The translations under genes and the position numbers were made by a program. Of a DNA stretch of 64,000 bases, positions 1-64,000 are shown one piece after another. The stretch is taken from NCBI GenBank assembly GCA_030167865.1, contig JALAGF010001916.1, positions 1 through 64,000 of the forward strand, in the 5' to 3' direction. This DNA is from Craspedostauros australis. Taxonomy: Eukaryota. The notes under the pieces are model-generated. The model had not been told where the DNA came from. It saw only the letters and a program-made list of their open reading frames with translations, and searched no databases. The stretch's first letter is position 1. The number at the start of each line of letters is the position of its first letter.

Positions 1-292
1 CGCCGTGTTTTGATTGAACATAACACACAAGGAACATTGTTGAAAAAATGGCGCGCATGGTTCCTGGAGTCGTGATTGATTTGAGTGAGGAACAAAATTC
101 ATTCACGACACAATTTGATCACTCTCAAGGTCACAAAGTATGCGTGTCATTGGAATATTCCCACAAGGGTGCAGTGGCATTTTGAAACTGTTGAATCAAG
201 AACACCCCAAGAAGAGAATCAACGCGAGCCGAGGCGGAGCATCCCGTGCCAAAGCAACCCGTGAGAAACCATGGTACAAACTCGGAGGGTAA
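1..292 (+). CDS. Possible 3' end of a gene entering from the left edge (…GILKLLNQEHPKKRINASRGGASRAKATREKPWYKLGG*)
   Basis: Open frame from about 128 to TAA at 290-292, followed by 3'UTR-like sequence. No recognisable domain; splice structure unresolved. Confidence 0.25.
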
Positions 293-765
293 CCGAAGGC
301 GGCATTCGATCAGTTCCTCTCTTGAATGATACACATACGTAGTACAAGTACTCCATGTCAAATAGCACTCAGTGTCACATGCACGAGTGTCTGCCTGAGC
401 ACATGAGCAGTCTCTGCAGTGATGCATGCATATTATGTATAGTGCCACACAGTTCTATCCGTCTTGCTGTTGCTGAACATGACGACTACTTCGTCCTTCT
501 TCCGCGTATGGTGTGCTCCAAAATCTTCCTCCGAATCAACCGTTCGTCCGCGAAGACTCTTTTGTGGAAACTCGCTTCTCGTAGTTCAATCGGATGCGTA
601 GACGGTCACGAATGCTGTAGCGGACAGCCCACATCTTCGGCTTACTCGTACGATTCACTTGAGAGGGAGGTACCTGATGGAGAATATGCTGACCCAAGTG
701 GAAATTGAAACGGCGATCAATCCTCATACAGTTGTTGGTGCGGCGATAGGCATGCCATGAAGCTG

Positions 766-1917
766 TTAATCCACCAAACACGATGGATCCAGTTCCATAA
801 TGGCAACGGGTAGTTCCTTCGGTGTTTCGGATACCGATTTGGAATTTGCGCCGCAGATAAGTCCGTGCCGAGGTCCCGAACATGTCCGTCCCATCGCATT
901 GCGGAATATGGCATTCTTTACTCCCAGTTGCTTCAGCGTTTCCAGAAAGGCGGGCCTGCCAGCCCGCCCGGGGCTGTCTCCAACAATGACGCGGCACCCA
1001 TTCTTCAAGGCTTCCACTGCACGCACCGCCATCGCAGTCCCCGTCGGAATTTCGTACATGATGTCTGCTGCGACGACAATGTCGACATCCTGTGGCAACG
1101 GTGTGCCGTCGTGATCGCACATGTCTAATTTCGCAAATTCCATCCGTTGCATGTCGCATCCATTCAATTCCATGGCAGCGTACTGTGTCAACGACAACGC
1201 GAGCTGCTCGTAATCCGTCGCGATGACCTGTTTCGCGCCACCCTTGATGGATGCCATCGACACGAGCCCCGTGCCTGTCCCCAGCTCGCATATGGTCAAT
1301 CCTTGTAGCGGTTGCTGCGAGTTGTCGTCGTCATTATCACCGTCCCTGCTACTGTCGCTGTCTTCGATGCTGCCCTTGTCATCATGACTGGAAGTATCCT
1401 TGTATGGAGATTGGAATTCTGTCAGCAGGTAGTTGGACACGGCCCATGCTGCAGGCCATAACACTGCACCGTAAGGGTCGCCAGCGTCCAGAGCGAGGCT
1501 GGATATGCCATCCGACTGCGCGGCATCAACTTCATCCTCTAAAAGCAGGGCGACGTCGACCAGATCCTCCTGTGCTTCCGCTGTGGCTTCGAGAACCGTG
1601 ATGGTTCCGACGATGGGCAGATCAAGCGGAACCTGCCGACAAGTGACGCCATGGACGGTGTGCGTGATGGCATCACCGTCGCTGGTGGCTGTTGCTCCGA
1701 TGTTCGCACTCGTACGGACATTTCTGTTCCTCCTGATTTCGCTTTGGGCTATGAATTTGGATCGAACAACATCAGAGGCTGGTGATGTTGACGATGATGA
1801 CGGTGGGATGAATGCATGGCGATCAGACTTTGCGGATGCGACGATGATGCAAGCCAAAGCTGCGATGGTGCGCACAAACTTGATGGTTACCGTCACGCTC
1901 CTCTTGGTTACCACCAT
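766..1917 (-). CDS. Class I SAM-dependent protein methyltransferase (Methyltransf_16 / METTL20-21-like), probably plastid-targeted
   Basis: Motifs DPYGAVLWPAAW, ELGTGTG (motif I), VIATDY and DIVVAADIMY. ATG at 1917 gives a hydrophobic signal peptide ending in HAFIPP. The upstream ORF extension runs through a microsatellite. Confidence 0.85.
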   Translation of the reverse strand: MVVTKRSVTVTIKFVRTIAALACIIVASAKSDRHAFIPPSSSSTSPASDVVRSKFIAQSEIRRNRNVRTSANIGATATSDGDAITHTVHGVTCRQVPLDLPIVGTITVLEATAEAQEDLVDVALLLEDEVDAAQSDGISSLALDAGDPYGAVLWPAAWAVSNYLLTEFQSPYKDTSSHDDKGSIEDSDSSRDGDNDDDNSQQPLQGLTICELGTGTGLVSMASIKGGAKQVIATDYEQLALSLTQYAAMELNGCDMQRMEFAKLDMCDHDGTPLPQDVDIVVAADIMYEIPTGTAMAVRAVEALKNGCRVIVGDSPGRAGRPAFLETLKQLGVKNAIFRNAMGRTCSGPRHGLICGANSKSVSETPKELPVAIMELDPSCLVD

Positions 1918-2041
1918 CCTGCTTTCTTCGACTCTTGTGATGGCGATGCGTGATGGAGCGAAGGTTGCTGATGCACGCTCGATGCCAACAACAGCTGAAC
2001 GATGGCAGTGATGTCCCCTCCTGCATCGACAGAGCGATGCG

Positions 2042-2104
2042 CACCCACACCCACACCCACAACCACAACCACAACCACAACCACAACCACAACCACAACC
2101 ACCC
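2042..2104. repeat. Hexamer microsatellite (CACACC)n grading into (CACAAC)n
   Basis: About 10 units visible in the divergent intergenic region between the methyltransferase and the phosphagen kinase. Confidence 0.95.
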
Positions 2105-2570
2105 ATCTCGCAGAACATCAGGCACATCAAGAATCACTGAAACAACCACGACTCAGGAATTTGGCCATCCATTGACGCGAACGCAGAAGCCAACAACTCC
2201 TTCTCTAGGTTAAAATACATAGGCTTCAGCGTTTCCACAGCGATGTTCCTGTTGATGTCTTGGATACTTTTTCGAATCTCTGCGCAAAAAGAACAACCAC
2301 GACGACCACGACCAACAGGGAGACAAGGGAACAGAGAGAGTCCACCGAGCCACGCGGATGAGAATGGCTCGGTTTGGTACCATCCTCCTCTCTCTTCTCG
2401 AAGAGATGGATGGCGAAAAGATGCAAAGAGATGCTGATTTGATGTGAACACAACATCAGGCGGCACAAAAAGCGACAAGGCTAAAGGCGGCATCCATACA
2501 GGCAATACATCGCACACATACTGGCGCCGTACTTGTGCAAACCAACGACAACTCAGAGTGTGAGGAGAAG

Positions 2571-4157
2571 ATGCTGCGAAAAGCGGCGCTGCGGTCCTTT
2601 TCGAGGGTCGGGATTCCATTGATCGTGGTGGGTGGAACTGCCTTTGTTCTGGAGAACGAGCAGGGCAAGGGACGGAGTGAGCAACGCGTCCGTGCTGCCA
2701 GCATCGCGAGCAATCGAAGTGTTGACCCAGTGAGATCGCTGGGTGGGCAGATTGAGACAACTTCGTGCGATTGGTTCCGCTCGGGTACCCCAGCCCATGC
2801 GAAGCATGTCGGGGGTGACAGTCTTCAGGTCTACGGCCACAGAGATGGCGATGGCGCAGGTGCTGTGGGCACTATCAAGCAACAGCGCTTCGGCACAGGC
2901 CCAGATCGCAGCATGCACAAGGTTCGCTTGGATAGCAACTACCCCGACTTTCGACGGCATGGGCCGGATTCGCCACTCGCCAAGTATCTGACACCCGAAT
3001 TGTATGACAAGCTCAAGAACAAGAGAACACGAAACGGCGTTACCTTGGACAGCATCATCCAGGCTGGCGTGGCGCTGCCGTGGGGAGCACACCCGCCCCG
3101 TGGTTTGGGAGTGTACGCGGGAGACGCTGAATGTTACAAGGTCTTCCGCCCGTTGCTCCAACCCATACTGGAGGACTACCACGGAATGGCCGAACTCAAA
3201 AAGCGGATGACGCAGAAGGCACGCACCAGCGATGGCACCACCAAGGTATCAGCCGAAGCTGACTCTCGCATGCATGCCTCTCATCGTCAGTTGGATGGCA
3301 AAGGACGCCGGAAAGTCAGATTGCAACGGCAAGTCACCAACCTGAATCCAAAACACGTGACCTTCCGACCCATCGATCCCACCGGAGAGTACATCCTCTA
3401 CACGCGCATGAGAGCTTCACGTTCCGTTGATGGATTCGCATTCACGCCGGCCATCTCTCGGCAACGGCGGAGGCAGGTTGAGCAGCTGCTGAGAGACTGC
3501 GTGGAACAGGACTTCCCTGGTGGCCAGTACCACTCCATCATGGACATGACGAATGCCCAGCACAACGACTTGATCGATAGGCACATCTTGTTCAAGGACC
3601 CGGATGCGTACGCCAACCTCGCAGGGCTTGGCCGTGACTGGCCTGACGGACGTGGCTTGTACTGCGATCGGTTGGAATCTCCCAACACCGTCATTTGGTG
3701 CAATGATAATGACCACTTCCGCATAATCTCGATGCAGAAGGGTGGATCATTGCAGGATGTCTTTGCAAACATGACAGCTGTTCTGCATCGCTTGGAGAAG
3801 GCGCTTGCGAAGCGCGGGCAGTCCTTCAGCACGGATCCGCAGCTGGGATTTCTGAACACCTCGCCGACGAATTGCGGCACGGGCCTGCGTGCCAGCGTTT
3901 ACGTGAAGTTGGTTCGCCTCGGCCAGCAGCCTGGTTTTGAAGAGCTGCTGCATCGCATGAAACTGGAGGCGTCCACGCGTTTCAACGAGAGAGACAATCG
4001 GTACACGGGCATATTCGACATTGCCAATGCAGAACGGCTTGGCCGCAGCGAGGTGGAGCTGATCAACACCATGATCGATGGCATCGGGAGATTGATCGAG
4101 CTTGAGAAACAGTTGGAGCGAGGCGAAGAAGTTCGTTTGGATGAAATTGAAGGTTGA
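2571..4157 (+). CDS. Phosphagen kinase (ATP:guanido phosphotransferase; arginine/creatine kinase family), divergent, with N-terminal mitochondrial-like leader and hydrophobic segment
   Basis: Motifs SPLAKYLTPELYDKLK, GVYAGDAECY, TRMRASRS, DWPDGRG, WCNDNDHFRIISMQKGG, GFLNTSPTNCGTGLRASV and FDIANAERLG. Start taken at ATG 2571 (MLRKAALRSF). Confidence 0.92.
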   Translation: MLRKAALRSFSRVGIPLIVVGGTAFVLENEQGKGRSEQRVRAASIASNRSVDPVRSLGGQIETTSCDWFRSGTPAHAKHVGGDSLQVYGHRDGDGAGAVGTIKQQRFGTGPDRSMHKVRLDSNYPDFRRHGPDSPLAKYLTPELYDKLKNKRTRNGVTLDSIIQAGVALPWGAHPPRGLGVYAGDAECYKVFRPLLQPILEDYHGMAELKKRMTQKARTSDGTTKVSAEADSRMHASHRQLDGKGRRKVRLQRQVTNLNPKHVTFRPIDPTGEYILYTRMRASRSVDGFAFTPAISRQRRRQVEQLLRDCVEQDFPGGQYHSIMDMTNAQHNDLIDRHILFKDPDAYANLAGLGRDWPDGRGLYCDRLESPNTVIWCNDNDHFRIISMQKGGSLQDVFANMTAVLHRLEKALAKRGQSFSTDPQLGFLNTSPTNCGTGLRASVYVKLVRLGQQPGFEELLHRMKLEASTRFNERDNRYTGIFDIANAERLGRSEVELINTMIDGIGRLIELEKQLERGEEVRLDEIEG

Positions 4158-4415
4158 TTGCTCCAATAATGTTCGTTGGGGTACCATACTTCAATAGTGG
4201 TACGAGTGGCAGCCACCGATACTCCACCACATATACCATGCTCGTGTCATGCACGCACTAGTACTATTCGTTCGTCGATACCAAAGTCATACATCATTCA
4301 CTCTGCACCCTATGGTGCCATCATCGTTTGTGCAAGTAATCTAATATGTAGTAGTTGCAGAGTGCCAGTTTCATATTCCCTCTGAAAAATCACAATACTA
4401 TACTCGCACATTGAC

Positions 4416-7019
4416 CTATCTGTCAATGATGTACTTCCCAACCCATTCATTTGTGACGTCGTCCATGGCCTTGGCCCACTTGGCTTCCTCGAGCGGCGTT
4501 TGGGGCGACTTATCGACGTTGGGTTCCGCGACGCCGCGCTGCGATCGATCACGTCTGCCCTGGTGCTTCGCATCGCAGACATCGAAGAGCTCGCAGCTCA
4601 CACCTAGATTTCCAATCACCAAATTGAAGGACAGCCGCGCGATGAGCCAACGCAGACCATGCACGAAGGTGTGCGCATCGGCTTCCGTGGCGGCTTCAAA
4701 GACGAAGTTCTGATTCCGCGTGAGCTGGATGAAGATGCTGCGGGCGGGGATCGTGAAGGGATAATCTCGCAGATGCTGCGACGTCGCCTTTTCCAATGCG
4801 CTGATTTCGAACAGATCCACGCCGTAGACCTCGTCGGTTTGGACGTCGCACCAAGCCATGCGGGGGCTGCAGTAGCATCCATCGGGTTTGAGGAAACCTC
4901 GCTTGATGAAGAGGATGATTTCGTTCGCCTTGACGCTGGAGGGTTCCTTGTGCCATGAGAAACGAAAGCCGTGCGAGCATAGCTCGTACACGAAGGATTT
5001 GATGAAATTCTTGTCTTTCGGGTCGGTCTCCAGCACTGATCTCGGCGAGAAGCTTGATCCATTCGCATGCTTCTTCCTCTTTTCGTTGTGGATTTGCAAC
5101 TGGCGCAGGTCGCGATCGAGGTGAGCGGTATTCTGCTCCAGATCGGCGCCTGCTTTGTCCTTGGGTGTTCGTTTGGTGGAAGTAGTGGCAGTCGCCGTAT
5201 TCTTCGATTCATCTCGATTGGGACTCACGGCTTCAAGTTTGAAGTCGTCGAAATTGGTGGTGACAATCGCCTTCGAGGCGGACAATGCCGCCCTCGCTGC
5301 TGCCACTGCCGCTGCCGACGAAGCGAGGGGATCATCCGTGTCCATCGCCAATGCTGTCTTCTGTTCATTGCTCGCAGGCTGCTGAGCTTGATCGACGCGA
5401 TTGCGCGCATCCGATTGCGACGAAGTGATCGTGGACGACGAACCCTGACTTCCCGCATGCTTTGGCGTGTGCTGATCGTCCGCCGAGTTGTTCTTGGGAC
5501 GCGTGGGTGTGCGCATCTTTTCCGTGGTATCGTCGTCATCATCATCGCTGCCGCTCCACGTGGATTCGTCGCTGGCGCGCGAACTTGCGTCATCGGACTC
5601 GGCTGAAACAAGCTGATCGCAGGCAGACCCGCACGTGGTGTTCATGAGCTTGATGATGTCCCTCGGATTCGGTACGTACTGCTGAAATATGGAGCCGATG
5701 CCCGGTGTCTGCCTTCTGCGTCTGCGACGATTTGGGAGCGGCGGATGTTCGAACGAAGCGCCGTCGATGCTCTTCTGCTCCCTGATCTTTTCCTCCTTGG
5801 CGATCTTCATCTTGCGCTTCCAGTTCTGCTGCTTTTTGACCTTGATCTGCTCCTCTGTCTGCCCCTTGTGTTTCGATCGTTTCTTGCTGTCTCCTTTGTC
5901 CTTGTCGTCGAATCCCACCCCGGTCCGCATGCGCGCCATGGGCGATGTTCGATGCAACGACGGCGTCGTGCTGGTGCCCGGACTCATGGTGCGGCCGCGA
6001 GAGTCGCTGAGGCTGTCGTCCAAGCTGGTGGGCGACAGGGGTTCTCCGGCGCTGCTGTAGTTGGAGGATCGGGTGGTGGCCGTCGATTCGGAATGCTTCA
6101 AAGTGAGCGGCGCGTACATGCCAAAGGACATGGTCGATGATTCGGACAGGGAAGGGAAGGAACCCGACGTCGTCCATTGGTTGCTGTTGTTGTTGTTGTT
6201 GACCACCGGCTGAGTGGCAGTTCTGGGTGTGCGAAATTGTTGCGGCAGAGTGTAGAGATTGGATGACTCCACGCGCTGATGATAATCATCGGGATTCATC
6301 GTTCTCGGGGTGAGTTTGAAGCGTGATCCCGTCGCGTCGTCGACAGCATCTGCATTGTGCTGTGGCGCTTGACGCAGAGACATGGGGCCGGCCGATCGAG
6401 GATGCGACGCAGCAGCAGCAGCGCCTGACGGGGTGGCCATCATGCCCGTCGCAAATCCACTGAGTGTTTGGTACGCCGCATTGAGGCCTTCGTTGAATGA
6501 GTCTGTCGCGGACTTGGTCTGGTTGGTCGTTGCATCCGAAGAGATATCTGCGATTGCATTCATGTGTGTGCTCGCGTGTGTGCTTGCATTCGCGTGCGCA
6601 CCTCTTCCAACAACACCTGTCGCAACGCCAGCTGCCCCCACACCAGTCGCATGCGACGGACCGACACCCTGCTGAGCATGGTCGTCGGTTGTGACTGCAT
6701 CGGCATCCCTGACGACCGATACCAAGCTGACACCATGGGCCGTTGCGATGCGTCGCGACGGAGAGATCTTCTCCACCTCCATCACCTGCGACGATGTCAC
6801 GAAGGTCACGTGCTGACCGGGAGTGGACGCCTTCTTCCGCTGCAAGCTGCCGCCGTTGGCATTTATTCTGCTGTTCATGTTGCTGCTGAGATTGCTGTTC
6901 ATGTTGATGTTGAGATTGCTATTGGCACCTCCAACTGCCACACCATGCTGGATGGTACTCTTGTAATTGTGCTGTGGCAATGTATCGGCCCGCATGTTGT
7001 CAACACCGACTGCTGCCAT
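4416..7019 (-). CDS. Large low-complexity protein with C-terminal PH-like domain
   Basis: Long uninterrupted ORF, first ATG at 7019. C-terminal YGVDLFEISALEKA…SIFIQLTRNQNFVFEAATEADAHTFVHGLRWL fits the PH beta7 plus C-terminal helix pattern. Confidence 0.75.
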   Translation of the reverse strand: MAAVGVDNMRADTLPQHNYKSTIQHGVAVGGANSNLNINMNSNLSSNMNSRINANGGSLQRKKASTPGQHVTFVTSSQVMEVEKISPSRRIATAHGVSLVSVVRDADAVTTDDHAQQGVGPSHATGVGAAGVATGVVGRGAHANASTHASTHMNAIADISSDATTNQTKSATDSFNEGLNAAYQTLSGFATGMMATPSGAAAAASHPRSAGPMSLRQAPQHNADAVDDATGSRFKLTPRTMNPDDYHQRVESSNLYTLPQQFRTPRTATQPVVNNNNNSNQWTTSGSFPSLSESSTMSFGMYAPLTLKHSESTATTRSSNYSSAGEPLSPTSLDDSLSDSRGRTMSPGTSTTPSLHRTSPMARMRTGVGFDDKDKGDSKKRSKHKGQTEEQIKVKKQQNWKRKMKIAKEEKIREQKSIDGASFEHPPLPNRRRRRRQTPGIGSIFQQYVPNPRDIIKLMNTTCGSACDQLVSAESDDASSRASDESTWSGSDDDDDDTTEKMRTPTRPKNNSADDQHTPKHAGSQGSSSTITSSQSDARNRVDQAQQPASNEQKTALAMDTDDPLASSAAAVAAARAALSASKAIVTTNFDDFKLEAVSPNRDESKNTATATTSTKRTPKDKAGADLEQNTAHLDRDLRQLQIHNEKRKKHANGSSFSPRSVLETDPKDKNFIKSFVYELCSHGFRFSWHKEPSSVKANEIILFIKRGFLKPDGCYCSPRMAWCDVQTDEVYGVDLFEISALEKATSQHLRDYPFTIPARSIFIQLTRNQNFVFEAATEADAHTFVHGLRWLIARLSFNLVIGNLGVSCELFDVCDAKHQGRRDRSQRGVAEPNVDKSPQTPLEEAKWAKAMDDVTNEWVGKYIIDR

Positions 7020-8201
7020 TGTGATTCCTCGTACGTTGTTCTTTGTTGCTTTGCTCTCTGTCGATTGTGGTATTATGGTCGTGTGGTGTCTCTGTGGTTT
7101 ATTTGTGAAAGCGATGGACGAAATAGAGCGCACAGCAGAAGGCAGGGCAGCACCGAGAAGCAAGTTCTTTGGGAGTTGTTGAAGTCGTGTCAAGGAGAGT
7201 TCGCCTGTTGCCAAGTCAGCCAGAGTACTCTACGCTGACTGTGACTGTGGATGGGATGGGATGCGGTGGAGTAGAGTAGAGCAGAGCACACTCTGCAGGC
7301 CACTCTATGGCAGTGATGCCTCCAACGATGATGTTCCTTCCGCTCTCTGCCTCCAAATGTTGCTGCCGCTTTTCCCTCCTGCGTGCAGCGGCGGATGAAG
7401 CAGAGCAGAGTATTACTATTATTACTGTTAGTATTAGTATGGTGGAGTATGGTGGAGTCCGAGCGATGGTGCTCTGGTGGTGACGTGAGTTGATGCTTCG
7501 TCAATGATCGAACGAGAGAAGCGAGGAAGCGAGGAAGCAAGAAAGGAAGAGCGCAAGAACGCAAGGAGGTTGATTGGGATCTCCCTGTTTGACGGCCCGT
7601 CGCGGAGGAGTCTTTCCACAACTGTCGACGATCTTCTCTGTCCGTGTGATTTCGTTTCTCTCTTTCTCTGTCACTCTTGCTGTCACTCTTGCTGTCGCTC
7701 TCTGTGTTGTACGCCGTCCCTTCTTGCAGTCCGACGATCCAACCCTGGTATCTGTTGTGCGAGCTACACTCTCGCGCGAGTACCATGAAGCCCGCCACCA
7801 CCCACAGTCCATCGCTCCCCATTTTTCACTCTCCACCGCATCTCTCCTTGACACCAGCAGGCGCAAGTCCCAAAATCTCCTCGTAACATTTGTCTGTTGC
7901 GTTCCCACCAACGGCAGACGTCCCACAAAAAATTTCGGCTTGGCGATTGGCGCAAATCGTTCCCGTTGTTCATTTTTCTCGGTTGACGATTGCTGTTGTG
8001 GTCGTGTGTGCGATGCCGTGTGCTTTCTGTCCACCAAGGCTTCCCTCCGAGGTGCGACATCTTGTTGGACGAACATGGCCAATGATCGACGAATTTATTT
8101 GGTCATCATTCTTGTTGTTCACCAAATGACCAATCATTTTTACGTTGTGCTTTTCTTGGTGGGAATGGCGAAACTCCCGCCATATTAGGGACTATACAAG
8201 T

Positions 8202-8259
8202 GCGTCAATAGTCCCGTCATCCACGGTGACGTAATTTAATCACGAGATCTTGATGACGC
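8202..8259. promoter_or_regulatory. Cluster of TGACG(T/C) bZIP/CCRE-like sites
   Basis: TGACGC (- strand, 8202-8207), TGACGG (-, 8214-8219), TGACGT (+, 8227-8232) and TGACGC (+, 8254-8259), about 220 bp upstream of the 8478 ATG. Confidence 0.4.
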
Positions 8260-8477
8260 ATCAACAACCACACACAAACAGCCAACAAAACGATGTGGCG
8301 TCGTTGGAACGATGGTGTTTCCCACCAGCATGTTGCAACTGCGTACGACGACAAGCAAGAGGGCAAGACAAGAGTGGGGGAGCATCACTGCGGGCACTCC
8401 GCGTGCGACATCATCAACAACGACGTGCAAGCAACAATAAGTCACCCGTTTTTGCTAGTTGAGACCAATTCGCCACC

Positions 8478-9257
8478 ATGATTCGGAGACAGCTCCCTCT
8501 CGTCGCCCTCTCGACGTCCCTGTTGGTGGTGCTATTTCTCCTCCAATGTGCAACGGTGTCATCATTTCACATTGCGTTTCAAAGCGTTCGTTGCGAGCCG
8601 CGATGTCATCGGCCATCCGATCGCACGTGCCTGCATGCCGCAGCGGACGCTGATGCCAACGACGAGGCTCCCGAGAAGATCAAGGGCGATGCTCTGCGAG
8701 AGAAGACGGGCATTCGTCCCTCCCTGCATCCCACCACCATCAACGCGCTGGCGGGGGCCCTCAAGACCAGGGCCACCGACACGACCAGCGTGCTGCACAA
8801 ATCCAACAACGCCCAACCGCTCGACGTCGCCATGGCCGGAGCTTCCATCGCAAGCAACTTCATCGTCAAACGTCAGGAAAACAGCGACCAGGACGGCATG
8901 AAATTGACCGTCGCGGAAGAGCAGACGATCGCGGGTCGCGTCGTCGGCGTGCTCGTTCGCTTGGAGGATCTGGAGACGACGCTCTACGCCAAGGCCGCGC
9001 AGGTTGGTTGGATCGACAAGTTCAATGAGTGGGGGACCTTCGGCGTGCTGAAGGGGGAGGACGCATTGGACATCGACGACGTCAACGACAAGGTCAAGGA
9101 CGATCCCCTCTTCGCCATGACGCGCGCCGAATGTCTCCTCGGCCTCTTCATCGATACGGTGGAGATCCCGCAGCTGCAGAAGGGCAGCAATGGAGTTCCC
9201 GATGACAGCAAGATCGACTTTCTGGACGAAGATCGACGAGAAATCCTGCTTTCCTAG
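8478..9257 (+). CDS. Hypothetical protein, probably plastid-targeted
   Basis: 259-aa ORF with GC3-rich codon usage, signal peptide followed by SS-FHI and an Arg-rich transit-like segment. Globular-looking body (GIRPSLHPTTIN, QTIAGRVVGV, RAECLLGLF). Confidence 0.8.
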   Translation: MIRRQLPLVALSTSLLVVLFLLQCATVSSFHIAFQSVRCEPRCHRPSDRTCLHAAADADANDEAPEKIKGDALREKTGIRPSLHPTTINALAGALKTRATDTTSVLHKSNNAQPLDVAMAGASIASNFIVKRQENSDQDGMKLTVAEEQTIAGRVVGVLVRLEDLETTLYAKAAQVGWIDKFNEWGTFGVLKGEDALDIDDVNDKVKDDPLFAMTRAECLLGLFIDTVEIPQLQKGSNGVPDDSKIDFLDEDRREILLS

Positions 9258-10099
9258 TGATCATCTTGGGCAACCCTGTGATGATATTCGGAGTGAAATA
9301 CTAGAGTACGTGATATCCAACACTGCTCGTATGGACGGACGCGTACACACACCCAGTCAAACATTCGGGATGTAGTTGTACTATGTGTATGGATGTTGCA
9401 ACCAGATGTTCTCTACTCGTAGAGAGAAAAGCGAGAGAATAGGATGATTTCGAATAGAACAGCCAGCCATCTGCATGCACCCCACGAAGTGACTCTTCCT
9501 CAAGTCTGCTCTACACTCCTTCTCCAGGTGCGGTTTGTGCCGAACGTTGGTCGTCTTCTCTCTTGATGTATCTCGTGACTGAATCAAACGTTCTCAGTCG
9601 TGCGCGACCCGCAAACGAAAAAAGATTCGAGTGCTGTGGCAACGCGACGGATTCGAAATCACCATTTTCTGACTCACCCTGAAAGATCAATACCATCACC
9701 CCTTGGTTGTGCACAAACAATGCAGCAGCGCCAACAACACTAACGGCACCAACGGCAGGAGCAACTGGACCAGCACCGATACAAGTAGGAATACAACTGC
9801 ACAGAATAAGAGAGGGTTACGTCTGGTTGTTCCCGTCTTCGTTCATGCATCTATTGTAATACTACAAGACAACTCAACAATTTCATCCATCCAATCACCA
9901 TCTTCAAGTATTCCGCCATCAGCCGATCGTGCGCGCAAATAGCGTCATCGCGGTGGCCTCCGTCGGAACGAGCATTGGCTTGGATCAGAGCGAGCTCATT
10001 TTGAAGTTGATTGGATTGGATTGAGTTGAGTTGAATTGAGTGGACCGGTCACGATTCTCCGTTGCACCACATCGACTAGAAACAGCACCACCATTCATC

Positions 10100-12718
10100 A
10101 TGACGATGCCAAAGCTGGCGCTGAGTGCCAATGCCTGGAGATACATCGCGGCGAGTGGAACAGCTGCATGGACCTGCGTAGCGTTGAATGACCAAGGCAC
10201 TGATGAAATCAGACGCAGCGATAATCAATCAGGGCAAAGAAATCAGCAACTGAACGCACTTGATCCGAGGCATTTGCATTCGCCCACCTGGATATCGCAT
10301 CTCAGGGAATCCTTTGCTCCAAGCCGAACGTTGATGGAAGCAATGTTGCCGTCATCATCGGCAAAAGCAGTTGCTGCATCGCCGGATACATCACATCCGG
10401 TGCAGGACGGCGGCGATTCCGAACCAGAAAGGATCCAATCGTACGACTTTGTCATCGTCGGCAACGGCAATGCTGGAAGAAGTGCGCTGCGCAAACTTAG
10501 AGAACTCTGCCCGACGGCATCCATCGCCATCATCGACCCGCTGCGATCCGTTGCAAAACGCAACAAGGCCAAGCACTATCGAGACGTAGTTTCAGGATTT
10601 GATCCCGATTCACGAACGGTCCGATTTCTCAACAACAACAACCTGCGCCTCAAATACAAGTACGGTCTGCTGGTGGCAAGCGGCACACGCGGCGCACCGC
10701 CGCCTGCCGAGCTATTCCAAGACCTCGCGTTGCAAAAGATACTCGAATTGCGAACGACCGAACTGACGGGATTATCGAAGCGCCCTGTGCTCGATCCGAG
10801 CAGCGTAAGGCAGGGGGTCCTGCAGATTGCCAACGAGGGCAAGAAGGTGGGGGTGTTGGGAAGCGGGTGGGAGGCGTTGGACCTGGCAGCCGGGGCGGCA
10901 CGTGTCGGAACGCAGAAACCAACGTTAGTGTTTGGGAGTCCAGGTCCGTCGTGGAACATCTTGCCGAACTACCTGAGCTCCGCGCTGAGGAAGAAGATAC
11001 GGAAGAAAGGGATCGAGATCCAGGATCGTGCCATCGTCCGGTACATATCGACGGTCGATCCCATCCACGCAACCGACAAGCTCGAACTGCACACGGCCAA
11101 GACTTATGATTTGTTGGAGACGCAGAGGATCGTCTTGGATGCATTGGTGCTTGCACCGGACACAAAAGGTTCGAAAGGCTCCGCCGCCATCCCGACCAAC
11201 CATGTGCCACAGCGGATGCAAAGCACATCGGTCGGCAGGCCCTGGTACAAGACATGGTCACAGGTTACGAAACGCAGCGCCATGGAGCCATCGCTCGTGG
11301 TGTGCTTCGATGATGATGGAAGGATCGCAACGACAGCGGAACTCTGTGCAACTTCGAGGGTGTACGCAGCGGGATCGGTCGCCAAATACCCCAACGCTGG
11401 CACAGGCCAAGCATCTGTGGCTGGCGAAGGTTTGCTGGACGGCTTGAAGGCTGGCATCGTTGCGGCCACCAACATGGCGCGAGACTATCACGAGCTGAAA
11501 GACGGTGTCGACGGCGATCTTAGTCACGTTCCAAGGACGCAATCCTTCGCCGCGCATTCATTGCCGGTGTGGCGTTCCGATCTGAACACGTACGTTACGG
11601 CTGGTCGTAAGCAGTATATCCCAACCGCGCTGTCCGATCTGGGTGTCCAGGCCCTCTGCGTTGGGCATTGCGATTCCGAACGTCAATGGACGCGCGCATT
11701 CTGGTGGACGAACAGCTCCGCCCAACGGCGCCTGGCTCGGTTGATCAATGAGGAGGAGGCCATCGACGGTTCGTCCAAAACCGCCAAGATGCGGAGGCGC
11801 AACACGAGACGCAGAAAGAAGCTTGGCCTTGTCACGCCCCTGTACGGCATTGGCTGTATCTTCTACCTCGATCATCGTGGGCGTATCCGTGGCATCATGC
11901 TATGGGGATTGCCATTTGCAGATCCTCAGACGCATGAAATCAAGAAGCATCTGCTGGAGCGCTTGGAGTATGTGCTGCGTACGAATGGAGAAGTATCGGC
12001 GCTGGATTCGGAAGAGAATTACCATGTCATGAACAAATTTCTCGCTCAAGAAAGCCAACGGCTCGTGAAGCTCACAGTCAAAAACGATTCCCAAGAGAAC
12101 ACCAGCGCGTCACATCGTCTTGATGGGCCCATCCAAGGCTTTTCGCGTCCCCTGTACCGATACACCGAGCCAAAGCCACCAAAGAATTCATCTCTGAATG
12201 TCTTGAAGCGAAAAGAGAATGGGCACCTTGGCATCATGGGCGAAGACTTGTACGCTCTTGATCAGATGGCAATGGAAGAAGAGGAGGAGGAGCAGCAGGG
12301 ACAGCACAACAGTCCGCGAGATGGTGACAGTTTGGCCGTGGCGCCAGCAAAGCCTCCCTCAGCTTCAAATGATGCAATGGCATCATCTTCTCGTACATCC
12401 GAAGCAGACAGTGAGACCAATGCTGCGAATGGTACGGATGACGATGGTGAATCGAACATCCCAGTCCCAACATACCCCATCAACGTCATGCCCATGAACC
12501 TGGGGCAGCAAACGAAGAATACACCGATGGCCAAAGCGAAGTCGTTGGAAGAGCTGACGCGGTTCCTGGCAATCCAGCGTGGTTGGGAGGATAACGACAA
12601 TCGTGCCAGACCGGCGAAGGAAGACCCATTGTGGTTGCGACCTGGAGATGAAAAGCGCAACATGTCTCAGCGACAAATTATGATCGATCAGATGCGGAGC
12701 ATACTATTCAACAGATAG
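10100..12718 (+). CDS. AIF-like FAD-dependent pyridine nucleotide-disulfide oxidoreductase, divergent
   Basis: YDFVIVGNGNAG (FAD Rossmann fold), LLVASG, VGVLGSGWEALDLA (NAD-binding fold), VYAAGSVA, and AIF-type C-terminal GCIFYL…IRGIMLW. Confidence 0.8.
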   Translation: MTMPKLALSANAWRYIAASGTAAWTCVALNDQGTDEIRRSDNQSGQRNQQLNALDPRHLHSPTWISHLRESFAPSRTLMEAMLPSSSAKAVAASPDTSHPVQDGGDSEPERIQSYDFVIVGNGNAGRSALRKLRELCPTASIAIIDPLRSVAKRNKAKHYRDVVSGFDPDSRTVRFLNNNNLRLKYKYGLLVASGTRGAPPPAELFQDLALQKILELRTTELTGLSKRPVLDPSSVRQGVLQIANEGKKVGVLGSGWEALDLAAGAARVGTQKPTLVFGSPGPSWNILPNYLSSALRKKIRKKGIEIQDRAIVRYISTVDPIHATDKLELHTAKTYDLLETQRIVLDALVLAPDTKGSKGSAAIPTNHVPQRMQSTSVGRPWYKTWSQVTKRSAMEPSLVVCFDDDGRIATTAELCATSRVYAAGSVAKYPNAGTGQASVAGEGLLDGLKAGIVAATNMARDYHELKDGVDGDLSHVPRTQSFAAHSLPVWRSDLNTYVTAGRKQYIPTALSDLGVQALCVGHCDSERQWTRAFWWTNSSAQRRLARLINEEEAIDGSSKTAKMRRRNTRRRKKLGLVTPLYGIGCIFYLDHRGRIRGIMLWGLPFADPQTHEIKKHLLERLEYVLRTNGEVSALDSEENYHVMNKFLAQESQRLVKLTVKNDSQENTSASHRLDGPIQGFSRPLYRYTEPKPPKNSSLNVLKRKENGHLGIMGEDLYALDQMAMEEEEEEQQGQHNSPRDGDSLAVAPAKPPSASNDAMASSSRTSEADSETNAANGTDDDGESNIPVPTYPINVMPMNLGQQTKNTPMAKAKSLEELTRFLAIQRGWEDNDNRARPAKEDPLWLRPGDEKRNMSQRQIMIDQMRSILFNR

Positions 12719-12946
12719 AAATACTCGTATGCATGGCTGAGTATACTGCTCTACATACTATTTGCTACTTAAACTGAGAAATATATGTACGCTGTACGAA
12801 TAGTAGTACTGCTGGGTGATTGGATGCCTCATTCAAGTGTGGTGTGCCACTTGAATTGCAGTTCCGAAGGAGTAGGCACACGTGCATGTGTATGCATACG
12901 CTGAGGTTTGTTGGCATGTGATGCCGTTGCATCTCTGTCTCTCTCT

Positions 12947-14888
12947 CTAGATCTCGTCCCAGACATCCTTCTGGATTCCCCACAACGTGTCTGCCGAGTT
13001 GCGGAATTGATCGATTTCAAGGTCCGTCAGCGGGAGGTCGATGAGCTTGCGCACTCCGTGAGAACCCATGACGCAAGGAATGGAGAGGAAGACATCGTCT
13101 TCGATGCCGTGCATTCCGCGCACGCAGGTGGAGACTGGCATGATGGCACGAGTATCGTCCAGGACTGCCTTTCCGATGTAGGCACCCGTCAAACCGACGG
13201 ACCAATTGGTATACCCCTTGCGTTGAATGATATCGTAGGCGCTATCAACGACCTCCGCGTGCATGGCGTCGTGCACAGGAGACGGCTTTTCGTCTGTCTT
13301 CAGAATCGGTACTCCACCGACGCGCACGGAACTCCAGACGGGGACGCTCGTATCACCATGCTCGCCCATCACGAAACCCGACACTGCCTGCCCGTCGACC
13401 TGGAGCCGCTTTGCCAGCAACGAACGAAGGCGAGAAGAGTCGAGGCACGTGCCCGAACCAAAGATTCGACCTGGTGGCACAGAGGGGCCAGCGATCTTGG
13501 AAGCGACGGCAGTCATGAGATCGCATGGGTTGGAGACGATGCAGATTGCTGCATGCGGCGAGAATGTGAGCACGTTGGGGATGATGGACTTCATGATCTC
13601 CACGTTCCGGCTGACAAGGTTCAGCCTGGATTCTCCCGGATTTTGCGCAGCCCCTGCGGTGATGATGACGAGGTGCGAGTCTTGCGAGACGGCCTGCGGC
13701 GTCAGATGGGGACGGCCGAAGCAGGTTCGTCATGAGCACGTGCATCGTCGATTTTTTTTCATCGTGAGGATGATGGCACCAACGAGGACGTTTGCGAATT
13801 GGAAAGAGATTGCAGAGGAGGGTAGCAAATGGGTGACGGCATAGGAGCATTGAGTGTTTGCTGAAGGCAATCGCGAATCATCAACAGCATCACGCAACCG
13901 ATGAACGGCACAGACCCTGTACACCGTGCGGGTAGATATGAATGCCATTGCGCATGTATGGCAAATCACAGGCATCATTCTGCAAAGGCGTGCACCATGT
14001 CGCATTGGGCAATACAGGCACCTCTCATGCGAGCACTTACATATGTGTCTGATGCCAAGACACGAACGTTCTGGTGAAAGGCGGACCCCTGCTCGAGATC
14101 CTTCGCTTCACCGTCGAGCTTTGTTGCATTTTGGTCCACCAACGCGATGGTACCCGCCGTTGTTTGATTCAACATGGCAAATGCGATTCCCCTACAGGCG
14201 CGTTATATTCATTTTTGATTCACACCATACATGCATACATACATGCGTGCGTTGCATGTATTGGTTGTGCATGTATTGAGTAGAAATATAAGGAGGCATA
14301 TGCAAGAATTCGCGGACATGAGGAAGGATGAATGAAAGAAAGCGGAAGCACCAATCCAACGACACGATGCGAAAGAGCAGCGAATTCGTCAGCACAACGA
14401 ATGCTGACGATAATCCATGATGGCAGCTTCAGTGTACAAGCAACAGGCCCGCGGAGGATCTGCCAAAGCAAGGCAGGGTGCACTTACATTCCAACTTGGC
14501 CGCATCCCACCACTGTGACTTTCTTGTGCCCCAGCGGGCCACCTTCGTTCATCGGGGTCATGGGGATGTCGGACGAGTACGGGATGGGATCCTTCGACTG
14601 GAGGAGCTGAAGGTGGATGTTCTGATGTATGGTGTCGTGATCGGGGCTTGTCGAAGTTGCTGCTGCATCGGACGTCAAATCATTTCCACGAGAATCATCG
14701 TCAGCGAGGAAGCTCGTCGAAGTGAACATCGCCTTCGCCATGGATGTTGGTATGGCCCGAGCACTGATGCTCGTGGTGGAGGCAAACAGACGCGGGACTG
14801 TTGAATTCGCAAGGGCTCGCTGTCCCGCGGCCATGGCCAGAGTCGCAGCCCTTCCTGCCAGCGCTTGATTGGAGATGATCGATGCCAT
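12947..14888 (-). CDS. LDH: L-lactate dehydrogenase, 3 exons, about 432 aa, with long N-terminal presequence
   Basis: Exons 14888-14488, 14191-14041 and 13693-12947 with GTAAGT donors and YAG acceptors join in frame. Motifs KVTVVGCGQVG, TAGAAQNPGESRLNL (Gln at the specificity site = LDH, not MDH), VSNPCD, GSGTCLDSSR, MGEHGD and KGYTNW. Confidence 0.95.
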
Positions 14889-14972
14889 TGTCGTCGCTCT
14901 TCACGTTGCTATGTATGGTATTATATGTCTGACGGTACAATCGCAGGGCCCGTTCAAGTCTGCAGGCGCTGA

Positions 14973-15004
14973 ATTTGTGGATTTGTGGATTTGTGGATTT
15001 GTGG
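14973..15004. repeat. Octamer tandem repeat (ATTTGTGG)x4
   Basis: Directly visible about 85 bp upstream of the LDH ATG. Confidence 0.85.
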
Positions 15005-15469
15005 GATGAAAGGTGGAGGCGCAGAGCAGCGTCGTATCTTGCCTCTTGGCTACGACGGTTCGGGTTTCATGCAGACTGCAGGCGTTGTGCTGTGTTGTGC
15101 GGATACCATTCTGCAGATTCGTTTCGAAATGCGCTGGTGACGTCGCTTCCTCCCAACTCGCCAACAACGGAGAAGAAGAAGAGAACATTTTCTTCGAATT
15201 CCTCGAAGATACCTGCCACAACAAACAGTCATTTGGGGTTCGCATTGATGTGTTCGACCTAATTGAATCGAGCAACAAGCACAATTATCGTGATTTACAA
15301 TATTTTACCGCAACTCCATAAAAATGAGGATCTCTCCCAACCACCAAACACAAAAATCAAATCCAAACCGCGAAGACGCAAATGTTCCACAAAACGACGA
15401 ACATCAAACAGCAGATGGCACTGCCATACCAGCACCAGTCCAAGATCAGAAGAGGACCAGGAGCCAAGG

Positions 15470-17077
15470 ATGAATGAGGGCAAGTGCATTGTCGTCTTCG
15501 ACCAGAATCTTCTGCAACGATCGCAGGAGGACCGCCTCGCAGAAAACTACATTGGCCAACGCCGATTGCGGCCAAGCAACCGCGTCGTCGGACGTGCCCT
15601 GCGGCTTCAGAACAAGCACCTGCTCGACGATGCTGGGACCACGAGTGCCGCAAGCAATGGGACAACGTCAGCACCAGCACCAACCGCTCCAATCAGAAGC
15701 TCAATAGTATTCAAGGTTGTTGGCGCTGATGGGAAGTTGCGCCGCATGACGAAGAAGGAGAAGAAGGAGGCTAAGAGAATCCACGCCGCGAAGCGAATGG
15801 CCGAGGAGGTATCATCCGACGCATCTCTTCATGGCGGCCCCAATCCACAACCTAATGCAGCCGAAGGACTTTCTCAGGCGGATCAAGACCACGGAGTTGA
15901 CTCTGCTGGAAATCCCCGCATGGCAGAAAATTCCGCGCGCGCAGGAGGCAACATGATCAACTGCGAAGGCGATGATCGTAGAACGACCGGCATCAATCCG
16001 ACTGGGCCAGGCGCACTGGCGCAACTATCCTCATCCACAACCGACGAGGCTGCGGAGAATGAACAACATGATCAGAGCATCAAGGTCAACTGGGAAGTGA
16101 TCAAGCAAGAGATATCCGAGTTGCAGGGAGTTCGTAACGGGATGCCTCCCGCCGTCCTTTCATCAGCAATGGCGAGTCAGTTCCAATTGAGCCAAATGCC
16201 TGCGGACCAAGGCGCAAAGCTTCGAAGTGCAATGGTGGCCCGTGACCATCCGTTGTCGCCCCTTCTCGAACAAGCTTCATTTGATTTGGATGTTTCCCGT
16301 CGTTGGGCGCAGAAGATACGGGAAACCATCAGGATTGCAGAAGTCGCAAGGTCCAAGGAAGATCTGAGACCGTTGGCGTACACGTTGATCCCAGAAGTTT
16401 GGTGTCGTCATCGTCCTGAATCTATTACGAGTCACCGGGTGAATCCCGACACTTCTCCTGAACGGCAAACGGAACCACAAGAGCAGCAACCCCAGCAGCA
16501 GCAATTGAACCACCAGAATGATGGCAGACAAACAGCATCATCCGAATCAGCCGAAGAGTGCAGCAATGGCGCATCGCAGCGACGGAGATGGATGAGCATG
16601 TCCATGCGCCCGACGGACACTTTGACAGCATATGATCATGACTCAAAGATCGTGTTTGAGTATCTGCACCGGAATTCCACGATGCACATTTCCTGCGGAG
16701 CCAAGTTCGGTTGCGATTACTTGCTTTACGATGGACCTAGAGACAAGCGCCATGCATTTGCTGGGCTCCGAGTTTTATCGGCGAGATCGATAAGAACCGC
16801 GGGATCTTCCGCAAGCTGTGCCGAAGATGAGCTGCCCGTCCCAACAGCGTATGACCTGACGGGGTACGTGAGATGTCTCAACACCGCTGGCAAGATCGCA
16901 CTCCTTGCCGCTGTGGTGAAGGATGAGGAGGGCGCAAAGGGTAGTAATGATCGTCGTACGTCCTCGTTCCGAGTGGCCTTGGTGGACCTAGCGTTGGAAA
17001 AGGTGTGCTCGGATTCATTTGATGGCACGAAGAAACGAAAGCGAAAGGCCACCGGACAGAAGTTGGCCAAGGGTTGA
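15470..17077 (+). CDS. tRNA-splicing endonuclease catalytic subunit (SEN2/SEN34 family)
   Basis: VFEYLH…GAKFGCDYLLYDGPRDKRHA carries the catalytic Tyr and His; VRCLNTAGK carries the catalytic Lys. First ATG at 15470. Confidence 0.85.
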   Translation: MNEGKCIVVFDQNLLQRSQEDRLAENYIGQRRLRPSNRVVGRALRLQNKHLLDDAGTTSAASNGTTSAPAPTAPIRSSIVFKVVGADGKLRRMTKKEKKEAKRIHAAKRMAEEVSSDASLHGGPNPQPNAAEGLSQADQDHGVDSAGNPRMAENSARAGGNMINCEGDDRRTTGINPTGPGALAQLSSSTTDEAAENEQHDQSIKVNWEVIKQEISELQGVRNGMPPAVLSSAMASQFQLSQMPADQGAKLRSAMVARDHPLSPLLEQASFDLDVSRRWAQKIRETIRIAEVARSKEDLRPLAYTLIPEVWCRHRPESITSHRVNPDTSPERQTEPQEQQPQQQQLNHQNDGRQTASSESAEECSNGASQRRRWMSMSMRPTDTLTAYDHDSKIVFEYLHRNSTMHISCGAKFGCDYLLYDGPRDKRHAFAGLRVLSARSIRTAGSSASCAEDELPVPTAYDLTGYVRCLNTAGKIALLAAVVKDEEGAKGSNDRRTSSFRVALVDLALEKVCSDSFDGTKKRKRKATGQKLAKG

Positions 17078-17495
17078 CGGCGCGTTCGCTCGCTGGCGGT
17101 GCGATCAACTCAGTTGAACAAAGCCGATCGAGCGGCGATCAGTTCCATGAAGACTCGGTGGTTCTTTTGTCTAATTACTTCCTTCTTCAAGTAGTGCTCA
17201 ACTTCGCCGGTTTGGATTAGCACAATTCGTACGAGCATCCTTTGCGTTCCTATGATATGATTCTCCGCCGGATCACATTGTGCGACCGGAATGCGGATTG
17301 CAATGCTTGTTCTGCAGTGTTCGAATGACAACCGTGGCCTCACTGTTACTAAAGACATGCACGGTATCCGTGAGGAACCCGTCGTTCTTCCCTTTTTGGG
17401 GCTGCCGGCGAAGTGCTGCTGCTATTGGATAAGGCAGAAGGAAACGGGATGAGGCGGAATGAAATGGCCACCCCCTACCCTGTCTTGCCTCGTCG

Positions 17496-19559
17496 TCAGC
17501 GCCTTGGCACTGTTTCGGATCGCTTGATACGCTTCTTTGGAAGTTCCTCATTCAACAACGCAATCGATGTGTCTCCACTCCTCCTCGTCGCGATATCGGC
17601 TACGGTCTCACCTTGATGATTTCTGATCTGGAGATCGATGACCACATGCTCCGATTCAATCAACGTCTCCACTATGCGTCGAAAGTTGTTCGCACTCGCC
17701 AAGTGCAATGGTGTGTTGCCATCGGCATTTTGAATCGTTGCATCTGCTCCTCCCTCGACTTCAATCAACGACTGCAACATGCCGAGATAGTATTTGTTGG
17801 CAGCATAGTGCAATGGCGTGTTGCCTTTGTTGTTCTGGATATTCGCCATTGGCTGTGCCGCAATGAATAAGCGATCCATTGGATCTCCGTTCTCGATGAT
17901 GCAATCTTGAGTTAGGTTGCGGCTGGGTACAACGTCTTTTCGGATTAGGTCGTAGATTTTGGTGAGCTTCAATTCTTGGTTGATGGGAAAGGTGCTGCTA
18001 TCCATGCGAGAGCAGTTGGCTGGGATGTTTCCATCCTTGTTTCGGATGCTGAAATCAAACAGATGGCCATACCGGCGCAGCAGGATTCTCCGAATTTCTT
18101 GCACCCTGTTTTCGTAGGCCAGATGCAGCGGTGTGTTGCCATAGTTGTTCTGTATGTTGACATTCACTTTCAGTTCGTTTGATCCAAGCAGCAGGCTTGG
18201 AATATCAGGAGCTCCGCCCATGCACGCAAGGTGCAGCGGCGTGTTGCCGTCGTTGTTTCGGATGTTCCCGTGAACACCTCGGCGGCTAGACTCGATGAGC
18301 CATTCTGCAGCCTCGGAGTTGCCCCATCGAACTGCAAGGTGAAGCGCCGTGTCACCGTCGTCGTTTTGGAGCTCAAGGTTGAGACCATCAATGTCCCTCT
18401 CCATCAAACAGTCCAGTGCAACATCTTCCTCGTCGGTTATTACAACGTGAAGCGGCGTGTTGCCACTCTCGTTTTGCATGTTCAGGCCAATGTTGCCTTC
18501 CTCTTTATCCAACTGAAGCAGATACTCCAGCAGCTCCGTATCATCCCCGCCGCATGCAATGTGGAGAGGCGTATTGCCATTCTTGTCTCCCGTGCAAATC
18601 CCAACATTCACCTTGTCCGACGCAATAAGGTACCTGACCACGTCAGTATTCATATCTGTGCAGGCAGAATGCAATGGAGCATGGCCGTTGGTATCATGGA
18701 TGCTCATGTCAAGCTTGATCTCCTTCGATTCAACGAGGTACCGGACGAAATCAACCGTTCCACTCGAGCAAGCGCAGTGGAATGGTGTCTGACCGGCCTT
18801 GTTTTGAATTCTGAAGGCATCGCCGATTGGCTTCAACGTCATCAAGTGTCTCATGATGCCGATGCAATGTTCTCGGCACGCCCAGTGAATTGGCGTGTCT
18901 CCCTCGTTGTCTTGCGCGCTGAAGTCAATCGCAGCCGGATCAAGTTCGGCAAGGTACAGTACCACGTCTTCCTTGTGGTTCGCACAAGCGCCGTGAAGTA
19001 TTGTTTGGCCGAAGTTATTCCGTCTCTTGAAGTCGGTGTCCACCTTGCCTGACTTCACCAGGATCTCGATCAGCTCTCTTGATAAATTCTGCCAGGCGAG
19101 GGAGAACGGTGTATCCCCATTCTTGTCTGGAGTGTTGAAGTCGATGTCCACTTGATCGGTTTGGAGCAGAAACTTCATCAAGTCGCCTTCCCCTCGCCAG
19201 CACACGCAGTAGAAGGGTGTTTGGCCATCTCCATCTTGCACGTTGACATCCACGTCCACGTGGGTTGACTCGATCAAGCATTGCACCACTTTCGCATATC
19301 CCTTGCAACTAGCGAGCAACAGCGGCGTCTTCCCTTGGTTGTTCTTGGCGTTCACGTCGATGATCTTGTGATGACACTCGAGTAGATACTCGGTCACATT
19401 GATCGAGCCCCTCCAACAAGCAACATGAAGCGCCGTGTCGCCTCGTTGATTTCGTGCATTGACGTGATGAGTAGATTGGTCAGATTCGATGATCGAACGT
19501 ACTGTTTCTATGTCGTCCGTTCTGCACGCGTCGTGCAAGTCTACGAGAGGATCTGACAT
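17496..19559 (-). CDS. Ankyrin-repeat protein (about 16-17 repeats)
   Basis: Repeated G-x-T-[PA]-L-H-x-A-C motifs spaced about 36-38 aa apart; single long ORF. Confidence 0.93.
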   Translation of the reverse strand: MSDPLVDLHDACRTDDIETVRSIIESDQSTHHVNARNQRGDTALHVACWRGSINVTEYLLECHHKIIDVNAKNNQGKTPLLLASCKGYAKVVQCLIESTHVDVDVNVQDGDGQTPFYCVCWRGEGDLMKFLLQTDQVDIDFNTPDKNGDTPFSLAWQNLSRELIEILVKSGKVDTDFKRRNNFGQTILHGACANHKEDVVLYLAELDPAAIDFSAQDNEGDTPIHWACREHCIGIMRHLMTLKPIGDAFRIQNKAGQTPFHCACSSGTVDFVRYLVESKEIKLDMSIHDTNGHAPLHSACTDMNTDVVRYLIASDKVNVGICTGDKNGNTPLHIACGGDDTELLEYLLQLDKEEGNIGLNMQNESGNTPLHVVITDEEDVALDCLMERDIDGLNLELQNDDGDTALHLAVRWGNSEAAEWLIESSRRGVHGNIRNNDGNTPLHLACMGGAPDIPSLLLGSNELKVNVNIQNNYGNTPLHLAYENRVQEIRRILLRRYGHLFDFSIRNKDGNIPANCSRMDSSTFPINQELKLTKIYDLIRKDVVPSRNLTQDCIIENGDPMDRLFIAAQPMANIQNNKGNTPLHYAANKYYLGMLQSLIEVEGGADATIQNADGNTPLHLASANNFRRIVETLIESEHVVIDLQIRNHQGETVADIATRRSGDTSIALLNEELPKKRIKRSETVPRR

Positions 19560-21126
19560 GGCCACTGTGCTGTTGTCAATGTTTCGCACAATGATGGATC
19601 CGATTCGGGGTCCGTGTTGGTGTTGCTGGTGTTTGCGCGGCGGAGGACTCTGTGGATGTCTCCGTTGGCGAGAGCATTGTGGTGGGGACAGAACGGAGGC
19701 TGCTTCCAGGCCACATGGTCGCGATTTTGTCGAAAAAGGGTGTTCGTGTCATTGGCGTGCTCCCGCGATCCACACGCGACGACACCAAATGAAAATCCAC
19801 GCTCTCCGCATGCGAAGATACGTTGGTGGCAATGCACAAGAAGATGCTTTCCACATTTTCCTTCATCAGGCATCAAGCATACTAGCTCGTACTTGCGTGG
19901 AGAGTACGAGTACACGTTCGGCGAGCAGTCTACTGTGAGCGAAGCGTAGCTCGTATAGTACCAGGGATTATTATTAATTCGGAATGTGTAATACCTGGGC
20001 AAGAATTTGTGGCGCGTTGTTTAGCACGCAGGACTTCTCGAAACCCGTATAAACGGGATTGCATAGTGTGTTTGATCGTGACCCATTGCAGCACTCCGAA
20101 ACGTGGCTTTGGAAGTGGTCGTATGAGTCCGATCATGAATGACGAAATATATTCACGTCTGGATCACATCACGGTTTCTGTGCTGATTCTGGCGATTGGA
20201 ACACGATGGACGACCAGAATGCCGGACCACATCTTGGATGAGCTGGAGCCCACGAAACCTCATGGAGGGTATCTGCTTGCGGGATGCCGGGAGGCGAGAG
20301 ATGAAGAGGAATGGAATTGATGGATGGATGGACGAACTACCGTACGCACATGCCATCTTTTCGCCATCAATCAGATCTGGCGGTATCTAACAAATCGCCG
20401 ACTGCAGTTAACTTCAACCAACCCGCAGCCGGTCGGAGGATGATAGACAAATGTGCAGGCAGGTGGGGCAGACATCTCCGACCGGATGAGCATTTGACGA
20501 AAAAGAGAAGGAGAGAAGATTCCAAAACGAAAGGAAAGAAACGAAGAGCAGCAAATGTAATACAACCCAATCCCTTCTGCCACCATGTCATAATTGTCTG
20601 TGTCTAAGATTCTGAACTGGTGAAAGCAGGGAGGAGAAGACCGCGAGACCATGATGGCGATACGGAAGATGTATGCTAGAGTATGGGTCATAGCTGCGTT
20701 GGTGGACGTGCCGCACAAACATGGGTTAGCCTCGTCTCTTGTGGCAATGTTGAAGAGCGTCTAAGTTCAAGGTGTGTCACAGTTCCAGGAATCGTTGTTC
20801 CGAAAACTGCATGAACTTTCCATCGATGTGTAGACTCTCCAAACCTGTGAAGGCTGTCCTGCTTCTATTTCGCACAAAGCAGAACGACGGCTCACAATTT
20901 CCCACACACCATTCCTGTGCGCGCACTCGGTCGACAGGAAGTGTTGCGTGCACAGTCGTACCAGAACGAAGGCAACGCAACAAGACGAAGCAAGACGAAA
21001 CAAAGCAAGACGCTCAGCACCAACGCTCACAAGAAAGACAAAGAGGAAGCAGCATACTATTCTACAATTCACTGTTGAGCGACCCGCGGAGTTAGAGTAA
21101 GAGTACAAGTAGAACGACACGCCAAC

Positions 21127-21534
21127 ATGGGGTTCACTGGCTTCGACATTGCCATCGGCATCTGCAAGCTCTCCTCACCACGAGTAAAGCAGACTGCCGC
21201 TCCTTCATCGACACCGCAACGCTTGCCGCTGAGTGTGGCGAATCGTGTCGCTCGCACACGAATGGCATCGCCAATACGGAGAGTCAGGGACAATGCTGAT
21301 GGAGAGGATCACGATACAGCATCCCAGCAAACCCAGTTCACCTGCACGTGCTCAATGCTGTCCCTCAGCAACGAAGGCGATCAAGCATGTCTGTGCTGTC
21401 ACCACAGAGAGCATGTCTATGATCGCCTACAAATGCAGGCACAGATGCAAACATGTTTGCAAGTGTTGCATGAACTGGAACAGGTCGGAGACGATATGCT
21501 CCAGTTATACGATGGCAAACATTTGTTGCTGTGA
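21127..21534 (+). CDS. Hypothetical small protein or first exon of a spliced gene
   Basis: ATG in a CAAC context after an AC-rich leader; 135-aa ORF with a Cys cluster; GTGAGT donor overlaps the stop. No downstream exon resolved. Confidence 0.3.
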   Translation: MGFTGFDIAIGICKLSSPRVKQTAAPSSTPQRLPLSVANRVARTRMASPIRRVRDNADGEDHDTASQQTQFTCTCSMLSLSNEGDQACLCCHHREHVYDRLQMQAQMQTCLQVLHELEQVGDDMLQLYDGKHLLL

Positions 21535-22537
21535 GTACGCACTCGTATGGAGAGACTCATGGATCTTCGTTAACCAGAAGTTCGCGCCAATCGCATATGG
21601 AGCACGACCACCGCCTCTCTGGGAGAGAGGAACACCGATTTTGAACACAACGAGTAATGCCCGTATTACTGTGCCCTACTTCAGCCGAGGCCAACCGTGC
21701 GCATAGACGTGCACACACATACATGGAATAGATCACAATAGAATGAACCATATGGTCGATATGGATCCGTACTGGGCTACAATTTTTCCATGTGATCGAT
21801 CTCGGAGTGCTAAATTGCTCGGACCTATCCATGGGCGGAACGCTCTATCTTTGTTTGCGTACCATAGGAAGGCGAACTTTCGGTGACGTTGTCCAAATGG
21901 CGAATGTGCAATTCGCGTGGCTGTGCATTTTCGCGAACCCAACTTCGCGGAAAGCCACCACGAAATTTCAACAACTCGGATTCCAACTCCAACTCCTACT
22001 TGTTCGCTCTTTTCGCAAGACAGAACCCAAGATTCGCCGCGAAAATGAATCTCTGGGGCCATTTCGAGAGGCATCGCGGAGCGTGCATCATGGAGTTAAA
22101 GAATAATACTCGTCGACAACTCTACTCTCTCTCTCTCTTTCTGGAATATAGTAGGTAGAGTATGAGGACACATATGTTACTCCACGCGTATCAACCTAGG
22201 CTGAGGGTTGGCTCCAGAGATATATTGATCAATGATCGCGATGCGTTCCTTCCTATCCATACTCCAAGAGTGCGATTGCATGTCTCCAAGTCAAGAACAA
22301 GGAAGCGCGACGAAGAAAGACCCGCCACGCGGAGCAAGCTTCGATTGGGGAGGGTGCATGGGTTTTTGTGCGTGCAATTGAGTATCCTAATCTCTTATGA
22401 TGTCTGTGCATGTATCGTTACTGCACCATCTTTCTCTCTACAAGTACTCTTTGCTCTACGAGTACGCTAGGTCTCTCTCTCGTTCGGTTCTGGCGCCGTC
22501 TTTCGACTTGTACCCGATCGATGGATTGATCGCTCGA

Positions 22538-24271
22538 TCATTCCTGAAGGCGTTCCTTGGCCCTCAACACCTCCGTCTCCCAATTGACACCGAATGTGAC
22601 GATGGTTGCGAACAGCAAAAAGTGGAACCAAGTGCCGACGGTTGTGCCAGCCACGAGACCAACCACGCCGCAGAGGTAGTCGTCGTCGCAAGCCATGTCC
22701 CCGTCGTTGCGTACGAATGAATTGTAGTAGGCCAATGGCAGGCCAACGCACCAGTAGGAGAACACGACGACGGGCACGCTGACCCACTGTTTGCCGCATC
22801 CCTTGAGGGTGCTGTTACATGCGTACAGCATGCCGTCGGCGAAGATGTAGACGGCGAGCAACGGGATGGTTTGTGCAGCCTGTTCGATGACTTCGTCTTG
22901 GCCTGGCGCGAAGAGCGATGGGAAGAAGGTGTGGGGGACGATCATGAACATGGTGCCAAGGCTGAGGGTGACGATGGCTGCGCATGAGACACAGACGATG
23001 CTTGCGAGCTTGGCCTCGTATGGTTTACCTTCGCCCAAGAGGTTACTGACTCTGGCAGTTCCTGCGATTTCGAGTCCCATGGACAACGTGAAGCAGGTCA
23101 CGTTGATGGATTGGAACAGGCTCATTCCACCGAGCGCTGATTCCGGACTGGGCGAGAGCTGTCCCGCAAGGATGACGATCGTCTCGGATGCCCACAATTC
23201 CGCGAAAGCGAAGATGCCGGGCACCGCTAGGACGAGGTATTGGACGATGCCGTAGAGCGATGATATGGCAGCCTTGAATTCTGGCCAGAAGGTCAGTTTG
23301 GTCTTGTTGATCGCGATTGCTCTGGTACTCTCGAGGACCCGCCGCCGCCCGTGCTCAGTACCGAAGGCGTACGCCACCATGATGGCCGATTGCAGCACCT
23401 GGAAGCAGCTTGTCGCGACGGCGCAGCCGATGTAGTCCATTCCCATGTAGTAGATGAAGAACCAGTTGAGCGGCACGTGCAAAGCTAGGGTGATGTAAGA
23501 TGCGTACAAGGGTACGTCCACCATACCGATACTTTGCAACCAAGTCGTGAGTGTGTAAACGAGGCAAAGTCCCCAGAAGCCTGGCACCAGTGCCGTGAGA
23601 TAGTCGGAGGACATGCCGGCGATCATGTCCGTTTGGCCGAGCATCAAGAGGAAGTCCTTGGTGCCCGACAGCCACCAGATTGCAAATGGCAGTATGATGG
23701 CGTGTTGGATGACGAGCGCTCTTATGAAGACGACCATTGGTGGAAGTGGCGCGTCGTCGCCCCCTGCTTCGCTATCGGAGTCATCGCTATCCGTTGGAGC
23801 CGTGGCGACAGTGAACCGCCCAGAATCAGGGATAGTCTCGTCGTCCGTATCGGATTGAGAGCGACCTCTCAGCTTCTCGAGCTTGGCGGTCATCTCTCCG
23901 GTGGATTGACCAGCCAGCGTTGCTGTTGCGGAGTTCAGTCCGCTGGAAAAGCTCAGTCCGACGATATTGCTGAGCGAGGTTGCCAGCGCAGCCGCTGTGA
24001 GCTCTTTGGCGCCCAGCCCTCCTGCGAATCTTATGGAGATGAGCCAGGGAAGCTTGTTGATGACCGAGCTCTGCATGGTTGGACCTGCAAGCTTGAGCTG
24101 CTTTTTCGCTTCCGCGGCGAATAGAGCCCAGGTGATAGAGTCGTCGCCCTTCATGGCCTCGACGCTCTTCATGTCCTCGGAGTGGACGAAGGCGCTGTCA
24201 TTTTCGGCTTTCCAGAGGAGGTGAGAAAGCTCGGTGGATGTCTCGATGTCCTCTCGCTGTTTAGGAGCCAT
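22538..24271 (-). CDS. MATE family efflux transporter (paralog 1)
   Basis: About 12 hydrophobic segments; GLGAKELTAAALA, TLAGQ, LAVPG…ELWASE, RVSNLLGEG and LKGCGKQ. ATG at 24271 (MAPKQ). Confidence 0.93.
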   Translation of the reverse strand: MAPKQREDIETSTELSHLLWKAENDSAFVHSEDMKSVEAMKGDDSITWALFAAEAKKQLKLAGPTMQSSVINKLPWLISIRFAGGLGAKELTAAALATSLSNIVGLSFSSGLNSATATLAGQSTGEMTAKLEKLRGRSQSDTDDETIPDSGRFTVATAPTDSDDSDSEAGGDDAPLPPMVVFIRALVIQHAIILPFAIWWLSGTKDFLLMLGQTDMIAGMSSDYLTALVPGFWGLCLVYTLTTWLQSIGMVDVPLYASYITLALHVPLNWFFIYYMGMDYIGCAVATSCFQVLQSAIMVAYAFGTEHGRRRVLESTRAIAINKTKLTFWPEFKAAISSLYGIVQYLVLAVPGIFAFAELWASETIVILAGQLSPSPESALGGMSLFQSINVTCFTLSMGLEIAGTARVSNLLGEGKPYEAKLASIVCVSCAAIVTLSLGTMFMIVPHTFFPSLFAPGQDEVIEQAAQTIPLLAVYIFADGMLYACNSTLKGCGKQWVSVPVVVFSYWCVGLPLAYYNSFVRNDGDMACDDDYLCGVVGLVAGTTVGTWFHFLLFATIVTFGVNWETEVLRAKERLQE

Positions 24272-24338
24272 CTTGGATTCTGCAGAAACGCTGGTGATGA
24301 GTGATGTGTGATGTATTATGGAATGTATGATGAGTGAG

Positions 24339-24523
24339 TTGTGATGCGTGAATTGTGATGCGTGAATTGTGATGCGTGAATTGTGATGCGTGAATTGTGA
24401 TGCGTGAATTGTGATGCGTGAATTGTGATGCGTGAGTTGTGAGGTGTGAGGTGTGAGGTGTGAGTTGTGAGTTGTGATGCTGACAGGGGTGACGCTGACA
24501 GGTGTGATGCTGACAGGGGTGAC
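24339..24523. repeat. Compound minisatellite: (TTGTGATGCGTGAA)x7, then (KTGTGAG)x~5, then a 15-mer (GTGATGCTGACAGGG-like)x3
   Basis: Units counted directly; begins about 70 bp upstream of the MATE1 ATG. Confidence 0.95.
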
Positions 24524-25385
24524 CGGCAGAAACGTAAGTGCTCTCCTCTTGGTTTGTTGTAACCACAGAGAATGCAGGAAGACGAGTGAGTGTTGGTGGG
24601 ATGCACCAGTTTGCTCCACCAATACTCAGCACGATGAGAGTTGGGCAGAGTGGGTCAGCAAAAAATGGAGAGAAAGACGTTGCGGTTCGCCATCACGACA
24701 GTGACGCGCTCCGGACCATGACTTGAACAACCGGTTCGAGAGCTTTGATTCCATGGACTCAGGGTTATTAAACAAGGCCATTGGATGGCAAGCGCGGCGA
24801 CCAGCAACTTTTCGACCACCCACGCAAATGCAAATGCAAATTTGTTGCGCGCAAAACACGCGAAGGACGCGGTGGCATTAAACAGATGCAACAAACACGT
24901 CACATTCAAAACACAAAGTCCGGTACATGGACGAAACTGCGGGTTCACGACCGACGACACAGCATGTCATTGGATGATTCCTTGAAATGAATCCCGGGCA
25001 TTCCGCATGTCGCAATCAGGGTATCTTTTGCGAATCTCAAAGAAGCGTTATTTTGTGGTTACATTGAGGAACGAAACGGATTTGTTCACTGGCGATGATA
25101 CAAACAGTCCAAATCTACGCCTGTCCGTCAACATCGGCCGCTGATACCGTCATGTGCGAAGAAATAAAGGACACTCTAGCAACCATCAGAAATGGTCCTG
25201 AGACGTGGACCCACATGTACAACAGGAATGTAGAGTAATCTTTTCGTGTCTGTTTGCGTTCAGCCTCCTCGGCGATACTTCACGAATAGAATGTGTGGTA
25301 CGCAGTTCTCATGTTTCTATCTGTTTTCGTGAAGCAACCGAGTCATGATGGAGTAAGAGTATGTAGAGTATTGTATTATATGTTG

Positions 25386-28300
25386 TTACAACTCGCCGGA
25401 TCGCTGAGCGCCACCGAAACGTTGGCCAGCCCACTTGGTCTGTGCGTGGTATCCGTCCGGCACTGGCTCTTCTTCCTCAACCCCAGACTGGACGCTGTCG
25501 GCAGCAGTATTTGCAGTATCGCTCGGGGTCTCCCTTGGACCGTTTCCAGTTCTCGTGTCGTCGCTGCTGGCACTCGGACCGCTCGGACTACTGGGGCTGC
25601 TGCCGCTACCTTTTGAGCTCTTGTCGCTCTTGTCGCTCTTGTCACTCTTCGATCCTTTGCTCGTGCTCGGGCCACTCTTGCTGGTCTTGGGAGACTTGTT
25701 GCCAGTTGGGATCATGCCGGACGGCGAGAGGTTCGGTGGTCGAGTGGGCCTCGGTGTCACGGTTGGGCTGCCCGTCTTCGCAACGCGGATGCCGAAGTTG
25801 CCCGTGTCATCGCCGAATCCACTGACACGGACGAAGTACGTCACATCCCGCTCAGTGTCCCAAGTCAGCGCACTTGCGGCCGTGTTGCTGCACGCGCCAT
25901 CGTCATCGTCACCTGCGACGCACTGCAGGTCGTTGCAACTCTTGCTTCGTGAAATATACACGGACAGCACAGTGTCGAAGTTGGTGGCCGCAGAGCATGT
26001 CGAGACGGTCATCCTGTCGCCGGATCCGACGACGCGGTACCAAACATCCGACGACGAGTGCACACCTCCGATGCAATCCCTCGCCCCTTCGAAGTCGCCT
26101 GCGATGGTGGAACCAAACATAACGGAGCCGTCCGTGCGAAGGTTGATGGCGTCTTCGCATTTGTCATTGTCCGGCGCCGCATCGCCGGTTGTGGCAAACA
26201 CGCCGAACGTGCCACGCAGCTCCTGGAATCCACTCACGCGGATGTGGTACATGGTGCCTTTGGTCGTTCTCCACTCCGCCTGGCTGGTGGTGGTGGAAAA
26301 CTCGCACATGCCGTTGTCATCACCAGACGCGATGCAGGACAGCACTCTGCATGCGCCGTCGTACACGGAGATGATCGTGTCGTAGTTGGTCTGCTCAGTG
26401 CATGTCGAGACGAGGATGTTCCCACCGTTGCCAACCAGTCTGTACCACAAGGCCACTGCAGAGTTGCCTTCGCGGCATGATGCTACGCCATCTGGAACAG
26501 CGGTCATCGTCGATCCCACCAGGATTGTGCCATCCACAGGAAGGTCGATGGCCTCAACGCACTCATCGTTGATTGGTGCATTCTGCGCTTCCAGCCGAAT
26601 GCCGAACGGGCCCTGCGCGTTTCCGACACCACCGACGCGGAGGAAGTATGTAACACCGGTCTCGGCCGTCCATTGCACGGTGCTGCCGCCGTTCATGCCG
26701 CAACCACCATCATCGTTGCCGTCGATGCAGTCCAGACTCATGCAATCTCCATTGTAAACTGACATTTGTGTATCGATGGTTGTTGCACTCACGCAGGTCG
26801 TGGCGACCACTTCGGAACCTGTACCAACGTAGCGGTACCATCGGCCAGCTGGTGTTGATATTGCTTGCGTGCCGCAAATGGGCTGGCTGTCAGGGACAGC
26901 GAAGGTCGTGGAGCCTGTCCGCACGATTCCATCTGCCAGAATGCTCTCGGCTTCCGTGCAAAGGTCATTTGAGGCTGACTCGGAGATGGCGACCTCGAAG
27001 TCACCTCGACTGGTGCCCACACCTCCGATCCTGATGAAGTAGTCGGTGCCATCCACCGTGGGAAACTGCGCTATGTTCCCGTTGCCTGAGCCAAGACCAC
27101 AGGTGCTACCGCCCGATGCACCTTCGACGCAAGCGAGCTGCTGGCAGTTGCCATCGTACACCGACACGACTGTGGGGAAGTTGGTGCTGCCGAAGCATGT
27201 CGAAACCGCCAGTTGTTGTCCCGATCCCTGTACCACATACCAAAGCCCCGGAGATGAATGCGGAGAGCCATCGCATGTATCACTTGAATTGCCGTCCTGC
27301 ACGGCAGTGACGGTGGACCCTGAGACGGGAAGTCCATCGGTCGTGAGCCTCACCGCATCGCCGCATTCGTCGTTGGGCGGTGCCATGACAGGCTGGACGG
27401 AGACATCAAAGTCGCCCGTCTTGTTTTGGAAACCACCAACGCGAATGAAGTACCGCGTTCCCTGCGTCGAGGCCCATTGGGCTGCCGCGCGCTCGGATCC
27501 GAATTGGCATGCCGAGTTCACATCGCTCCCAACAACGCAGCTCAGCGAGGTGCATGGCCCTTCGTAGACGGAGACGACAGTATCGAGGGTTGCCGCGGTA
27601 TTGCTCGTGCAGGTGGACGCGATCAGCACTTCTCCGGTGCCAACAACGCTGTACCAGATGCCATGCACGGATGATGCTAATATGCACGACAATGCATTGT
27701 CTGGAACGGCGGCGACGTTGGACGCAGACACGATGGTGCCGTCGGGTGTCAGTTCGATTGCTCCCACGCATTCATCGTTCGCAGGTGGCGCGATCGTGGC
27801 GACGGAAACAGTGAAGTTCCCGACCTCCGAGTTCAAACCGCCCACGCGGACGTAGTAGTCCTCACCCTGTGCGCCGAACCATTGCACGGTGCTAGCTCCA
27901 GATGAGGTGGAACAGGCGGGGTCGTTGCTTTCCGCTCCGGCGAAGCAGTTTTGGGAGTCGCACTCTTCAAACAGCCAAAGAACGGTGTTCATGGTTGTGG
28001 TTGGGAAGCAGGTCGTGGCAACGAGCCCGGTGTTTGATCCTGTCACTCGGTACCAAAGTCCTACCGATGACAATAACGAAAACTCCAGGCATACATCCAC
28101 GATGCTATCGGACGCGGCATCCATCGTCGCTCCGGGTAACGCAGGTCCATCGGCTGTGATTGGCAGCGCCTGAGCACATGCATCGTTTTCAGGTGCAATG
28201 CCTGTTTGCATCATCGTTGGGACTATCGTGGGCCTGGATGTGTCGGGTACTGTTGGCGCCGCGGTAGGCGAACTGGTGGCTCCTGGAACAGGTTGAGCGC

Positions 28301-31300
28301 TTGGAAGTTGGCTTGGACGAGTGGATGGCGCGCTGGTGGGAGATGCAGTTGGTGAAACGCTGGGGTTGGTCGACGGTGTGGAGGTGGGGCTTTGTGTCGC
28401 GTCCATTCTCGTTGGTACTTGCGATGGGGATGCCGTGGTGGGAACCAACGAGAGGGATGGATTCTGTGACGCCGTCGGGACGAAGGACAACGATGGGTTT
28501 TGCGACATCGACGGCCGTTGCGATGCTGTCGGATTCTGACTGACGGTTGGGACGGCAGAAGGCGATGCGCTGATGTCGAGCGAAGAGAGGCACGTGTCTG
28601 AGTCCGCGGCGAAGATCTGACACTGTAAATCGCAGCTGCAGTTGGGGGCGCATTCCGGAGCCTGTCCGAAGCAGGGGTCGTTGTTGATTTGAACACCCAG
28701 CCGAAGTCCCGCTGTTTCTGGCGTGTCACCTCGGCAGGTCGCCGTGATCTCGTTTTCTCCCACGAAATTGTCGAAAGCCGTCACACCGGAGCCTGCAATG
28801 ATCAAGGCCACCAGCTGTTGGTTGTTGCTGTCGAAGCATGATTGTGTGAATTGGATGTCACCACCATTGAACGCGAGGATGTTGGCCTGCATTCGCGGCG
28901 TATGCCAGTCGAAAAATCATGCGTATTCGAATTTGTATATGTGTGGTAGGTTTCATGGTGGAGATAGTCGGTGCAGATGGTGAGTGCAGGTGGTGGGTGA
29001 GTAGGAATGCAGGCTTACTCGGAGAAGTACAAGAGCATTGAACGTCGCCAAACGCAAGTATTGCAGACAACACAGCAATGGATGAAATGATGAGCCGTGC
29101 CATACCCATACTACGTGATGAAGCCGTGAAAACCGTTCATCTCAACGGAATCTATGGCGGTAGTTGTCATCATGGAGGCGGCATCGTACTCGCAAGCACT
29201 GAGACATTCCATCCATCTGGCGAAAAGAACGTGATAGCACGCAAACAGAGTTCCGGGTCTGTCTTACACTTGCGCCGCTGTTCCCGATGATATTGGCCTG
29301 AATCAGGTTGAGGAATGCACCTGTTCCTTCCGATGCAATGACAGCGGTTGGGGTATTCGGAGCAGAGCTCTGGTATCGATTATTCCTGAAGTTGCTACTT
29401 TCGACTGTGGTGTTGGAACCGTCCCCCGCGGAGAGAATGCTGTTCTGAATACGGCACGATGTGATGAATCAAAGAGAAATTGGAGTGAGAAGAGTAAACT
29501 CAGGCAGAGACGGAGAGACATGGTGAGGATGCGATTTCGATGTCTCCGTGAGAGATGTTGTATGGAATCGCCACAGATGGCCATGTGCCTTACGAGAATG
29601 TAAGAGGAAGTGTCCATGCAGCAGCTGTTGCAACAAGACACTGTGCTCGATTCTTATTGCTTCCATCGGATGAAATGTATGCATGTATGTGTCCTGTCCA
29701 ATATTCGAGATGGATGAGGTAGTACGACAGACAGGGCAGAATATCAGGCAAAACAACGTTCTCCATGTTGCTGGTGTGGTTGCACTCACCAAGAAGAAAT
29801 CATTGTCACTGACGAGAGTGTTGCGGACCGTCATCTGGCAACCAGCGGCGGCGATGAAGCCCGTCCAGGGCGTGGCCTGTTTGTTGTTGGACATTTCAGA
29901 ATTCTCCACGTCGACCATGGCCGAACGACCTTGGCAGCCGATTGCATTTTGCAGGAAGACATTGTCCGTGATGTTCAGTTGTCTGAGTGTCACGGCTCCC
30001 GACAGCGCAACCGCCACAGTCTGTTCTCGTGTTGCATTGTCAGCGTTGTTGTTATTGATGGCCCGATGTGTTACGCGTTTGGAAGGGATGAAGATGATGG
30101 AAGATGGTGTGCAACAAACGGAGTGAGATCATCTTCTTCGTTGTTGATGGAAGATGTTCGTTAAATCAGCCTTCATCCAGTTTCAGTTCCAGTTTCAGTT
30201 GTGAAAAACAAACTCATTGCTGCATCTTTGGTGCACTGCTCAAAGATATTGCGCAAAGGATTAGCCAAGGGCCTCCACGGGGATCATCCAGTGTGGCGGT
30301 ATTGTACCATACGTACGCTGACATCGCTTCTTCTCAAGACAACATCGTCAAGAATCATCTCTCCGTTTCCACGATTTTGGAACAAGAACTAATCCATGAA
30401 AATGAAAGAAGAGCAAACGACAGACAGATGGTGTGAGTAATTCGATGAATGATTTCACCAAGCGATCGCGAATGAGTGAACAAGAGGCGGATAGAGAGGT
30501 ATTGGGGAAGACAACACTCACATTGAAATCCACATGTTCAATGAGGACGTTGTTGATCAGGACGACACCACCGCGATTGTTCACAAGCAAAGACCCCGAA
30601 GCATCCGCTGGTGTCATTGTAGTGCTCTGCAGAGTGGCATGCAAAGTGTAATGTTGAGAGTCATGCCATGGCATGTAATTGAGGGCCGTGTGACCGTCAA
30701 AGTGAGGATACGTAGAGTAGTTGGGACGGTGGGAGGTTGGGCGCACAAGAGTTGAGTGAGAGGCATGGTACGCGCATGATGGAGATTGATGTTTAAAATA
30801 TGCTGCTCGCGGGCAGCACTGCGATGGCCAACGACATTGAATTCAGCCCACTTCGATACAACACGTGTGAGACTGCGGTCTGGTGTATTACTTACTCGAA
30901 TCGTCCCCATGTTGATGCTAAGCGTCATGGAATTGGCGCTTGCCTCGTCGACATCGATAACCTCATTACATGAAAAGTCCTTCACCACAAGAGAAAGAGA
31001 AGCGGCAAAGCGAAGCAGAGTGGAGTTTGATGGAGTATGATGGGTTGAAGCGCATCAGAAATGCATCAGAGATGGAAGATGAAAGAAAGCAAGGAAATAG
31101 CTTGAGATGAAGGCTGTGCGTTTGTACTCGCACATGGCATGATGATCCTGAGAGCACGCACTTCCTTTCATCAATGTGTCCATTTAGTACACAGGACATA
31201 CTGGCACAGAACACGTACCTGCCAAATGCAATTCGCAAAGGTCGCGGTCGCGGGTGCTGCGGCCGTTGCTGAAACAGAAAAGCCATTGAAGTTCTGAAAG

Positions 31301-31719
31301 GTGAGCCCGACGAAAGCAGCCGAATTGAAGTTGTAGGCCGGATTGGCAGGTTCGGGGATGACGACCTGGTTCGTGGTCTGGGCGTTGTGATCCAGAATGC
31401 AGTTCTGATTGACGTTTCCCGATTGTCCGCACTGGAGGATGGCATTGCTGAGAATGACATTGAGTGAAGTGTCGGCCGATGTGTCGAAGGTGGTGGATGG
31501 ACAGAGCACGAGAAGGTAGGCCGGTTCCGGAGCACCTCCAGCAATGACGCGATCAACCTCCGTGACCATGTCCGCGTTGAGATCCGTGATGGTGCTGTAT
31601 CCCGTGATGGCTGCATTGGAGGCACATGGTGCTGTGGATGGCGGGAAGGAGAATTGGGCCTCGCAGAATTGGCTCGTAATGGCCGCAAGGACGATGATAG
31701 TTCGAAACATCCAAGACAT
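25386..31719 (-). CDS. Large secreted modular protein (~1556 aa): signal peptide, beta-helix-like region, PTS-rich stalk, six Cys-rich ND-x-C-x-x-A repeats, KxxK Lys/Ser tail
   Basis: Exons 31719-31219, 30979-30896, 30626-30522, 30388-30317, 30020-29790, 29444-29268 and 28886-25386. All introns are GT-AG, all exon lengths are multiples of 3 and there are no internal stops. Signal peptide MSWMFRTIIVLAAITSQFCEA-Q. Confidence 0.8.
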
Positions 31720-32755
31720 GGCTTGACGTGGGGGTGATCGAGATGATCCTGATTGCGACGTCCTCTGAGCGTGTAATTGGTAGCGCACTATTCGTTGCCC
31801 TTGTCTTTCCGATTCTTGTTGCCAAATGCTGATTGCAGTTGTCTCTTCTGCAAAGGCAGATAGCAGAGGTGCTGATTGATGCGCAGCTGTTGATGCTATT
31901 GTTGATGCTGCTGTGGAGACCATTCCCTCAGTGTTTCCATTGTGGTCAACGTTGACACAGAATCATGAGATCCGAATGAACCTTGGCGATGCAAGGAACG
32001 CCGCCACACTCTCCAAAGGCACAGCACAACTCAACACCATGATCATCATCATCATCCTGTCTGCTTGCTGTGTTGTCTGTGCGGAAACGCAGGTGTGAAG
32101 ATGAAGTTGACAGGTGGTTTCGAATTGTGAGGTGCTCGAATCCATCCGTTGAGCTGCGCGCAGAGCGATCATCGAGTTTGGCGAATGTTTTGTGAGCACA
32201 ATTGTCCCACAAACATGAATCTGACAAAACTCGGCGATCACAGGAAGGAAGGCCAGACGAACTCGAGTACATACTACGAGAAGGAGAGTAGATAAATCTG
32301 CGTTTTTGTGTTTGTGAGCTCTCTGCTCGCACCCTCCGCCACAACGGGGAACTGCTCCGGAATCCCCATTATTCTACTCAATAAAGGAGTTCATCTAAAG
32401 CTGTGAATACTCAGTTCTGCTTGCACCGGAATGGATCACACTACTCTAGCTGCGTTATCTTTATGAACACTTGAACCACAGTCACCGCAACTGGAGATCA
32501 TTGGTGCCCTGCCGAGTCGGAGGCGGACGCGATGGTTTTAAAAATGCAGAGGCGCTGTTTGCCACGGCAGAGTATTTCTAGTCCGGTTAGAGGTGCCATG
32601 AGTTGGTGCTCTGCTCGGATGCACATTTGTGCGGTATGTGCAATACTGTTTTCTATCTCTATTGGTGCGGTACGACCATGCATAGCATGCTCTGTGATCA
32701 TCTGGGTTTGATTGCGTTGCAGATAATAATCTCACAACGGTTGGCATTCGATGCG

Positions 32756-34552
32756 TCATGCCTCCCTCAAGCGCTCCTGGGCCTTGACGGCCTCGTGCTC
32801 CCAGTCGATGGCAAAGACGACCACGCTTGCCACCAGGAGCATGTGGACCCACGTCCCGGTCGTCATGCCGGCCACGAGGCCAACTACTCCGCAGAAGGTG
32901 CTGTCTTCGCACATCATGTCCCCATCGTTGCGAACAAACGAGTTGTAGTACGCCAATGGCAGACCGACGCACCAATATGCGAACAGAACGATTGGCACGT
33001 TGACGCATTGCCGTCCGACGCCTTTGACCATGCTGTTCAATGTGTAGATCAGGCCATCGGCTATGATGTACGCGGAGAGATATGGGATGGTATTCGCGGC
33101 CTGACGGATGACGCTGTCTTCGTCCGGTGCGAATAATGATGGGAAGAATGTGTGCGGCACGGTCAGAAGCATGATACCGAGGCAGGTGGAACATGCGCCG
33201 GCGCATAGGACGCTGGTGAAACCGGCGAAGCGGGCATCGAACGGCTTGCCTTGTCCAATGAGGTTGCTGACTCTGGTCGCTCCGGCGACGCCGAAACCCA
33301 CGGGCAGCATGAAGCAGAAGATGTTGATGGATTGGTAGAGGGTCATGCCGCCCAGCGCGGCTTCGGGCTCCGGTGACAGGCGTCCCGAGAGGAAGATGGA
33401 TATCTCGGATGCCCACCATTCGGAGATTGCGACGATGCCCGGTACCGCGAGCATGAGGTACTGGAAGATACCGCGCAACGACGAGACGGCGATCTTGAAT
33501 TCTGGCCAGAAGGACAGCTGCGTTCTGTTGATCGCGATTGCCGCAGTGCTTTGAAGAACGCGCCGTCTCCCATACGCGGTGCCGAAGACGTAGACGAGGA
33601 TAAAGGCCGCCTGCACCGATTGGAAGATATCCGTGGCGACTGCGCAACCCAGATAATCCAAGTCGACGCCGTAGACGAAGATCCAGTTCATCGGCACGTG
33701 CAATGCCAGGCCGAGCATTGAGGAGTACAGTGGCACATCGACCATCCCAATGCATTGCAGCCAAGTGGTCATGGTCCAAACTATGCAATATGCTGCGAAG
33801 CCTGGCGTCAGGAACCTTAGATACTCGGCCGTCATGGCGGCCAGCGACTCCGGCTGTCCCAAGGATAAGAGGAGTGCATCGACACCACTCAGCCACCATG
33901 TCGCGATGGGGACGACGAAGAGAATCTGAATCATCAGGCCTCTGTACAGGAACACCAAGGGAAGCAGCGGTTCAACGGTTTCTTCTTCGTCATCGTCGGC
34001 GCTGCCATCCCCATCTGCGATGCCACGTGCCGATGATCTGACCTGCTGTTCTGAATCCTCCTGAACGCACCGCGTGCTGCAGGACGATACTGCTGACTCT
34101 GGTGACGACAGCTTGCGCACCAGATCGCCCTTGGCCTGTCCGGCGAGCGTCGTCATGGCGGAGCTCAAGCCCACCGACAGACTGAGGCCGGTGACATTGT
34201 AGATCGTCGTCGCCAGCGCGGCCGCCGCCAGTTCGTTGGCGCCCAGACCGCCCGCGAACCGAATGGAGATGAGCCAGGGAAGTTTGGTGAGGATCATGCT
34301 CTGTATGGTGGGCACGGCAACTTTCAATTGCTCTCTGGCTTCGATGAGAAAGCGACGACGCAAGGATGCGTGCTTGTCAATATCCTCGTGCAGAGTTGTA
34401 GTGTGGTTGGCGTCGACATAGTTGTCGACATCGCTGTCGATATCGCCGTCGATATCGCCCTGTTCGTTCTCCGAGTCGATGTGGAACGGCGAAAGAAAGC
34501 GCGGAGCCTCTGGTTCGAAGTTCTTCGGTCCTTCGTCCTGTTTTGGCGCCAT
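32756..34552 (-). CDS. MATE family efflux transporter (paralog 2)
   Basis: GLGANELAAAALA, TLAGQAKG, ISEWWASE, TRVSNLIGQG and VKGVGRQ; colinear with MATE1 and sharing the MAPKQ start. Confidence 0.95.
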   Translation of the reverse strand: MAPKQDEGPKNFEPEAPRFLSPFHIDSENEQGDIDGDIDSDVDNYVDANHTTTLHEDIDKHASLRRRFLIEAREQLKVAVPTIQSMILTKLPWLISIRFAGGLGANELAAAALATTIYNVTGLSLSVGLSSAMTTLAGQAKGDLVRKLSSPESAVSSCSTRCVQEDSEQQVRSSARGIADGDGSADDDEEETVEPLLPLVFLYRGLMIQILFVVPIATWWLSGVDALLLSLGQPESLAAMTAEYLRFLTPGFAAYCIVWTMTTWLQCIGMVDVPLYSSMLGLALHVPMNWIFVYGVDLDYLGCAVATDIFQSVQAAFILVYVFGTAYGRRRVLQSTAAIAINRTQLSFWPEFKIAVSSLRGIFQYLMLAVPGIVAISEWWASEISIFLSGRLSPEPEAALGGMTLYQSINIFCFMLPVGFGVAGATRVSNLIGQGKPFDARFAGFTSVLCAGACSTCLGIMLLTVPHTFFPSLFAPDEDSVIRQAANTIPYLSAYIIADGLIYTLNSMVKGVGRQCVNVPIVLFAYWCVGLPLAYYNSFVRNDGDMMCEDSTFCGVVGLVAGMTTGTWVHMLLVASVVVFAIDWEHEAVKAQERLREA

Positions 34553-34997
34553 GGTCAAGCGTGGAGTTAGAAAATGGCAGAGTCTGTTCGTTTTCTCAGT
34601 TGTCGGTCATGGATCATGCGTCCTTTCCCGCTGGTGCTCCACTCCGTGCCTCCTGTCTGTGTACTGACTCGTTGAGTAATCAAGATGTGATCATGGTTAT
34701 CGTGAACATCATTCCGTCATGAAGAGATGTGACGTCGTTGCGCCTTGATTGCCGCAGTTCGTTGTTTGCCGCCAACGCAGAAAAGTGCGTGGGGCGGTAG
34801 CCTTTGCGGTCCAGTGTAGACAGACAACAGGGGTCGGGAATGGTTCGCGAAGGACGAATCTTTTGTGCCATTTCTCGCAACTTCGTCGCTGGCGTCGACA
34901 GTCGAGGCTTCTCCCACCATGACATAACACTCCAAGCAGTGCACATCCAACCATGGCACGATCACAGCGCTTCCAACCGCACTACTCTCTACCCCTG

Positions 34998-35660
34998 ATG
35001 GCCATGCGCCTGTTGCTTTCGATCATCGCGCTGCTGATCGCGTCAGCATCCAGCAGCGACGACCTGCTTGCCCCAACCGACAGCGTCATCACGATCGCCG
35101 CGGGCTGCTTTTGGAGCGTCGAACTCTTCTTTCAGCGTCTGCCTGGTGTCGTGCAGACGCAAGTCGGTTACACGGGCGGCCATGTGCAAACGGGAAGCAT
35201 TGACTACGAGCGCGTCTTGACGGGTGACACGGGCCATGCCGAATCTGTCCGCGTCGCGTTTGATCCTGCGAAGACCAACGCCCACGAGCTGTACCGCTTC
35301 TTCTTTGATATCCATGATGCCACCACCCTCAATCGGCAACTTGGGGATCACGGCACGCAGTACCGATCCGCGATCTTCGTTCACAATGATGAGCAACGCA
35401 AAGCCGCGCACGAGGCCATGGAGGAGGAGCAGGCGCAGCTCAAGCGGAAGATCGTGACGCAGATCGTCGAGGCGACGCAGTGGTGGCCCGCCGAGGACTA
35501 TCATCAGAAGTATTTGGAGAAGGGAGGGCAGGACAGCACCAAGGGGTCCCTGAGACCCATCCAATGCTACGGTAACAGTGCTCTCATCAAGAACCCGGAG
35601 CTCATGCTGACCGCGGCATCGAAGAAGCTCCTGTTGGGGACTGATGAAGGTGAACTGTAG
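34998..35660 (+). CDS. msrA: Peptide methionine sulfoxide reductase MsrA with signal peptide
   Basis: GCFW active site, VGYTGG, GHAESV, GTQYRSAIF, AEDYHQKYLEK and PIQCYG. Hydrophobic N-terminus; C-terminus DEGEL. Confidence 0.95.
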   Translation: MAMRLLLSIIALLIASASSSDDLLAPTDSVITIAAGCFWSVELFFQRLPGVVQTQVGYTGGHVQTGSIDYERVLTGDTGHAESVRVAFDPAKTNAHELYRFFFDIHDATTLNRQLGDHGTQYRSAIFVHNDEQRKAAHEAMEEEQAQLKRKIVTQIVEATQWWPAEDYHQKYLEKGGQDSTKGSLRPIQCYGNSALIKNPELMLTAASKKLLLGTDEGEL

Positions 35661-35940
35661 GAATTGGCGAGCTCGCACTTGCTGAGACAACAGCGCCGTC
35701 ATCCGCATTAGAACAGGCGGAAAGGGCGGAATGAATGAGGAGGCATGAATGCAGCAATGGTATGCAAGTATGATGATGCATTCCGACAAAGACAGCAGCT
35801 GGAGATTGACATGAAACTTGCAAGTTAGTATGGGAAGCGCATGCTCTTACTAGTATGTTCAAGTAGAAGATGTAATTCGTTCTCTGGTACCGGCGGTGTT
35901 TTCTCTTGGCCTTTTGCGCGTGTGCTGGTTCGTCCATTGT

Positions 35941-35999
35941 TGTTCGTTGCTTTCTGTTCGTTGCTTTCTGTTCGTTGCTTTCTGTTCATTGCTTTCTGT
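35941..35999. repeat. 14-mer tandem repeat (TTGCTTTCTGTTCG)x~4
   Basis: Directly visible in the convergent intergenic region. Confidence 0.9.
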
Positions 36000-36290
36000 G
36001 TTTCCTTCGTTGGCCTGTTGCGTGGTGCTGATGGGAGAAGGCCATTGGCTCTGTCGCTCGGCTTTTGTGTTCATTGCATCCAAGATGATGCGTTGCGCTG
36101 TCTGTGCATTGGTGATGCCACGCAGCCGGTTGAGTGAAGCAGGTAGGTAGGTGGCCATTGTCGTATAGTAATGTGACATTCTGAATCGCGATGCGTTCGT
36201 GCGATGTTTGTATGTAATAGTTGATGTAGCCGATGTAGCTGATGCAGTTGCCGCAGCTTCTGGAACATGCGAGCACTTGACTGCCTTGCT

Positions 36291-36332
<42 letters not shown>

Positions 36333-36350
36333 GAATCAATCAATCAATCA
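36291..36350. repeat. (ATCA)15 microsatellite, one ATGA variant
   Basis: Directly visible, 16 bp past the stop codon of the 36367 gene. Confidence 0.97.
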
Positions 36351-36366
36351 GCCTGACTGACTGACT

Positions 36367-37836
36367 TTAGTTGAGCTTGTCCATCAAGCCTGAGTACTGC
36401 ATCTCGTTCGCTCGCACTGCGGCATGGCGGGCTTCGTTCCAGTTCCTGATGGTGGTGTCAGCAGCTGGGCTTGGCAAGGAGACTGGCACGGTGACTGCGT
36501 CCACAGCAGCTGGGACGGCTTCAAGGACGGTCTCAGGTTGCTGTTGGACCACCTGCTCCACAACGGAAGGTGTTGGGAGGCTCACGGACTCCGTGACGGC
36601 ATCAGTCATCGCAGCGCTTGGTTCCGGCAAAACGTCAGCGATGCTGGTTGCCTTCACAGCCAGGGCATCGGGGACATCACTCGCCTTGTGGGCCAACGAA
36701 TCCATGCTTGGCATGCTCGGAATGCTCGCGGTGTCAGTGATGTCCTTCACGCCGTGGGCCATGCCTTGGGCCTTGGTGGATAGATCATGTGCAGATGTCG
36801 ACATGATGCTGGAGGCCTCTGAAGAGATGGAGCGGTAATGGTCCGACACGGTGTCAAGCGTCGTAGCAGAGTATGTTGAAGCTTTTTCTGCCACCATCGC
36901 AGAGTACGCGGAGGCCTGGTCCGCGACCGTTGCGGAGTAGTCTGAAGCTTGCTGCTTCAACGAATCCATCCACCCGGAGTTTCCGATCGCGTCGAGGCTA
37001 TCCATGCTCCCGACCGATGCGCTCAAGTCTTCGTAGCGGGCGGCGAGCTGCGAGGAGAGGTCGTTGATCGTGTCGGTTGCGGCGCTTTCAAGCTGCGCAA
37101 CCGCTGCGGCGGACGATTCGCGAAGAGCGGCGGTGCGTTCAATCGCATTGCTCTTCATCTCTTCGATGAGGTCCGCTGTTTGCATCTGATCCTTCGCATC
37201 AGCGACGAAGGATTGGAACTGAGCCACCTGCGGGGCCACAGCATCCTGCACCTGCGCCAATTGCACGGCTGCTGCCTCTTGAATTTGGTCCTTCCACATC
37301 ATCACGGCCGACTGGCACGAAACCATCAGATCGTGCGATTGGACCTTGACCGTTTCGGTGAAAATATCCACGTTGGACGACCACATAGCGACGGCATCCT
37401 TCACTTCCGAAAGACCGTGGAAGTCGAGCTGGGCTCCCAGACTCGCCATGGCCGCGTTCCATTGCACCAGAGCCTCCGGGTCGAATCCGGGCGCGGTCAC
37501 GACCATGGAAGCCGCGAGCACCGCTGCCAACCCAGCAAAGGCCTTGGTTGGGCCAGTGAGTCCATTCCATGTTGGCGAAGTATAGGTCTTCGCGGCGGTT
37601 TGCTGGGTGGCCTCATCAAATCGACCAGCCGCAGTTTTCATCCCCTCCACGAGGATGGTGGGGTCGAAGGCTCCGTAATCCTCCGGCCTTGGGGATGTGA
37701 GCGTCTGGAGGCGGACAGTGCCGCGTGTCACGCCAGCCTTGGCATTGTCGCTGTCGGGAACAAATGCGGATGCTGTTGCTGCTGTTGCCGCAACAAACAG
37801 CAACCAGCTGAGTCTGTTGTTTTGGGAGAAGAGCAT
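36367..37836 (-). CDS. Ala/Ser-rich helical protein, plastid-targeted, one hydrophobic segment
   Basis: MLFSQNNRLSWLLFVAATAATASA-FVP (classic ASAFAP-type motif); AFAGLAAVLAASMVVTAPG hydrophobic stretch; then long amphipathic helical sequence. Confidence 0.8.
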   Translation of the reverse strand: MLFSQNNRLSWLLFVAATAATASAFVPDSDNAKAGVTRGTVRLQTLTSPRPEDYGAFDPTILVEGMKTAAGRFDEATQQTAAKTYTSPTWNGLTGPTKAFAGLAAVLAASMVVTAPGFDPEALVQWNAAMASLGAQLDFHGLSEVKDAVAMWSSNVDIFTETVKVQSHDLMVSCQSAVMMWKDQIQEAAAVQLAQVQDAVAPQVAQFQSFVADAKDQMQTADLIEEMKSNAIERTAALRESSAAAVAQLESAATDTINDLSSQLAARYEDLSASVGSMDSLDAIGNSGWMDSLKQQASDYSATVADQASAYSAMVAEKASTYSATTLDTVSDHYRSISSEASSIMSTSAHDLSTKAQGMAHGVKDITDTASIPSMPSMDSLAHKASDVPDALAVKATSIADVLPEPSAAMTDAVTESVSLPTPSVVEQVVQQQPETVLEAVPAAVDAVTVPVSLPSPAADTTIRNWNEARHAAVRANEMQYSGLMDKLN

Positions 37837-39212
37837 GTTGGTGATGGAGTTGCTTGAAATTGGGATCAGTTGTGACCTTGCTGGCTTCTGTTGCTTTTGT
37901 GAGGTGAGAGAGGAAGGTGTGTGGGTGTATGTGCGGACGCGTAGTGGTGAGCTCTCTGGGAAATCAGACGCAATTGCGGACGGAGAGGGTACTCGAAGCA
38001 GTATGGAATGGTATAGTTGGAGTGAAGGTGAAGATGATTCCGGCACCGTCTTGTATTTGTGTGTGTGCGTGGTTGCGCCTTTGCTACTCTGACTCAGCCC
38101 CCAGCCACTCTTCGTCCGCTTGGACCACGCAACTGGTTGGGGAGAGTCAAAGGGCGAAAGCGTCACCGGCGCCAAGATCAGAACAGTCAAACCATGAGAG
38201 CATCGACGGCGCAACTCCCACGCTCAACACAGCAGGAGATACGGCGTTGTTCATGGTGCTCTCTCGATGCAACGAGAATGGCCATCTGGCGGTGTCGAGC
38301 ACTGACATGAAGATTCACCACCCGAACCCGGACGACACATCAACGGACCAATCCAGAAGCAGTTGACATACCGAGGGGTCCTCAAGAAGACGTTTGGACG
38401 GTGATGGCGCTGGCGGCGATGGGAGCAGGTTCCTTCAGGCAGATGCTGCTTGTGTGTTTTATGACTGAGATGTGGGCGGTTGTTGGTTGTCTTGCCCGAG
38501 TTTTGTGACTGGCGCGAAGAGCTTCTTTCGCCCTCTCTGTGCCGAGCATGGGATGTGCGCGCTGAAGATACGTACGGAGCGGAGTGGAAACGAACAGATG
38601 CACGATCGTGCAAAGATCGACACCCGCCACCTGATGAACAGCAGAAAGGAGGAACAGGAGGAGGAACAGGACATGAGAAGGCAACAACACGAACTCGAGG
38701 AACATCCACCCACCCACACACAGAGAGAGCGAGAGAAACGGGTTCTTCCTCGTCGGAGTTGTGCCTGTTCAGCACAAGACAATTTTGTCCTTCTGGCCAT
38801 CAAAAATTTGGATGAGAACACCAAGAATGTGAACCGTGTTCCTTTTTGTCACGTTCACAGACATCCGGATTGTTCACCATTGGTGACTGAAATAGTCCTT
38901 ATTTGGAGTTTGGAGATGACCATTTAGACTTGCGACATGAAGGTAGAGTACGCTGCAGAGAGGCCCCAACGCATCGTGTGAGTTGCAGCTTGCGGCAACC
39001 GTGACGTCGATTGTCAACAAAACATCTCGTGCCGTACATAGAATGGCATCGGCCCTTTCGCGCTCATGAACGAGCTCGCTTTCAGCTCAGGTCACTTGGT
39101 TTGTTTCTTCTATTGTATTATACTTGTTCACGTCGGTTTCTTCGAGGAGCCCTCACATGTACGTGTACTTGTGCTTGTACACTCCAACGTGTGGCACATC
39201 GTGGCGATGGAT

Positions 39213-39962
39213 TCAAGCGTCCTCCACTATCAGATCGATGGTCTGACCAAGACCTTCGTCTTTGGCGCATGACAAGGCCACGACATCGATGCTCCCGTCC
39301 TCCATGACAACCCCTGTCGCCGACACGTTGCAGCTGTACGTCGTGACTCCGCCATCCGTCGAGAAGATGGCAAAGAAGCGAACCAGGCATTTGGTATCGT
39401 CGTCGCGAAAACCAGAACCGATGATGATCTCCACTCGCAGCAGATCCCCCAGCCGTTGGCTTTTGCGCACGGCCTTGACTGCCGCCCGCACGACGGAGTC
39501 CGTCAGCATGGCCTGCTGCGGCGTCAATCGTTTCAGCAGGTTGTTGGCAATGTCCATGCGGCCCAATCCGTCGCTCATGGTGAGGGTGACAGGACTCTCG
39601 GCTTCCACCAACAGATCCATGACGCTGTCGAATCCTGACGTCGAGACGTCCGTGTCTTGGATGGCCAGGAGGACTTCGCCCGACGCAACCTGGCCGCTGT
39701 TGGCGGCGGTACCATCCTTGACCAACGATGCGATTTGAACGCCCGATGCCGAACCTGCCTCACATTCCTCGAGCACAATGCCCAGTGGCTTCTCCAGTTC
39801 CACAGTGAAATCACCCAACGCCATCGACAACTGTCGTTGCCGCTGTTGTGGTGGGTGTTGTATCCTGAGTGATTGAGATACAACGGCGAAGCCATGGGCA
39901 CCGTTCAGGTATCCCAGGGAGAGCAGGCATGTCGTGATGGATAGCAGCATTGCCCTTTTCAT
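39213..39962 (-). CDS. PDZ-domain protein, probably plastid-targeted
   Basis: Signal peptide + AHG-FAV. PDZ: FTVELEKPLGIVLEE…GVQIASLVKDGTAANSGQVASGEVLLAI…FDSVMDLL…PVTLTM. Additional globular C-terminal domain. Confidence 0.85.
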   Translation of the reverse strand: MKRAMLLSITTCLLSLGYLNGAHGFAVVSQSLRIQHPPQQRQRQLSMALGDFTVELEKPLGIVLEECEAGSASGVQIASLVKDGTAANSGQVASGEVLLAIQDTDVSTSGFDSVMDLLVEAESPVTLTMSDGLGRMDIANNLLKRLTPQQAMLTDSVVRAAVKAVRKSQRLGDLLRVEIIIGSGFRDDDTKCLVRFFAIFSTDGGVTTYSCNVSATGVVMEDGSIDVVALSCAKDEGLGQTIDLIVEDA

Positions 39963-40503
39963 GTCTGTACGTGTAATCGTTTGGGTAGAGGCCTTGGATG
40001 GATTGTCGGGAGCGTGCGTTGATGATCTTGCGGTGCGATGGTATGCTGTGTTGTGATGGGACAAGTGTGTATTTGTAGAGTGGCTTGCTCGACAAGCGTT
40101 GGTATTGTGTTGTGATCAACGAATGATGACATTCATCGGCTTGTTGCTGTTGCATGGATCGCCTGTCCCACAACAACAACGTCATCCGTTTTTGTTTTGA
40201 AGATTTTGTCAATGCGTCTTTAGACTGTCCCATCTGTCTAGAGAAAGAATTGGACATCGCAACATTTCCAACACGTTCAGACCAGATTATTCACAGACAC
40301 AGGAATAGTGCGAGATGTTGACCATGCGTACAGCTGCTGCTTTTATTCCTTTACTCCTCGTACTATATTGTGCTGTTTTGTGTTGGGTTATGCTGTCTTA
40401 GCATTGTGCGGACATACAATACAGTATTAGAATAGTTTGTGTGAATCCATGGCACACTTGTGCCAGGACGTCCCCTCCTCCTTGCATGCCACTTTGAATG
40501 GCT

Positions 40504-43500
40504 TTATGCGCTGTACAATCTCTGTGTGATGGATTTTTGGTGCGACCGGTCATCATCAAAGTCGTTGTCGTATGCCGGCTTTCGTGGGGTTGGTGCTGCG
40601 GCCGTGCCAGAGGCTCGCTTGCTGTACACCTTCGAGGATGTGCCATCGGGGTCGGCAGCTTGTCGGCGCTGCGGGATGTTGCGTTCGGCCAGTGGAGAAA
40701 GGCCAGGTGCTTCAATTGCCTTTGCCTTCGTGCCGGTGCCGACGCTCTTTTGGTTGGGGCTTGTGCTCGTCATGGTTTGACTTCCCAACATTGGACGATT
40801 CTCACGGCTAGAATCGGTGCTCTTTGAACCGGCAGTCGACGGTGACATGCTGTGGCTGTTCGTGTTGGTGTGGCTGTCACTGCTTCGACTGCCGGAGATG
40901 TGATTGTAGGAGGCCTGCTGCTGCTGCTGCTTCTGTTGCTGGATCATCATTTGGTGCGATGGAGACACACCCGTCAATCCGCTCTTCGGCGTTGCGTTTT
41001 CGTAAAACATCGGCGCCATCTCAGCATTGTCATTGTCCTCGCCGGCCATTTGTGCTCCTGCAAGCAGGGCACGTTCCGCGGTCTCGTTGCCTGGCTGGAC
41101 GACTTCCGTTCCTGGCCGCATCTCGGATTCTGTCTGCTTCAATGCGATGTCTTGGCTGTCGGCCTTTCGCAAAGTCAGCGGTGCAGTTTCCGCATTGCCG
41201 TTGGCCTCTCCTGCCATCTTCGATGCGCTCTTCATGGCATCCTCCACCTTGTCGCTCTCCGACTTTGGCTTGCGCCCGAAGCGGCTGAACAGACCGCGCT
41301 TTTGAGGTGTCGCGCCATTCTCCTTGCTCTTCTTGCCTTGCTGCTTCTTGGCTGACTTCTTTGCAGCCACCTTGGATGTGGTCTTGCTGTGGGAACTGTT
41401 CGCTTTGTTCTTTGCTGCTGCTCCCAGCGCGGCAGATTTCGATGGCGTTTGATTGATGCTGGTAGATTGGCCTTGCTTCGTCTGCTGCTTTGCCTTTCCT
41501 GCTGTTGAGGGCACAGCAGTTGCACTCGCTGGTGCACTAGTGCGCGTTGGCATTGAGTCAGGTGACATGCTCTCCTTCGCTCCGGCTTCTTCTGCTTCGT
41601 CTGACTTGGATGTCACCGAGACGATAGCAGTCTCGTTGTTAAGAGCATCGGCAGCAACGGGTGCGGAGGCGCTCGTCATTGATCGTGTTCCATCGGGTGC
41701 ATTTGGCGTTGGAGCTCCGATAGCATACCGGTCGCCCTGCTTGGACTCACTCCCATCAGCTGTCCCAAATGATCTGGATTGCAACCGGGGTATATCATCG
41801 TGCAGCTGCGAAGCCTCGCTTTCATCGATGTTCTCAATGGCACGAAGTTGGATGGTGGCTTCCTGTCCGTTCTTCCGTGGCGGCTGCTGTTGTTGGGCCT
41901 TGGATTTAGCGGACTTCTTGTTCTGCTTCGCCTTCTTGCCAGCCCCGTCAGCGCCATCGGTCGCCTTGTTGGATGATCCCTTGTTCCAACCTTGGAACAG
42001 TCGGAACTTCTTGCTCTCCTTCGTGGTAGTGGTCGTATTCGTTCGTTTGCTCTTGGCAATGTCATGGTTGGCACTGCCAGTGGTGTGATCCGGCACATCT
42101 TCCTTCTTCTCTTCTTCTGGTTGCATTCCGGCATCAGGTGCGCTAACTGGCTCCGCCTCTTTCGCGCTCTCGGTCTGCATGATGTGTTCCCACGACTTCT
42201 GCGCGAGGACTTCCGGCGGGATGCCCTGGGGTGCCTTGATGAAGGTGGGCTGTCGTGAGAGTTCACGCTGTTGACGCAGTGACCGCATGGATGCGACGCT
42301 GCCGTCCTCGTCTTCGTCAATGCCACCATGTGTCAGATGCTGCTGATTCTTGCGACGTCCAGCCCTGGCGGCCTTGTTTCGAGGTATGGCCAGGAGGGAA
42401 CCCTCGCTCGCCTCCAAGGCCACGATGCTGTCCTTGAGATGCTCCTCCATGTACTCGTCAGCTTGGACGTACTTGGCATCACGTGGGTCATGCGTCGATG
42501 ACAATTCGTCGATGTCCTCGCCGTTGCGATCGATGGCGAATTCTTCATCCTGGCCGATCGTGACACTGCGGTGCTCTTCGAGTTCCGAACTGGAGACGTA
42601 CTTGTCCATGTCCGCGCTCTTGGACGTGGTCGTTGCTCTGATGGCGTCGCCACCATTAGCATCACGGGCGTTCTTGGCGTTGTTCTTCCACGACAACCAT
42701 CCAGATCGTTTGGAGGGAGACGTCGGCGACTTGGGAGACTTGGCGCCGACTTTGTTGCTGGCGTTGCTCGGGACGCCCACAAAGGGAATGGCCCGACGTG
42801 GCGATCGCTTTTGCGTTGTGTTGTTGGTCGCAACGGCGGGACTCTTTGCATCCGAAGCGCCGGGACCATCGAGGATCTCGTTGAGGCTGGACATGGACAT
42901 GACGTCCGAGGCCATGCCATTCTGGGGCGAGGGATTGGGAGGAATGGCCGGGAGCACTTGGAGAGCCGAATTGTGCTCGAATGATTGGTTGAAACCCAGC
43001 GTGGACATGTCGTGGTCATCATCGTCGTCGTCGTAGTAGGCAGCGTAGTCCTCGTCCTCGTCGTCCTCGTCGTCATCCTCGTCGTCCTGGCTGAGCATGT
43101 TCTTTTCGAGAAGCTGTCTTAGATCCAGACCCTTTGGCAGGATGCTCTCCAGGTACTGCTTTGCCATGCCGGCGTACTGGTCGGCGGTCTGGAAGAGACC
43201 GACCGTGGCAGCAGTGACCGTACCAGCTGCGGCGGGCACCTCGCCCTTGAGGTACCTCCATCGCATGGGATTGGTGACGACGGCCTGCGAGTGGCTGTTC
43301 TCATCATTGCTGGTGCTGGTGCTGATACTGGTGCTGATGCTATTGTTGATGGTGAGATTTCTGTTGTCGATGGTGGCCGTAGTGGAAGTGTATGCACTTG
43401 TATTTGTGCTTGCATTTGTGCTTGCATTTGTGCTTGCGCTTGTGGCATGGTTTCTGGCAGCACCCCTCCTGATGTTCTTTGCCACTCTGGTGGTGTCATC

Positions 43501-44796
43501 CGAGATGGTTTTGCCTCCGGTCGATCCGGTATCATCCGTGGCGTGAGAGTAGCCGTTGGTGCTGCTTCCGTTGGTGCTGCCACTGATGGCATGATTCGGC
43601 CTGGTTCTGCCCTTGTTCTTGTTCTTGCTCTTTTTGGAAAGCTTGATGGCACCCGTCGATGCGGCGTCGTCACCATCCACAGCTGGCATGGGATTGGAAT
43701 AGACGATGCGCTGCGCCTGGAATGCAGCGGCCGTTCCCTTCATCGTCAAGTCGGACATGGCCGTTTCCAACTCCGGAATGTCTCCGTTGCTATTGCTGCC
43801 GCTGTTGCTGCTGACCTTGGCATTGGTCTTTGGCCGATTGTTCTTGCCCTTGCCATTGTTGTTGTTGTCTCTGTTGCTGTTGTCTCTGTTGTTGTCTCTG
43901 TTGTTGTAGCCTTTGTTGGCAGTTCTGGTGGAGGTATCAACATCAATGATGGCCGCGTTGGCGATGAGCATGCGTGCTGCCTTGGCATGGTGGAACGCGT
44001 TTCGGACCAGCTCGTTGGAGTCCTGCAATCGCGGCGTGCCATTGACGGTGAGCGCCTGATGCAGCAGCTTGCGCGCCTTGACCATGTTGAGCGCCGCCTC
44101 TCGTTGGACGCTTCGCGGTGTGGATCTGTTGCTGCTCTGCACGTCGGCGACTGTTGGGAGCAAGACGACGGCTCTTTTGGTGGTCTTCGTGCTTGCCTTT
44201 GCGGTTGCCTTCGCTTTGGATGGCGACTTGGTGAGCTTGTCTGGCTTGGCCGCGTTGGCGGCATCCGGCTTCGCGGAGCCCTTTGGCTTTCCGTTGATGG
44301 CCGCGGATGCCTTCTTGCGAAGACCCTTGAAGAGCGACTTCTTGCCCCCTGCCTTGCCATCCGCGCTGGACTGCTGCTGAGCTTCTGAGGCGTCAACGCC
44401 ATCGCCGTCCTTATTGTCCCCATTGTCGTGGCCCTGATCGTTCTCCTGAAGCTCGTGCTCCACCCAGAGAGCCTCCTGTCCTTCCTCTGCCTCGGGAGTC
44501 GGTGCTGCGACGCCGGTGTCCACCCTCAGATTCGGTCTGCTCTGTGCAGCATTCTTCTTCGACGGCGACGTCTGCGTGTTGGAGGATGATCGCGTGACCT
44601 CATGCACTGTGACGGCCTGGTGGTGGTACTGCTGCGGCTGCGACGCCTTGCCATGATCCACGTGCGGCTGCTCCACCTGACGAATGTGCTGCTGCGGCTG
44701 AGGCTTGGCCTTGGCAGCCCCCGCCCCAGTGTCCACCGTCAAACCGAGCGCCATCTTGGACTTCTTTCTCGTTCCGTTTGCCGTTCCTTCCTGCAT
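40504..44796 (-). CDS. Very large intrinsically disordered protein (~1430 aa)
   Basis: 4.3-kb stop-free frame rich in K/S/N/Q/D tracts; plausible ATG at 44796 (MQEGTANG); no recognisable domain. Confidence 0.75.
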   Translation of the reverse strand: MQEGTANGTRKKSKMALGLTVDTGAGAAKAKPQPQQHIRQVEQPHVDHGKASQPQQYHHQAVTVHEVTRSSSNTQTSPSKKNAAQSRPNLRVDTGVAAPTPEAEEGQEALWVEHELQENDQGHDNGDNKDGDGVDASEAQQQSSADGKAGGKKSLFKGLRKKASAAINGKPKGSAKPDAANAAKPDKLTKSPSKAKATAKASTKTTKRAVVLLPTVADVQSSNRSTPRSVQREAALNMVKARKLLHQALTVNGTPRLQDSNELVRNAFHHAKAARMLIANAAIIDVDTSTRTANKGYNNRDNNRDNSNRDNNNNGKGKNNRPKTNAKVSSNSGSNSNGDIPELETAMSDLTMKGTAAAFQAQRIVYSNPMPAVDGDDAASTGAIKLSKKSKNKNKGRTRPNHAISGSTNGSSTNGYSHATDDTGSTGGKTISDDTTRVAKNIRRGAARNHATSASTNASTNASTNTSAYTSTTATIDNRNLTINNSISTSISTSTSNDENSHSQAVVTNPMRWRYLKGEVPAAAGTVTAATVGLFQTADQYAGMAKQYLESILPKGLDLRQLLEKNMLSQDDEDDDEDDEDEDYAAYYDDDDDDHDMSTLGFNQSFEHNSALQVLPAIPPNPSPQNGMASDVMSMSSLNEILDGPGASDAKSPAVATNNTTQKRSPRRAIPFVGVPSNASNKVGAKSPKSPTSPSKRSGWLSWKNNAKNARDANGGDAIRATTTSKSADMDKYVSSSELEEHRSVTIGQDEEFAIDRNGEDIDELSSTHDPRDAKYVQADEYMEEHLKDSIVALEASEGSLLAIPRNKAARAGRRKNQQHLTHGGIDEDEDGSVASMRSLRQQRELSRQPTFIKAPQGIPPEVLAQKSWEHIMQTESAKEAEPVSAPDAGMQPEEEKKEDVPDHTTGSANHDIAKSKRTNTTTTTKESKKFRLFQGWNKGSSNKATDGADGAGKKAKQNKKSAKSKAQQQQPPRKNGQEATIQLRAIENIDESEASQLHDDIPRLQSRSFGTADGSESKQGDRYAIGAPTPNAPDGTRSMTSASAPVAADALNNETAIVSVTSKSDEAEEAGAKESMSPDSMPTRTSAPASATAVPSTAGKAKQQTKQGQSTSINQTPSKSAALGAAAKNKANSSHSKTTSKVAAKKSAKKQQGKKSKENGATPQKRGLFSRFGRKPKSESDKVEDAMKSASKMAGEANGNAETAPLTLRKADSQDIALKQTESEMRPGTEVVQPGNETAERALLAGAQMAGEDNDNAEMAPMFYENATPKSGLTGVSPSHQMMIQQQKQQQQQASYNHISGSRSSDSHTNTNSHSMSPSTAGSKSTDSSRENRPMLGSQTMTSTSPNQKSVGTGTKAKAIEAPGLSPLAERNIPQRRQAADPDGTSSKVYSKRASGTAAAPTPRKPAYDNDFDDDRSHQKSITQRLYSA

Positions 44797-45786
44797 CTTG
44801 CCCAGCTTCGCTTTGGGTGTGGGATGCTCTGTGTTTTGTGGCGTATGGAGTGGTATGCAGTGGTATGGTGGTTTGTTCAATGATGCGAGATTGATGTGAG
44901 AATGGAGGGAGATGGGAGGGGAGACTGCTCTTGGCAGAGTGTGTGGCAGGGGTGTCGTCGTTGCTCCTGCTTCTTGCTCTCTTTCTATTGTTGTGGGTGG
45001 ATGGATCGCACTCGGCAGTTTGCAACTCCACACAACATCGATCGTTACAAACTCAATTTTGTGCTGCCACAGAACACTTGTGCGCCAACAACGTTATTCC
45101 GTCGTTTGTCGCCACCACCAATGCTCCCACCTCACAATTTATTTCGATTTTGTCGTGCACCGACAGATTATGCAACATGTGTGATGCGTCTCATCCATGG
45201 GAGTTGCACATCCAACAGCCCAATTGAACGGATCGTGACAACAATATTCAACGTATACAATGATAAATACAACGGAATACATTGTATTTCTGTTGGGGTT
45301 CCTTTCGCCGAAGCGCACCACCAACAAATTGGCAGCAACAATCGCGATTTAGCTGCATTTGCAATTCCAGATCTCGTAATTCAGCTCCAAAATATGGTGC
45401 AACAAGGCTTCAAACTTGGAAACTACCGCCAGTATTTCATGTCGAAAGTGACATCGGTTATTTCCATGCAGCTAGAGGAAGAGCCACAATGGTTGGGCAC
45501 CAACATCTCGATTTCAATGTTGATGATGGAATCGCACCCAACTCTGGAGGGTGCTCAACGCTGCGGGTATGGGACAGCCATTCTTCGACTACTTCTACAT
45601 TCATTCTTACAAGTTGAACCTGCTTCCTTTCTTCCCTCTTGCTTCATTGCTTGTCGTTGCTTGCCCTGTTCTATCCTGTCTTCCTCCATTCCTTCCTTCA
45701 TATTCCATGGGCCAATCTGCGAAAGCTCACACAACCGCACCAGAAAGAGGAGACCGCCGATATCTCCTCCCACCATCAACATCATC

Positions 45787-46725
45787 TCACTGATGCGCCA
45801 TCTGCTGGGCGCGTTCCGTCCGTTCCTTGCCAATGTCGGCTTCGTACTTCGACAGCGCCGCGCGGAAATCCGCCGCCTCCTCCCGCTCGCGGAAGCCTAG
45901 TCCGATCTGCGCCTCGCGTCCTGCCTTCTCGTCCGTCACGCGGATGACGAAGTACCGCGTGGAGTCCACCACCGGCTCGACGTAATGCTCCATCGGCTTG
46001 TCCTTCGACACAATGTCCACAGTGCACAGTGCAAACAACTTGCTCTTGCTGCCGGGCTGGTCGTCATGGGAGTACGTGAAGATCAGCAGCAGCTGGTTGC
46101 CACGCCGCTCGATTCGTAAGGATACGCATTGCAGTGGCTTTGTCAGTGGCCAGTCTTCTGCTCTGCAAAATAATTATGTAAAATACAATGCATCACATAT
46201 CAACGCAGTTCATCATCCGTCGTTCATCATCCGTTGTTCATTGTACATCATCGATACGATGCGAATGCATGCCGCATGTGCGACCACAATGGAAGAATCG
46301 AAATATCCCAAAAAGATGAAGTGGTGACAGGTACAGGAGCAGAGTTGAAGGTCAATGTGAGATTGTGAAAGCCTGTGGGCGAGCAAGGAAGGTGACAATG
46401 GCATTGCAACACATTGTATGCATACTGTATATGGAGCGGGGCGCCGCTTGTGCCGATCGTCGCACCCACAAGTCACCGCATTCCTAAACTGGCTTGACGT
46501 CATGCCTCCACATTGAGACGCAACGTTGCTTTGTTCTGGAAGTGCGGGAGAGGCTGTCACTGGATCGGCCATTGCGCTCCACATGACGTGCACTCACTTG
46601 AACGGCGACTTCGATTTGGATGGCAATCGGTACATGAACACTTCCGCGATACCGAGAAGCTTCGTGCTCAGCACCTTGACCTTGTAGGCGTCGTCATCCA
46701 GCAATCCCAAGTCGAAATCTCCCAT
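45787..46725 (-). CDS. NECAP-like adaptin-ear-binding protein, PHear domain only (2 exons, ~167 aa)
   Basis: Exons 46725-46598 and 46162-45787 join in frame: EVFMYRLP…KAEDW…VEPVVDSTRYFVIRV…IGLGFRER. Confidence 0.88.
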
Positions 46726-47751
46726 CTTTCCTGTTGGTGCTTTTGACGCGGTTCCTCTTCTTGCTTCTCGTTGCTCTGTCCTGGGGTTACGATTTGATCA
46801 ACCTTCAGGAATGGGATCTTGTCTGATTGTGCTAAGCTGCTTGGTTCCTCTCTCTCTTGACTTCCTGGGTCTGTCTTCGTTCTGGTGCGAGTGCGGGTGG
46901 AGGCGGGAAAGGTGATGTTGGTACTGGTTGTGATGGTGTGCTAGACGTGGTGGACGTGGACGCGGATGTGGACTTTGGTGTGGATGTTGGTGTCGAAGCT
47001 GTGGTGATCTTTTGATTTGATTCTTCCCGAGTCTTCCAAAGAGAGTCCGTTTGACCGTTCTCATCATGGTGCTTGTTGCACGTTGTTGAGTCACCCCACG
47101 ACAACGTGACGTTTTGGTTCTTGGATCGCTTGCGCGAGATGACCCAGTTGATTCGAATGACTCCTTGAGAAGGCTGTTTGGCGAGATGAACTTGGACTCG
47201 TGGAGGAAATTATACTGCCTTAATACATGAATACAACACAATGAACATGGTGTCCTCTGTATGTCACATAGTACATTCCAGTTCATCGCGCAGAGGTGAT
47301 CTCGCCAAAATGGCCACATTTTTACCTCTGCTGACTCAAACACCACAAAACCAACATTTCACAGAAACCAATCCGCAAACGCCAACAGAATCAATCCTCT
47401 TGGAAAAGGACGCGGAATACTCAACTGTATTCTGCAACATCTTCTTCTTGCGCGTCTCTGTTGTTGCAGGAGGGAAGGAAGCATACACTCTGGCCACACA
47501 AACGGATATCACAACGGCTTCATGCTTGTAAGAAAGGAACCAACTCTTGACAAGTCGTCAACGACAACATCATCCCCAAGGCAAACGCGATACAAAACAC
47601 ATCGCAACTGTCAACACTTTGGGAGCAGCCTCATCCCATCCAGAGTACTGCAATCCTCCAAAGATTACATCGCCAACTTTCCATCATCTTCATCTCCAAC
47701 TTCGAGCAGCCGTTCACAGCAGCAAAAACAGTATTCTGGGAATAGGCGACG

Positions 47752-50700
47752 ATGAACCGACACCATCGACACAGCTCGCCCATACGCCGCGGTGGAGATG
47801 GAACCTACAGTCTCAACATCGGACGGCGCAACGTGCGATCTGAGCTGCATGGTGTCAAGGATGGAGCCAATCCACCGCCGGCATTGCGTGGCCACAGCAC
47901 GACAACGCCGACAATCAACAAGAACAGCAACAGCACCAGTAGCAGCGCCAACCACACCCAAACATCAAGCTTCAAGGACAAGTTGCTGTATGAAAACAAG
48001 AACAGGCAATTCGATTGGGGTGGCGGGCTGCCAGGACGCAACAACGCGGCGCCGCATCCCAACTCGAAGTTCGGTGCCAATCACGGGACCATTCCACCAC
48101 GCAGTGGCGTTCCAAGATCCATGAGCACAGGCCGAGCCACTCGGCCGCAACATAACAGCCTCGGGAGCGCCAATGGCAACCGCGTGGGCGACATGGCGAA
48201 GGGCGCACGCAATCCAGCCAGCATCGGAAAGACGACCAAGACGGAGAGCTGGAGCCCTTTCCGCAGCAACAGCAACGGGCGTGGAGAACGGTTCCAAGTC
48301 CCACCGTCTCGCGGCATGTTCCGAAGTCAGAGTACTGGAAGACAGCGTCTGCTGCCATCACAGAACAAGAGCGCAGGCGTTGGCGCGCTGGCATTGAAGA
48401 CCACGCGGCAAGGTGTCAGCGGCATCCCCTTGTCTCCTCGATCATCCTCGGCGCAACGGCAACGAGGAGGCTTGGTGGAGAACAAGGCCAGACTCTTATC
48501 TGGAACTGCGCAGCACAACCCTAGCAACCGCAACAGCAGCAGCGACACCAGCCCATCCAGACCACCACGGACCCAATCATCTCAACAACATCGCCCTCTA
48601 TTCTCGCCAGGCCGGACGGACGCGGGTGCGCAATTCTCTTCTTCATCCTTGATTGATGCAGAAACCAGCGACAGCTCCAGTGCTAGCGAACAAGCACGAG
48701 GGCAACTACAAGGTCTTGGATTGGGGCTGGGGCTGGGACTTGGGCACCACCAAGGCTTGAATGACAATCACGACCAAAACGATGCAAATAGCAAGAACGA
48801 CAGCACCTCATCCATTGGCGCAACACCAAATGACGACGATGCGATGAGGTTCAGCATCATTGATGCAAACAGCAGGGGTAGAATTCGAGGCGGCCGAACA
48901 TCCACACCATCTAAACGGCCCATCATCCCTGGAGTCGGTCGCCGTGTGAGCAGAAGTCCCGGTCGACGGCACTCCGACAATGCCAACCCTCCCCTCCAAG
49001 ACAATCTTGATGATGCGGCAAGCGCCAACATTGACTACCAATGTGGCACGATCAAACTTAACGACCCACACTCGTCACGCAGACATCAAACCGCCAATCA
49101 ACGGCAGGCACAGCATGGATACGGACACGGCCAACCAGCCAGTATCAATCACAATGCGCTCGGAATGGGACAGGATGAATCCACTCCGACCACAGGACAG
49201 CACGAGCTTCCGAAGCCTGTGCTGCGTGCACCGACCATCGACTTGACGAGCCGGTACACCAAGCTCAACGCCACGCACAACACCGAATACCCCATCAGCA
49301 GACACAGGATGATGGAGAGCCCACGTGACTCGAGTGCCAAGCAGCCATTCGGTGGCAAGATCAAAGCCGTGACGCGGATGGACGTACAGTCGAATCCGAC
49401 GAAACTCTTCGCGCATGGAATCACAAGCGACACCACCACCACCGACAGCGTAACTACCGATTCCTGGGATCGGCAATCGCGCCACGACGGCAGCGACTTG
49501 CAGCATGAGCAAGCGCAACGGCCACCGTTGCATGGACAGCGACAGCAAAGGCCCGGGGGCAAGCAGCAACATCTTTCGCAAGCTCAGGAACAGCAACAAC
49601 AACAGCAGCTGCCACAGAACGAGGGTCTTCGCGATGTCATGTCCGATCTGAGCCTCGGCACCGCCGATCACACGAACAAGAAGGCACAAGGTGGAAAACT
49701 GCCACCAAGCCCACGTCGCAACCAAAAAGCAACTAAAAATGCAAACCACAACGGCGTCGACGGTCAGAGACGGCCACAGAACGACCCTACTACGATGGCC
49801 ACGACCAATCCAAACGTTGGTGCCATTGGCGACGCCGACGCCAATTCTACTATGAATCCGAATCCGAATGACAAAGTTATCACACGGATCAGCACCCGCA
49901 TTCCGGAGGTCCTGCCGAAGCCGATGTCCAAGAAGTTCAACAATGATCCGATCATGAAAGCGCGTCTGCTGGAAGCCAACATGGCAGCACGCAGAGCCAA
50001 TGGCAACAATCAGAATGCAAACCGCAGCGGGAGTCGAAACAGGAGCAGCAGCCAGGACGGAAACCATACGGAGGCAACGCAAATGCAAATGAATGCAAGC
50101 GGTAACAGCGACGTGTCCCATATCGCCACATCCCAGAACAACAGCACATTCAACAGCACGGTCAACAGCAGTGTACATGCCAGTCGAGCTACGCCTCGGC
50201 ATTCCAACGCCTCTCCGTCTAAAATCCGAAGATCATCGGGCACGGAAACCAAACCAGCCCCAGGAATTGGCAGCAGAAGTGCCAACGGAGACAAGTACAG
50301 CAATGCGCCTGACCATGACAGCGGGACCTTGGAAACGTTGGAGGTTGACGCCAAGATGAAGGCCACGCAGATCGTATTCGACAATGAAGACGAGCTCATG
50401 ATCCCCCGTCGTGTTGTCATCGATGACAAGGCTGGGAATCAGTCCGGCGCTGGTCAGGCCAGGCGGCCTTCGCCTGCTGCCGGTTCGGCAACCTCGCCAG
50501 GTACCAGCAATCCCGGCGCATCGAAATCGGCAAGACAATCGCGTCCAGCACCCATCCTGTTTCAGGATGGGCACTTCCTGAAGACAAGTCAATCCAAGAG
50601 CAAGGACCGCGCACCTTTGGTGCCTGATCACAACATTGTGAATCCATCCTATAGACGATCCAATGCCACCGGGGCGCACACCACCAAGGCCGGGCCTGGA

Positions 50701-52629
50701 TCTGGAGCATCTGTAGCATCGGGTTCGTCAAGAGGTCCGTCATCCGTGTCATCCTCGCAGCGGGGACAACGCGCCTACGTCGATGCAGTGGAGGGGAAGC
50801 TGGAGGCCATCCGAAGCCGTCAGAATGCTGTTTCCACACCAGAGCAGCTGTCAACGCAATGGAAGCAGCTACTGGAATCTGCGGAGAATCGACAACGCCT
50901 TGCCAACGCCAAAGATGGAAGCAGCACTTCTGGGGGAAAGAAATCCAAGGTTGCGAGACTATTCAGCGCTATCCGAGGTGGGAACAAGACGAACTACAAC
51001 AACACCAACACCAACAATGCCAAGGCAGGGCAAGACGCCAGCAGCCTCAGCGACAACAGCAGGAGCACGAGATCATCGTTGCGATCACGATCGCGCTCAC
51101 GCTCGCGCCCCAAATCACGAAGCAAAGACCGCTCCGTCACGCCCGGGAAGTCACGCAAGGGAAGGATGACTATTTCCGTGAGCTCCGGTAGCGATGGTAG
51201 TAACTCCGATTCTGCCACTTCATCATCGAACGGCAAGCGGGGGAGCAAGTCGCCGAGTCCCAAGAACAGCGCCAGCAACAGCAGTAGCAATGGCAGCAAG
51301 CCGAAGTCCACGCTGGGGAAGTGGATGCAACGCCGCAAGGAGTCTGGGAATGGCACCAATGACGGAAACGGCGCCAGCGGCAACGAACGCGAAAGCAAGA
51401 AAGCAATGTCGGGCTTGTCGAGGTTGCCAGAGGATGATGAGCTTTCGCAACCGTACAAGTCGCTCCGGGTTGGAAGTGGTCTGGGTCGCAAGTCTGCCGG
51501 GGGTGGCAGGAGCAGCTCCATCTCTGGCAATCGCAACATCCTGTACTCGCACAGCATGTCCGGTTCCATGGACATTGACCATTCCGCCAGCATCATGTCG
51601 ATGGGAAGCAGCCGTGGGGACGATGAAAGTGGCAAGTCCGACAGCAATCAATCTTACGCGGTGATGGGGAAGTTCACCACCTTCGACAGCGCCATGAACA
51701 AGAAGCATGAGTACGACGGCCAAAACAACACGAATGTCGAGTTCGGCGTGATTGAGATTGGGACCGACATTCCAGAAGGGGAAGAAGTACTGGAGCGCAG
51801 CAACATGAACATGAACGTGGGTTTGGGCATGAGCGATTATGGCAATGGAGATGACAACGGCGATGGTGAACTTGCGGAACAACCTCTCTACGAAACTCGC
51901 AAGATCCCATTGAACAAGGCAGCGCTGGCCAAGGAGTTACAAAACATCCGAGGTCATTCGCTGCTGGAGGAGCGTCAAGAACACTCCGACTACAGAGGCG
52001 ACCATGCTGGTATGGATAGATACAATGCCGATAGCAACACCGACACCAACAGTGTCAACAACGGTCGACAGCCACCTCCAGGCGTTCGTTCCATCACGCC
52101 GGGGCGAGTTGGAAGGGTCGGCGAACGCATCTACCATCACCAGCAACGCAATCATAAGTACCAGCAACACAATCGTCAGCAACAGCAACATGACCAGCAT
52201 CAGCAACAGGATCAGCAGCAACAGGATCAGCAACATGATCAGCAACAGGATCAGCACCAGAAGCAGCAGCATCGACTTGGCAGAGCACGACGTCCCAAAG
52301 CATACGGGCGCAGCCAGGTGGATTCTGCCGTGTTGGAGATCTTTTCGTACAACAGCGATTTGGAGTGTGAGATGGAACGATACCAACACCCAAAGGATGA
52401 CAGCGATCTTCATGCCGTGTCCTTGACTCCGTCATTCGCAAGCCATCTCAATCGAGCGAGGCCAACTGGCGAGATGCAACGACTGCGACAACAGCAATCG
52501 CAGAGGATGACAATGGCAGCAACTCCTCTTCGTCCTCCTACAGCAACAAGCACAGCATCAACACCAACGCCGAGGACGACGGCACCTCGATCCAATTCCG
52601 CCACTCGACGAAGAGCGTACATTGTGTGA
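47752..52629 (+). CDS. Very large intrinsically disordered protein (1625 aa) with an RS-like tract and Q/H-rich repeats
   Basis: 4.9-kb stop-free ORF; RSRSRSRSRPKSRSKDRS tract; QQQDQQQQDQQH repeats near 52180-52270. Confidence 0.8.
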   Translation: MNRHHRHSSPIRRGGDGTYSLNIGRRNVRSELHGVKDGANPPPALRGHSTTTPTINKNSNSTSSSANHTQTSSFKDKLLYENKNRQFDWGGGLPGRNNAAPHPNSKFGANHGTIPPRSGVPRSMSTGRATRPQHNSLGSANGNRVGDMAKGARNPASIGKTTKTESWSPFRSNSNGRGERFQVPPSRGMFRSQSTGRQRLLPSQNKSAGVGALALKTTRQGVSGIPLSPRSSSAQRQRGGLVENKARLLSGTAQHNPSNRNSSSDTSPSRPPRTQSSQQHRPLFSPGRTDAGAQFSSSSLIDAETSDSSSASEQARGQLQGLGLGLGLGLGHHQGLNDNHDQNDANSKNDSTSSIGATPNDDDAMRFSIIDANSRGRIRGGRTSTPSKRPIIPGVGRRVSRSPGRRHSDNANPPLQDNLDDAASANIDYQCGTIKLNDPHSSRRHQTANQRQAQHGYGHGQPASINHNALGMGQDESTPTTGQHELPKPVLRAPTIDLTSRYTKLNATHNTEYPISRHRMMESPRDSSAKQPFGGKIKAVTRMDVQSNPTKLFAHGITSDTTTTDSVTTDSWDRQSRHDGSDLQHEQAQRPPLHGQRQQRPGGKQQHLSQAQEQQQQQQLPQNEGLRDVMSDLSLGTADHTNKKAQGGKLPPSPRRNQKATKNANHNGVDGQRRPQNDPTTMATTNPNVGAIGDADANSTMNPNPNDKVITRISTRIPEVLPKPMSKKFNNDPIMKARLLEANMAARRANGNNQNANRSGSRNRSSSQDGNHTEATQMQMNASGNSDVSHIATSQNNSTFNSTVNSSVHASRATPRHSNASPSKIRRSSGTETKPAPGIGSRSANGDKYSNAPDHDSGTLETLEVDAKMKATQIVFDNEDELMIPRRVVIDDKAGNQSGAGQARRPSPAAGSATSPGTSNPGASKSARQSRPAPILFQDGHFLKTSQSKSKDRAPLVPDHNIVNPSYRRSNATGAHTTKAGPGSGASVASGSSRGPSSVSSSQRGQRAYVDAVEGKLEAIRSRQNAVSTPEQLSTQWKQLLESAENRQRLANAKDGSSTSGGKKSKVARLFSAIRGGNKTNYNNTNTNNAKAGQDASSLSDNSRSTRSSLRSRSRSRSRPKSRSKDRSVTPGKSRKGRMTISVSSGSDGSNSDSATSSSNGKRGSKSPSPKNSASNSSSNGSKPKSTLGKWMQRRKESGNGTNDGNGASGNERESKKAMSGLSRLPEDDELSQPYKSLRVGSGLGRKSAGGGRSSSISGNRNILYSHSMSGSMDIDHSASIMSMGSSRGDDESGKSDSNQSYAVMGKFTTFDSAMNKKHEYDGQNNTNVEFGVIEIGTDIPEGEEVLERSNMNMNVGLGMSDYGNGDDNGDGELAEQPLYETRKIPLNKAALAKELQNIRGHSLLEERQEHSDYRGDHAGMDRYNADSNTDTNSVNNGRQPPPGVRSITPGRVGRVGERIYHHQQRNHKYQQHNRQQQQHDQHQQQDQQQQDQQHDQQQDQHQKQQHRLGRARRPKAYGRSQVDSAVLEIFSYNSDLECEMERYQHPKDDSDLHAVSLTPSFASHLNRARPTGEMQRLRQQQSQRMTMAATPLRPPTATSTASTPTPRTTAPRSNSATRRRAYIV

Positions 52630-52873
52630 TGATATCTTCTTGCACATGACACACTCGTAACATTGGTTTGGCATGTGACTGTACTCGGATGTACTCCAGA
52701 GAGAGAGAGAGGCAGAGAGCGGCATAGTCATAACTATCGCACATTATGAATAGACGCCACGAACAAACTACACACTTTTCAGCAGCGCAGTTCCATTTGA
52801 TGCGTTTTGGTGGCTTGGTGACTTCATTCATTGGTTAGGTTGCACCAAGGGTTCGCTTGATGAGCGGCGTCCA

Positions 52874-53904
52874 TTAGAAATCGCCCCAGTCAACATCATT
52901 TTCGTCATCATCACCACCATCGGCATTACCACCACCATCGGCTCCTTCGCTGGCAGCGCTGGTGGCTGTTTCAGGCTGTGTTTGCGCTTGCCGTTGTTGC
53001 TGCTGCGGCGCTACTGTGGGTGCTGGATTCCCTCCTGGCGGAGGCTTCTTCAAAAGGAATGGCTTCTTGGGTCCATCACCGGACTGCGATGGCCTCTTCC
53101 CGCCACCCTTGACGATCGTCGACTTCTTCTTACTCCCAAACGAAATGTGCATCTTCTCCCCCGCCTTCAGCGTCGGCATGACGTTGGATGCCGCCTTATC
53201 GATCATGGCCTTGGCATCATGCTCACGCTGTATCGACCTTTGGAATCCCTGCAATGATTGCAGCAAGTCCAGAGCGTTGTCACGTTCCCGAAACCCGAAA
53301 CCAATGAATGCCGTCCGCCGTTTCTGTGCTGGATCATTCGACCACAGCTGGGTGACGAAGTACCGTGAGGAATCCACGACGGGTTCGACGGAAGTCTTGT
53401 GCAGGTACTTCGCCAGCGCGAAGATCTTGGTGTGATTCTCGCTTGTGAAGATGAGGAAGAGCTCGTTGTTGCGCCGTTCCACTTGAAACCCACAGGTTGC
53501 CAGTGGATTTGCCAGATTCCATGCGTCCGCTCTGATAGTAAGAATAACAGTATAATAATATTGTAATAGGAATGAAAATAACAACAACAATAACAATAGG
53601 AAAGGTATGTTATTCAATGCGCATTGAAGAAGGGAGAGCATGAATTGAGAGATGTGAGCAAGGACAGCAGGCCACGAGTGGATTTGTTGGAACACTGACG
53701 ATGCAATGAAGCCTCCGAAAGACCTGGTGAAGCACCACCAAAAGAGGGAGAGGGAGACTGCGGACCACTGCAATCTCGCAAACTTGGTCTCGCTCACCGA
53801 TGACCACCGGATGTTGTCAATGGTGGGATCTTGTAAACGAACACTTCGTCCACAGACATCAGCGTCTGCCGAAGCAAAGTCCCCTGCGTTTCATCTGTGC
53901 TCAT
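52874..53904 (-). CDS. NECAP: NECAP (adaptin-ear-binding coat-associated protein), 2 exons, ~254 aa
   Basis: Exons 53904-53798 and 53531-52874 join in frame: EVFVYKIPP…GHRADAW…VEPVVDSSRYFV…IGFGFRER…LKAGEKMHI; C-terminal acidic WGDF (WxxF motif). Confidence 0.93.
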
Positions 53905-54788
53905 GTTGTTCGAGGTGTCGAGGGTATGTACTGTATGGCAGAGTACTCTATTTGTATTCTATGGATTGTATTCTTGGCAGAAAGTCTCTATTGATTTGCC
54001 CTGCCCACAGTATCTATCGAGCTCTTTTGTGAGTTGTCGTGTAGGGCAGCGTCTTCTTGATCGTTGCCTCCGATCCAAAGAGAAACGGAACACAATCTGC
54101 CCTTGTCGCTCGTTGTCACCTTGTTATCCTTTCCGTTCTTCGCCGTTCGCAAACAAAAAACGCTGCGTTGTGCCATGGTCGATCATTTAATCCGACGAGT
54201 CGAACACCAGAAAAACGGTTCCTCTCCCAGCCGTCTCTCTGTTCAACTCATCTCAACTCGGCTCTTCAGACGATGGCGAGAGGAGATGGAATGCAATAGT
54301 ATTATCTGCGTGATCACATTCGTACAGAGTACTGTATGATGGCTGCGTTCATCGAATGCCATTGCTCTAGAGAGAAAGCAATAATGGTACTGCAAACTGG
54401 GCAGATGATGAGAAGTTATTCGAACACAGAGCAAGGTACAATCCCAATCGAGTGCAATATCGCTGTTCGTTTGATGCTCCTTTGTGCAGCTCAATCCCCT
54501 GTCATGTATTCATCCTCATCATTGGTGATTCCCCTCGTCTTCAAGTTGTCGCATCCTTCGGAGGCTTAATTTGGCGTTGTCGCTGCTGTAACTCTGTGCG
54601 TGCGCGTGCCGCCTTTTCACCCCCATGACTTGTATCCAGCTGTGAGAGCCTTCATGTCATGTCATGTCGTGCCATGCCACGTCAACGACCCAAGTACTAT
54701 ATCCCATCAGAACCGATGGAAGACTGTGAGTGTCTTGCATCAGAGAAAAGCGAACAGAATAGTCTCCAACACGTGAATGCAGGCTGGT

Positions 54789-55571
54789 TCATTGCTCACG
54801 AGCCGCGACTACGGCTGCCGCCTGTCGCAATCGATGCATGACTTGTGCGCTGGTGGAGTGCGGCTGATTTGGAAAGCCTTGCTGTGCACCGCCAGTTTGT
54901 GGATTGTTGGAACCCGATGATGGCACTGGCGATCGATTGGATCGGATATCTTGCGCCCATGTTTCCAACAGCTTCATATCGTCGTCGTCATCATCATCGT
55001 CGTCAATGGAGAATGCGCTGTCATCGTCATCATCATGGTCAATGGCGTCGTCGTCGTATTCCTCATCATTCTCATCATGGCGACTGCTGTCCGTACTCTG
55101 AGATTCGACGATATCTCGAGCTGTGCTTCCAGAATACTTGTTCACACCTTGCCGAAGAACGTCGCCTTCTGCTCCGCGATCATCATCATTCACGTCAACG
55201 TTGGCGCTTGTGGCGATCTGATCCTTCGCTCCGAAGTAGCGGAGCCTGGCATCGATGCATTGCTGCCGTTTGGATGCCCCGGAAGGCTCCGCATTGCCCG
55301 CCAACGCCAACGACCCCGACTCGGTCTTGGAAGAAGCAGACGAGGAGGACGAGGCAGACGAGATGGACCCGTCGTCGCCAGTGTCGCATTGGGCGTTTAC
55401 GACATCCTTGGCGGCAGCATTGGCGATGTTGTTGCCATCGCCTTCATCTTCGGCCTCAATGTTCGCAACCTGCTGTGTGGTCACGTCAACGTGCGAATCA
55501 GCATTCTCCAGTCGATCGACCAGGAAGATCTGCTGGTCGCTCGTGAGCAATGCCGATGGTAAGAATCTCAT
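54789..55571 (-). CDS. Acidic low-complexity hypothetical protein; 5' end uncertain
   Basis: 260-aa ORF with poly-Asp and poly-Ser tracts; may extend upstream through a frameshift (see findings). Confidence 0.5.
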   Translation of the reverse strand: MRFLPSALLTSDQQIFLVDRLENADSHVDVTTQQVANIEAEDEGDGNNIANAAAKDVVNAQCDTGDDGSISSASSSSSASSKTESGSLALAGNAEPSGASKRQQCIDARLRYFGAKDQIATSANVDVNDDDRGAEGDVLRQGVNKYSGSTARDIVESQSTDSSRHDENDEEYDDDAIDHDDDDDSAFSIDDDDDDDDDMKLLETWAQDIRSNRSPVPSSGSNNPQTGGAQQGFPNQPHSTSAQVMHRLRQAAAVVAAREQ

Positions 55572-55609
55572 GATGCAGCGCTGTGTTGAATGCTCTTGTT
55601 GTTCTGATT

Positions 55610-55666
55610 GATGTTGGTGCTGATGATGCTGATGTTGGTGCTGATGATGTTGGTGCTGATGATGTT
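55610..55666. repeat. 15-mer imperfect repeat (GATGTTGGTGCTGAT)x3
   Basis: Directly visible. Confidence 0.85.
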
Positions 55667-56576
55667 ATCCTTTCGTTTGGAGAGCACGCTTCAATCACTC
55701 CCATGTTCAAATCGGTGCAGACACCAACAACCTTCCATGGAAGTTGGCAGAGAGGACATCCGTGCCAATCGGTGGATGCCCCATCGTTTTGATGTCGCAT
55801 CATGTTCTTCCTCACGTTCCGAATGTGGACAAGGAACAAAAAGTCGGCAGAAGATGAAATTTCGCGAATTCGAAGTGATGTGACGGGATGTGAGGCGTCG
55901 TGATGTGTGGTTGAAGTGTGCGCTGGTTGTGATGGGAGGTTGCAGATGACGTCATGTCGAATATGACACATGAAGGACATTGTGAAGACATTTAGAAGAC
56001 ACGTTGAAGACACATCAATTCAATGACGAGGTGGCCATCAACAACAAGCATCACCAACTCCCTTGTTACGTTGGAAGTGAAGGATCGCTGCGCGTCACAG
56101 TCCCACAGATCGTCCTTGACAACAACGTCACACCAAAACAGGTTCCCAAACATGCATCTGTGCCCGCATTGGTGGGACGTGGACCGCATCTGCGTTGCTC
56201 TCCATCCAATCATCATCCACCGTGACGCAAGAGGAAGAGATGAAGAGATGAAGCAAGAACGAGAAACACGCAGCATCACCAACCAAAAGTCGCGTTCGAA
56301 CCAGCCAAAGCTGCGCATTGACAAGAGGCGAGAACATTTGCGATCCAGAACAATTGTACACTCTCTCTGGTGGGACAAAGGCCGCAGCGAAAGACAACGG
56401 GAAGACAAGATCGAATCATCACACAACTCTCACCCACCTCCCTGGATTGACACAAACACAAACACAAACATCGACGAAGCGACGACAGAAAATCAGCGAC
56501 GTTTCCGAGCTGAATCATATTCCCACAGCACTCCACTCGACCTCTGTACCCCTACATTGCACAAATAGCAACGACC

Positions 56577-57437
56577 ATGCTGGATCTTTCATTCCTCACG
56601 GAAGGCGCCAACAAGGAGTATGTTGAGCTCATCGCAAAGTACTACCTGCTTTGCGGCGTGTTCCACATCTTCTCCAGCGTCGTCTCGGCAGCCTGCTTCC
56701 CTGCCTACAAGGAGAAGGACAACAAGGACAAGACCGCCAAGGTCCCAACCACTTTGGCCGACAAGATCAACTGGGACTACACCAATGCCTCCATCCTTTA
56801 CTGCGTCATGATCTTCTACTATTACACCGCCGCCGTCCTCGAGATCGCCCCGTTGGGTCTCGAGGGCCGATGGACGGCCAACACATTCAACACCACGCAC
56901 GGCATCACACTGCATATAGCCTCATCTTTGTACGAGACCACGTGCTATCTCTTCGCCAACAAGGGACTGGTCTTCTACCTCCACCACATCGTCACCGTGG
57001 GCGGATGCGGCAGCATGCTCTTCTTCGGACGCGCCTCGTACTGGTGCTGCCTGCTGGGTCTCGTCGAGGGCACCAACATTCCGCTGGGCTTCGTGCTGGG
57101 CGGACCCTTCCGTACCACGCCGGCCATCAAGAACTCTCTGGCTTACAAGGTCAACGGCATCCTCCTTTGGGTCATGTACCTCGTCATCCGCATCCCAATT
57201 CCGTACTCCATGTACCTCCTGCACAAGGACGTCAATGAGCATGGACTTGGCAAGGGCGACAACATCGCGTGGGTCTTTGACGATGCCACCCAGAACACCA
57301 TGTGGGTTGCCTACATGGATGTCGTCGGTCTCTTCCTGTGGGGACTCTCCCTCATGTGGTTCAGCCAGATCACCAGCGGCATGCTCAAGGCCCTGGGTGT
57401 CGGTGCCAAGGCCAAGGTTGCCAAGAAGGCTGCCTAA
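56577..57437 (+). CDS. TLC-domain (TRAM/LAG1/CLN8) membrane protein
   Basis: Multiple TM segments; FYLHHIV, LVEGTNIPL, RIP and LSLMWFSQI motifs; C-terminal KKAA dilysine ER-retrieval signal; strong C-ending codon bias. Confidence 0.9.
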   Translation: MLDLSFLTEGANKEYVELIAKYYLLCGVFHIFSSVVSAACFPAYKEKDNKDKTAKVPTTLADKINWDYTNASILYCVMIFYYYTAAVLEIAPLGLEGRWTANTFNTTHGITLHIASSLYETTCYLFANKGLVFYLHHIVTVGGCGSMLFFGRASYWCCLLGLVEGTNIPLGFVLGGPFRTTPAIKNSLAYKVNGILLWVMYLVIRIPIPYSMYLLHKDVNEHGLGKGDNIAWVFDDATQNTMWVAYMDVVGLFLWGLSLMWFSQITSGMLKALGVGAKAKVAKKAA

Positions 57438-59089
57438 TCATAGGTATCATAGAGTATGGTAAGGTGCGATACCATAAAGTATCACTAGAGAGAGAGAGAG
57501 CTTCATTTCATCACGACGAAGGGTCCTCGTATGGTAGAATAGTACCATAGCAGTCGCATGGTAGGGCATGGTCTGAGAAAGGTTGCGTCGCAGGTTGTGC
57601 GGATTTGCGCTGAGACATCCGCACTCGGGTTGTGTATCTTGTGTGATGACATGGTTTGGTACAGATTCGAGTCCATGTAATCAAGCAATTCGCGGGTTGA
57701 TGTTGTGGTCGGTCATGTGTCGTGACATTCGAAGTAGCCGTTCAAGCAGAGACCATGGATGGCGCCATAGTACGCCACTCTCTCCACAGAGTCCTCGTAC
57801 TGTCAGTACATACAACAGGAGCCGGGCGAGGTTGCGGGTGTTGGCGCCAAGGCACCGTCTCTCCCTGACGAAATCAAACGGCATCTGTCAGGGATGCGAA
57901 GGCAATCAAACGCATCGACGACTGTGCATGGCAGAAGTCAAACAGAAGAGAGAGATGAAGAGTCAACGGAGCATTCTCCTCTGTCTTTATCTCGTTTGGT
58001 ACAGTTACAATATGATACGATGTGGTACCATAGCATCAAGACATCAACATGGATGCAGGGGTGCGATTCGATGCTGTGCAATGCAATGCTCCAGCATCAC
58101 TGGCAACATCGGCTCGCGCTGCCATAACAACACCAACAGCAACAATGACCCCGTTGACTATTGCTATCATTCCCGTCACCCTCTGGAGACATGGCATCTC
58201 CCCATGCTATTAGCAGAGTGGTCCTGAAAGCATGCCTAGGAATATGATATTATAATACGATCTATTGTTACTCTTCCATCCAGTTCACTATGGTTCATCA
58301 TCAGTCACGAAGCGCCATCATGCGTGCATGTTTTCGTCGACACCTTCTGTCTTGTGGATTCTCACGCTTCGGCGACGGATGATTCTCATTCTTGTTTCGG
58401 AGTGGCGGGAGCGAAAAATTGTCCACAATGAAGAATGACTCAAGGCGAGGGTCGACCGGCGACCATGTGGATTGACTCGTGTGTGTACCAGACGTCGCCG
58501 GTGTGGATAGTCTTGTAGGGTTCGAAAATTTGGCCATACAGAATGGGCATTTGTTGTGGATGAACCGCCGCGCACGGCTTCTAAGTGGGACTTTCCCAAC
58601 GGCGTCGCGACACCGAGCACCTCGCACCAGGCTGACCAGATGCGCAAGTGAAAATGTGAGGCCGGTCTTTGTGGTCGCTTCTCTCTTCTGACCTTCGGAG
58701 GGAGAAGCTGTGTGAGAGGGTTATACACAAGACAGCATCAACAAATTGTATGATTTGCCGCTCATTGCGTCTCTTTGTCTCTCATTGCTTCGACTACTCT
58801 GTTGCCTTGACAGAGGATCGGAGGTACTCCCTCTATCATAGTAGTACTCGGATCATCCACAAACGATCGAAGCCGAGCAAAGTGAAGCGCAGAACTCGCA
58901 CAATCAACAATCAGCAACCAACACAAGTATATCGTAATACTCTGCGCGTCACAACTGAAGACAACAATCAAGAAGGTGCTCACATTCTGCCAGCATTCCG
59001 CAAGCATTCTTTCGGCATAAGTTCAATAAGTTCATTGGAGCCATCAATCGGACATCACAAACCAACTTCATCACAACAGAGCGTTGACG

Positions 59090-62000
59090 ATGAACGCAAC
59101 CACCATCGCCCCCAGCTCGAATGGGAGGATGACGCCCACGAAGCAACTCGCGAAGGCCGCAAGCAGCAGATCTCGGTCGAAGACTGCCGCTGAGCAGAAG
59201 CCGAAGGCGACCCATTTGGTGCGCATCAACGTCCTGGGACTTGCCGGCATCACGGTCAATCGCAAGAACTGCAACGATTTCAATGCGAAGCATGGACCAG
59301 CTCCGCCGTCGCAGATGAAGGCGGTCGTGGCCTTCTCCAGGGATGAGGAGATCCGCGCCACGACGATCCTCTCCAGGACGCTGGCCCGGTCTCCCAACGA
59401 CGACGAGGTCATCTCCAAGGGCGCAGCGGAGGGAGAGGGTGTCTCCGTGCGTCATCCCTCCAGCAATGCCAACGACAACAGCAACACGCAGCGCCATGTT
59501 GCTGTTTGGGCATCGGAGGATGGAAGAAGTCTAGGCTCTCTCGTCTCATTCGAAGTCGCTCTCTCCAAGCTCGACAAGAAGAAGCAACAGAACAATAGCA
59601 GAAAGGCGGGAACTGCAACATCCACAACATACGCACCACAGACCATCGACATGACGTTGGCATTGGCCGTGGACAGCGACAATGACAACAAGGTCGCCAT
59701 ACCCTTCGGTGTTGGCGGCTTGAAAATTTTCGATGATGGAAGCGTGAGCAAAACCTCACACATCGTCGATTTGCCGGTCCATAGCTTGAAGGAAGCAAAC
59801 GCGCGGTCCGCAAAGAACAGCGCCATCAACCGCAACATGATCTTCATCCGTCCTAAAACTGCAGCGTCGCAACCGGCCGCCAAGAAGAAAGGGCTGAAGC
59901 GACTGTTCCGCAAGTCGGAGGCCGTGAATCTCAAGATCCCCACAAGCGCACAGCAGACGGCATTCGCCAACACCTACTCCACCGATGCCACGGGCGATGC
60001 CATCCTGCGCTTGCAGATTCAGATCATCGCTAAGAATGCGCCGCCGCGCAATGATCGGTCGGCGGCACAAGTTTCGGCGCGGTCTGAGACGATGGCTACT
60101 GCAAAGAAGCCGCTTGCGACGTCCAAGACATCGTCGGTGTCGCCATTGAGTGTGCATGGGGTAGACGGTGCCGCATCGAGAAACAAGGACAAGCCAGTGA
60201 CGGCATCCAGCAGCCAGCATGGCAATATCGCCACAACCAACACCAACACAACTAAAGTTGCCAACACCACCGCTACTAACAGCAACACAACCAACATTGC
60301 CAACGCCAAAGCCAGGGCCAACGCTAACATCACCACCATCACCAACAACAACACAACCAACATTGCCAACGCCAAGGCCACCACCACCACCACCACCACC
60401 ACGAACAACAACAACAACACTGCCGCTCCCACAACCAAGGCCAGCAACAAGACTATCACAACTGCAACCAACAGCAGAACGACTAACGGTAATGACAACA
60501 CACAGGAAAGTCACAGAGGTGCAGCGAATATCAGCGCTAGCGCCAAAGCAAGTGTCAAAGCAACTGCCAACACCCTTGCTGTCGAGCCGTCATTCGTTTT
60601 GAAAGACACCAATGACGACGATGAAGGGACCTTCGATGGGACCTTCGATGGTACGTTCCACACCAACGACACGGAGACTGCCGACGGCACATTCATCACG
60701 AACGATGATGGCGACGACGACGATGGTTCGCGAACGATGCACACCAACGACACCGGAACAATCTCCAGAGACGTCGCCTCGTCTGTGTATGGCTACGATG
60801 GATACACCCTCGGTCGGGACAGCATCGCCGACACGCTCGATCAGAAAAACGACCCGGAAGACCTCGACACTGCCGTCATCAAGATGTTTGGCAAGGAGCT
60901 GCGGCTTCCCACATGCGGGCCGTTGCAGGTACGGCAGACACCGCGTGGCGACGTCAAGCCGACATTATTCGACGATGATCTGACAGAGGTCACCGCGGAC
61001 TTCTTCGGCAAGGACGTGCGCATCCCCATTTGTGCGGGGCTCAAGCCGGTTGACGAGGATGACGGCACCTTCCTGGATCAACACGCTTCCCTCCTATCCA
61101 TCCAAGCCAAGAAGGATCCCAACCATAGTATCAACTCCATGATCCGCAGGGCCACGGATATGGCACAAGGGCTCAGCTTTACAAAGTCGACGGAGGGCAA
61201 CTCGCAAGCCTCCCCCAAGGTCACTGGTTCATTCGGTGAATCGACCCACGACCTCCGCTTCGAGGAGGGCACGCTCGGAGAGCAATCCCATCCTACCTTC
61301 GCACAAACTGAATGCAGCGACGAAACTAATGATGATGACACCAACACACGTGGTGGCAGCCGCGGTTCGCGTTCCAGTATGACCGGCAGCGTGTCAACAC
61401 GGTTGCCGAAGATCCAGGCCAAGATGTGGGGCTCGCCGAAGGGCGTTGCCGACTTCCAGTCTATCCGATCGGGAACACGATCTTCCACCGACAAGAAGGC
61501 CAACTCCGCGAACTCCTCCATCTCGGAGCGCATCGCGCAGATGTTCAGCTGCGGGCCGTCGGAATTCGGGGACGACATGTCGCTGCACTCGGAGGAAGGC
61601 ATTCCCCATCTCGTCATCCCGGACGATGATGAGGTCAACAGCGTCGGGGAGCTGACCGCCACCACGTACGAACGACGCGTGACATACGAGAAACGACGCA
61701 TGCTGGCCGCGGCCAACGCTTCCAGAAGGAATGCCGGCGCGTTCCCGCTCCCTGTCGCCTTTGGCGGGTCCGGCATGTGCGGCACAAGCCCGATGCTCAG
61801 GGAGCAGTCCACTATGCAAGCATCCGTCGCAGTGGACAGCCGCGTTCCCTCGTTGGAACGAAATTACTTTGCGGATTATGAGGCCGTCGACGTCTTTGCA
61901 GCGCGATCATCCTCGCAACGAGCCGTAATGCGACCACCGCCGCCTGCTGTGCCAGCGTCCGGGATGGCTTCCTTGAAGTTCGCGGAGAAGAAGACCGACG

Positions 62001-62254
62001 ATGCTGCGGACGTTCAGGTCTGTATGAATGCGGCAAGCGACAACATCAAGATCAGCAACAGGAGCAGGAACAGAAACAGCGAAAGCAGTGAAGGCGCTGG
62101 CAAGGAATCATCCCAAGCGTCTCTGTTCGATGGCATTGACGACATGGACCAACTGATTATGGAGCGCAGCGGCAAAGGCAACTTCAGAGCTGAGAAGCCA
62201 TCCATGGGCAGCAAAACTACAAATCCGATCAGCCCGTCCTCTTTGAGGATGTAA
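59090..62254 (+). CDS. Large protein with N-terminal C2-like beta-sandwich and Thr/Asn/Asp-rich disordered remainder
   Basis: 3.1-kb ORF with strand-like segments LVRINVLGLAGI, AVW…VSF, IDMTLAL, IPFGVGGLKI, VDLPV and AILRLQIQII. The C2 assignment is inference. Confidence 0.75.
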   Translation: MNATTIAPSSNGRMTPTKQLAKAASSRSRSKTAAEQKPKATHLVRINVLGLAGITVNRKNCNDFNAKHGPAPPSQMKAVVAFSRDEEIRATTILSRTLARSPNDDEVISKGAAEGEGVSVRHPSSNANDNSNTQRHVAVWASEDGRSLGSLVSFEVALSKLDKKKQQNNSRKAGTATSTTYAPQTIDMTLALAVDSDNDNKVAIPFGVGGLKIFDDGSVSKTSHIVDLPVHSLKEANARSAKNSAINRNMIFIRPKTAASQPAAKKKGLKRLFRKSEAVNLKIPTSAQQTAFANTYSTDATGDAILRLQIQIIAKNAPPRNDRSAAQVSARSETMATAKKPLATSKTSSVSPLSVHGVDGAASRNKDKPVTASSSQHGNIATTNTNTTKVANTTATNSNTTNIANAKARANANITTITNNNTTNIANAKATTTTTTTTNNNNNTAAPTTKASNKTITTATNSRTTNGNDNTQESHRGAANISASAKASVKATANTLAVEPSFVLKDTNDDDEGTFDGTFDGTFHTNDTETADGTFITNDDGDDDDGSRTMHTNDTGTISRDVASSVYGYDGYTLGRDSIADTLDQKNDPEDLDTAVIKMFGKELRLPTCGPLQVRQTPRGDVKPTLFDDDLTEVTADFFGKDVRIPICAGLKPVDEDDGTFLDQHASLLSIQAKKDPNHSINSMIRRATDMAQGLSFTKSTEGNSQASPKVTGSFGESTHDLRFEEGTLGEQSHPTFAQTECSDETNDDDTNTRGGSRGSRSSMTGSVSTRLPKIQAKMWGSPKGVADFQSIRSGTRSSTDKKANSANSSISERIAQMFSCGPSEFGDDMSLHSEEGIPHLVIPDDDEVNSVGELTATTYERRVTYEKRRMLAAANASRRNAGAFPLPVAFGGSGMCGTSPMLREQSTMQASVAVDSRVPSLERNYFADYEAVDVFAARSSSQRAVMRPPPPAVPASGMASLKFAEKKTDDAADVQVCMNAASDNIKISNRSRNRNSESSEGAGKESSQASLFDGIDDMDQLIMERSGKGNFRAEKPSMGSKTTNPISPSSLRM

Positions 62255-62599
62255 TGAGCAAGATCCCACCACAGCACTGCAACGACGCCGTCGCAAATGG
62301 AACGAGCGTAATGCACCGTGCTCTCGTGTTGCAGTTGCGACGTATTGCAACAGCATCATCATGAACGAGCTGTCCACTCCCCATGCACGCATCCTGCAAA
62401 CACCCACACCAATTGTACCAAATACAAGTATCATCTTCATTGTCCTCGTTTATTATCACCGTCCATCCAACGCATCCGTTTTAACTGCATCGCATCCAAC
62501 AAGTAAACGCTATACACCCATTGATATCCTCTCTCTGGAGAAACGATCTCGCCTTCTTTGGAGTATGGTGTGCGTGTGTAGGAATGTCGATTCTTCATG

Positions 62600-63727
62600 T
62601 GGATGAAGTACGAGCACGAGGCATGGTGCCATACCATTCTTTTTCTCGGAAGAAACGTAGTGGAAGGTTTGTTTTATGATGTTAACGAGTTTGTTTCCTT
62701 CGCGGCTGCCTTCTGAGGCCGCCTGTGCGGCCAGTGAAGTTGGGCGACTGCCGAGCGTGTTGGTTGTTGGCGTGTGCAATGGTTTGGCACAGAAGATAGT
62801 ACGCCACCGGTCCAGTTCGGCCGTCCTTGCCAAGCCCTTCCATTCGATTTGTGATGGATTCGGCAAGCCCAACATCGCAGGAGTTCATGATGAGGTCGTA
62901 GGACCAGTACAAGTTCTGGCGAGTCACTTCGGATGAGCAGTAGTTGGCATAGACATGGGATGAGCCGAGGACGGCTTCGAGAGTGACGAATGGGCCTTGC
63001 TCCAGAAGATCGGAAAACACAGGATCACTGGCATTGAATTTGTAGACTCCCTTGCTCACCACCGTTGTATCGACCATCTCAAAGACATCATCCATGGAGT
63101 ACGCCTTGAGGCGCCGTCGGAGACGCGTCGCCAGGTTGCGGAAGGCATAGTTTTTGTCATGGAAGGTCTGGCCTTGAATGTTGGTGGACATGTTGGTGGC
63201 CTTGAACTTGGGCTTCAGGGCTTCCACAGCCATGGCCCGAAAGAATAGTTTGTCCCCTATGGGGAGCTTTGCTCGCTCATCTGCGGTGATAATGATCTGT
63301 GCTCTTTGTAGGTCGGCGTCAGAGATCGGTGTGGCTTGGAAACGCGGCACTGGCTTGGCCGTCATTTTGACGTCGCCTCCGGAGGATGCTGGGTCTGCGA
63401 CGATGCCAGTTTTGGTGTTGCCGTTGTTGGCTGGGCTGCTGAGGCCGGCTGTGTGGTCGGCGAAGTTGCCTGACTGCCGAGTATGTTGGTTGGTCACCAT
63501 TGCAGCAGTGAAGGCTGGGACAAGGGTGTTGTGAGGGATGGTGTGAGCGGAACGAAGAAACCAAATAACTGTTGGAGCTGGTGTATGGCTGCAGAGTTGT
63601 TGGTGGACAGTGTCTGGTTCAAGCTGTTGTCAAGGGATGAGTCAGGCGAGGGCAGGATCTGTGCACCAGAAAATACCGATCTGGAAGCTGTGTCAATGAG
63701 GGGTTCGAGTGGGAGATCTTCGTCCAT
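62600..63727 (-). mobile_element. Decayed diatom Ty1/copia (CoDi-like) gag fragment
   Basis: RRLKAYSMDDVF…DLLEQGPFVTLEAV…QNLYWSYDLIMNSCD…GPVAYYLL resembles diatom copia gag as I recall it. The reading frame is broken near 63500 and 62740, and no pol follows. Confidence 0.65.
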
Positions 63728-64000
63728 GGAGGGTCACTCAGGGAGGACCTTGCGGCTCATGGGAAGTGTGTGATGGCTGTGGCTGCAGGCTACACGGGCA
63801 GAAGAAAGTCGCAAGGTGTTATGATGCGGCTTGTGTGGTTTCCAGGCTCCTTACCAAGAAAAGTAGTGGAAGCAACGTTTCATTATGTTCACGAGTTCGT
63901 TTCCATTGCGGCTGCTTTCTGTCCACGGCTTTCTGCGATGTCGTCGTGGTGATAGCAGGCATGGACGTGGGTTGGATGCAGGCATCACCATGAGTTGAAT

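Follow-up and report, generated by a model that had tools for sequence, protein, structure and literature searches.

Phase-0 introns in step with the turns of a predicted beta-helix: a possible relic of solenoid growth in a gene of Craspedostauros australis

That exons can correspond to repeats is an established observation for LRR, TPR, Ig and EGF repeats. The right-handed beta-helix is usually discussed in intron-less bacterial, viral or fungal genes; most of its known examples come from bacteria, fungi or viruses, and the solved structures include the A-modules of the mannuronan C-5 epimerases AlgE4 and AlgE6, PL6 alginate lyases, GH28 polygalacturonases and phage tailspikes. We know of no beta-helix protein with turn-sized exons, and a literature search returned no description of exon-repeat correspondence for the right-handed beta-helix. 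Typical mobile domains have phase-1 introns, and phase 0 is in general excess, being the commonest intron phase in nearly all genomes. In the LRR and TPR genes of Ectocarpus, individual exons correspond to repeats and their lengths are multiples of three; the exons are of identical length (e.g. 72 nt) and similar sequence, and their number varies among recent paralogs, indicating active shuffling (2012, PMC3341825). For the extracellular domain repeats of animals, duplication via intron recombination has been proposed, and in those cases the unit is a whole folded domain, such as Ig or EGF (Björklund et al. 2006, PMC1553488).

Here we describe a gene in a window of 64,000 nt, the whole stretch of C. 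australis DNA that was analysed (contig JALAGF010001916.1, positions 1 to 64,000). Like the Ectocarpus genes, it encodes a stramenopile repeat protein of solenoid type, with exons whose addition or removal would in principle keep the reading frame. It departs from that type in its fold, a right-handed beta-helix, and in its internal exons, which range from 72 to 231 nt, encode one to three turns, show no detectable DNA similarity and belong to a helix whose number of turns is fixed across the family. Like the animal cases, it is a (predicted) extracellular repeat protein with exon junctions that match the repeat period, but its unit is one coil within a single domain; unlike typical mobile domains, it has introns in phase 0. 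On our best reading, it adds a new example to the known class of exon-per-repeat genes.

A model rebuilt from the raw sequence gives one seven-exon gene on the minus strand (31719-25386), with all six introns inside the part that encodes the beta-helix. Exon 1 (31219..31719, 501 nt, aa 1-167) holds the start codon, a hydrophobic N-terminus (aa 1-22, 31654-31719), the N-terminal cap and the first turns of the helix. The five internal exons are exon 2 (30896..30979, 84 nt, aa 168-195), roughly one turn, in a shifted register; exon 3 (30522..30626, 105 nt, aa 196-230), one turn plus five residues; exon 4 (30317..30388, 72 nt, aa 231-254), exactly one turn; exon 5 (29790..30020, 231 nt, aa 255-331), three turns; and exon 6 (29268..29444, 177 nt, aa 332-390), two turns. 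They are separated by intron 1 (30980..31218, 239 nt, GTACGT...AAG), intron 2 (30627..30895, 269 nt, GTAAGT...CAG), intron 3 (30389..30521, 133 nt, GTGAGT...TAG), intron 4 (30021..30316, 296 nt, GTACGT...CAG), intron 5 (29445..29789, 345 nt, GTGAGT...CAG) and intron 6 (28887..29267, 381 nt, GTAAGA...CAG), so that all six have GT...AG ends. Exon 7 (25386-28886, 3501 nt including the stop codon) encodes the remainder. All exon lengths are multiples of three, and thus all six introns are in phase 0. If about half of introns are in phase 0, the probability of six out of six is roughly 1-2%. By a rough check, judged from ORFs, at least nine of the neighbouring genes each carry their Pfam domains within one long ORF.

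A first-pass annotation of the window had proposed the six phase-0 introns and internal exons of 84, 105, 72, 231 and 177 nt, and the rebuilt model confirms them: the limits it gave coincide exactly with the start of exon 7 (28886) and the start codon (31719), and the three peptides it quoted as helix turns are exon 4 and the starts of exons 5 and 6. Exons 1-6 and exon 7, which it had treated as parts of one gene, do form a single gene, because the beta-helix continues past intron 6 into exon 7, as seen in both the homolog alignment and the HMM. Its statement that any internal exon can be skipped or duplicated without loss of frame also holds, since all internal exons are symmetric (0-0).

A search with exon 1 places the gene in a family of 330 representative clusters at E<=1e-3 (best E = 2.8e-38), the named members of which belong to Seminavis robusta, whose homologs include CAB9518563.1, and Entomoneis paludosa, both diatoms. 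The family is large and uncharacterised, and consists of putatively secreted diatom proteins with a beta-helix. The spliced protein is collinear with 11 homologous modules and gap-free at five of the six junctions; just after junction 2, at the start of exon 3, it has an insertion of about seven residues relative to the homologs. With an HMM built without the window gene, the match to exon 1 ends exactly at 31219 (E = 3.9e-44), exon 5 is recovered at 30023..29790 (E = 1.4e-6) and the match to exon 7 starts at 28892 (E = 1.9e-9). Exon 6 was found at E = 0.0056, aligned off register, and exon 3 at E = 0.15 only; exons 2 and 4 escaped detection, being too short.

We assessed whether the intron sites are conserved from ORF fragments of homologs, where a fragment that continues with Val at the junction represents read-through of a phase-0 GT donor; this signature sees phase-0 introns only, and family introns in other phases or out of register would be missed. 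At junction 1, Val follows in 79 of the 81 fragments that end there, against a background Val frequency of 7.3%, and HMM projection places 85 fragments at this site. Val tails are present in all five fragments at junction 2 (10 by HMM projection), in two of the four that end at junction 3 (three by projection) and in the single fragment at junction 4 (four by projection, at aa 253/254). At junction 5, the homologs P0078, P0177, P0101 and P0174 stop at the aligned position with VR or VS tails. About 40 fragments in the HMM projection end without the signature. The site of intron 6 is reached by none of the homolog fragments, and the evidence for site conservation covers junctions 1-5; at these sites the comparison of phases across diatom homologs, which had been put forward as a check, yields phase-0 donor read-through. 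In P0140 and P0150, the turn that follows has a further phase-0 intron at its equivalent seam, where the window gene has none. As identical positions are used across a large diatom gene family, the introns appear to be old.

The beta-helix fold, first read from the sequence alone, is borne out by AlphaFold models of two homologs, P0160 (pLDDT >90 over residues 21-320) and P0140 (mean pLDDT 88.9), both of which are right-handed parallel beta-helices. The models show regular strand triplets in a 5-2-3-2-(8-9)-loop pattern with a period of 24-29 residues, and were mapped to the window gene via alignment at 25-29% identity, with an accuracy of about 1-2 residues. When the models were compared with the PDB by Foldseek, every one of the top matches listed was a right-handed beta-helix protein, most of them being carbohydrate enzymes (best E = 9.1e-5 and 2.0e-4; TM up to about 0.5), and the alignments had 6-16% identity. 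At the sequence level no PDB relative emerged: searches with exon 7 and the family profile gave chance-level matches only. The likeness to mannuronan C-5 epimerases and PL6 alginate lyases is one of fold only (9-12% identity). Conserved Asn residues form a ladder at model aa 300 (11/11), 327 (12/12), 353 (8/9) and 386 (7/8), in the two-residue turn after strand S3, which we take to be the classical T2 turn. Pfam Beta_helix is matched above its cut-off in the homologs P0156 (27.8 bits) and P0053 (29.4 bits), and below it in P0160, P0148 and P0026; an exon-by-exon Pfam scan of the window gene gave 16.2 bits for exon 5 (E = 0.0084; cut-off 25.9 bits) and nothing for the other exons. The predicted homolog fold, the two homologs that pass the Pfam cut-off and the Asn in the two-residue turn all liken the family to the carbohydrate-active proteins of PF13229 (Beta_helix).

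Other searches for relatives were negative. No exon matched NCBIfam, or the chlamydial polymorphic membrane protein repeat PF02415 at E<=1; the sole pointer to PF02415 was an atlas lead, one bacterial cluster in which 31% of members carry it. A scan of bacterial and archaeal genomes with a single-protein query found no relative, and is a weak test for distant ones. Word-index searches gave no match with exon 1 at the 'longer' lengths, and with the family alignment returned the query alone, low-complexity words having probably swamped the search.

From the N-terminal hydrophobic stretch, judged by eye as a signal peptide, the protein is predicted to be secreted. The domain order would then be a signal peptide, a beta-helix of about 470 aa capped at both ends, a Pro/Thr/Ser-rich linker, six PPC/galactose-binding-like modules and a Lys/Ser-rich tail. 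Exon 7 opens with the last turns of the helix and a Cys-rich C-terminal cap, collinear with the homologs (28572..28886, aa 391 to about 495), and continues with the linker (28188..28571, aa ~496-623; S 18%, P 17%, T 13%), six tandem intronless repeats of about 134 aa each that resemble PPC/galactose-binding domains (25767..28187, aa 624-1430), and a Ser/Gly/Pro/Lys-rich tail with the stop codon (25386..25766). A phmmer search with exon 7 found 25 distant relatives (E from 6.6e-56 to 5e-5), many of which have a precomputed match to PF04151 or PF23759 (GBD_T9SS_assoc), and in a language-model look-alike search of the atlas the exon 7 repeats score 0.97 with PPC/GBD clusters; a Pfam scan of the six repeats of the window gene itself gave no match, PF04151 and PF23759 included. 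The tail may resemble the lysine clusters of silaffins. In this diatom-type alga, the product is probably a cell-surface or matrix protein that is heavily glycosylated, and its beta-helix, judging from the modelled fold, most likely binds or modifies acidic polysaccharide.

Mapped onto the homolog models, the introns keep step with the helical turn, and exons 4, 5 and 6 therefore encode exactly one, three and two turns; for exons 2 and 3 the values are one and about 1.2. The introns occupy two registers. Introns 1 and 2 lie directly after the short strand S3 in both AlphaFold models, whereas introns 3-6 lie 5-6 residues further on, one strand later, three residues into the long strand beyond the Asn turn and not in loops; measured from the start of strand S2, the offsets of introns 1-6 are 10, 10, 15, 15, 16 and 16. 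The claim that exon boundaries match individual rungs is thus upheld as regards whole-turn exons in step with the coil, and has to be amended in that the boundaries fall at two structural positions, not one. Two other ways of setting the register were abandoned. The first placed all six introns four residues after a conserved Asn and was overturned by the structure models, in which S2-turn-S3 resembles S3-turn-S4 and introns 1 and 2 fall one strand earlier. The second, a de novo motif search in the window protein, gave ambiguous alignments that contradicted the reading by eye.

Chance would put the introns in step with the rungs with P from about 0.002 to 0.06, depending on the statistic. Seven of the 15 junction pairs agree to within one residue, against a mean of 1.77 for random sets, and this is reached by 130 of 30000 random sets, a statistic chosen after the offsets had been seen. 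An arc test gave 3205 of 100000 random sets at the observed value, and a Rayleigh-type test 5798 of 100000. In sequence context, the six junctions resemble each other more than random sets of six do (40 of 20000 reach the observed value; 1398 of 20000, P = 0.07, for the window gene alone), and they share a local pattern: hydrophobic, x, Asn-like, x, x, hydrophobic, x, then the junction. Junction-on-junction comparison by hhalign, which has low power, placed one of 15 pairs at a probability of at least 50 (P = 0.07-0.28) and three at a probability of at least 3. Profile-profile comparison detected a two-turn internal repeat at offsets of 53 and 59 (probability up to 92%), and the offset of 59 places intron 5 exactly on intron 6.

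Signs of recent duplication or length variation are absent. The six introns, compared with each other and with the window by blastn, gave self matches only. As they share no similarity, there has been no recent duplication, and as they resemble neither each other nor the rest of the window, there is no introner-like element. Rfam gave no match over 28500-32300, so the introns hold no RNA gene of a known kind. There is very little likeness between turns, and six full-length modules of five homologs (24-29% identity) have equal numbers of turns, with no whole-turn indels. Duplication in the family, where seen, involves a whole module (P0026).

The explanation we prefer, and hold at about even confidence, is that this one real seven-exon gene has old, in-step phase-0 introns as a trace of turn-unit duplication followed by intron loss. 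The middle of the solenoid would have grown as a DNA unit, one or two turns long and bearing a phase-0 intron, was duplicated in tandem; different family members would later have lost different introns, and such loss, by fusing adjacent exons, would have produced the three-turn and two-turn exons of the window gene. Introns 3-6 are inside a strand and not in loops, which is more in keeping with descent by duplication than with selection for positions in loops. However, given the two registers, a single duplicated exon unit cannot account for all six introns. On this reading, the layout is a historical trace and not a demonstrated splicing device for helix length.

A stronger version of this history, which we treat as a serious possibility while leaning against it, is that the family records a beta-helix built coil by coil from one-turn mini-exons, in an ancestor that had a phase-0 intron at every seam of the central solenoid. 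In its boldest form, some members may still use the cassettes for helices of varied length. If the coil-by-coil reading is true, the unit of exon duplication would be a rare one, a sub-domain element of a single fold.

The preferred reading has to be weighed first against repeated later insertion of introns, at a favoured place in each turn (a proto-splice-like site or a mechanistic bias), into a domain without introns. Beta-helices of the Pfam Beta_helix type are mostly bacterial, to which weak atlas leads also point, and if the whole domain arrived intron-less, its introns would be later gains. Two different registers, unrelated intron sequences and a fixed number of turns all speak for this scheme, as does the pattern common to the six junctions, through which sequence-guided insertion could hit both registers. 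However, the exon nucleotides at junctions 1-6 (CAG|GAC, CGA|AGC, AAT|TTC, AGC|ACT, TTG|AAC and AGT|GCC) show no common proto-splice site, no introner-like element was found and the introns match nothing else in the window; as the positions are common to many diverged members, any gains would also have to be old. We judge independent gains to be unlikely.

Less probable again is coincidence, under which a repeat domain would simply have an ordinary intron-rich patch, its intron positions being unrelated to the turns. The statistics need to be interpreted cautiously in this respect, as several are marginal (P about 0.03-0.06, or 0.07 when only the window gene is used), the finding was picked from a scan and is subject to a look-elsewhere effect, and phase 0 is the commonest phase anyway. 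Chance must nevertheless account for six phase-0 introns out of six, for four introns within one residue of one structural offset while the other two share another (130/30000), for exons of exactly one, three and two turns, and for homologs with an extra in-register intron at a seam that is intronless in the window gene; we regard it as rather improbable.

The remaining proposal, made in the first-pass annotation, is that skipping or repetition of symmetric one-turn exons yields isoforms or alleles whose helices differ in length or surface. It draws on the frame-neutral 0-0 exons, on the exactly one-turn exon 4 and on exon skipping reported in a diatom, where intron retention is the more prominent (PMC5859163). 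We consider it very improbable and do not retain splicing or exon shuffling as a means of tuning the helix, as turn number is invariant in the six modules of five homologs, one of them the transcript-derived P0160 with every turn present, the introns are unrelated, recent exon duplicates are lacking and exons 2 and 3 are out of register with exons 4-6, so that skipping either would shift strand pairing by five residues.

If the in-step introns were inherited from duplications, as we prefer to read them, the family would show how a beta-solenoid can grow coil by coil in a eukaryote, and the junctions would serve as natural cut points when the length of a helix is to be engineered. There is also a practical consequence, in that public prokaryote-style ORF calls cut the genes of this diatom beta-helix family short at the first intron. 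The structural neighbours of the family act on acidic polysaccharides, and the family thus bears on the biology of the diatom extracellular matrix.

We rebuilt a seven-exon gene from the raw sequence of the minus strand, running from 31719 down to 25386 and encoding a predicted protein of 1556 residues. The exons are 501, 84, 105, 72, 231, 177 and 3501 nt long and the introns 239, 269, 133, 296, 345 and 381 nt; of the coordinates given in the first-pass annotation, 31719 is the start codon and 28886 the first base of exon 7, and the three peptides it quoted are exon 4, the start of exon 5 and the start of exon 6. All six introns have GT...AG borders, with donors of the type GT[AG][AC]G[TA], and as all exon lengths are divisible by three, all six are in phase 0, as had been claimed. 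Retention of intron 1, 4, 5 or 6 creates in-frame stops and retention of intron 2 or 3 shifts the frame; GC3 is 0.50-0.70 in the exons, and GC is 0.47 overall in the introns.

Relatives served to test the gene model. In a full HMMER scan, exon 1 matched 330 representative clusters at E <= 1e-3 (166 of these at <= 1e-10), among which the named members are the diatoms Seminavis robusta (CAB9518563.1, UniRef title 'Right handed beta helix domain-containing protein') and Entomoneis paludosa (an MMETSP transcript); the others are mostly unnamed ORF calls from assembled contigs. The spliced product is collinear across the six junctions with 11 homologous modules (10 proteins, 21-29% identity), and in this alignment the junctions are free of indels apart from ~7 residues inserted immediately past junction 2. 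An HMM built from homologs alone, with this gene left out, was run on the six-frame translation of the window and recovered exon 1 (E = 3.9e-44, the match ending exactly at 31219), exon 5 (E = 1.4e-6, 30023..29790) and the start of exon 7 (E = 1.9e-9, from 28892), with weak matches to exon 6 (0.0056) and exon 3 (0.15); it matched neither of the two shortest exons and found no paralog elsewhere within the window. As the helix extends past intron 6 into the last exon, all seven exons belong to a single gene, not exons 1-6 to one gene and exon 7 to another.

The description of the region as beta-helix-like proved correct. Exon 5 matches Pfam Beta_helix below threshold, and the homologs P0156 and P0053 pass the cut-off. 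AlphaFold, given a family alignment, produced confident models of two further homologs, P0160 (pLDDT >90 for residues 21-320 and lower beyond, with a disordered tail) and P0140 (mean pLDDT 88.9, pTM 0.87). In each model the coils are regularly stacked and recur every 24-29 residues. The top Foldseek matches are exclusively right-handed parallel beta-helices (best E ~1e-4, TM up to ~0.5); AlgE4/AlgE6 mannuronan epimerase A-modules rank first, and PL6 alginate lyases, GH28 enzymes, tailspikes and adhesins come next. The best structural neighbours of both models are alginate-active beta-helix enzymes (AlgE4/AlgE6 A-modules, PL6 lyases and AlgG); we know of no alginate production by diatoms.

In the models each coil runs from a five-residue strand, S2, through a two-residue turn to the three-residue strand S3; a second two-residue turn, the one with the conserved Asn, leads into a long strand formed by S4 and S1, and then comes a loop that contains Gly. 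Placed on the models through the alignment of the spliced product with homologous modules, introns 1 and 2 fall directly after S3 (both at offset 10 from the start of S2), and introns 3, 4, 5 and 6 lie within the long strand, three to four residues from its start (offsets 15, 15, 16 and 16); none of the six maps to a loop. For junctions 1, 4 and 5 the P0140 model gives the same placement. The earlier proposal that exon boundaries match rungs holds for exons 4, 5 and 6, which are exactly one, three and two coils. It needs correcting for the N-terminal part, where introns 1-2 lie in another register: exon 2 still spans one coil, but displaced by five residues, and exon 3 has five residues more than a coil. 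A rule placing all six introns four residues after the conserved Asn was withdrawn as an artefact of sub-coil pseudo-periodicity.

The positions were compared with random sets of six positions spaced at least 20 residues apart: 7 of 15 junction pairs agree within one residue (random mean 1.77), a value reached by 130 of 30000 sets, and four junctions share a two-residue offset window, reached by 425 of 30000; both of these statistics were chosen after the offsets had been seen. A Rayleigh-type circular concentration was reached by 5798 of 100000 sets and the smallest arc holding the six phases by 3205 of 100000. Similarity of junction context was reached by 40 of 20000 sets with the family profile and by 1398 of 20000 with this gene alone. 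Direct hhalign mapping of junction to junction is weak (1-3 of 15 pairs). When 70-residue windows of the family alignment are compared profile to profile, a two-coil internal repeat emerges at offsets of 53 and 59 (probabilities 92%, 90% and 66%), and the offset of 59 puts intron 5 exactly onto intron 6.

Most family matches are ORFs 170-250 aa long that are similar up to model residue 166/167 and then run into tails starting Val-Ser, Val-Arg or similar; such tails appear to come from a prokaryote-style ORF caller reading through a phase-0 GTAAGT or GTACGT donor. At junction 1, Val occupies the projected first intron codon in 79 of the 81 fragments ending 0-4 residues before it (background frequency 7.3%); the corresponding fractions are 5/5, 2/4 and 1/1 at junctions 2, 3 and 4. 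By HMM projection the signature occurs in 85, 10, 3 and 4 fragments at junctions 1 to 4, although it reveals phase-0 introns only and ~40 projected fragments end without it; introns of other phases or positions may occur in the family. The fragments P0078, P0177, P0101 and P0174 break off at junction 5, and P0140 and P0150 one turn later, at a seam that lacks an intron here; the extra intron of P0140 is again at offset 15. In the public ORF calls P0150 and P0115 the junction-1 site is read through in frame, with an insert beginning in Val and ending in Gln, and in P0035 and P0050 intron 1 is absent and intron 2 present. Judged from these signatures, the introns at junctions 1-5, the range covered by homolog fragments, are old and their sites common to the family. 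Many other family entries are exon-1 stubs carrying junk tails, and gene calls for the family are systematically wrong in public protein sets.

The simplest reading of the layout is that a DNA unit of one or two coils, with a phase-0 intron in it, was duplicated and that introns were then lost differentially; for introns 1-2, which lie in atypical N-terminal coils, a separate origin would be needed. Independent intron gains at a favoured codon context are possible, but the exon-side bases at the six junctions have no common proto-splice pattern, and the introns resemble neither one another nor other window sequence. The first-pass annotation raised the idea that helix length or surface might be tuned by splicing or exon shuffling. 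Any internal exon can indeed be skipped in frame, being a multiple of three between phase-0 introns, and exon skipping is reported in Phaeodactylum, where intron retention is more prominent (PMC5859163). Against tuning, all six full-length modules, one of them transcript-derived, have the same number of coils, and recent exon copies are absent. P0026, P0094, P0088, P0135, P0063 and P0081 carry two beta-helix modules in tandem, or a module end and the next module's start; the family therefore duplicates whole modules, as in P0026, which also speaks against tuning. Chance is unlikely to explain the combined pattern, because all six introns are in phase 0, four introns and the homolog's fifth share one structural offset in different coils, the positions are in strands rather than loops, there is a two-coil repeat, and presence among paralogs is patchy.

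In Phaeodactylum a gene has 0.7 introns on average and 53% of genes have none (PMC5859163); if the present genome resembles that one, six introns in 1.2 kb of coding sequence would be out of the ordinary for a diatom. A literature search on beta-helices together with introns or exons found nothing relevant. The closest described case is that of the LRR and TPR genes of Ectocarpus, in which every repeat has an exon of its own and exons are shuffled (PMC3341825). The present gene is like these in its symmetric, repeat-sized exons and unlike them in lacking equal exon lengths, exon similarity and variable repeat number.

On either side of the gene lies a transporter gene of the MatE family, at 22538-24625 and 32756-34606, each on the minus strand like the gene itself. 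Four very long ORFs of 937-1627 aa (40504-45093 and 4416-7229, minus; 47746-52629 and 59030-62254, plus) have no Pfam match at E <= 0.001, and a short tandem repeat at ~36290-36360 reads SINQSINQ... in one frame.

Past the helix follow, all in one exon, a Cys-rich cap, a Pro/Thr/Ser-rich linker, six tandem repeats of ~134 aa probably related to PPC / galactose-binding-like modules (25767-28187, minus) and a Ser/Lys-rich tail. The six repeats are intron-free, in contrast to the intron-rich helix, and their best relatives are bacterial (Planctomycetota and others) plus one Pelomyxa protein. Helix, linker and Lys/Ser-rich stretches are common to homologs; PPC repeats are absent from the long homologs of the beta-helix family. 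Lys/Ser/Gly-rich stretches lie past the linker here (25386-25766, minus) and in P0148, P0053, P0156 and P0160; they bring to mind the lysine clusters of diatom silaffins and may hint at cell-wall association. Going by the fold neighbours, the gene product is probably a surface or matrix protein, secreted and glycosylated, and its helix would bind or modify an acidic polysaccharide.
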